Below, piece after piece: positions 1-35,992 of a stretch of DNA of 35,992 nt. The DNA lies in the NCBI GenBank assembly GCA_030606265.1, contig JAUWGT010000003.1, positions 1 through 35,992 on the forward strand, given 5' to 3'. The notes beneath the pieces are model-generated. The model saw only the letters and a list, made by a program, of their open reading frames with translations. It was not told the origin of the DNA and ran no database searches. The DNA is from Candidatus Stahliibacteriota bacterium (GTDB lineage Bacteria; Hydrothermota; Tepidihabitantia; SM23-42). A program made the position numbers and the translations under genes. Each line of letters starts with the position of its first letter. Within the stretch, counting starts at the first letter, position 1.

Positions 1-2
1 CA

Positions 3-278
3 GTAATTGCCGGCATAGTCTTTTCTATTATTGGAATATCACAGGATACGATCCTACAAGAAGATGTGCTTGCAGAAATACGGGGTCGTATTTTTGCCAC
101 CAAGGAATTCCTCATCAATGTGACCTTCATACTCTGCGCTGTATTCATCGGTATCATCTCGAATAATATGAAACCACATACTATTATTCTTGGTATTGGT
201 GTATTTCTCTGCCTGGTAACCGGTCTTGCCGTGCTCATATATCTCTCAATACCTGCCGATACCAGAACCAAACTTTGA
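3..278 (+). CDS. MFS transporter, C-terminal fragment (runs off window start)
   Basis: Frame is open from base 3 (VIAGIVFSIIGISQDTILQEDVLAEIRGRIF...). The LQ..V....RGR[IV]F loop followed by two hydrophobic helices is typical of MFS TM10-TM12. Confidence 0.7.
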   Translation, partial: VIAGIVFSIIGISQDTILQEDVLAEIRGRIFATKEFLINVTFILCAVFIGIISNNMKPHTIILGIGVFLCLVTGLAVLIYLSIPADTRTKL

Positions 279-291
279 CCCCAATCGCCTG

Positions 292-319
292 TTGACGCAG
301 TTCCTATTGCAGATATAAT
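292..319 (+). promoter_or_regulatory. sigma70-type promoter for nikR
   Basis: TTGACG (292-297), 16-bp spacer, TATAAT (314-319). Confidence 0.65.
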
Positions 320-331
320 CTAAATAGTATT

Positions 332-751
332 ATGGCTGATGCGATAAGGTTCGGCGTTTCAATGGATCAATCCCTGTTAAAGGATTTTGATGAACTCATC
401 GCAAAAATAGGTTATACCAATCGCTCTGAAGCGATCCGTGACCTCATCAGGGAACGTCTTATCCAACAAGAATGGCAAGCAAGTGATCAAGAAACAGTTG
501 GCACGATCACGCTTGTTTATGATCACGAAATACACGAACTGACTGAGACTCTAACTGCTTTACAGCATAAGTATCACAAACAGATTGTCTCAACTATGCA
601 CATTCATCTTGATAAACACAATTGTTTGGAGGTACTTATTGTTAGAGGCAAGGGAAATGTGATCAAGAAAATCGCCGATAAATTACAGAGTACAAAAGGC
701 GTAAAGCACGGTAAACTCATTACTACCACAACCGGACAAAAAGTCCGTTAG
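332..751 (+). CDS. nikR: Nickel-responsive transcriptional regulator NikR
   Basis: N-terminal RHH (RFGVSM...NRSEAIRDLIR) plus ACT-like domain carrying the Ni ligands QH, HIHLD and HNCLEV. Confidence 0.95.
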   Translation: MADAIRFGVSMDQSLLKDFDELIAKIGYTNRSEAIRDLIRERLIQQEWQASDQETVGTITLVYDHEIHELTETLTALQHKYHKQIVSTMHIHLDKHNCLEVLIVRGKGNVIKKIADKLQSTKGVKHGKLITTTTGQKVR

Positions 752-858
752 GAGAGCTCTGAAGAAGTATTCATCGCTCTCTCGATTACCCCATAAGTGT
801 AATAACTTACGGGGCAGACATCGATACAAGGAAAATCGAAGATCCCGCATAGCGGGAC
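752..858. repeat. Cluster of short palindromes (REP-like)
   Basis: GAGAGC..GCTCTC, CCCCATAAGT..ACTTACGGGG (789-814) and TCCCGC-ATA-GCGGGA (843-857). Confidence 0.45.
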
Positions 859-869
859 AGTGATATTAC

Positions 870-897
870 TTGACTTTGAAATTCCCCTAGATATAAT
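870..897 (+). promoter_or_regulatory. sigma70-type promoter for tRNA-Pro
   Basis: TTGACT (870-875), 16-bp spacer, TATAAT (892-897). Confidence 0.7.
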
Positions 898-949
898 TGA
901 CTATCTGTTCCTCCTGTTGATCGTGGCGACAGATAGGATAAGTTTCGTG

Positions 950-1023
950 CGGGGCGTGGCGCAGTGGATTAGCGCGCCAGCTTGGGGTGCTGGAGGTCGT
1001 CCGTTCAAATCGGATCGCCCCGA
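950..1023 (+). tRNA. tRNA-Pro(GGG), no encoded CCA
   Basis: Acceptor CGGGGCG/CGCCCCG, D-arm GCGC/GCGC, anticodon arm CCAGC-TTGGGGT-GCTGG, T-arm GTCCG-TTCAAAT-CGGAT, discriminator A. Confidence 0.96.
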
Positions 1024-1029
1024 CTTATA

Positions 1030-2208
1030 CTACTCAGTTAACGTAATCTCTCCTGCTTTCTGTAAGCCGTATTTTGTACATAACGGACCAATCAATTCAT
1101 ACACTACAGTGGTCGCGGTTATCGTCGTAAAGATCATCGCTCCGTACGCCGGATATAATGCCTTGGCAGAAAGAGCCACGCCCAGAGCAACACCTGCCTG
1201 GGGCACAAGGCCCCACGCCAGGTACTTTCCAATACGCGGATCAACCCGACTAATTCGAGCGCCTACTGCAACACCAACGAACTTTCCAATAACCCTGGAT
1301 ACAATATAGAGCAGTCCAACAATCCCGACCTGCGGAACCATGCCGATTTCCAGATTTGCGCCAACGAGAATAAAAAATGCCAGAAATAGAGCCATATCAA
1401 CCTTGCGCAACGATTCGAAATATGGCGTACTTCTGTTTGATATATTGGCAATAACGACACCACTGATCATGCTCGTCAAAAGTGATGATAAATGCAATTG
1501 AATTGATAAACCAACGATAAAAAGAATAAAGCCATGGGTTATAATGAGCAATTCCTCTTTATTCCTCACAAACTTCGAGAAGTAGTGCAAACCAACCCCC
1601 AATAGACCACCGAGCACAACCGACAAAAACACATGAGCAAGTGAACTTATAATAATAGTGAAATTGACTGACCCGCTCGCCAAAGCACTGGCTAACATTA
1701 TGCCAAATGCTGATAAGATCAAACACCAGGCATCATCGATTGCAACTACTCGCAAAAGCATTTCAGTAACCGTCCCTCGAGCACGATATTCCCTAATGAT
1801 CATGACTGTAGCCGCCGGTGCGGTGGCAGCTGCAGCCGCACCAAGCACAAAAGAAGGCGCTATCGCTGTGTTTCTCAAAACTGCATACGTAATCAATACA
1901 AGTGTAACAAGAATCGAGGCAAAACTTGCTTCTAAAAGGGATATCCAGATCACTGGAGAACCTGATGCTTTAATGCTTTTCATCGTAAAATTTGCGCCGA
2001 GTGAAAATGCGATTATCCCCAAAACGAAGTTCGATATAAAATCAGAGAGCATCATTATCCTTACCGGTATGAGATTCAGTAATGTGGGTCCGATGAGAAT
2101 ACCAACCAAAAGATATGTTGTTACCGCAGGAAAATGGACTTTACGCAACAACTTGGCGCCGAAATAACCAGTGATAATGATTAAAGCTAAACCAAGAGTG
2201 CTATTCAG
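1030..2208 (-). CDS. Cation:proton antiporter (CPA2/NapA-like), paralog B; probable CTG start at 2208 (ORF track starts at 2226)
   Basis: About 12-13 hydrophobic segments; ATAPAAT, VAIDDA, RVIGK and PQAGVALG motifs; N-terminus aligns with paralog A from the CTG codon. Confidence 0.88.
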   Translation of the reverse strand: MNSTLGLALIIITGYFGAKLLRKVHFPAVTTYLLVGILIGPTLLNLIPVRIMMLSDFISNFVLGIIAFSLGANFTMKSIKASGSPVIWISLLEASFASILVTLVLITYAVLRNTAIAPSFVLGAAAAATAPAATVMIIREYRARGTVTEMLLRVVAIDDAWCLILSAFGIMLASALASGSVNFTIIISSLAHVFLSVVLGGLLGVGLHYFSKFVRNKEELLIITHGFILFIVGLSIQLHLSSLLTSMISGVVIANISNRSTPYFESLRKVDMALFLAFFILVGANLEIGMVPQVGIVGLLYIVSRVIGKFVGVAVGARISRVDPRIGKYLAWGLVPQAGVALGVALSAKALYPAYGAMIFTTITATTVVYELIGPLCTKYGLQKAGEITLTE

Positions 2209-3379
2209 TTGATGGAATCTCCCCAACTTTAATCAAACTAATCTTTGTAAGAAGTGGACCTACTAATTCAAAGATCACTGTTGTTGCTGCGATCACTGTG
2301 AATATGTAATTACCAAAATCAGGAAAAGTTGATTTGGCGACGAGCCCAATGCCAAGCGCGACACCAGCCTGCGGCGTCAGACTCAACCCTATCCAATTCT
2401 CAATTGGCTTGGGTGCCTTGCTTATTCTCGCACCGAGTTTTGCACCGTACACTTTTCCGATAACACGAAAGATGATGTATAGCACACCCACAATACCCAT
2501 TTTATGAAGAATTGTGAAGTCTAAATGTGCGCCGGCAAGAATGAAGAAAATCAGATAGAGCGGTGCATCAACGGTTCTTATAACCTCAAAGAATTTGTAA
2601 TTCTCGCGCGCCAGATTGATCACAACAATACCCATCATCATTGAAGACAGTAAAATCGATACATGTATAGCAATAGAAAATCCAACGTTCAATAATATCA
2701 AACCAAAAATATAAACCAAGAACTCCTCAGAAGTTTTAACAAAGCGCCTTAGAAAGGAAAAGAGATAACCAAATGACGCACCGATAATAAGGGCTCCAAA
2801 TATCTCACCTACACCAGCAAAGACTATCGAGATCTGAAATACGTCCGCTCTCATGGCATTAGCAAACGCAATTGCCAAAGCAGCCAGCATAAGACACCAG
2901 GCATCATCAATGGCAACAACCTTAAGAAGCATTTCAGTAAAAAACCCACTGGCGCGATACTCACGGATGACCAAAACAGTCGCCGCAGGAGCAGTCGCCG
3001 AAGCCGCTGCGCCAAGCACAATTGCCGGATACATTGGTTGCCCAACAATGATCAGATAAGAAATAATTGCTCCCGAAACAAGCAGCCATGTTGCCAATGC
3101 TGCCATAAGAGAGATCCACATCACTTGTTTCATGCCTTTCTTTATCTCTTCCAGTCGGAAATTCTCACCCAGGCTAAAAGCAATAACTCCCAATACCAAA
3201 CTTGAGAAGAAGTCAGATGCCGCGAATATCCCCTCGGTGACGAAATCCAGAACATGGGGACCGATCAGAATGCCGACGAGAAGAAATGCGGTAACACTGG
3301 GCAAGCGAGCGTATTTCAAAAGACGAGCGCCGATAAAACCGAGTAACAGTATTAAACCAGCACTCAGGAGTGTATTCAC
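2201..3379 (-). CDS. Cation:proton antiporter (CPA2/NapA-like), paralog A
   Basis: Same motifs (ATAPAAT, VAIDDA, RVIGK, PQAGVALG); GTG start overlaps the CBS gene stop. Confidence 0.9.
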   Translation of the reverse strand: MNTLLSAGLILLLGFIGARLLKYARLPSVTAFLLVGILIGPHVLDFVTEGIFAASDFFSSLVLGVIAFSLGENFRLEEIKKGMKQVMWISLMAALATWLLVSGAIISYLIIVGQPMYPAIVLGAAASATAPAATVLVIREYRASGFFTEMLLKVVAIDDAWCLMLAALAIAFANAMRADVFQISIVFAGVGEIFGALIIGASFGYLFSFLRRFVKTSEEFLVYIFGLILLNVGFSIAIHVSILLSSMMMGIVVINLARENYKFFEVIRTVDAPLYLIFFILAGAHLDFTILHKMGIVGVLYIIFRVIGKVYGAKLGARISKAPKPIENWIGLSLTPQAGVALGIGLVAKSTFPDFGNYIFTVIAATTVIFELVGPLLTKISLIKVGEIPSTE

Positions 3380-3867
3380 TTTTTTATGATGTCGTATTCT
3401 TTGAAGATATATACAAAAATATCAAGTAAAGATAACATACCGACCAATTTCTTGTCAGAAACAACGGGCAGCAATTCAATATTGTGCAGTCTCATCAAAC
3501 GGCGAGCCTCTTTAACTGTGGTGTCTTCCTTCACAGAAATAAAATTCGTATTAACGATATCATCAACGAGAATTAACATGCCCATTTCAGGAGATAATTC
3601 AAGATCTAAATCCTCATCATCAACGCTTTCAACAAAAGGCATTCTCTTTACGATTTCACTGATCGACCTTGAGAATGGCCTAAAGATACTGCAGATACCA
3701 CGGTAGTTGACAGTACCAAGCAAGGTATTCTCTTTATCAACAACTGGAAACATATGTTGGTTAAGCTTCCTCATCAGCTTGATCAACTCAAGCAGAGTTG
3801 TTGAGGATTGCACGGAAATTATATCTCGATCCATCACCCCGGAAATTGGCAAATCTTCAATCTTCAT
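3376..3867 (-). CDS. Stand-alone CBS-pair protein
   Basis: Two CBS repeats (MFPVVDKENTLLGTV and LLPVVSDKKLVGML). Confidence 0.9.
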   Translation of the reverse strand: MKIEDLPISGVMDRDIISVQSSTTLLELIKLMRKLNQHMFPVVDKENTLLGTVNYRGICSIFRPFSRSISEIVKRMPFVESVDDEDLDLELSPEMGMLILVDDIVNTNFISVKEDTTVKEARRLMRLHNIELLPVVSDKKLVGMLSLLDIFVYIFKEYDIIKK

Positions 3868-3872
3868 ATTAT

Positions 3873-3900
3873 ATTATAGTCGCAATCCGATTTTTTTCAA
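3873..3900 (-). promoter_or_regulatory. Promoter for CBS-antiporter operon (leaderless)
   Basis: Minus strand TTGAAA, 16-bp spacer, TATAAT, then 5 nt to ATG; no SD. Confidence 0.6.
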
Positions 3901-3913
3901 TAGAAACATGATC

Positions 3914-5305
3914 TCATGCCAGAACTACTTTGTCGCGTCCAGATAATTTCCCTTCGTACATTGCTTTATCTGCCTGACCGATCAAGTCGTCGCGGGTTTT
4001 TGCATCATCAGGATAAGTTGCAACGCCAAGCGTAATAGAGATGTTGAATTTTTTATTACTGAATGCATAAAAGGACTCCTGGCTGATCTCTTTTCTGACC
4101 CGCTCAGCGATAACCCGGGCAGTCTTCTTGTCAGTACGAGGAAGAATGATAATGTACTCATCTCCACCGTACCGTATCACTACGTCCTCGTTTCTCACGA
4201 CCCGCTTTATCCTTTCCCCGACATACCTTAGCGTTTCACTGCCGACCAGATGTCCATAATTATCATCCACGAGTTTAAAAAAATCAATATCAAGAAAGAT
4301 CAGGGAAAGCACGACTTTCGATGATTTTCGGCTATTCAAATAGCTATCAAGATATCTATTACAAAAACGTACATTATATAGCTGCGTAAGGTCATCGATC
4401 AACGTGGCCTCTTCCATTTTACGGTACATGGTCGCATTTTGTAATGCAATGGTCACGTGAGCTACGAGATTCTCAAATATATCAAGGTCGTCACGGGTGA
4501 ACGGTTCACCACCAATCTTATTGACGACTTCAACGACGCCGATGATTTTTTCGCGACTGCGCATGGGAACACAAAGAATTGATTTCGTGATGAATTTCGT
4601 TTTCTTATCGAGACCAGAGTAGAATCTTGGATCCTTGGATACCTCGGGAACAATCAAAGACTGACCATACCGAGCGACCCAGCCAGCAACGCCCTGGCCA
4701 ACCTTCAATCTCAGGCCTAAAAGTTTCTTCCCGGCTTCACCCGCAACTGCTTCAAAGACAAGTTCGCTTTGGTCATGGTCAAGCAGCAGTATTGACCAAC
4801 CCTCAGCTCTTATTAAATCTGCGGTTTTCTCCATTATGATATGGAGAATTTCTTTCGGTTTTAGAGACGAACTTATTGCCTGAACGACCTCATTAAGTGT
4901 TCGCAGTTCCTGGATCTTTTGTTTGAGTGAAGCCATTGCCTTCATGTTTGTAAGGACTTTTTTTCTATTCTTCATCGCTTTAGCGACGACTTGCTTAAAA
5001 AAATCTGCTCGGTAGGGTCTAGTGATCAATCCTTCTATACCTACGAAAATAAGTTTTTCATGATCAATTTCAATCGCCCTATCAGTTATTAAAATGATCG
5101 GAACGGTCCCGTCCATTTTCCTCAGGCGTTCAAGTATCTCCACTGCCGATCCGTCAAAGATCAGCAAGTCAAATTTCTTCTTTCTCAAACGTTTCTTGAT
5201 ATCTTCGAGTTTTACCACTGCAGACCAATCAAGCCCCAGTTCCTGCAAATTGCGCGCCATCGTGGCAAGCCGCAGACGATCATTGTCATAGATAAGAGCT
5301 TCCAT
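3914..5305 (-). CDS. Diguanylate cyclase: atypical REC, coiled coil, GAF, GGDEF (start corrected to ATG 5305)
   Basis: DDLTQLYN, DIDFFKLVDDNYGHLVG, RYGGDEY with RNED I-site; GAF (GQGVAGWV, DPRF, SILCVPM, VNK); TAATG overlap with upstream stop. Confidence 0.92.
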   Translation of the reverse strand: MEALIYDNDRLRLATMARNLQELGLDWSAVVKLEDIKKRLRKKKFDLLIFDGSAVEILERLRKMDGTVPIILITDRAIEIDHEKLIFVGIEGLITRPYRADFFKQVVAKAMKNRKKVLTNMKAMASLKQKIQELRTLNEVVQAISSSLKPKEILHIIMEKTADLIRAEGWSILLLDHDQSELVFEAVAGEAGKKLLGLRLKVGQGVAGWVARYGQSLIVPEVSKDPRFYSGLDKKTKFITKSILCVPMRSREKIIGVVEVVNKIGGEPFTRDDLDIFENLVAHVTIALQNATMYRKMEEATLIDDLTQLYNVRFCNRYLDSYLNSRKSSKVVLSLIFLDIDFFKLVDDNYGHLVGSETLRYVGERIKRVVRNEDVVIRYGGDEYIIILPRTDKKTARVIAERVRKEISQESFYAFSNKKFNISITLGVATYPDDAKTRDDLIGQADKAMYEGKLSGRDKVVLA

Positions 5306-7569
5306 TATGTGTTTATTACTTCGTAAATCGGTTTTATCTTCTTCTTCTTCTGATTGTAGATGCAATTATCGCTAATCCACACGTCCGACACTTCACTGCT
5401 TACAACTGCTTTCTGTTTGTTGATTTCAGCCAAATAGTGAATCCCTCGAGGGATAATAGCTATTTTATGATCACCAAAGCGATAACCATGGTTGTTAAGT
5501 CGTAAATCTTCAACTGCTCGAATGTATTTTTCGAAATCCTCTTCTTCAGTCGGGTAATCATAACCTTCGATATTTAACACCATATTCACCAAGGAAGGGA
5601 AATCGCAGATAATAACTGAACGTCCTGGCTGACGTTCTAGAGAATAGAGGTTAGCGTCTGATATGATCGGCCCAACGAGATCCGGATCACCGAAAGAATT
5701 CGCTGAGAAAACAACATCTTTAGATGGCACACCCGAGGCTATCCCAACCCCTATCCTGAAAAGGCTTTTAAACTCTGGCGGCAATAAGGCATACGTGATA
5801 CCATCTAACTCAAGGGTCCTCTCAGCGACCTCTGCAAACCATTCACGATAGTGCATGAAGTTTGCGCGTATAAATTCTTCGGCTCGTTGAACCATATCCC
5901 GGGCACATAGTATCGCGCGCCTTGATGCATCCGCTGCTGGTATGAGATTAAACTCGGCCCCTGAAAAAATTGAAGAGCGCAATTTAATTCCACGACCGGT
6001 GATTGACTCAGTATAAAGATGGTTATATAGCGAACCTGAATTTTCGGCAAACCATACAAGACCGCCATCACCAGTATCCTTCAATAAAAAACCTCCATGT
6101 CGTTTGACAATCTCCGCCATCTCTTTAGCAAATTTATACTTTATCCGCTGCTCCTTAGCAGCATTGTGCAGCTTGATCCCCATATATGATGAACCCCGGA
6201 TATCATAAACCATGATCGTTATACACCGGCGCAATCTCTCTACATATTTCTTCACATCTTCAGGATAAGAACGCTTCTCAATAGGTACGCTCAAAATATT
6301 CTTGCCTTCAAGACCCAAGATTTTCAAATTTGCCAAATCCCGCACAACCCTGTTTGGCTGATCACTCGCCGGTGGAAAGCAGCCAACCAAATCAAACAAA
6401 CACTGCCCAAGATGTTGCGGGATAATACAATCCTTGATAAAATTACGGTAGGCCCGTGTAAGACCGTCAAAGTCCAAATCCACGGACAATAAACCTCGTT
6501 TCTCGAATTTATTGAGCATCGCCAAACTCGGACTTTTCTTACGGTGCAGTTGCTCAAATTCATGGATGAGTCTTTTGGTAAAAAGCTTTTGTTCATCTTT
6601 TGTCAGAGAACCAAATTTGTTATAGAACATGAATTCATCGTAGATTTCACGGGTCTTTTTACGTTTGTTGAATTCTCGTTTTTCGACATTGTTTCGAAAA
6701 TCTTCTTCCTGTTGTAAGAGTCTAAGTATTTCATCTCGTCGATTTTCATAGTCCTTTAGGTGATAAATGTTACCAAGAAAAAGCCGATCTAAACGGGAAA
6801 ATAGATTAGAAGTTTTTTGGGTGACGATTTTTATATCCGTCTGTTTTTCAACTTCGTTTTCAATAATGTCCCTCAAGCCTTTATCCGCTTCAAGATATAA
6901 TTCCTGCAACTGTTCTTTCAGACGACCAGAATACAGATCAATGTTTTCAAGCTCTTGTTCCATTTTTGTCGTTATTCCCCGCACCACCGAAGATATTTTC
7001 CTGATTAATTTCAAGAGCGAGACTTCAGATAAATAATCAAGATACACTCGGGGTATTTTCTTGAGCGCCTCCTTTATGCTGGTAAAACCAAGCCTTTCAA
7101 TATCTGAAAGCAAACCGGGCAAAAGGCTCTCCACACGGGAGGTCATAATGCTTTGGTGAACATACAGGAAAATATCAGGCGAAAAAGATACTTTCCTGAG
7201 TTCCTTTGTATAATCCTGTATGAATCTTTGTTTACCCATGTTCTTAATAAATCCAACAATGGCGTGGGGACATTTCTCAACCAGTGTATCAGGAACCGGT
7301 AACCCCATTTTCGTATGGCCGATATAAAGCGGTAGTTCATAACCATCATAATCAGCGAGCCGACGGCCCAGCCAGACCACAAAATTTGTTCGCTTCTCGA
7401 AAACTCTCAGGGATTCGTGCGAAATTCCAAGAAATTCCAACCCCTGTTTTATCGCGGTTAAATTGTACGCATAGTCACTGGCATTTATAAATCGCTCCAT
7501 AAGCAATGTACATTGCCGACTTTTTTCTTCCACTAAGTTCTGAATATCAGAAATCAAGTATTTGTTCAT
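5305..7569 (-). CDS. Large helical protein with C-terminal divergent class III nucleotidyl cyclase-like domain (paralog B)
   Basis: TIMVYDIRGSS, LKDTGDG, FRIGVGIASG and DLVGPIISDAN match the class III cyclase motif order; ATGA overlap with paralog A. Confidence 0.72.
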   Translation of the reverse strand: MNKYLISDIQNLVEEKSRQCTLLMERFINASDYAYNLTAIKQGLEFLGISHESLRVFEKRTNFVVWLGRRLADYDGYELPLYIGHTKMGLPVPDTLVEKCPHAIVGFIKNMGKQRFIQDYTKELRKVSFSPDIFLYVHQSIMTSRVESLLPGLLSDIERLGFTSIKEALKKIPRVYLDYLSEVSLLKLIRKISSVVRGITTKMEQELENIDLYSGRLKEQLQELYLEADKGLRDIIENEVEKQTDIKIVTQKTSNLFSRLDRLFLGNIYHLKDYENRRDEILRLLQQEEDFRNNVEKREFNKRKKTREIYDEFMFYNKFGSLTKDEQKLFTKRLIHEFEQLHRKKSPSLAMLNKFEKRGLLSVDLDFDGLTRAYRNFIKDCIIPQHLGQCLFDLVGCFPPASDQPNRVVRDLANLKILGLEGKNILSVPIEKRSYPEDVKKYVERLRRCITIMVYDIRGSSYMGIKLHNAAKEQRIKYKFAKEMAEIVKRHGGFLLKDTGDGGLVWFAENSGSLYNHLYTESITGRGIKLRSSIFSGAEFNLIPAADASRRAILCARDMVQRAEEFIRANFMHYREWFAEVAERTLELDGITYALLPPEFKSLFRIGVGIASGVPSKDVVFSANSFGDPDLVGPIISDANLYSLERQPGRSVIICDFPSLVNMVLNIEGYDYPTEEEDFEKYIRAVEDLRLNNHGYRFGDHKIAIIPRGIHYLAEINKQKAVVSSEVSDVWISDNCIYNQKKKKIKPIYEVINT

Positions 7570-9986
7570 TTCGTCGCCTCCGAGAAAACCTCAAAGAGAA
7601 ACTTCCCGCGCCCGCCTTTTTCATCCTTGATCTCACCAGTTTCATCAATCTCAATATCAAAATCACCCAGCATTATCTTAAGACTACCTGGATGTGAAAT
7701 CTCCTGGCCCAATTGTGTTACGAATATTTTATATAGGTCAATGATAAAACCTCTTCTTGTAAATTTCTGATTTATCCAGTATTCAAGACCCTGTTCGATA
7801 TTCAGCAGAAGTGGATCGATTCTTAACCCTGCTTCACTCAAGAAAGAAAATTTGTTAACATTTAATAGCAAATTGTAAACTGTGGCATCATCAACGATTA
7901 CTGTCGATTTAGCCTTTGCTTTAACCTTCGAATAGAAATTGGCTTCTCGGACAAGCATACCTGTAACATCGAGTTCACCAAAGGCATTCTTGTCCAAGAA
8001 TATTTCTTTGGGGTATACTCCTGAAGCTATCCCAACGCCGATTTGAAAAATGGATCGGTATGAAGGCGGCAGGGCTGCGTAGGTAGCACCCTCGAAATTG
8101 ATCTTGCGTTTTTCTGCCTCCCTGAACCAATCCTGGTATTTACCTATGTTCTCCTGCACAAAACTCTCCGCGACTTGGACCATTTCCAAACCGCTCCTTA
8201 CCGCTGATAGTACACTGCCTGCCTCAAGCTCCGCGGTTTCATCGTTCTTTAGAGCCTGGTGGTTAGCTGAAAAGATGGCAATGCCGCCGTCACCAGTATC
8301 TTTTATTGGAATACCGCCGTATTTTTCGACAACCGATAACATTGACTCCTGGAAGAAATTTCTTATCTCGCTTTCGCGTTTCGCATCTCTCAATTTCGTT
8401 CCCATAAATGTGGAACCTCTGATATCATAGATAAATATCGAAACCAATTCTTTGTAGCGCGAAATATTGAGTAGTGGATGTTCACTCTTTTCCGCGGGGC
8501 TAATCTTAATGTCTTTCTCAATCATTGAAACCTTACCAGCCAAAGCCTCCTCAGCAAGGTAGCGGATACCTTCTGCCGGTACAGCATCTGATAACTTGGG
8601 ATAATAATCAATCAATTCTTCTAACAGGAATGATTTAACGAGGGGTAGTATTATTTCTTTATTTATCGCTTGCACTCTTCTTATAATCTTTGCTGTGTCG
8701 TACTTCTCCTTTAGGAAACCGCTCACTCGGTACCTGTTCATCACCTCCATCGCCTCTTTATTCCCCTTGATTTCTCCAAGCGCTTCCTTAATCATCCCCT
8801 GCAACTTTTCATCATCAACTTTCTTATCGCCGCTGAATGTTAAAATTATGTACGGATCCCATTCATTTTTCATAATGAATTTTTGAAGATCGCCTGGTTT
8901 AAAATTCATAATGCCATTCAGCTCCTTCTCTTTCTGAACATATTCCTGATACTGATTTTTCAAAATGCGTAAATCGTAGGCACTGCTGATAAGATTACGG
9001 CGCAATCTTTTTATCATATTGTCGATCGATGCTTCGGTTGAGAAATTCTCCACCAGATTTACTAATTTACCTCTTATCGCACTCATCGTTTCTTTTATCT
9101 TGCTACGTGTTGCTAAGACCTTCTCATCTATTTCTTCTTTCTTATTCTTCACTATTTTCGTCTTTTCATATGCTTTCTTCTTGAGCAATTCAATGATCTC
9201 AGTGAGACTAGCTTCATCAGGGAAGAAGAAATGCTCCTTGAATATCTCGCGGACATTGTCATTGGTTAAAATCGTCAATTTATCTATTAAATTAAGAACC
9301 CTTGTTTTTGTTTCAGTATAATAGGTGGTCATAATGCTTTTTGAAATAGCGGTGTACAGATTCTCTGGTAGTCCTTGTTGAAGAAAATTCCTGGTCAACA
9401 ACTTCATTGTTTCGCCGCGGTCACAGCGCGGCAAAAGTGGGATTTTCTCATATGTATCTCTGATCAATTTATCATTGACTATGAGGTCTTTTGTCAATGA
9501 ATTCCTGATGTAATTGAATAGCTGGTTCACGACAACACCAAAACGTTCAGCGATCACCATCCTGTTTTCAACTGGTGTATCATAGGTATGCTTGGTCAGA
9601 AGGTCACGCAGGAGTTTTCTGTTGACAATTTCGAAAATAAGTATTTTGTTACTATCTTTGGCGACAAATCGTTTGTATATCTCAAATACATTCTCACTGT
9701 ATCGTTCAAAGAACTTCTCCCATTTGTTGACCATCGATTGGTCTGACAAAAAATTCAGATAAGTAACAACAAACTCTTCTTGCAGTGAGAAAATCTTACG
9801 ACCCAAATACACCAATTCCCTGCCGCCCTTATTTTCAAGTACATCAAGAAACCCATCGGCTTCGACGAATTGCTTCAATACACTAATGTAGCGCTTAAAA
9901 TCGACCGCATCACGGTATGTCTTTGCGAGATTCTTATAATAAGGTGTTTCAAGTATCAATATGTCTTCGAATTCATTTCTCTGCAT
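7566..9986 (-). CDS. Large helical protein with C-terminal divergent class III nucleotidyl cyclase-like domain (paralog A)
   Basis: SIFIYDIRGST, IKDTGDG, FQIGVGIASG and DVTGMLVREAN; K/E-rich coiled-coil middle; start overlaps the mltG end. Confidence 0.72.
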   Translation of the reverse strand: MQRNEFEDILILETPYYKNLAKTYRDAVDFKRYISVLKQFVEADGFLDVLENKGGRELVYLGRKIFSLQEEFVVTYLNFLSDQSMVNKWEKFFERYSENVFEIYKRFVAKDSNKILIFEIVNRKLLRDLLTKHTYDTPVENRMVIAERFGVVVNQLFNYIRNSLTKDLIVNDKLIRDTYEKIPLLPRCDRGETMKLLTRNFLQQGLPENLYTAISKSIMTTYYTETKTRVLNLIDKLTILTNDNVREIFKEHFFFPDEASLTEIIELLKKKAYEKTKIVKNKKEEIDEKVLATRSKIKETMSAIRGKLVNLVENFSTEASIDNMIKRLRRNLISSAYDLRILKNQYQEYVQKEKELNGIMNFKPGDLQKFIMKNEWDPYIILTFSGDKKVDDEKLQGMIKEALGEIKGNKEAMEVMNRYRVSGFLKEKYDTAKIIRRVQAINKEIILPLVKSFLLEELIDYYPKLSDAVPAEGIRYLAEEALAGKVSMIEKDIKISPAEKSEHPLLNISRYKELVSIFIYDIRGSTFMGTKLRDAKRESEIRNFFQESMLSVVEKYGGIPIKDTGDGGIAIFSANHQALKNDETAELEAGSVLSAVRSGLEMVQVAESFVQENIGKYQDWFREAEKRKINFEGATYAALPPSYRSIFQIGVGIASGVYPKEIFLDKNAFGELDVTGMLVREANFYSKVKAKAKSTVIVDDATVYNLLLNVNKFSFLSEAGLRIDPLLLNIEQGLEYWINQKFTRRGFIIDLYKIFVTQLGQEISHPGSLKIMLGDFDIEIDETGEIKDEKGGRGKFLFEVFSEATK

Positions 9987-10944
9987 TGTATTTTTCCTTT
10001 GCCGCTATATGTTCTCGGAATGTCTTTGAAAAATGGTGGTGGCCATCTCCTTTTGCAACAAAATAAAGGTAGTCAACATCAGCTGGGTGAATAACGGCCC
10101 TTATTGAATTTTCGCCAGGGGAACAAATCGGACCAGGTGGTAAGCCGGTATGTATATATGTATTATAATGTGATTCGAATTTTAAATCCCGTTTAGTCAA
10201 TTTTGTTTTTTTCTGATATTTTTCAGGGTTGGCTATTCGCAAAGCATAAAATACCGTTGCACAAGATTCCAGAGGTCGGTTAGTCTTAAGCCTGTTCATG
10301 AAAACTTTGGCAATAATCGATCTCTCTTCCTCAATTCTGGCTTCTTTTTCAATGAGTGATGCCAGTGTTATTATTTTAAAAACAGAATCGACGTTGCGGA
10401 CTTCATATTTCTCAAGATGTCTTTCGAAATTATCGAGCAGCTGCACAATAACATGAGAATCCGCTTGAGCAGGGCTAAATGAGTAGGTATCAGGGAAAAG
10501 ATATCCTTCGAGCGAACTAACTCTGAAGCCTAGCTTTTTGATAAAAACTTTGTTAGTGCATAAAGAAATAAAAGAATCTCGATTAACAATACCGTGGCTA
10601 CCGAGGATATCGGCAATTCCATAAAGCGTCAGTCCCTCTGGAATAGTAACGACAATATCAGAACGGCCTCCTTCTGACAGTTTATTGATGATGTAAAGCG
10701 GATTCTTATACTTCTGCAATACATAACTACCGGATTTCAAATCTTTTTCCTTGCCTGATATCCTTAACCAGAGAATAAATTCCTCTTTGTCTCGAACCAC
10801 GCGATGAAGGGCGAGGTTTTCGGCGATTTCCCGCGCTGTTGCACCATCCGGTATAGTCACTTCTGTACTACCCAGGTTAATGGGCTGTAACCAGACGAGA
10901 ATAATGATAATTAATATTAGGATAGCTAGAGCCGTTCTTTTCAT
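9973..10944 (-). CDS. mltG: Endolytic transglycosylase MltG (start corrected to ATG 10944)
   Basis: N-terminal TM, TIPEG, LEGYLFPDTY, LASLIEKEA, YNTY..GLPPGPI, YLYFV; ATGA overlap with ruvX. Confidence 0.95.
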   Translation of the reverse strand: MKRTALAILILIIIILVWLQPINLGSTEVTIPDGATAREIAENLALHRVVRDKEEFILWLRISGKEKDLKSGSYVLQKYKNPLYIINKLSEGGRSDIVVTIPEGLTLYGIADILGSHGIVNRDSFISLCTNKVFIKKLGFRVSSLEGYLFPDTYSFSPAQADSHVIVQLLDNFERHLEKYEVRNVDSVFKIITLASLIEKEARIEEERSIIAKVFMNRLKTNRPLESCATVFYALRIANPEKYQKKTKLTKRDLKFESHYNTYIHTGLPPGPICSPGENSIRAVIHPADVDYLYFVAKGDGHHHFSKTFREHIAAKEKYNAEK

Positions 10945-11357
10945 GTCGTGCACGTTGAACTTGATCTCAGATATTCATCAAGCATTATTGATGCTGCGAC
11001 TTGATCGACTAAATCTTTTTGTTTCTTGACCTTCATCTCTTTCATTATATTCATCGCATATTGGCTCGTAAATCTTTCATCCCATAATTTGATTTCGATA
11101 TCAGTCATTTTCTTTAACTGTTTGATGAACCTACTTATTTGTTCAGACATTTTAGTCGCTTCCCCTTTATGGGACAACGGATTACCAATGATGATGAGCC
11201 CAACATCACTTTCTTGAATTATCTCCAAGATCTGTCTGAAGAGTGCTTTCTGAGATTTTACTCTGATGGTTGTCAGAGGCTGAGATATCACACCTAATGG
11301 ATCACTTAATGCAATACCGACTCTATTTTCCCCATAATCAATGGCCATGACTCTCAT
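10941..11357 (-). CDS. ruvX: YqgF/RuvX pre-16S rRNA processing nuclease
   Basis: AIDYGENRVGIALSD, WDERFTS, DQVAASIML; SD AGGAG. Confidence 0.95.
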   Translation of the reverse strand: MRVMAIDYGENRVGIALSDPLGVISQPLTTIRVKSQKALFRQILEIIQESDVGLIIIGNPLSHKGEATKMSEQISRFIKQLKKMTDIEIKLWDERFTSQYAMNIMKEMKVKKQKDLVDQVAASIMLDEYLRSSSTCTT

Positions 11358-11412
11358 TTCTCTCTCCTATTGCGCCTTTATGATAAGCAATACCCCACAG
11401 CGGATAGAGAAA

Positions 11413-11440
11413 AGTATAGTGAAATATCATTAGATGTCAA
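11413..11440 (-). promoter_or_regulatory. Promoter of ruvX-mltG-cyclase operon
   Basis: Minus strand TTGACA, 16-bp spacer, TATACT. Confidence 0.65.
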
Positions 11441-11470
11441 TACAAAAACCGTTCCTGAAAGGCTCAGCAG

Positions 11471-11498
11471 TTGACTTTAGTACTGATATAAATACAAT
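11471..11498 (+). promoter_or_regulatory. Divergent promoter for ubiA-like gene (leaderless)
   Basis: TTGACT, 16-bp spacer, TACAAT, then 5 nt to ATG 11504. Confidence 0.65.
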
Positions 11499-11503
11499 AA
11501 CCC

Positions 11504-12319
11504 ATGGCTTATGTCACAATGCTGCGCCCGATAAACTGCATCATCACATTGGTTTCTGTGTGGGTAGGTGCATGGATCGGTATCGGTTATGGTTTTACCT
11601 TACCGCCTGCACTGATATTGGCCGGTATGATCGGTTTCACGACTTGCGGTTTTGGTAATCTTATCAACGATCTTTATGATATCGACATCGACAAAGTCAA
11701 TAACCCCCAACGTCCCTTACCTGCAGGCAAGGTAAACCCGAAACTCGTTGTTATTTTAGCACTATGTTTGCTAATCATATCCCTGGCATTTTCCCTATCC
11801 ATTAATATAACAGTGTTTTTTCTGGTGCTTGGCGTGTCAATTTTGCTTTTTACCTATGCCGCCTTCCTTAAGAAAACAACTATCGCTAATATCATTGTCT
11901 CGGCTATCACTGGTTTGAGTTTTATCCTCGGCGGGATCGTGGTAAAAAACCCAGTAAGCGTTTTTCCATTTATCTTCTCATTTTTTATCCACATGCCGCG
12001 TGAAATCATAAAAGATATCATTGATATCAAAGGCGACCAAAAAAACAACGTCGTATCAATCCCGATTGCGTTGGGTATCGAACGGGCATCAATAATTAGT
12101 GTACTCTTCCTCGGTGTATTGTGTATACTTTTGCCCCTACCTTATATCCTTGAAATCCTCTCGGTGAGATATATGATTGTCGTGCTTTTCTTTGCCTACC
12201 CGATCATAATCTATTGTTTGATCAGGCTCGTGAAAAAACCTGCAGCTGGTGAATTTTCAAAACTTAGCAGATTTCTAAAATTCGCCATGGCTACGGGTCT
12301 TGTAGCAATGTTCATATGA
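11504..12319 (+). CDS. UbiA-family prenyltransferase, DGGGP-synthase-like
   Basis: RPIN, NDLYDIDIDKVNNPQRPLPAG and REIIKDIIDIKGD Asp-rich motifs; multiple TM helices. Confidence 0.85.
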   Translation: MAYVTMLRPINCIITLVSVWVGAWIGIGYGFTLPPALILAGMIGFTTCGFGNLINDLYDIDIDKVNNPQRPLPAGKVNPKLVVILALCLLIISLAFSLSINITVFFLVLGVSILLFTYAAFLKKTTIANIIVSAITGLSFILGGIVVKNPVSVFPFIFSFFIHMPREIIKDIIDIKGDQKNNVVSIPIALGIERASIISVLFLGVLCILLPLPYILEILSVRYMIVVLFFAYPIIIYCLIRLVKKPAAGEFSKLSRFLKFAMATGLVAMFI

Positions 12320-13068
12320 TTATTAAAACCATCATCCTCGGTATTATCCAGGGCCTTACTGAATTTTTGCCAGTATCAAGCTCAGGTCATCTTGCCATCC
12401 TTGAGAAATATTTTGGCATCGCCGATCCGGTAGTTTTGGCGATCTTCTTGCATTTCGGTACTTTTCTTGCGACCGTGGTATTTTTCGCCAGACCTATCGC
12501 CGAGCTCTTTAAAGGTGTGTTCAAAGGTAAAAAAGCAAGCATCCATTATGCCCTAAATATTATTGTCGGTTCTGTTCCCATCATTATCTTTGCTTTATTA
12601 TTGAGAACGCAAATCGAAGAGACTTTTACAAACATAACAATTATAAGTATCTTCTTGGGTGTAACCGGACTCGTGCTTATTATGACCATGATTTGCAGGA
12701 AGCACAATAAGCGAATCAGTGCCTTTTCTGCACTGGTCATTGGTTTAGCACAGATGTTTGCTCTATTCCCAGGGATTTCACGATCTGGTATGACAATCTC
12801 AGCTGGGCTATTTTCAAAAATCAGTCCTGAAGAATCCTTCAAATTTTCATTCTTATTGTCCTTACCTGCGATCCTTGGGGCCAATCTTCTGGAACTAGGA
12901 AAAATATCAGTTATAGATGACCCGATCAGTGTTTTGATCGGTATGTTTTTCAGCTTTGTTTTTGGCCTCATCGCTTTGATGATATTGCGCCGGTTAGTCC
13001 ATAAGTATTTTCATCTTTTTGGTATCTATTGCTTGGTAATAAGTATTCTTATACTGCTTTTCAAATGA
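12316..13068 (+). CDS. uppP: Undecaprenyl-diphosphate phosphatase
   Basis: QGLTEFLPVSSSGHL and PGISRSGMTI motifs. Confidence 0.95.
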   Translation: MIIKTIILGIIQGLTEFLPVSSSGHLAILEKYFGIADPVVLAIFLHFGTFLATVVFFARPIAELFKGVFKGKKASIHYALNIIVGSVPIIIFALLLRTQIEETFTNITIISIFLGVTGLVLIMTMICRKHNKRISAFSALVIGLAQMFALFPGISRSGMTISAGLFSKISPEESFKFSFLLSLPAILGANLLELGKISVIDDPISVLIGMFFSFVFGLIALMILRRLVHKYFHLFGIYCLVISILILLFK

Positions 13069-15005
13069 AGAAAATAGTATTTTGGATATTAGTTTTCTTC
13101 GTTGCTCAAGAGTGTTTTGGCAAGGTAGAAAAATATCGAAAAGACAATCTGCTGATTGAAAATATCCCAGCCATACCAGATGAATTGGTGCAGCAACTAA
13201 ATCCGTATTTAAATACGCGTTATGCATCTTTTCGCGGTTGGCTACCGAATAATAAAGGCATGCTCATCCGAACACGCCTGGCTGAGGTTTCGCAAATTCA
13301 TCTTGTTGAAGTACCAAAAGGCTTTCGCCAACAACTTACTTTTTCGCAAGAACCATTGAATGCAGTATATGTCTGCCCAAATGGACAAAAAGCTTTTTTC
13401 CTTTTTACCAGTGACTCGGCAGGCAATGAAAAATACCAGATTTACAAACATAACTATCAAACCGGCAAGCAGCAGTTATTAACTGATGGAAAAGCAAAGT
13501 ATGGCGCTATAGTTTGGTCAAATAAAGGTAATAAATTCGCCTTTCGCAGTACAATGAGAAACGGCAAGGACTTTGATATCTACCTCGGCTCTGTTAGAAA
13601 AGGAAAAGCTTTCACAAGGCTATGTAAAAATAGCGGTTATTGGGCACCAATTGAATTCTCTCCTGATGACAAAAAACTTCTGGTAAAGCAATATATTTCA
13701 TCAAATGAATCGTATTATTATATCTTGGATCTGAACACCAAGAGCTTGAGCCAGATAAATCCAAATGATTCAGCAATTGCCTATGGCGTAGCACACTGGG
13801 CAAAGCATGGATCAGGGATCTATATAGTTTCTGATCAATACAGTGAATTCAAACAGCTTCTATACTATGATTTGAAAACAAAAAATAAAAAAATCTTAAC
13901 AAAAAATATACCTTGGGATATCGAAGAATTCGAGTTGTCTCCAGCTGGCGACACCATTACCTTGATAAGTAATGAAGATGGTATAAACAAACTCTATTTT
14001 CTTAACACTAAGACACATTCGATCAGCCAGGCGCGCTTACCTCAAGGTATAATATATAATATTGAGTATAAACCAGATGGTGGAAAATTGGCGATGGTTA
14101 TAAGCACGCCTAAATCACCGACTGATGTCTATACCTTGGACCTCAAACATAAAACATTCACACGCTGGACCTATAGTGAGACCGCAGGTCTTGATACCGC
14201 TCGGTTTATCCAACCTCAGCTGATTCATTATCCAACATTCGATAGTGTCGACGGGGCACCGCGTCTCATCCCAGCATTTTATTTCAAGCCCACAGAATCT
14301 AAACCACCCTATCCAGCGCTAATCATCTGCCACGGCGGACCAGCTGTGCAATATGTCCCCAGTTTTTCGCCAATAACCCAATTCTATTTAGATGAACTAG
14401 GCATTGCGGTCATTGCGCCGAATATCCGGGGTTCATCTGGCTATGGAAAAGAATACATGTCCCTTGACAATACGTATAATAGGGAAAACTCGGTACGTGA
14501 TATCGGTGCTCTGCTCGATTGGATTGCAGAGCAACCTGAATTAGATGCATCGCGTGTCGCAATTATCGGTGGCTCATATGGTGGTTATATGGTGCTGGCG
14601 GCAATGATCCATTATCCAAAGCGTATCCGTTGCGGAATTGAATCTATCGGTATCAGCAATTTCGTTACTTTCTTACAAAATACTGGCAAGTACCGTCAGG
14701 ATTTAAGAAGGCAAGAGTATGGTGATGAACGCGACCCTGAAATGCGTAAATTCTTAGAACAGATATCGCCTTTGACCAATGCTCATAAAATTACTAAACC
14801 TTTGTTTGTAGTTCAGGGATTGAATGATCCGCGCGTACCAGTTACCGAAGCAGAACAAATTGTCAAAGCAGTACGAAAAAACAAAGTTGATGTCTGGTAT
14901 CTTCTTGCTGAGGATGAAGGGCACGGCTTTGCAAAAAAACCAAACCGCGATTTCTATAATCAAGCAAAGATGTTATTCTTGAAAAAATATCTATTGGGGA
15001 AATAA
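13065..15005 (+). CDS. Secreted S9 family (prolyl oligopeptidase/acylaminoacyl) peptidase (start corrected to ATG 13065)
   Basis: Signal-peptide-like MKKIVFWILVFF; beta-propeller repeats; HGGP, GGSYGG, NDPRV and EGHGF catalytic motifs; ATGA overlap with uppP. Confidence 0.92.
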   Translation: MKKIVFWILVFFVAQECFGKVEKYRKDNLLIENIPAIPDELVQQLNPYLNTRYASFRGWLPNNKGMLIRTRLAEVSQIHLVEVPKGFRQQLTFSQEPLNAVYVCPNGQKAFFLFTSDSAGNEKYQIYKHNYQTGKQQLLTDGKAKYGAIVWSNKGNKFAFRSTMRNGKDFDIYLGSVRKGKAFTRLCKNSGYWAPIEFSPDDKKLLVKQYISSNESYYYILDLNTKSLSQINPNDSAIAYGVAHWAKHGSGIYIVSDQYSEFKQLLYYDLKTKNKKILTKNIPWDIEEFELSPAGDTITLISNEDGINKLYFLNTKTHSISQARLPQGIIYNIEYKPDGGKLAMVISTPKSPTDVYTLDLKHKTFTRWTYSETAGLDTARFIQPQLIHYPTFDSVDGAPRLIPAFYFKPTESKPPYPALIICHGGPAVQYVPSFSPITQFYLDELGIAVIAPNIRGSSGYGKEYMSLDNTYNRENSVRDIGALLDWIAEQPELDASRVAIIGGSYGGYMVLAAMIHYPKRIRCGIESIGISNFVTFLQNTGKYRQDLRRQEYGDERDPEMRKFLEQISPLTNAHKITKPLFVVQGLNDPRVPVTEAEQIVKAVRKNKVDVWYLLAEDEGHGFAKKPNRDFYNQAKMLFLKKYLLGK

Positions 15006-15154
15006 ACAGGTGTTGTTCAAAGTTAAAGGCGGAGCAGCCTGTATTGTTTTATGGCATTGTTATATGAATAAAAGATTTTAACGAAAAACGATTAACGAAA
15101 AACAGCTCGAACCGCGATGTCTATTAACGATCAATTAATCTGTAAGGAGGTTTT

Positions 15155-15628
15155 ATGAAAATATTAGTCGGTTACTATTCAAAAACAGGACATACAGAAA
15201 AGATGGCAGAAGCTATTGCTCAAGGCATCAGGAAAGAAAATGTAACGGTTGAATTAAAGAAGGTAAAAGATATCAGTCCTGATGAATTGCTCGAGTTTGA
15301 AGCCATTATATTTGGTTCACCCACCTATTATGGTATCATGGCTGCAGATTTGAAACAACTGTTCGATGAAAGTGTAAAACACCATGGCAAGCTATCAGGG
15401 AAAATCGGCGGGGCGTTTACTACAAGCGGAATAATGGGTGGTGGTGGGGAAACGACGATACTAAGTATCCTTGAGGCACTCCTGGTCCACGGCATGATTG
15501 TGATTGGCGATGCGCGTACGCAGCACTATGGTCCATTGGCAATTGGGGACCCAGATGGAAATGCGATCGATACGTGCAAAAAATACGGACAGAAAATAGC
15601 CGAATTAACAAAGAAAATCTTCGGATAA
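15155..15628 (+). CDS. Flavodoxin / WrbA-family NAD(P)H-dependent FMN protein
   Basis: YYSKTGHTEKMA, FGSPTYYG, GKIGGAF, GGGETT; SD AAGGAGG. Confidence 0.9.
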   Translation: MKILVGYYSKTGHTEKMAEAIAQGIRKENVTVELKKVKDISPDELLEFEAIIFGSPTYYGIMAADLKQLFDESVKHHGKLSGKIGGAFTTSGIMGGGGETTILSILEALLVHGMIVIGDARTQHYGPLAIGDPDGNAIDTCKKYGQKIAELTKKIFG

Positions 15629-15790
15629 GCCCCTGACAAAAAATCCAAAAGATCATTGATCGCTTTCAATATTTTATATTTAATGAAGGGCTGGTGAAAA
15701 AACACCTGATCGAGTTGCGGGTTCTTAACCAGAGTGGATCGTAACCTCTTTGATTGATTGAGGTTCCACTGTGCTTTGGAAATAAAAAAA

Positions 15791-15874
15791 CCGTAAGTCA
15801 CGACTGAAAGGGGTGAAGGATAGAAAAAGTACATTCCTTTTCTAAAAGCCCACCTTTTGTTTCTTGACTTACGG
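15791..15874. other. Long imperfect hairpin; possible structured RNA or terminator
   Basis: CCGTAAGTCA/TGACTTACGG perfect 10-bp IR enclosing further nested pairings; followed by T7 on the minus strand. Confidence 0.45.
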
Positions 15875-15994
15875 CAACTAAGTATATATTACGACTGTGA
15901 AAAATCTGTGAAATCGGTGATATTGAAGATAGTGCGGCTGATTATTCTAAATAACTAAACCCCTGATCTCTCGAACTTGTCGAGCGGTTTGCTC

Positions 15995-16023
15995 TTGACA
16001 TCGATCCTGCTACGGTGTATATT
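15995..16023 (+). promoter_or_regulatory. Promoter for C25 protease gene
   Basis: TTGACA, 17-bp spacer, TATATT; SD GGAGG at 16037-16041. Confidence 0.55.
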
Positions 16024-16047
16024 TCATATGAAGACTGGAGGATAATC

Positions 16048-18186
16048 ATAAAGCTATTTGTTTTATTTTTCATTATTACATCTGTCTCAGCGCACGTTCT
16101 AAATATCACAGTACCGGCGCCGTATTATCAGATCGTAGATGATAGAATTATTGCAGAAAACTGCGTCTATATTAACCCACCTGGTGCACCAAACCTGCCG
16201 GGTCGAAAAATATCCATTGCATTACCACCAGGCGCGCTTGTGCAATCTGTCAGTTTTTATGGTTCGCGAAAAAGGATTGCGCACGTGGCAATACCTCCTG
16301 CGCAACCGGCTTTACCCATGGTGAATGATGATGTGGCGAAAAGTCTTTTGAAACGATTTGAATATCTAAAAAACGAATACAGAAATTCTAAGGTGATTTA
16401 TCCGGAGGGTTATGGCGTATTACTGTCAAAAGGTGGTTTGAGGAAATACGTATTGGCTGATATTATCTGCAATCATTTTGCTTATGAGCCATCGACCAAG
16501 ACCCTCTACTGTACTGAGGACATCAATGTACAAATACACTATGAACTACCAGCCCAGCAGAGCGAAAGAGCGCATTTTTGGCAAGGTCTGCTCAATGATA
16601 TTACTTATGACAAAATTGTCCAGGGGTTCATTCATAATTGGGAGCAAGCAAAAGTGTGGTATCATACTGATGCACCACAAAGGGCAAATGGTTATTATAT
16701 AATAATCCCATCAGCACTGCAGAATTCAGTCGACACCTTGGTCATTCACCGACAAAACCAGGGGTATGATGTCAATGTTGTAACCAAGGAATATATTGAG
16801 GCGAATGTTGCTGGCGATGATCTTCCGCAAAAGATAAGGAATTACCTGCGCATGAATATGGTAGATATCGAGGCAGCACTGCTCGTTGGTTTTGCAACCG
16901 ATTTACCATGGCGTTCACTTGTTCCCTTCAATAATTTACCATATAGCCCCTGGTATAATCCAGATTATTCACCCATACCAAGCGACTTGTACTATGCAGA
17001 GTTAACTGACCACGATACACTTTCCTGGAATAGTGACCGTGATTTCTATTATGGCGAGGTTTATGACGAAAATATGCAGCCTAATGGTGAAGACAACCCT
17101 GATTATCATGCAGATATTCACGTCGGCAGAATTCCCTTTAGCAATCCAAGTACAATACAAAATATATGTGAAAAGATGATCGCTTTTGATATCAATACAG
17201 ATATATCTTATAAGACTGCTCCTTTATTAGCCGGTGCATTGTATTATTTTGCCAATGAAAATAACGGTGGTAATGCAAGAATGGATGGTGCAGATTTTTG
17301 TGAACAGCTCTTGATTGATTCCATCTTCGAACGGGCAAATACCATATCACTCTACGAAAAAGCCGGCATTCACCCATGTACGATTTCGTGCACTGATTCT
17401 CTAACAAGAAACAATCATATTCTCTACTGGCAAAACAAAGGTGTCATGTATGAATGTCATCATGGTAACTACAATATGTATGCGCGTAAAGTCTGGGCAT
17501 GGGACGATGGTGACAGTATCCCCGAGAGCAATGAAATACAATGGCCGACCAGCTTGCATATGAGTGATGTCTATCAGCTCGACAATAACCACCCGGCAAC
17601 AACATTTTTGAGATCTTGTCTGTGCGGTAAACCTGAAGTCGCAAGTCTTGGGGCTCAGCTTTTGCACCATGGTTCTTCAGCTGTAATTAGCAGTTCACGG
17701 ATTTCCTGGATGACATATGCAGATCCCGGCGGCATACCCTATCACTTCTACGAAAGACTCGTAAAGGATACAACTTTAAGCAATGGGATTATTGGCAATG
17801 CATATGATATAGCTCGGACCGATTTTATGGATGTAACAGGATTTTGGTTGTGTGCTTACCATTATAACCTGTTTGGCGATCCGGCATTGCGCCAGTTTGG
17901 AAGATTTGTTGCAGTTGAAGAATCGGCTACGAAGAATATCATTACTTCTTTTTCAATATGCCCAAACCCTTCAACCGGACAAATAACGATCAGGTTAAAT
18001 ACTCCAGATAATAGGGAAATCAAACTTGACATATACGACAAAACAGGTCGCTTTGTTAATCAGTTTTATGCGGGATACCTAGAAGGTACTGATGCTGTGA
18101 ATATTGATTTACCAGCCGGTATTTATTTTATAAAGTTTACCGATGGTACTTTGACAGAATTTAAGAAAGTAGTAGTCATCAAATAG
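16048..18186 (+). CDS. Gingipain-like peptidase C25 with propeptide and T9SS-type C-terminal sorting domain; probable ATA start
   Basis: Propeptide PGAPNLP; IRNYLR, SDLYYAEL, VGRIP, HHG and SC catalytic dyad, YNLFGDP; C-terminal PNP...IYD..GR..LPAGIYF...KKVVVIK. Confidence 0.88.
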   Translation: MKLFVLFFIITSVSAHVLNITVPAPYYQIVDDRIIAENCVYINPPGAPNLPGRKISIALPPGALVQSVSFYGSRKRIAHVAIPPAQPALPMVNDDVAKSLLKRFEYLKNEYRNSKVIYPEGYGVLLSKGGLRKYVLADIICNHFAYEPSTKTLYCTEDINVQIHYELPAQQSERAHFWQGLLNDITYDKIVQGFIHNWEQAKVWYHTDAPQRANGYYIIIPSALQNSVDTLVIHRQNQGYDVNVVTKEYIEANVAGDDLPQKIRNYLRMNMVDIEAALLVGFATDLPWRSLVPFNNLPYSPWYNPDYSPIPSDLYYAELTDHDTLSWNSDRDFYYGEVYDENMQPNGEDNPDYHADIHVGRIPFSNPSTIQNICEKMIAFDINTDISYKTAPLLAGALYYFANENNGGNARMDGADFCEQLLIDSIFERANTISLYEKAGIHPCTISCTDSLTRNNHILYWQNKGVMYECHHGNYNMYARKVWAWDDGDSIPESNEIQWPTSLHMSDVYQLDNNHPATTFLRSCLCGKPEVASLGAQLLHHGSSAVISSSRISWMTYADPGGIPYHFYERLVKDTTLSNGIIGNAYDIARTDFMDVTGFWLCAYHYNLFGDPALRQFGRFVAVEESATKNIITSFSICPNPSTGQITIRLNTPDNREIKLDIYDKTGRFVNQFYAGYLEGTDAVNIDLPAGIYFIKFTDGTLTEFKKVVVIK

Positions 18187-18234
18187 CTCAAAAAGTCGCG
18201 TTTAAATATTATTGTGATTTGGCAGTCTGCATAA

Positions 18235-18456
18235 TCAAGAAGACCGTTTCTTCTTGGGTCGAGCTGCAAAGGCAACACCAACTATAATAATAATACCACC
18301 GCATATACCCATTAAGATAGAAGGGATATCATTTTTCATGATCCCTTCAATCGCATGTGCCATATTATACGCATGGATGGCATTGGTCTGTGTAATTCCA
18401 ATAATCAGAAGGATTACTCCAACTATGCCAATTATTATCCCCAAACTTCTCATCAT
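18235..18456 (-). CDS. Small two-TM membrane protein
   Basis: SD AAGGAGG, own promoter, two hydrophobic helices and a basic tail. Confidence 0.75.
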   Translation of the reverse strand: MMRSLGIIIGIVGVILLIIGITQTNAIHAYNMAHAIEGIMKNDIPSILMGICGGIIIIVGVAFAARPKKKRSS

Positions 18457-18482
18457 TGCCTCCTTTTAGTCTTGGTGGAGAT

Positions 18483-18510
18483 ATTGTATTGTGTAAAAAG
18501 AAAAAGTCAA
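18483..18510 (-). promoter_or_regulatory. Promoter for small membrane protein
   Basis: Minus strand TTGACT, 16-bp spacer, TACAAT. Confidence 0.6.
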
Positions 18511-18549
18511 GTAATAAAAATAGAAAAAAAAGTTGTTTTCTGGGAATTA

Positions 18550-18577
18550 TTGACTTTGGTTATTTTATGACTATAAT
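18550..18577 (+). promoter_or_regulatory. Promoter for tdh cluster
   Basis: TTGACT, 16-bp spacer, TATAAT; SD GGAG before ATG 18593. Confidence 0.7.
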
Positions 18578-18592
18578 TTACCTGGAGAAATC

Positions 18593-19645
18593 ATGGCAAA
18601 AATGAAAGCAGTTGTGAAAACGAAACCAGAACCAGGTGCTGAACTAGTTGAAATCGACATCCCTACACCAAAACCTGATGAGGTCCTAGTTAAAGTTCTG
18701 GCAACATCAATTTGTGGTACAGATTTACATATTTACGAGTGGAATAAATGGGCCCAGAACCGCATACGCAATATCCCCCAGGTCATGGGTCATGAATTAT
18801 GTGGCGAAGTTATTGAACTGGGAACAAATGTAAGAACCGTACAGAAAGGTGACGTAATTTCAGCTGAAACACACATCGCTTGCAATCATTGCTATCTCTG
18901 TCACACCGGCAATGCACATATTTGCATCAATGGTCGCATCTTTGGGGTTGATGTAAATGGTGTGTTCGCTGAATACGCAGTCGTGCCTTCATCCAATGCC
19001 TGGATATTAGATAAGAAAATCCCCAGAGATTTCGCGTCCGTAATGGAACCGTTGGGCAATGCAGTCCATACTGTCTTGGCTGGTGAAATCAACGGTAATA
19101 CTACCTTGATAACGGGTTGCGGTCCGATTGGAGTAATGAGCATCGCTGTTGCACGAATCTGCGGAGCGACAAAGATAATCGCTACCGACATAAATGAATA
19201 CCGACTCCAAATGGCAAAGAAAGCTGGTGCCGACCTGGTGCTCAATCCAAAAAAAGATGACATTGTACAAAGAGTATTGCAGGAAACCAATGGTCTGGGT
19301 ATTGATGTTGTTCTCGAAATGTCTGGAGTTTCCACTGCAATTCAACAAGGTTTTGATTGTCTACGTCCGGGTGGCAGATTTTCAATCCTCGGTATACCTG
19401 ACAAACCTATGGTGATAGATATCGGCAAAGCAATTGTCTTTAAATATGCTACTGTTCAAGGTATTAATGGTCGTCTTATGTTCTCGACCTGGCATAAAAC
19501 ATCACGTTTCTTGAGTTCGGGTCGGCTTAACCTGGACTCCATCATTACTCATCGTTTTCGTCTTGAAGAATTTGAAAAAGGTATGGAATTGATGAAATCT
19601 GGAAACTGCGGTAAAATACTGCTTTACCCCCACCCGAAAGACTAA
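18593..19645 (+). CDS. tdh: L-threonine 3-dehydrogenase (Zn-dependent)
   Basis: TSICGTDLHIYEW, GHE, C..C..C.......C structural Zn site, EPLGNAVHT, GCGPIG, GINGR.MF.TW, ITHRF. Confidence 0.93.
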   Translation: MAKMKAVVKTKPEPGAELVEIDIPTPKPDEVLVKVLATSICGTDLHIYEWNKWAQNRIRNIPQVMGHELCGEVIELGTNVRTVQKGDVISAETHIACNHCYLCHTGNAHICINGRIFGVDVNGVFAEYAVVPSSNAWILDKKIPRDFASVMEPLGNAVHTVLAGEINGNTTLITGCGPIGVMSIAVARICGATKIIATDINEYRLQMAKKAGADLVLNPKKDDIVQRVLQETNGLGIDVVLEMSGVSTAIQQGFDCLRPGGRFSILGIPDKPMVIDIGKAIVFKYATVQGINGRLMFSTWHKTSRFLSSGRLNLDSIITHRFRLEEFEKGMELMKSGNCGKILLYPHPKD

Positions 19646-19691
19646 TGAACTTCTCGATGCGCTTCGCTTACTCGAAGAAAAATTGTTATTC

Positions 19692-19885
19692 ACCCTCACC
19701 CCCGTATCAAGTACGGGGCAGGCTCTTACCCTCTCCCATCAAGAGGCTGTCGAAAAACTCCGCTTGTCATTGCGAGCGAACGAAGTGAGCATGGCAATCT
19801 CATTAATTCTCAATGCTCTCATAAGATTGCTTCGTCGTTTCACTCCTCGCAATGACGTTTATCGACAGGCTCATCAAGGGGAAGG
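19692..19885. repeat. Nested REP-like hairpin (CCCTCACCC...CCCTCTCCC..GGGGAAGG) interrupted by other palindromes
   Basis: Contains the CCCCGTA-TCAAG-TACGGGG palindrome and the MITE listed next. Confidence 0.6.
19743..19872. mobile_element. 130-bp MITE-like element
   Basis: 16-bp terminal IR GAGGCTGTCGAAAAAC / GTTTATCGACAGGCTC (14/16 match); flanking direct repeat ATCAA; internal GTCATTGCGAG...CTCGCAATGAC palindrome. Confidence 0.7.
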
Positions 19886-19926
19886 AAATATTATGATGTA
19901 TGGCTTACCCGCAATAACAGGATGAG

Positions 19927-20280
19927 ATGATCAAAGGAATTGGTGTCGACATTAACAGGATAAAAAGGTATAATAATGTAAAAAACAAAGACAGATTCCT
20001 GAAACAGTTCTTAAATAACGAAGAGATATCTGAAGCAAATAAAACAAATAATAAAAACCACTACCCGATGGCGCTTTTCGCAATAAAAGAAGCTATTTTC
20101 AAGGCTTTCAAAATAGGATTGTATTTTGGTTCTTACTGGTACGATATTAGTATTAGAAAAGATTTCAAAGTAAATTTATCTGGCTATTTTGGGAAAATGA
20201 TAAAAAGCAGGACAAGAATTTTGGTTTCCAAGACTTGTTCAAAGCAATATGCATTGAGTTTGGCTCTTATCGAAGAATAG
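19927..20280 (+). CDS. acpS: AcpS-type 4'-phosphopantetheinyl transferase
   Basis: IKGIGVDI, FL...EI, FAIKEAIFKA; 117 aa. Confidence 0.85.
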   Translation: MIKGIGVDINRIKRYNNVKNKDRFLKQFLNNEEISEANKTNNKNHYPMALFAIKEAIFKAFKIGLYFGSYWYDISIRKDFKVNLSGYFGKMIKSRTRILVSKTCSKQYALSLALIEE

Positions 20281-20288
20281 GAGGTACT

Positions 20289-21989
20289 ATGGGCAATATA
20301 GGTTCATATGAAGAAAAGTACAGAAATTTCGACTGGAAGATATCTGAACAGGAACTCGAATATGGAAAAGATGGTATGTATAACCTTGCCCATTATTGTT
20401 GCGACCGCATCTGTGAAAAAGGTAATGGTGAAAAACTGGCGCTTCTTTGGGAAGGTTTTAAAGGTGAAGAAAAAGAATTTACGTATCATGATCTAAGCGT
20501 ATATAGCAATGTGTTCGCGAAGCATTTACAGGATATTGGATTAAAACCAGGAGACCGTATCTGCTTATTCATGGAACGTATACCTGAGCTTTTTATCTCT
20601 TTTTTGGGGACTTTGAAAATGGGTGGTATCGTACAACCCCTCTTTTCAGCTTTTGGGGAAGATGCCTTATTTACCCGATTAGAAGATGCCGGGACTAAAG
20701 CAATATTCACAACGAGAAAACATGTTAGGAAAATCAGGAGGATCCGGGACAAACTCCCTGCTCTGGCAAAAGTAATAATTGTCGATGCTGGCGATAAACC
20801 CTTGGAAAAAGATGAAATCGCTTTTTCCATGGAGGCTGCTCCAAAGCCAAAGAATTTTGAAGTTTACAAAGCTAGTCCAGAAACACCTTCAGTTCTCCAC
20901 TATACATCGGGAACAACCGGTAAACCAAAAGGCGCCCAGCACGTTCATGCTTCAATAATTGCTCAGTATATTACGACAAAATGGGCGCTTGATGTTAAAC
21001 CCGATGATATCTACTGGTGCACCGCTGACCCTGGCTGGGTAACTGGAACATCGTACGGCATCATCGGTCCCTGGTCAAACGGCACAACACAAGTAATCCT
21101 CGACTCCGGGTTCAGTTCTGCGAAGTGGTATCAATTTATTGAGAAACATAAGGTCACTGTATGGTACACAGCACCAACTGCCATTCGTTTGCTCATGAAA
21201 GATGGTACTGAAGTAGTGAGAAAATTTGATCTTTCTTGCCTTAGACACCTGATCAGTGTTGGCGAACCGCTCAATGCTGAGGCGGTAATATGGTCAAAAG
21301 AAGCTTTTGGTAAACCATTTTATGATTCGTATTGGCAAACAGAAACTGGCGCCATTGTTATCACGAATTATCCAGGCATGGAGGTTAAACCTGGCTCCAT
21401 GGGTAAGGCATTCCCTGGTATTAAGGCAATAGTTGTCGATCAAGAAACCTTTGAGCCAATAACAACACCAGGAACAGTCGGTCTCATTGCGCTTAAACCA
21501 AGCTGGCCATCCATGTTCCGGACCTACTGGAACAACAAGAAAATGTACGACAGCAAATTCAAAAAAGGCTGGTATATCTGTGGGGATCGTTCAAGCATTG
21601 ATGATAACGGTTATTTCTGGTTTGTCGGACGTGATGATGACGTGATAAATACAGGTGGCCATCTTGTTGGTCCTTTTGAAATTGAATCAGCGCTTTTAGA
21701 ACATGAAGCGATCGCTGAATCAGCAGCTGTCGGCAAACCCGACCCGGTTAATATGGAAGTGGTAAAAGCATTTATTGCTCTAAAAGCAGGGTTTGAACCG
21801 AACGCTGATTTGGAATTGAGTATCATGAATTTTATAAGAAAAAAATTATCGCCTCTCGCCATGCCACAGGAAATAGAATTCGTAAAATCTCTACCTAAAA
21901 CAAGAAGCGGTAAGATAATGAGACGACTTCTCCGCGCCAAGGAATGGGGTGAAGAAATCGGTGATACATCTACCTTAGAAGATGATTAA
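20289..21989 (+). CDS. acsA: Acetate--CoA ligase-like AMP-forming acyl ligase (start corrected to ATG 20289)
   Basis: YTSGTTGKPKG, WCTADPGWVTG, SVGEPLN, YWQTETG, GR.DD, PKTRSGKIMRR; SD AGGAGG. Confidence 0.85.
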   Translation: MGNIGSYEEKYRNFDWKISEQELEYGKDGMYNLAHYCCDRICEKGNGEKLALLWEGFKGEEKEFTYHDLSVYSNVFAKHLQDIGLKPGDRICLFMERIPELFISFLGTLKMGGIVQPLFSAFGEDALFTRLEDAGTKAIFTTRKHVRKIRRIRDKLPALAKVIIVDAGDKPLEKDEIAFSMEAAPKPKNFEVYKASPETPSVLHYTSGTTGKPKGAQHVHASIIAQYITTKWALDVKPDDIYWCTADPGWVTGTSYGIIGPWSNGTTQVILDSGFSSAKWYQFIEKHKVTVWYTAPTAIRLLMKDGTEVVRKFDLSCLRHLISVGEPLNAEAVIWSKEAFGKPFYDSYWQTETGAIVITNYPGMEVKPGSMGKAFPGIKAIVVDQETFEPITTPGTVGLIALKPSWPSMFRTYWNNKKMYDSKFKKGWYICGDRSSIDDNGYFWFVGRDDDVINTGGHLVGPFEIESALLEHEAIAESAAVGKPDPVNMEVVKAFIALKAGFEPNADLELSIMNFIRKKLSPLAMPQEIEFVKSLPKTRSGKIMRRLLRAKEWGEEIGDTSTLEDD

Positions 21990-22046
21990 AACAAAAGTTA
22001 CTATAATGCAAAAATGCTTAAAGATGTTAGAATTTACCATTATAAT

Positions 22047-22082
22047 TTTAGGTATTTAGGTGTTTAGGCATTTTAGGTATTT
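22047..22082. repeat. Short tandem 8-9-mer repeat (TTTAGGyr x4)
   Basis: TTTAGGTA TTTAGGTG TTTAGGCA TTTTAGGTA. Confidence 0.6.
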
Positions 22083-22102
22083 GATTTATTCGAGGAGGAA
22101 TT

Positions 22103-22357
22103 GTGAGTGAAGAAACTAAGAACTTAATCATTGATTATGTAAAAAAAGAGTATCTAGAAGAAGAAGATGAGCAAGAAGTCGATGAGAACACACCGTTAAT
22201 TTCCAGCGGTATTGTTGATTCTTTTTCAATGGTTTCTCTAAAAATGTTTCTGGAAAAGAAATTTAGCGTTAAAATCCCCGATGAGAAAGCAACAACTGAA
22301 GCCTTTGACTCGGTAAATAATATTATGGATCTTCTCAAAGAGTTTAATGTCAGATGA
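22103..22357 (+). CDS. Acyl carrier protein (stand-alone)
   Basis: 84 aa, acidic; GIVDSFSMV phosphopantetheine site; SD GAGGAGG; GTG start. Confidence 0.92.
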   Translation: MSEETKNLIIDYVKKEYLEEEDEQEVDENTPLISSGIVDSFSMVSLKMFLEKKFSVKIPDEKATTEAFDSVNNIMDLLKEFNVR

Positions 22358-22366
22358 GGAGGTATA

Positions 22367-23614
22367 ATGGCTTATAGCGATAAAGCAAAAGATTTTTACA
22401 AAAGTGAACTGAGCGGAATGCATAAAGCCGGCACTTTTAAAGAAGAAAGGTTTATTGAATCACCCCAAGCGGCAAATATCTCGGTTGAATACCCGGTTGG
22501 GTCTCCTCCAAAAGAGGTTTTGAACTTCTGTGCAAATAACTACCTTGGTCTTTCCAGCCATCCAGAAGTTGTAAAAGCTGCCCATGAAGGACTTGACAGC
22601 AGAGGATATGGTATGTCTTCAGTCCGCTTTATTTGCGGTACCCAGGATATCCATGATAAGCTTGAGAAGAAACTGAGTGAGTTTCTTGGCACTGAAGCTA
22701 CCGTGCTTTTTGCTTCGTGCATGGATGCTAATGCCGGTGTATTTGATGTCGTGCTCGGGAAAGAAGATGCGATGATCTCTGATCGTCTGGTTCATGCTTC
22801 TATCGTTGACGGCATGCGTCTGTGCAAAGCTCAGTTATATAATTACAAACACTCTAATATGGATCATCTTGAGGAAAAGCTGAAGGAAACTCAAGATTGT
22901 CGATTCCGCATGATTATCACGGATGGTGTATTTTCCATGGATGGTGATATTGCTAAGCTCGACAAAATTGTGGAACTCGCAAAGAAATATGATGCCATGG
23001 TCATGGTCGATGACTCACATGCGACAGGTTTTATGGGTAAAAATGGTCGCGGCACTCACGAACACTGTGGCGTGCTTGGAGAAATAGATATTATCACCAC
23101 AACCCTTGGCAAAGCATTGGGTGGAGCATCAGGTGGCTGCGTAAGCGGACCAAAAGAAATCGTCGACCTCTGTCGACAGCGTGCCCGTCCTTATCTCTTC
23201 TCCAATACTGTACCACCGGTTATTATTACGGCAGCGAACAAAGTAATAGATTTGATTTCCAAAACAACTGACCGCCGGGATAAACTGGAAGAGAACACGA
23301 AGTACTTCAGGGAAAAAATAACAACTTCAGGTTTTGACATCAAAGAAGGTGTCCACGCCATTGTACCGATAATGCTGTACAATGCGAAGCTCGCTCAGGA
23401 TATGGCGCGTGATATGTATAGTGAAGGCATCTACGTTATCGGCTTTTCTTTCCCAGTAGTGGCAAAAGGCCAGGCAAGAATCCGAGTCCAGATATCCGCC
23501 GGTCACGAAAAAGAGCATCTTGATAAAGCAATCGCTGCATTCACCAAAGTAGGTGAAAAATACAAGATACTTGGAAAAGGGAAAAAAGAAATAATTGAAA
23601 TGTACGGATATTAA
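22367..23614 (+). CDS. kbl: Glycine C-acetyltransferase (2-amino-3-ketobutyrate CoA ligase)
   Basis: NFCANNYLGL, SVRFICGTQDIH, DGVFSMDG, DDSHATG, TLGKALGGASGG, RPYLFSN, ARIRVQISA. Confidence 0.92.
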   Translation: MAYSDKAKDFYKSELSGMHKAGTFKEERFIESPQAANISVEYPVGSPPKEVLNFCANNYLGLSSHPEVVKAAHEGLDSRGYGMSSVRFICGTQDIHDKLEKKLSEFLGTEATVLFASCMDANAGVFDVVLGKEDAMISDRLVHASIVDGMRLCKAQLYNYKHSNMDHLEEKLKETQDCRFRMIITDGVFSMDGDIAKLDKIVELAKKYDAMVMVDDSHATGFMGKNGRGTHEHCGVLGEIDIITTTLGKALGGASGGCVSGPKEIVDLCRQRARPYLFSNTVPPVIITAANKVIDLISKTTDRRDKLEENTKYFREKITTSGFDIKEGVHAIVPIMLYNAKLAQDMARDMYSEGIYVIGFSFPVVAKGQARIRVQISAGHEKEHLDKAIAAFTKVGEKYKILGKGKKEIIEMYGY

Positions 23615-23780
23615 TCCGCTTGAAGCGGATTTGGTTACGTTTGCCGGTTGCGTTGAACGAAATGCGAAACGGTTGCGTAGTCGGGATTTGTTTTGGACAA
23701 AATACGCCAAACGAATATCGACAACGAATCGCTTTTCGAAACCAAGAACCGCGTTTCGAGTTATCGAAGATTAGTAAACT

Positions 23781-24910
23781 ATGACTAATAATACAGCAGA
23801 TGTCATCATAATCGGCGGTGGTATAATAGGATGTGCCACGGGTTTTTATTTAGCAGAAAAAGGATTGAAGGTTTACCTGCTTGAGAAAGACTATCTGACC
23901 GCTGGATCTACAGGTCGCTGCATCGGTGGTATTCGGCAACAGTTTTCCACTAAACTCAGTATCAGAGTAGCCATGGAATCGATGAAAAAATTTGAGTCCA
24001 TGACCGAGGTATTAGATCAGGATGTTGAATTCCATCGCGGTGGCTATCTATTTTTGGCCCATAGTGAAGCTAAGAAAACAACCTATCTTGAATTGATCAA
24101 ATTGCAACAAAGTATGGGGCTTGATGTCGACTATATCAGTCGCGATGACATCGAAAAAATCGTACCAGGTATAAGCACGGATGATTTATTAGGTGGTGCT
24201 TACTGTCCAAGTGATGCTCAGGCAAACCCATTCTTATGTGTTGATGGCTATGCGAAACATATAAGAAAAAACGGCGCAGTCATCCCCCATAAAGAAATCA
24301 CCAGCATAAATATCAAAGCTGGCAAAGTGAGATCAATAACGACCAATGATAATGAAACATATTATGCACCAATAATCGTTAATGCTGCAGGTCCGTTCGT
24401 AAAAAACGTTGCACAACTCGTCGACATTGATGTACCTATTGAAGCAGAACGCCATGAAGCTTTGATAACTGAACCCATGGAAAGATTCTTTGATATGATG
24501 ATCGTTGATTACCGCAATGATGGATGCTACTTTAACCAGAAGTGGGGTAAAGGGAGTATTATTGGTTGCTACACACCCAAACCAAATGCCCCTGGTCAAA
24601 GCTTAGGTACTTCATTTGAATTTGTCAAGGAAATGGGACGACGAACTGGTCGCTTAATCCCCGGATTGGCAAACATAAAGATTATTCGTCAATGGTCAGG
24701 GAGTTACGAAATGACCCCAGATGGTAATCCAATCCTTGACAAAACCGATATCCAGGGGTTTTATATTGTCGGCGGCATGTGCGGTCATGGGTTTATGTTA
24801 GGACCAGAGATTGGCTCGCTCGCCGCTGATTTCATCGCCGAAGGAAAAACTTCTTATGACATCAGCACCTTTGCCCTGAAACGAGATTATACCAGTAAAG
24901 AAGTGATGAA

Positions 24911-24914
<4 letters not shown>
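23781..24914 (+). CDS. FAD-dependent amino-acid oxidoreductase (DAO family; proline dehydrogenase/sarcosine oxidase beta-like)
   Basis: GGGIIG FAD motif, GSTGRCIGGIRQQFS, RQWSG.Y.MTPDGNP, GHGFM. Confidence 0.88.
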
Positions 24915-26019
<1,105 letters not shown>

Positions 26020-26177
26020 TTAATATCGACATTCATCCCCACTATATCTTGTCAATATCGCCTTATATTACCCTACAATATTTTGCACCATAAATATCTC
26101 AGTTGGGAATTCTACAAAAGAAGCAATGTGTTAAACCTTATTTTTAAGCAATTTGCTCTTTGTTATCAAATTGCCTC

Positions 26178-26205
26178 TTGACATATAAATAATTATATAT
26201 ATAAT
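26178..26205 (+). promoter_or_regulatory. Promoter for pilMNOPQ
   Basis: TTGACA, 16-bp spacer, TATAAT; SD AAGGAG. Confidence 0.7.
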
Positions 26206-26237
26206 AATGCAAAATATGAAAATAAAAAGGAGTAGCC

Positions 26238-27278
26238 ATGTTCGGAAAGAAGAAAAAGGTTATTGGTCTTGACATAGGTTCAAGCCAAACCAAAATGGTG
26301 GAATTGAGCACTGGTAAGAATAGAAAACTACTTAATTACGGGCTTTCAAAAGTCTTACCTGATGCTATAGTCGAGGGAGAGATTATTGACAGGGAAGCTG
26401 TATTAGATTCAATTAGAAGTTTAATTGAAAATAGAGGATTCACTACTAAAGATGTAGTGATTGGTCTAGCAGGCCGTGACGTCATCATCAAACGGATAAC
26501 AATGGATCGTATGAGTGAAGCTGATACAAGAGAGCAAATCAAATGGGAGGCTGAACAGTATGTTCCTTTTGATATCAATGAAGTTTCGCTCGATTTCGAT
26601 ATTGTGAACCCGAATTTTGGTGAAAATCAGCAAGAAGTAATATTAGTTGCAGCCAAGAATGAATTAATTAGTAATCTCTCCGCCTTATTAAAGGAGCTTA
26701 ATCTTAATCCAATAATTGTTGACACTACCGCATTCGCGATACAAAATGTGTTCGAATATAACTACACACCTGCAGCTGACGAGATTATCTGTTTAATCCA
26801 CATCGGTGCCGGAATGACAGTCATCAATGTTATAAAAGGCGGCTCGTCTTTATCGGCGCGCGATGTATACTACGGGGTAAACGCCTTTATTAGCAAATTG
26901 CAGAAAGAAGTTGGATTTAACTACGAAGATGCTGCTAATGCTGTGAAGGGTACGATCCCTGTTGGCGCATCGCAAGATTCTGTACAGGGTGTATTCGAAT
27001 CATTTGTTAGCGATCTCGGAACCCAGATAGAACGCAGCTTACAGTTTCTCTCCAGTGTAACTGGTGAAGAAAAAGTTAGTCGTATGTATCTTTCTGGTGG
27101 TGGTTCTCTAATCCCTAATCTCTTAGAATATTTAAAAAGAAGACTTGGGATACCGATTGAGCTTATCAATCCGTTTAAAAACATTATTTATGACCCTACA
27201 ATATTCGGGCCTGAAGGCGTCGACGTTATAGGTCCAATATTGGCCCAAGTAACTGGTTTAGCATTAAGGGGGGAGTAA
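26238..27278 (+). CDS. pilM: Type IV pilus assembly protein PilM
   Basis: IGLDIGS, EAEQYVPF, LDF, LVAAK, LSGGGS, NPF, GLALR. Confidence 0.95.
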   Translation: MFGKKKKVIGLDIGSSQTKMVELSTGKNRKLLNYGLSKVLPDAIVEGEIIDREAVLDSIRSLIENRGFTTKDVVIGLAGRDVIIKRITMDRMSEADTREQIKWEAEQYVPFDINEVSLDFDIVNPNFGENQQEVILVAAKNELISNLSALLKELNLNPIIVDTTAFAIQNVFEYNYTPAADEIICLIHIGAGMTVINVIKGGSSLSARDVYYGVNAFISKLQKEVGFNYEDAANAVKGTIPVGASQDSVQGVFESFVSDLGTQIERSLQFLSSVTGEEKVSRMYLSGGGSLIPNLLEYLKRRLGIPIELINPFKNIIYDPTIFGPEGVDVIGPILAQVTGLALRGE

Positions 27279-27279
27279 A

Positions 27280-27885
27280 ATGATTAAGATAAACTTAGCG
27301 CAGACTGCCAAGAAAAAACGAGCACCAAAGCGCAAGGCAGCAAAAGCAGCGCGCCCCGGCATTAAACTACCCTCTATACAAAGTACTGTTCTCTACATAA
27401 TCGGCGTCGTTATTGTTGTCATAATCATTGGTGTTACACTACTTATACAACTCAATCAAAAAAATGGCTTAAATAAAGATATCACGCATCTCAATGGTCG
27501 ACTTGAAGAGCTGAAAGTCTACAAGGCAACAGTTGATAGTCTAGAAAAAAGAGAGCGTGAATTAGATGCTTTAATCAGACCCATAAAGGAACTGAATAGA
27601 AATCGATTCTTCATCGCTCACGTTCTCGATGAAGTAGCAGCACGTATTCCTGAGTTTACTTGGTTAAAATCTCTGAATATCAGCAGTAGTGATATGCAGG
27701 TAAAAGGTGTCACTGCCTCTAACTTGCTGGTTGCAGATTTCATGAACCGTCTTGAAGAATCTGATTATATACACAATGTCGATTTGACCGTACTTGAGAA
27801 AAAAGCCGTGAAAAACCAAGAGATGATGGAATTCACCTTGACCGCTAGTGTTGGGTATCAGGAATCAATTGCGAGGCAAAAATGA
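27280..27885 (+). CDS. pilN: Type IV pilus assembly protein PilN
   Basis: MIKINL N-terminus, single TM, coiled coil, P..TWL; position in operon. Confidence 0.9.
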   Translation: MIKINLAQTAKKKRAPKRKAAKAARPGIKLPSIQSTVLYIIGVVIVVIIIGVTLLIQLNQKNGLNKDITHLNGRLEELKVYKATVDSLEKRERELDALIRPIKELNRNRFFIAHVLDEVAARIPEFTWLKSLNISSSDMQVKGVTASNLLVADFMNRLEESDYIHNVDLTVLEKKAVKNQEMMEFTLTASVGYQESIARQK

Positions 27886-28454
27886 ATCTTAAAGAACAAA
27901 AAAATCAAAAATTACTTATGTTCTTCGTCATCTTAATTATTGTTCTAATTGTTTTCTTCTTTGTTTGGCCCTACAAAGCCAATAAAAAGGAGATAGAACA
28001 AATAACTGTTTATCGGGATTCTCTGCAAACTGAGGTTCAAAAGGCTGAAGCAGCACGAGCAAGGCTGCCTGAGCTTCAGGCAAAAATTGCACGACTCGAG
28101 ATCGAATGGGAAAAAGCAAAAGAGATGCTACCTAAAGCGAAAGAAATACCTTCGCTCATTCAACAAATCTCAAATTCTGGTACTAAAGCAGGTGTGAGTT
28201 TCTTGTTGTTTAAACCAAGCGGCATCATTGCCCGGCCAAATTACTCTGAGATCCCGGTTCAGATTAAAGTATCATGTGGTTATCATCAGCTCGGTGAATT
28301 CCTGTCCAATGTCGGCAATCTTGCACGAATTGTCAATGTACCAAATATCAAGATCAAAACTGGTAAAGAACGCAGTATTCAAGCAGATTTGAGCACCATT
28401 ACCTATACAGTTGCCAAACAAAAGGAGGTAAAAAATGTTCCACCTCGTAATTAG
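27882..28454 (+). CDS. pilO: Type IV pilus assembly protein PilO
   Basis: TM plus coiled coil, LP...EIPSL, EIPV, YHQLGEFL..V..L.RIVNV. Confidence 0.92.
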   Translation: MNLKEQKNQKLLMFFVILIIVLIVFFFVWPYKANKKEIEQITVYRDSLQTEVQKAEAARARLPELQAKIARLEIEWEKAKEMLPKAKEIPSLIQQISNSGTKAGVSFLLFKPSGIIARPNYSEIPVQIKVSCGYHQLGEFLSNVGNLARIVNVPNIKIKTGKERSIQADLSTITYTVAKQKEVKNVPPRN

Positions 28455-28842
28455 CATAGTGGGCGCAGTAATGATATTCAACCAAGCACCAACAACTCCT
28501 GCTGTAGCGGATACCCTCTTCCCTGTGGAAGAATGGACATATAAACAAGGCGGTAGAAGAGATCCCTTTGTGCCATTAGTAGGTTTGGAATTAGGAAAAG
28601 GTGGCAAAGCAAGTCATCTCAGTGTTGAGAATTTATCCTTAATTGGTGTTCTATGGGGTGATAAAGGATACTATGGTTTGGTAAAAGATGGATTAAACAA
28701 CGGTTACATTCTCAAAAAAGGAGACCGGGTTGCAGGTGGCAAAGTTGCTGAAATAAATCGTCAAGGGATAATTTTCGAGATAACGCACGCAGGCGTGAAA
28801 ACAAAATTTGAACTAAGGCTTCAGCAAGAGAAAAGGAGGTAA
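28435..28842 (+). CDS. pilP: PilP-like protein
   Basis: Y...GRRDPF.PL, L.LIGV, G.ILK.GD; lies between pilO and pilQ; SD AGGAGG. Confidence 0.8.
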   Translation: MFHLVISIVGAVMIFNQAPTTPAVADTLFPVEEWTYKQGGRRDPFVPLVGLELGKGGKASHLSVENLSLIGVLWGDKGYYGLVKDGLNNGYILKKGDRVAGGKVAEINRQGIIFEITHAGVKTKFELRLQQEKRR

Positions 28843-28845
28843 AAC

Positions 28846-30450
28846 ATGAGGAATATTTTAATCCTCACATTATTGATTTCTTTGGCAAGTGGTGCTGTCA
28901 TCAGTAATCTGCACGTAGTCTCTGAGGGAGTGAATACAAAACTTCTTATAAAGGCTGACGCGCCATTTGTTGCAAATTCTTTCACTTTGAAAAATCCACC
29001 GAGAATCGTCGTTGACTGTTCAGGCGTCACGAGTTCACTCATTGGTAAAAAGTTTTCCGTCAACCGAGGTGGTTTAAAAGAATTGTCAGTAACTGGGTTC
29101 AATGAACAGCCCGATCTAATCAGAATTGTCGGCACCATGGATAATGACTACTCTTATCTCACGTTGACTGAAGGAAATGATTTCGCAGTAACGATCCTTA
29201 CCGGTCTAGTCTCTACTTTCCCAAATTGGCAGACATCCGGTGCTGATATCTTAACTATTCCTCCGACAACAACATCCGAGGTTGTACCACCGGTCGTCAA
29301 GACAAAACCGGCGGGTACAATTACTGGCCGACCAATCTCTATTGACCTTGAGAATGCTGACATTCTAACCGTACTGAGAGCCTTGTCTGAATATGCCGGC
29401 ATAAATATTGTTGCGGGCAAGGATGTCAAAGGAACAGTTACGGTCAGACTGCATAATGTTCCCTGGCGTCAGGCACTCGATATCATTCTCAAAGCTTCTG
29501 GCTTTGCATATCGGGAAGACCCTGGCGTTATTAGAGTTGATACGGCTGAGAACCTCAACAAACAAGACTATGATTTACCATTGAGTTCAAAGATATACAA
29601 ACTAGAATTCGCCACACCTACGAAGATGCTTAATAAAATAGAGGCAATGCTTTCTCCAAAAGGTAAAGCAAACATTGATCAACGGACAAATTCTCTCGTC
29701 GTTACCGAGGTTGACCCCATTCATCAAAGAATTCAACAACTCGTAAAGCTCCTCGATACACCAACCCCACAAGTAGAAATTCAATGCAAGGTTATTGATG
29801 TAGACGCCTCTCATTCAAGGGGTTTAGGCATCAGCTGGACGCTCAAAGGGTTAGAGAGTCGGATATTAAGAGCCGATGTCACCAGTGGCCCCGAAGAATC
29901 TTCAATTGTCGGTTACGGAATATTCAATATCGGAAGTATACCGTCACTAGCCCAGCTCAATGCGATCGTTAGCATGCTTGAAGAAAGTGGTAAAGCTCAG
30001 ACTATTTCTACACCCAGAATATCAGCGGTTGACAATGAACAAGCCAGTATTCTGGGAGGTCAGAGATTCGGTATTCCCACCAGAGACATGTCGGGTAATA
30101 TGGTCATACAATTCTACACGGTCGGTACGAAATTAGAAGTTACACCACATATCAACTCACTGGAAGAGATTACAATGGAACTCCACGCCGAGGTTAGTGA
30201 ACTCGATCGTGCATCAGCTCTTGCTGGTAAACCAATTATCACAACATCAGAAGCCGACACAAAAGTTCTCGTTAAAGACGGTCACACGGTGGTAATCGGT
30301 GGTTTTATCAGACGTAAAGAGGCTAAGTCGGTAACTGGCATACCCATTCTCAAAAGCATTCCGATACTCGGTGCATTATTCCGAGAGACAACGACAAGTG
30401 TTGAGGATCGTGAACTTCTGATTTTCATAACGCCGACAATAATAAAATAG
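28846..30450 (+). CDS. pilQ: Type IV pilus secretin PilQ (AMIN, N domains, secretin)
   Basis: FTL.NPPRIVVD, VTVRL.NVPW.QAL, LEVTPHI, TVVIGG, IP.LG.LF, ELLIFITP. Confidence 0.93.
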   Translation: MRNILILTLLISLASGAVISNLHVVSEGVNTKLLIKADAPFVANSFTLKNPPRIVVDCSGVTSSLIGKKFSVNRGGLKELSVTGFNEQPDLIRIVGTMDNDYSYLTLTEGNDFAVTILTGLVSTFPNWQTSGADILTIPPTTTSEVVPPVVKTKPAGTITGRPISIDLENADILTVLRALSEYAGINIVAGKDVKGTVTVRLHNVPWRQALDIILKASGFAYREDPGVIRVDTAENLNKQDYDLPLSSKIYKLEFATPTKMLNKIEAMLSPKGKANIDQRTNSLVVTEVDPIHQRIQQLVKLLDTPTPQVEIQCKVIDVDASHSRGLGISWTLKGLESRILRADVTSGPEESSIVGYGIFNIGSIPSLAQLNAIVSMLEESGKAQTISTPRISAVDNEQASILGGQRFGIPTRDMSGNMVIQFYTVGTKLEVTPHINSLEEITMELHAEVSELDRASALAGKPIITTSEADTKVLVKDGHTVVIGGFIRRKEAKSVTGIPILKSIPILGALFRETTTSVEDRELLIFITPTIIK

Positions 30451-30538
30451 GGAGTTTGCTTCCGTATAGAAAGTAGCGTAGATCAGTCTATTCTCGGCCA
30501 CTAAAAAAGTACAGATTACGATATCTTTAGATAAGAAT

Positions 30539-31090
30539 ATGAGAATAGTTGGCGGTGATAGTAAAGGACGGCGACTTAAGGTTTCCAAAACAGGGACCAG
30601 ACCAACAAGAAGTATCGTCAGAGAAACAATCTTCAACATTATTGGACCCCGCGTAAATGCGGCCAGGATCCTAGATGTCTTTGCCGGCAGTGGAGCTTTG
30701 GGTATCGAAGCAATTTCACGCGGCGCAACGGATTGTATTTTTGTCGAGAAACAAACAAAGATACTTGCCGAGAACATAGCCAAACTGTCACTCTCTGATC
30801 AAACAGAGATCATAAAAGGTGACTTTAGAGCAGGTCTGAGAAAACTCAAAGAACGGTCTTTTGACCTCATCTTTCTTGACCCACCCTATCATAGAAATTA
30901 TCTTGAGAAAACTCTAATACTCATTGTATCCCATAACCTATTACATGAAGGTGGAGTCATAATTGCCGAGCACAGCCCGGAAGATAAATTTGTCCTACCT
31001 GATCATTTTTCAGTTTTCAAGAAAAAACAGTATGGAAATACCATCGTGACGTTTATTGTCCAGAGTGATAAAAACAAAAAACGAGAATAA
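30539..31090 (+). CDS. rsmD: 16S rRNA m2G966 methyltransferase
   Basis: MRIVGG..KGR.L, RPT...RE.IFN, LDVFAGSGALGIEA.SRG, FLDPPY. Confidence 0.95.
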   Translation: MRIVGGDSKGRRLKVSKTGTRPTRSIVRETIFNIIGPRVNAARILDVFAGSGALGIEAISRGATDCIFVEKQTKILAENIAKLSLSDQTEIIKGDFRAGLRKLKERSFDLIFLDPPYHRNYLEKTLILIVSHNLLHEGGVIIAEHSPEDKFVLPDHFSVFKKKQYGNTIVTFIVQSDKNKKRE

Positions 31091-31091
31091 A

Positions 31092-31571
31092 ATGAAAAAA
31101 GCGATATATGCGGGCACTTTTGATCCCATAACCCATGGCCATATCGATGTTATCTGTCGAGCGATCAAGATATTCGATAAAATAGTCATCGGAGTAAGTA
31201 GCCGCCCGAAAAGCACTCTTTTCACCCAGCAAGAAAGAGTGGAGCTTGTTAAAACGATTTTCCGTGAAGAGAAGAAAATAACAGTCATGGGATTCTCAAC
31301 CCTTTTGGTGGATTTTGCGCAAAAGTTAGGGGCTACGACAATAATCAGAGGGATGAGAGCGGTTTCTGATTTCGACTACGAACTTCAATTAACCCTTATG
31401 AACCGAAAACTAGCACCAAAGATAGAAACGGTATTCTTAATGCCTTCGGAAAAGTACATCTTCATTAGTTCGAGTCTAGCCAAAGAGATCGCGTCACTAA
31501 ATGGTGACATTTCACATCTCGTTCCTCTAATAGTGATTAAAGCCTTGAGAAAAAAACTCAAAAAGAAATAA
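31092..31571 (+). CDS. coaD: Phosphopantetheine adenylyltransferase (start corrected to ATG 31092)
   Basis: GTFDPITHGH, RGMRAVSDFDYE, ISSS. Confidence 0.96.
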   Translation: MKKAIYAGTFDPITHGHIDVICRAIKIFDKIVIGVSSRPKSTLFTQQERVELVKTIFREEKKITVMGFSTLLVDFAQKLGATTIIRGMRAVSDFDYELQLTLMNRKLAPKIETVFLMPSEKYIFISSSLAKEIASLNGDISHLVPLIVIKALRKKLKKK

Positions 31572-31645
31572 CAAAGAAAGAATTCAGTAAGCTACCCCCT
31601 TGATTTTTCTGGTATTTTGGATATGATTTCCATAAAGGAGTGTAT

Positions 31646-32188
31646 ATGAATAAAGGGCTTAAGTTGTCATTCTTCATTCTTCTCATCATTGCGTGTGGTG
31701 GCGGTAAAACATCAACACCGAAATACACACCCAAACATGAAGTCGAACGGATTGCGCTTGATTTTGTGAAAAAAGTCAAACAGAATATGTATGCTGACGA
31801 TGTCCATTTCTTTGAGGCGGATACTGAATTCACCATAGAAGAACAGGAACACTATTTCCGTCGCCTGGAGAAATTCGTCAAGAACCACAACTGGGCTCTG
31901 TATTTTACGGTAATCGACGTATGGAAAGATAATGATGATGCGGCTGATGTCATATTGAAAGCAAAATCAGGTGATTTTGTCATTTTCTGTCTCGGCTATT
32001 GGTACGATACTGAAAGATGGGAACTCGATGCCTATGAATTCCCAGGATTGACATTCAGTAGAGCTGAGGAAGAATCGTATGAAGATTATGTCCTGGGAAT
32101 AATCGAAAATAGAAAGGAATATGGAGTTGAGTACTCAGAAAGGGAAACGATAGAGAACGAGGGATCCTATTATATGGAATACAAATAG
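31646..32188 (+). CDS. Acidic hypothetical lipoprotein
   Basis: MNKGLKLSFFILLIIA-C lipobox; SD AAGGAG. Confidence 0.7.
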   Translation: MNKGLKLSFFILLIIACGGGKTSTPKYTPKHEVERIALDFVKKVKQNMYADDVHFFEADTEFTIEEQEHYFRRLEKFVKNHNWALYFTVIDVWKDNDDAADVILKAKSGDFVIFCLGYWYDTERWELDAYEFPGLTFSRAEEESYEDYVLGIIENRKEYGVEYSERETIENEGSYYMEYK

Positions 32189-32242
32189 ATAATAATGCGG
32201 CATCATCTGGTTTTGTATGATAACCTATATTAGATTTTATTA

Positions 32243-32270
32243 TTGACTCCCTTTTTGTATTCAATATAAT
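32243..32270 (+). promoter_or_regulatory. Promoter for obg (leaderless)
   Basis: TTGACT, 16-bp spacer, TATAAT, then 7 nt to ATG; no SD. Confidence 0.7.
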
Positions 32271-32277
32271 TCATTGT

Positions 32278-33234
32278 ATGAAATTTATCGATGAGGCGAA
32301 AATATTTATCACCGCAGGTAATGGCGGTAAGGGCTGTATATCATTTCGGCGTGAGAAGTTTGTTCCCCGAGGTGGTCCAGATGGTGGAGATGGTGGTAAT
32401 GGTGGTTCGGTATACCTCATCGGAAAGAAAAACCTTCAAACCCTATACGATCTGAAAATCAAACCCCACTATAAAGCTGGTCGGGGTACTCATGGCAAAG
32501 GTAAAAAGATGGTTGGTAAAAAAGGAAAAGACGTGTTTATCAGTACCCCTTTAGGTATTGTCGTGTCAAATGACAAAAAGGTTCTGGGCGAAATACTGAT
32601 CCACAACCAGAGGTTGCTCGTTGCAAAAGGCGGTAAAGGTGGTCGTGGTAATATCCATTTCATAACAAAATCAGACCTCGCGCCGCGCCGTGCTGACCCA
32701 GGTCGTCAAGGCGAAACTTACAGTCTCAAAATAGTCTTGAAATTGATTTCTGATACAGGTTTGGTTGGATTACCGAATTCAGGCAAATCAACTTTGCTGA
32801 ACGCTCTCACGAATGCAAAATCACGGGTCGGAGCTTATCCTTTTACCACGCTCGCACCTAATCTCGGCGTCCTTAGGAGTATGCAAAGAAACATCGTAAT
32901 CGCAGATATGCCTGGTATTATTGAAGGAGCTCACTCAGGGAAGGGTTTAGGATTGCTCTTCCTCCGACATATCGAAAGAACCAGATTGATCATCCTGGTA
33001 ATCGACACATCCGTTTCGAATCCACTACGACATTATGCATGTCTTCTGAAAGAACTTAAGAATCATAGTAATAAACTATTGAGAAAGCCGCGCATTGTTG
33101 TTTTTAACAAGCTGGATCTCTTAGATAATATCCCGAAATACGACATACCAGAGAAGATTTTCTATGTTTCAGCATTAACCGGTGCTGGGACTGAAACGTT
33201 GCTAAAAACCATAGCCAATGAAGATCAAGTTTAA
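32278..33234 (+). CDS. obg: GTPase Obg/CgtA (short; no C-terminal domain)
   Basis: FRREKFVP.GGPDGGDGG, GLPNSGKST, YPFTT, DMPG, NKLD, SA. Confidence 0.96.
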   Translation: MKFIDEAKIFITAGNGGKGCISFRREKFVPRGGPDGGDGGNGGSVYLIGKKNLQTLYDLKIKPHYKAGRGTHGKGKKMVGKKGKDVFISTPLGIVVSNDKKVLGEILIHNQRLLVAKGGKGGRGNIHFITKSDLAPRRADPGRQGETYSLKIVLKLISDTGLVGLPNSGKSTLLNALTNAKSRVGAYPFTTLAPNLGVLRSMQRNIVIADMPGIIEGAHSGKGLGLLFLRHIERTRLIILVIDTSVSNPLRHYACLLKELKNHSNKLLRKPRIVVFNKLDLLDNIPKYDIPEKIFYVSALTGAGTETLLKTIANEDQV

Positions 33235-33742
33235 GCAGGATAAAGAGACGATCCTCAAATTACTCGAGAGTTCCAATATAAAAAAGAAAGTAAAAATACT
33301 TGAAAAGCTAAATGGTGTCAACGAGAAAGACAGTATCAAAATCCTGCTGAAAGTCCTGGAAGATACATCCTGGACACTGCGTGAAAAAGCGGCATACAAA
33401 CTAGCTATATACGGTAATCGTGTCGTGCCTAAGCTGAAGAGACTACTTACACGCGGCTACTGGTTCACAAGAGCAGCGGCGTGTCTTTCTCTCGGTGAAA
33501 TCGGTAATGTCAAAGTGGTGGATTCTTTTGTTGAACTTTTGGTAAACGACCAGAACCCAACGGTTAAAAAGGAAGCATCGACAGCATTAGCAAAACTTGC
33601 CATACAAGAACCCCTTGAATTTTCTGATATGATTCGAGATCTGACACTGGATGATGAGGTGCTTGCAAGTATTCTGAAAATAATAGAGGACACTAACCCT
33701 GACGTTCACAAAATCATCAAAGAAGAATTAGAAAATGTATGA
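33218..33742 (+). CDS. HEAT-repeat protein
   Basis: D.SW.LRE.AA..L, W.TR.AA..SLGEIG and D.N.TVK.EA..ALA repeats. Confidence 0.8.
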   Translation: MKIKFKQDKETILKLLESSNIKKKVKILEKLNGVNEKDSIKILLKVLEDTSWTLREKAAYKLAIYGNRVVPKLKRLLTRGYWFTRAAACLSLGEIGNVKVVDSFVELLVNDQNPTVKKEASTALAKLAIQEPLEFSDMIRDLTLDDEVLASILKIIEDTNPDVHKIIKEELENV

Positions 33743-34814
33743 TGCCTTCGATTTCATTGATCTTTTATCAATAGATAAAATAACTGACCATATACTTTAT
33801 CTTCTCTTGAAATGCTTCAAGACACCGGCGGCAATTGGCACTGCACCAGCTCACTCGTTAGCTGAAGTTGTTGGACAAGATATTGCGCATAGAATCCTCG
33901 TCTATAAACGGGGAGAAAAGACAAAACGAAAATATGATTTATTCCGCAAGCTCAACATCAAGGTTATCTCCTACAACTTTCCTGAATATCCAGTCTGGTT
34001 AAGAAATATCGTGCACTTTCCACCGATTCTATTTGTTCGGGGTCTGATCAAACCGGAGGATGAGATTTCAGTAGGCGTTATCGGCACAAGAGGAGCAACG
34101 GTCTACGGGAAAAGTATTGCTGAGCATTTTGCACAAGACTTGGCGCGTGCAGGTGTCACAGTTATCAGTGGCATGGCCAGAGGCGTTGATACAATGGCTC
34201 ACAAAGGAGCTCTCAAACAGAAAGGCAGAACTATTGCCGTACTGGGTTGCGGTGTTGATATATGTTACCCACCAGAAAATAGAAAACTGATGGAAGAAAT
34301 TGTGAATAATGGTGCGGTAATTTCCGAATTCAATATTGGAACGCCACCGTTCGCCCACAATTTTCCAAAACGTAATCGTATTGTTGCTGGCCTTTCTAAA
34401 GCCATTATAGCGATTGAAGCAAAAGAGAAAAGTGGAGTTATGAATACAGTGAATTGGGCGCTGGATCAAAATAAAGATGTCTTTGCAGTTCCAGGGAATA
34501 TCTATTCAAAGGCGTCAGCTGGGACAAATCGGTTAATAAAAGACGGGGCTATCCCAATAACCTCGGTTGATGAAATTCTACAAACATTAAACATTCAATT
34601 CGCCAGGCAAGAAAAGGTGGATAAAAAAGCAATGCTTACCACTACGGAAATAGGTATTTGGAACAGCCTATCGCTTGAACCCACCTATCTCGATGTTTTA
34701 TCAGAAACTTTGGAGCAACCTACTAGTTCAATATTAAATACTCTCTTAGGATTGGAAATCAAAGGTCTCGTCAGACAATTGCCCGGTATGATGTTCGTTA
34801 AGACCCTTGAATAG
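33735..34814 (+). CDS. dprA: DNA-processing protein DprA
   Basis: YP..L..I..PP.LF.RG, IGTR, ISGMARGVD, AVLGCG, FPKRNRIVAGLS; C-terminal winged helix. Confidence 0.96.
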   Translation: MYDAFDFIDLLSIDKITDHILYLLLKCFKTPAAIGTAPAHSLAEVVGQDIAHRILVYKRGEKTKRKYDLFRKLNIKVISYNFPEYPVWLRNIVHFPPILFVRGLIKPEDEISVGVIGTRGATVYGKSIAEHFAQDLARAGVTVISGMARGVDTMAHKGALKQKGRTIAVLGCGVDICYPPENRKLMEEIVNNGAVISEFNIGTPPFAHNFPKRNRIVAGLSKAIIAIEAKEKSGVMNTVNWALDQNKDVFAVPGNIYSKASAGTNRLIKDGAIPITSVDEILQTLNIQFARQEKVDKKAMLTTTEIGIWNSLSLEPTYLDVLSETLEQPTSSILNTLLGLEIKGLVRQLPGMMFVKTLE

Positions 34815-34898
34815 CATTACATGCGTCATATCGCAACTGGAAAGTTGCTCCCACATTTCAGAAAAATCTTTTTGTAACAGTTTAGCTATTCTAACATT

Positions 34899-34974
34899 GT
34901 AGTAGCCTGATTTATCAGGCATTGCAATAACGAAGTTACTGCACTAAAAGAAGCCCAATGAATTGGGCAACTAC
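34899..34974. repeat. GTAG-family REP doublet (REPIN-like)
   Basis: GTAGTAGCCTGATTTATCAGGC and the inverted copy GCCCAATGAATTGGGCAACTAC. Confidence 0.75.
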
Positions 34975-35084
34975 ATTATTTTATACCATTTCTGGCAATT
35001 TGGCCACACTGTTTTTACCATTTTTTAGAATAGCTTACCTATTACAAAATGAAACTCTGTGTAATCAGTGAATATTCAACGCCT

Positions 35085-35738
35085 TCAGTGTATTCTTAAG
35101 TTGACCCCAACCCCAAATTGATTCACCGTATACTTGATGCCTTCGTTATTACCAAAGACCCAATTGCCCTCAGGCATTATTGTGAAATTATGCCCAAAAG
35201 ACAGACCAATACCATACCCATACTGAAATATGTGGCGCGGCTCACGCGTCGAGTGCTCTCGACGGTCCTTCGGGTGTATGGAATAAATTATTTTAGGCGC
35301 GCAATAAACCCTGACGTTTTCAAAAATCCGCTTGCTGAAAACTAATGTTGGATAGAAATCAAAAACATAATCGGTAATAAAACCAATCCGTGTGCCCTTC
35401 ATATAACCGAAACCAATTTTAAATGCTGCATCGATAACCCCTGTACAGAATTTGTATTTACCCGCAATGACACCCGCGGTCGGTGAAGAAAATTTAATTT
35501 CAAACTCGGCATCCCTGAATACGCCAAGTTTGGCAAATATGTCAAATCTTCGAGTGTCGTAGGCAGTTGAATCAACTGTGCCCCCATAAAGTGCAAAGTT
35601 ATCGATCGCGAACCCCAACGAATACTCCCCCGGTCTATGCAGCTCAGCAATATCATAGGTGCAATACGACTGCGACCACACATCTGGTAAAGCCTGGGAG
35701 AAAAACAACACAGGTAATAATAGAAAAATAACTTTCAT
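35085..35738 (-). CDS. Hypothetical exported protein, probable outer-membrane beta-barrel
   Basis: Signal peptide; alternating aromatic/Gly strands (YGYGIGLSFG, QFGVGVNLRI); own promoter. Confidence 0.65.
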   Translation of the reverse strand: MKVIFLLLPVLFFSQALPDVWSQSYCTYDIAELHRPGEYSLGFAIDNFALYGGTVDSTAYDTRRFDIFAKLGVFRDAEFEIKFSSPTAGVIAGKYKFCTGVIDAAFKIGFGYMKGTRIGFITDYVFDFYPTLVFSKRIFENVRVYCAPKIIYSIHPKDRREHSTREPRHIFQYGYGIGLSFGHNFTIMPEGNWVFGNNEGIKYTVNQFGVGVNLRIH

Positions 35739-35745
35739 AAATAGG

Positions 35746-35773
35746 ATTATACTGTGATTAATAACTAAGTCAA
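35746..35773 (-). promoter_or_regulatory. Promoter (leaderless) for 35085..35738
   Basis: Minus strand TTGACT, 16-bp spacer, TATAAT, then 7 nt to ATG. Confidence 0.7.
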
Positions 35774-35855
35774 TAATGAGTCAAACATCTTGCCCGCGCC
35801 CAACATTCTTTATTGAGTAACTAAGTAATTAAGTTATTAGGTGATTGAGGGAATT

Positions 35856-35896
35856 GTAGTCGCCTCTGCCTGAGGCAGACAGGTGATTTATCAGGC
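35856..35896 (+). repeat. Third GTAG REP copy interrupted by a 19-nt mini-palindrome
   Basis: GTAGTCGCC-[TCTGCCTGAGGCAGACAGG]-TGATTTATCAGGC. Confidence 0.65.
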
Positions 35897-35992
35897 TACG
35901 TCAGGAGCAAAGCGACATGTCTTCAACAAAGTGTGTCTCCAACAGAGTATGTTCTCCGTTTCACCGTTTCTCCCATGCTCCGTTTCATATAT

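Follow-up and report, generated by a model that had tools for sequence, protein, structure and literature searches.

Organization of the locus

The window, by which we mean the entire 35,992-nucleotide stretch of DNA analysed, derives from an uncultured sediment bacterium. Five genes lie on the plus strand at 18593-23614 (tdh, acpS, an Acs-type ligase gene, an ACP gene, and kbl), followed by a gene for a DAO-family flavoenzyme. The co-directional five-gene set described in the initial annotation is confirmed in both strand and coordinates. The features are as follows.

18550..18577, plus strand: promoter-like site TTGACT-16-TATAAT with 11/12 consensus matches; putative, a consensus match only
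18593..19645, plus strand: tdh, L-threonine 3-dehydrogenase (Zn-ADH family); TIGR00692, 472.1 bits, cut-off 458.35
19646..19926, no strand assigned: repeat-like insert with an inverted repeat, between tdh and acpS
19927..20280, plus strand: dedicated AcpS-type phosphopantetheinyl transferase; PF01648, 45.3 bits, cut-off 25
20289..21989, plus strand: Acs-type AMP-forming ligase, proposed acetate:[ACP] ligase; NF003313 (acetate--CoA ligase), 768.5 bits, cut-off 729
22103..22357, plus strand: dedicated ACP of 84 aa, with its serine within GIVDSFSM; PF00550, 23.1 bits, cut-off 20.8
22367..23614, plus strand: KblA, candidate ACP-linked variant of glycine C-acetyltransferase (DRLVHAS); TIGR01822, 608.7 bits, cut-off 493
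23781..24914, plus strand: DAO-family FAD oxidoreductase (soxB/ThiO-like); PF01266, 218 bits

The promoter-like site lies 16 nt upstream of the tdh start, and Tdh matches TIGR00692 over its full length and above the curated cut-off. An 80-aa ORF within the repeat-like insert (19683-19925) matched no family in the profile search. The spacing between tdh and acpS is only about 5-60 nt in most relatives; a contig of sequencing run X19 joins 19647 directly to 19933 without the element, the core of which (19824-19856) is found on many unrelated contigs. The likely start of the ligase is the ATG at 20289, which follows AGGAGG, though the frame is open from 20235. The 9-nt gap reported between the ACP stop codon and the kbl start codon (ATG) is correct and contains GGAGG.

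The cluster AcpS scores 50.7 bits against TIGR00516, under the cut-off of 59.8, and is a divergent second copy as well as the least conserved member of the cluster (27-74% identity in relatives). Since another AcpS (contig C163) and a housekeeping acpP (C175) are encoded elsewhere in the same genome, the cluster copies are extra and dedicated. The DAO-family protein reaches 156 bits against TIGR01373, which is under the cut-off, and peptidase genes lie upstream of the operon. No fab, PKS or NRPS family was detected among the 28 other window ORFs scanned, and the absence of such genes noted earlier holds for this set.

Two forms of the operon in related genomes

Relatives from the same order carry the locus in two forms, form A (tdh-acpS-ligase-ACP-kblA) and form B (tdh-kblB). 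Among the 41 relatives compared, the ACP (counted at ≥70% identity) and the ligase are present in the same 29 genomes, and the ligase is never found without the ACP; the remaining 12 contain no other Acs-like gene at E ≤ 1e-30. The initial annotation called for a synteny survey of the gene order, and the full order is indeed conserved elsewhere, in 17 of the 20 form-A loci fetched around the ACP in relatives. The five-gene arrangement is far beyond chance. In form B, seen in eight relatives, kbl comes directly after tdh, and acpS, the ligase and the ACP are missing. A DAO gene lies 3' of kbl in both forms (18/20 form-A and 5/8 form-B loci); three of the five form-B copies are full-length and two have more than half aligned.

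Genomes of the same genus share tdh at 97-99% identity whichever operon form they carry, so tdh does not co-vary with the cassette. Identities among the Kbl proteins are 76-99% within KblA and 78-94% within KblB, but fall to 67-75% between the two groups. At the DNA level, the window and the same-genus form-B genome G001 are 95.5% identical in tdh and 94.8% in the DAO gene. Their kbl genes share only 53-78% identity across roughly the first 1080 nt, followed by 95-98% in the last 120-170 nt, which places a recombination breakpoint near codon 360. Because tdh and the DAO gene are conserved while kbl diverges up to about this codon, the cassette has been exchanged together with its own Kbl.

Distribution across phyla

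Across many phyla, species genomes contain the ligase-ACP-KblA triad at 420 loci or more, and 80 of these loci were compared in detail across phyla. The recurrent genes are those for Kbl (66), the ligase (63), the ACP, a Tdh-like protein (30), and AcpS (25); no other neighbour or potential ACP partner recurs in more than nine loci. The dedicated ACPs are 62-92% identical across phyla. A canonical Kbl is encoded directly beside KblA in 29 of the 80 loci, from many other phyla, an arrangement that a simple replacement of one Kbl by the other leaves unexplained.

Gene fusions are found as well. The ligase and ACP are joined in frame in a 659-aa protein represented by three sequences from independent Logan and NCBI assemblies (Vicinamibacterales), and a 233-aa AcpS-ACP fusion is found on two JGI contigs. 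Our literature search found no published description of a ligase-ACP-KblA module; the arrangement is common to many phyla and new to print.

KblA

KblA matches TIGR01822 over its full length and above the equivalog cut-off, and is the sole such match in its genome; it reaches 608 bits as a Kbl and at most 323 bits against SPT profiles. The Tdh-Kbl pair is orthologous to the E. coli-type pair by curated HMM cut-offs, and the E. coli-type pair corresponds exactly to form B of the relatives. Solved Kbls (1FC4, 3TQX, 7V58, 7BXP) match KblA at 460-482 bits. The PLP-lysine and catalytic motifs TLGKALGGASGG, together with VDDSHA, DGVFSMDG and GQARIR, are identical or nearly so in all four structures.

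Despite this likeness, KblA has Val in place of an invariant Asn, Arg at position 140 and no basic residue at 157, and it always adjoins a private ACP. The DRLVHAS motif pointed out in the initial annotation is present and proves to be a signature of all ACP-linked Kbls: D[RK]L[VI]HAS is found in 63/63 ACP-adjacent Kbls, against DxLNHAS in 29/29 other Kbls from the same loci. The canonical Asn142 (37/37 canonical and 4/4 solved Kbls) is replaced by Val or Ile in 84/84 KblA sequences, all of which have Arg or Lys at position 140. Position 157 is basic in 37/37 canonical Kbls from the same loci, being Arg in the four solved enzymes; in KblA it is Leu, Gln, Thr or Asn, the four commonest residues listed, in at least 78 of 84. 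About 10 further changes are specific to the clade, which is recovered as a single group with an SH-aLRT of 100. The KblA-specific residues may lie near the thioester channel. The C-terminal extension noted earlier is real, in that alignments with solved Kbls stop near residue 401 of 415, but it is independent of the ACP: Kbls of relatives that lack the ACP likewise have 415 aa and the extension.

The ligase

The ligase matches NF003313 over its full length and above the curated cut-off, and has the complete Acs architecture, with 9g79 as its best solved relative (566 bits). The acetate-pocket Trp motif D[ST][YFW]WQTETG is kept in 84 of 85 module ligases, and the catalytic Lys542 (SGK) in 78/78. 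Three conserved Arg residues of Acs (Arg191, Arg526 and Arg584 in the Salmonella enterica enzyme) are described as required to bind CoA and to carry out the thioester step, and changes at the Arg526 position of Methanothermobacter thermautotrophicus Acs reduce kcat 130-326-fold or leave the enzyme unsaturable with CoA, according to the same source (PMC10455477). The equivalent of Arg526 is Leu in 78/78 module ligases (Leu459 in the window), and the equivalent of Arg191 is variable (Pro in 21, Gly in 19, Arg in 13, among others) in a region where the alignment is uncertain. By the same uncertain alignment, a bona fide Bacillus subtilis-type Acs (9g79) also lacks an Arg191 equivalent. The equivalent of Arg584, the residue of Acs that contacts the CoA 3'-phosphate, is kept as Arg in 78/78. 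The set of three is therefore incomplete in the module ligases. A conserved basic patch (Lys144, Lys148, Arg150) is found where Acs binds the CoA phosphates; together with the Arg584 equivalent it would fit either retained use of CoA or docking of an acidic ACP.

Predicted KblA-ACP complex

Modeling of a KblA dimer with the ACP gives ipSAE values of 0.49, 0.49, and 0.06 in three runs, the best control reaching 0.04; at least 80% of contacts agree between runs, and partner pLDDT is ≥80. The tool's verdict is 'weak support'. Its mark is reached by 58/80 solved complexes and 2/110 mismatches, and those reaching it at ipSAE ≤0.60 comprise only 7 of the 80 solved complexes and both of the passing mismatches. 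The score may also reflect memory of other carrier-protein complexes.

Relation to known systems

The closest parallel is the AasR/AcpR/serine palmitoyltransferase (SPT) trio of Caulobacter and other 'Rhodobacteria', for which the published account describes a synthetase whose acylating activity is confined to its own specialised ACP, a synthase that prefers acyl-ACP over acyl-CoA, and co-occurrence of the three genes whenever the synthase is present (PMC9386255). The ligase-ACP-KblA triad has the same three-part logic, seen here at the level of sequence. A comparable co-occurrence is found, with ACP plus ligase in 29/41 relatives, the triad recurring in the 80 loci, and a separate acpP. The described trio differs in using a long fatty acid, serine and a FadD-like ligase for a sphingolipid precursor (PMC9386255), whereas the present module has an Acs-type ligase with an acetate pocket, a Kbl synthase (glycine/acetyl), Tdh, often a second canonical Kbl, and often a dedicated AcpS.

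The ligase itself resembles the B. subtilis AcsA type (PRK04319; PDB 9g79) in architecture, acetate pocket, and catalytic Lys. An enzyme of this AMP-forming kind, Acs1 of Syntrophus aciditrophicus, is reported to make ATP from thioester, AMP, and PPi (PMC4992975). Module ligases differ from AcsA and Acs1 by the Leu at the Arg526 equivalent (78/78) and by occurring only with the ACP, to which they are sometimes fused. The acetate:SH-[ACP] ligase of citrate lyase, CitC, is likewise AMP-forming and uses acetate to acetylate the thiol of a carrier subunit dedicated to it; this enzyme comes from an unrelated protein family, acts on another prosthetic group, and reactivates an enzyme complex.

Proposed function

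We suggest that this is a threonine/glycine operon in which the acetyl group is held on a private ACP and not on CoA, with a lean towards cleavage and PPi-dependent recovery of ATP; as a whole, we hold this reading to be somewhat probable. An ordinary CoA-dependent Kbl would have been replaced by a four-gene cassette comprising acpS, the Acs-derived ligase, the private ACP, and KblA. AcpS would prime the ACP, and Tdh would interconvert threonine and 2-amino-3-ketobutyrate. KblA would then interconvert 2-amino-3-ketobutyrate plus holo-ACP with glycine plus acetyl-ACP, and the ligase acetyl-ACP, AMP and PPi with acetate, ATP and holo-ACP. With the ACP as acetyl carrier in these steps, the acetyl unit would remain throughout on the thiol of a dedicated protein and bypass the CoA pool. 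A protein arm, and not coenzyme A, thus probably carries the two-carbon piece. Which thiol both enzymes use, which acyl group is transferred and in which direction are our interpretation of the comparisons above; we read the acyl group as acetate because the Acs pocket is retained.

The core claim of the initial annotation, that a ligase-loaded dedicated ACP works with Kbl, is strengthened by the strict co-occurrence of ligase and ACP and the co-variation of Kbl, and further by the loss of canonical residues from both enzymes, the ligase-ACP fusion, and the weak pass of the predicted complex.

Direction of the pathway and alternative readings

For this lineage we favour cleavage, by a narrow margin over synthesis. 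Threonine from peptides would be cleaved to glycine and acetate, with ATP recovered as the ligase runs in reverse on PPi. Such reversal goes against the usual direction of AMP-forming ligases, which is thioester formation; a thioester pool that is private and poised separately would make it easier. In line with cleavage, all five genomes examined have a membrane H+-PPase, none yielded a soluble family-I PPase, and ackA passes the cut-off in only one. The presence of ackA in the window's own genome speaks against cleavage.

Run the other way, acetyl-ACP loaded at the expense of ATP would be condensed with glycine by KblA, and Tdh would reduce the product to threonine. This synthetic route shares the evidence for an ACP link, and condensation could be driven by keeping the private ACP pool highly acetylated; AMP-forming ligases and the AasR/AcpR/SPT trio are described as acting in the loading direction (PMC9386255). 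In genus g6, moreover, thrC is found in 0/5 genomes, yet the cassette is present in 3/5. The other two g6 genomes, however, carry the plain CoA-type operon, and presence of the cassette thus does not follow the loss of thrC. Across the relatives, thrC passes the cut-off in 26/29 cassette genomes, including the window's own, against 5/12 others. The predicted anticorrelation with thrABC therefore fails, and the proposal of an ATP-driven reverse route to threonine in place of thrABC is not supported; the genus in which thrC was not found holds both operon forms. The neighbouring genes suggest degradation, with a DAO-type amine oxidoreductase encoded downstream and peptidases upstream. The cassette is also interchangeable with canonical kbl, whose known role, as in the kbl-tdh operon of E. 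coli, is threonine cleavage. Synthesis seems rather unlikely to us, and the catabolic alternative mentioned in the initial annotation, with ATP made via acetyl-ACP, suits the genomic context no less well.

It is less probable still that a normal acetyl-CoA synthetase and a CoA-dependent Kbl lie here beside an ACP and AcpS merely co-inherited for another purpose, such as regulation or an unrelated acyl transfer. Both enzymes do exceed the curated NCBI equivalog cut-offs for CoA enzymes, which counts against an ACP-dependent system, the catalytic motifs of Kbl can all be aligned with those of solved Kbls, and the Acs acetate pocket, catalytic Lys and Arg584 equivalent are conserved. Such enzymes would nevertheless leave several observations unaccounted for: none of the 41 relatives has the ligase without the ACP, the Kbl type switches exactly with the ACP (63/63 versus 29/29, and 20 versus 8 loci within the order), the Arg526 equivalent is lost in 78/78, ligase and ACP are fused in frame, and no other ACP partner gene is conserved in the 80 loci.

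A different product, whether an aminoketone-derived molecule (an aminoacetone/pyrazine-type signal), a lipid or sphingoid-like compound, or acetyl-ACP that primes fatty-acid synthesis, appears very unlikely: sphingolipid synthesis offers known examples of alpha-oxoamine synthases with private ACPs (PMC9386255) and the best NCBIfam match of the ACP is an ornithine-lipid ACP (59.4 bits, under the cut-off of 130), but the acetate-pocket Trp (84/85) argues against long chains, KblA scores far better as a Kbl than as an SPT (608 versus ≤323 bits), lipid, PKS and NRPS genes are neither found in the window ORFs scanned nor recurrent in the 80 loci, it is Tdh and a second Kbl that recur as partners, and FabH passes the cut-off in 5/5 genomes of both forms, so that a FabH bypass is unneeded.

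Implications

Returning to the cleavage reading, we tentatively raise the possibility, which we consider on the doubtful side, that the cassette lets amino-acid fermentation conserve energy along a branch independent of CoA. Acetyl groups from threonine would be stored on the private ACP, and the ratio of acetyl-ACP to holo-ACP could be set separately from the cellular acetyl-CoA pool, so that an Acs-derived ligase could work in reverse and form ATP from AMP and PPi. If true, substrate-level phosphorylation would have a further, new form, common among uncultured anaerobic phyla and concealed by the annotations 'acetyl-CoA synthetase' and 'Kbl'.

Organization of the locus

The operon lies on contig C17 of a 2.28 Mb genome bin (193 contigs, 88.6% complete), and cold-seep and sediment metagenomes contain DNA near-identical to the window. 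The sources named for near-identical ACPs assign the bin to candidate division WOR-3. The elements of the operon are:

18550-18577, plus strand: promoter-like site
18593-19645, plus strand: tdh
19646-19926: 281-nt insert with inverted repeat
19927-20280, plus strand: acpS
20289 (ATG) to 21989, plus strand: Acs-type, AMP-forming ligase, its start codon preceded by AGGAGG
22103-22357, plus strand: ACP, 84 aa
22367-23614, plus strand: kbl, starting 9 nt past the ACP stop
23781-24914, plus strand: flavoenzyme of the DAO (FAD oxidoreductase) family

The five co-directional genes of the initial annotation, with their order and the 9-nt ACP-kbl gap, are borne out in every detail, and the absence of fab, PKS and NRPS families that it reported holds among the other window ORFs scanned. 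Tdh, the module ligase and Kbl score 472.1, 768.5 and 608.7 bits and pass the respective NCBI curated equivalog cut-offs of 458.35, 729 and 493; annotation pipelines would therefore label them threonine dehydrogenase, acetate--CoA ligase and glycine C-acetyltransferase. The genome encodes a further AcpS and a housekeeping acpP, both outside the cluster, and in this 88.6% complete bin only one Kbl exceeds the cut-off. In an RNA library (X20), contigs match portions of the ligase and kbl genes at 95-99%, although as assembled contigs they are not proof of transcription.

The insert between tdh and acpS carries a long inverted repeat and is crossed by an 80-aa ORF of no known family. It is missing in most relatives, and a contig from another sequencing run (X19) lacks it, passing directly from 19647 to 19933. 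The insert core (19824-19856) is found on many unrelated metagenome contigs, which suggests a dispersed element of the REP-like or miniature mobile type.

The stretch directly before the operon (13029-18186) encodes a peptidase of the S9 family, a protein resembling WrbA/flavodoxin, and a C25 peptidase that bears a T9SS sorting domain. The first two keep their position in several relatives, and the C25 peptidase is matched in one relative's locus. Two adjacent large minus-strand ORFs (5305-7569 and 7566-9986; 754 and 806 aa) match no Pfam family at E <= 1e-5. A pilMNO-secretin cluster lies downstream of the operon. The queuine tRNA-ribosyltransferase gene tgt (24911-26019) consists of two overlapping frames, split exactly at an A9 run (GTAAAAAAAAAG, 25434-25442). 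The run is present at the tgt junction in 15/18 relatives' loci, 13 of them with the same frame shift; in one relative (locus L026) it is interrupted (GAGAAAAAAGG) and both halves share one frame. The split looks like conserved recoding, by transcriptional slippage or programmed frameshifting, rather than an assembly error.

Two interchangeable forms within the order

Of 41 genomes from the order, counting that of the window, 29 encode a close ACP homologue, and exactly the same 29 encode the module ligase. A 30th ACP match, at 33% identity, is unrelated. In the 12 genomes lacking the ACP, no further Acs-like gene turned up at E <= 1e-30. The synteny survey that the initial annotation proposed finds the full set of five genes, ordered as in the window, in 17 of 20 ACP loci fetched from relatives (form A: tdh-acpS-ligase-ACP-kblA). 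The exceptions include a locus with only a tdh remnant (G012) and one cut at a contig end (G020); no acpS was detected in the ACP locus of G036. Tdh is above cut-off in 35/41 genomes. In 8 of 11 tdh loci fetched from ACP-less genomes, tdh is followed directly by kbl (form B: tdh-kblB), and a contig end cuts the other three, once within acpS. A DAO match follows kbl in five of the eight form-B loci (two of the five are partial), and the same split tgt is present in four. From these 20 ACP and 11 tdh loci, relatives hold either form A or form B at one place.

The Kbl proteins differ with the form. Identity is 76-99% among form-A Kbls (KblA) and 78-94% among form-B Kbls (KblB), but only 67-75% between the two, and 33 alignment columns have no residue in common. 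The C-terminal extension pointed out in the initial annotation exists; any link to the ACP falls away, since both forms are 415 aa long.

The closest comparison is provided by G001, a form-B genome of the same genus. Its DNA is 95.5% identical to the window over the tdh region and 94.8% over the DAO gene. Within kbl, identity is 53-78% per 60-nt window across ~1080 nt and rises to 95-98% over the last 120 nt; the proteins are the same across about the final 55-60 residues. Judged from this alignment, the jump is a recombination breakpoint near codon 360, and the exchanged unit is acpS-ligase-ACP plus the first ~360 kbl codons. Between tdh and kblB, G001 also carries an extra copy of the kbl-DAO spacer with the first DAO bases (locus L047, contig C72, 2735-2984). 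This copy is 92.6% identical to window positions 23603-23858, and the normal downstream copy is kept. The duplicate spacer is likely a scar of cassette exchange.

The module across phyla and the Kbl signature

Two peptide patterns taken from the ACP alignment were run on contigs representing one genome per species and gave at least 600 matching stretches, at least 420 of which encode ACP relatives. The best 80 of these relatives, all from metagenome bins, come from WOR-3, Ignavibacteriota, Bacteroidota, Chlorobiota, Aminicenantes, Zixibacteria, Chrysiogenales, Calditrichota, KSB1, Thermoanaerobaculaceae and others. Besides the ACP, the recurrent families in these 80 loci are Kbl (66), the ligase (63), Tdh-like dehydrogenases (30) and AcpS (25), and no other family recurs in more than nine. 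The module core is ligase-ACP-Kbl. Candidate extra neighbours in other phyla were discarded, the recurrent annotated flanks being housekeeping genes (GlmU-like, RsmB, ApbC, FtsE, LptF).

A second Kbl is present in 29 of the best 80 loci. When Kbls are grouped by position only, the motif D[RK]L[VI]HAS is found in 63/63 ACP-adjacent proteins and DxLNHAS in 29/29 of the others at the same loci. The groups also differ at individual positions.

Residues at three Kbl positions
Position 142: canonical, Asn in 37/37 and in four solved Kbls; KblA, Val/Ile in 84/84
Position 157: canonical, Arg/Lys in 37/37; KblA, Leu, Gln, Thr or Asn in at least 78/84
Position 140: canonical, Arg in 1 of the 34 listed (of 37); KblA, Arg/Lys in 84/84

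In a tree of 72 sequences, a branch with SH-aLRT 100 sets all 35 sampled KblA proteins apart; their neighbours are the form-B Kbls of WOR-3 and one group of the second Kbls (SH-aLRT 97). The tree is unrooted because the intended outgroup, from locus L006, proved to be a non-homologue (branch length 10). Kbl, ligase and ACP distances correlate across 59 loci (r = 0.73-0.88); these values were not taken as evidence of co-evolution because shared ancestry confounds them. Section 6 of PMC13674496 names no transferable nucleotide-contact residues, and a term search of PMC9814548 yielded no relevant passage on CoA-contact residues of Kbl or ALAS. The canonical Kbl beside KblA in many other phyla falls outside the present explanation.

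Features of the ligase

The best solved relative of the module ligase is the 572-aa Acs 9g79 (566 bits). The acetate-pocket motif D[ST][YFW]WQTETG is found in 84/85 module ligases and the catalytic Lys in 78/78, which points to acetate, or some other very small acid, as the probable substrate. Where S. enterica Acs has Arg526, Leu is found in 78/78 full-length module ligases (85/85 by motif), and three bona fide Acs enzymes aligned with them all have Arg. The Arg584 equivalent is present in 78/78; that of Arg191 is variable, with the alignment unsure there. The accessible text of Meng et al. (PMC10455477) describes Arg191, Arg526 and Arg584 as highly conserved in Acs, and reports that changes at the Arg526 equivalent of the M. 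thermautotrophicus enzyme lower kcat 130-326-fold or render CoA unsaturable. From its residues, the module ligase looks altered in the thioester half-reaction with a CoA-type phosphate contact retained, a combination that cuts both ways.

Fusions and the predicted complex

A search for longer proteins containing the ACP identified a 659-aa protein in which the ligase continues in frame into the ACP, represented by three sequences (Logan and two NCBI assemblies, Vicinamibacterales). An AcpS-ACP fusion of 233 aa is encoded on two JGI contigs. Two further candidates, P0126 (ACP and Kbl) and P0127 (ligase and ACP), were rejected as frame-error artefacts because of their long Arg/Pro/Gly-rich stretches, a mark of such errors.

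Structure prediction of a KblA dimer with the ACP, using a 28-row alignment for each, gave ipSAE values of 0.49, 0.49 and 0.06, with 0.04 for the best control. Contact agreement among the runs is at least 80% and the partner pLDDT at least 80. In calibration, the ipSAE mark was reached by 58/80 solved complexes and 2/110 mismatches; only seven of the 80 solved complexes, and both passing mismatches, reached it at 0.60 or under. The models weakly support a KblA-ACP complex.

Proposed function and direction

Taken from sequence and modeling, the most likely reading puts the private ACP in the place of CoA: primed by AcpS, it would carry the acetyl group between KblA and the ligase. Among known systems, AasR/AcpR/SPT comes nearest in logic; there, according to the accessible part of PMC9386255, a specialised ligase acylates its own ACP only and the α-oxoamine synthase favours that acyl-ACP. 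The chemistry would differ: fatty acid and serine in AasR/AcpR/SPT, C2 and glycine in the module. The literature searches turned up no account of an ACP-linked Kbl or Acs, and the supplements cited in PMC9386255 and PMC10455477 may hold more.

With the private ACP as carrier, we lean toward threonine cleavage, which we place only slightly above synthesis. Counted for cleavage are the DAO-type oxidoreductase after kbl in both forms, the S9 and C25 peptidases upstream of the operon, the interchangeability of canonical kbl and the cassette, and the PPi economy (membrane H+-PPase in 5/5 genomes, ackA over cut-off in 1/5). No soluble family-I PPase was found in these five genomes. In the portions available, PMC4992975 provides a precedent from Syntrophus for an AMP-forming Acs making ATP, and a 2026 preprint treats the catalytic bias of the Syntrophus Acs (PMC13404658). 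Acetate and ATP enzymes show no form-specific pattern: ackA is over cut-off only in the window's own genome, and SucD-like proteins, like the H+-PPase, occur in 5/5.

A dedicated, ATP-driven route from glycine and acetate to threonine, for which the initial annotation had predicted anticorrelation with thrABC, is somewhat less likely. The anticorrelation fails: thrC is over cut-off in 26/29 cassette genomes versus 5/12 others (31/41 in total), and just under it in two more of the 12. Furthermore, one genus (g6) contains both locus forms and has thrC in 0/5 genomes.

A FabH bypass via acetyl-ACP was also considered and dropped; FabH is over cut-off in 5/5 genomes, of both forms. SHMT proved ambiguous as a clue to direction. 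Canonical-strength SHMT (>400 bits, PF00464) occurs in 3/41 genomes of the order, a divergent ~485-aa protein (125-144 bits on PF00464) in 32/41, and no SHMT was found in the window's own, 88.6% complete genome. The making or use of glycine and C1 units in these bacteria may be unusual.

Implications

Tdh, Kbl and Acs are known from textbooks as CoA enzymes. Five points are new here: a locus that exists in two forms, with its breakpoint mapped within kbl; a census of the Kbl signature in which the groups were defined by position; the ligase-ACP fusion; Leu in place of Arg526 as a mark of the ligase, linked to published mutagenesis; and the failed thrC anticorrelation. KblA and KblB, which occupy a single locus between ~95% identical flanks, form a natural matched pair for a CoA-to-ACP switch. 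If the proposal is correct, a whole clade of each of Tdh, Kbl and Acs would act on a protein-bound thiol. Such proteins, now annotated as the ordinary enzymes, occur in no fewer than 420 genomes at species level, spread over many phyla that are mostly uncultured. Metabolic reconstructions of sediment and subsurface anaerobes would then be affected, particularly the fluxes of acetate, glycine and threonine and the yield of ATP, and the concept of an α-oxoamine synthase with a private ACP would extend beyond lipid synthesis into the central metabolism of C2 units and amino acids.
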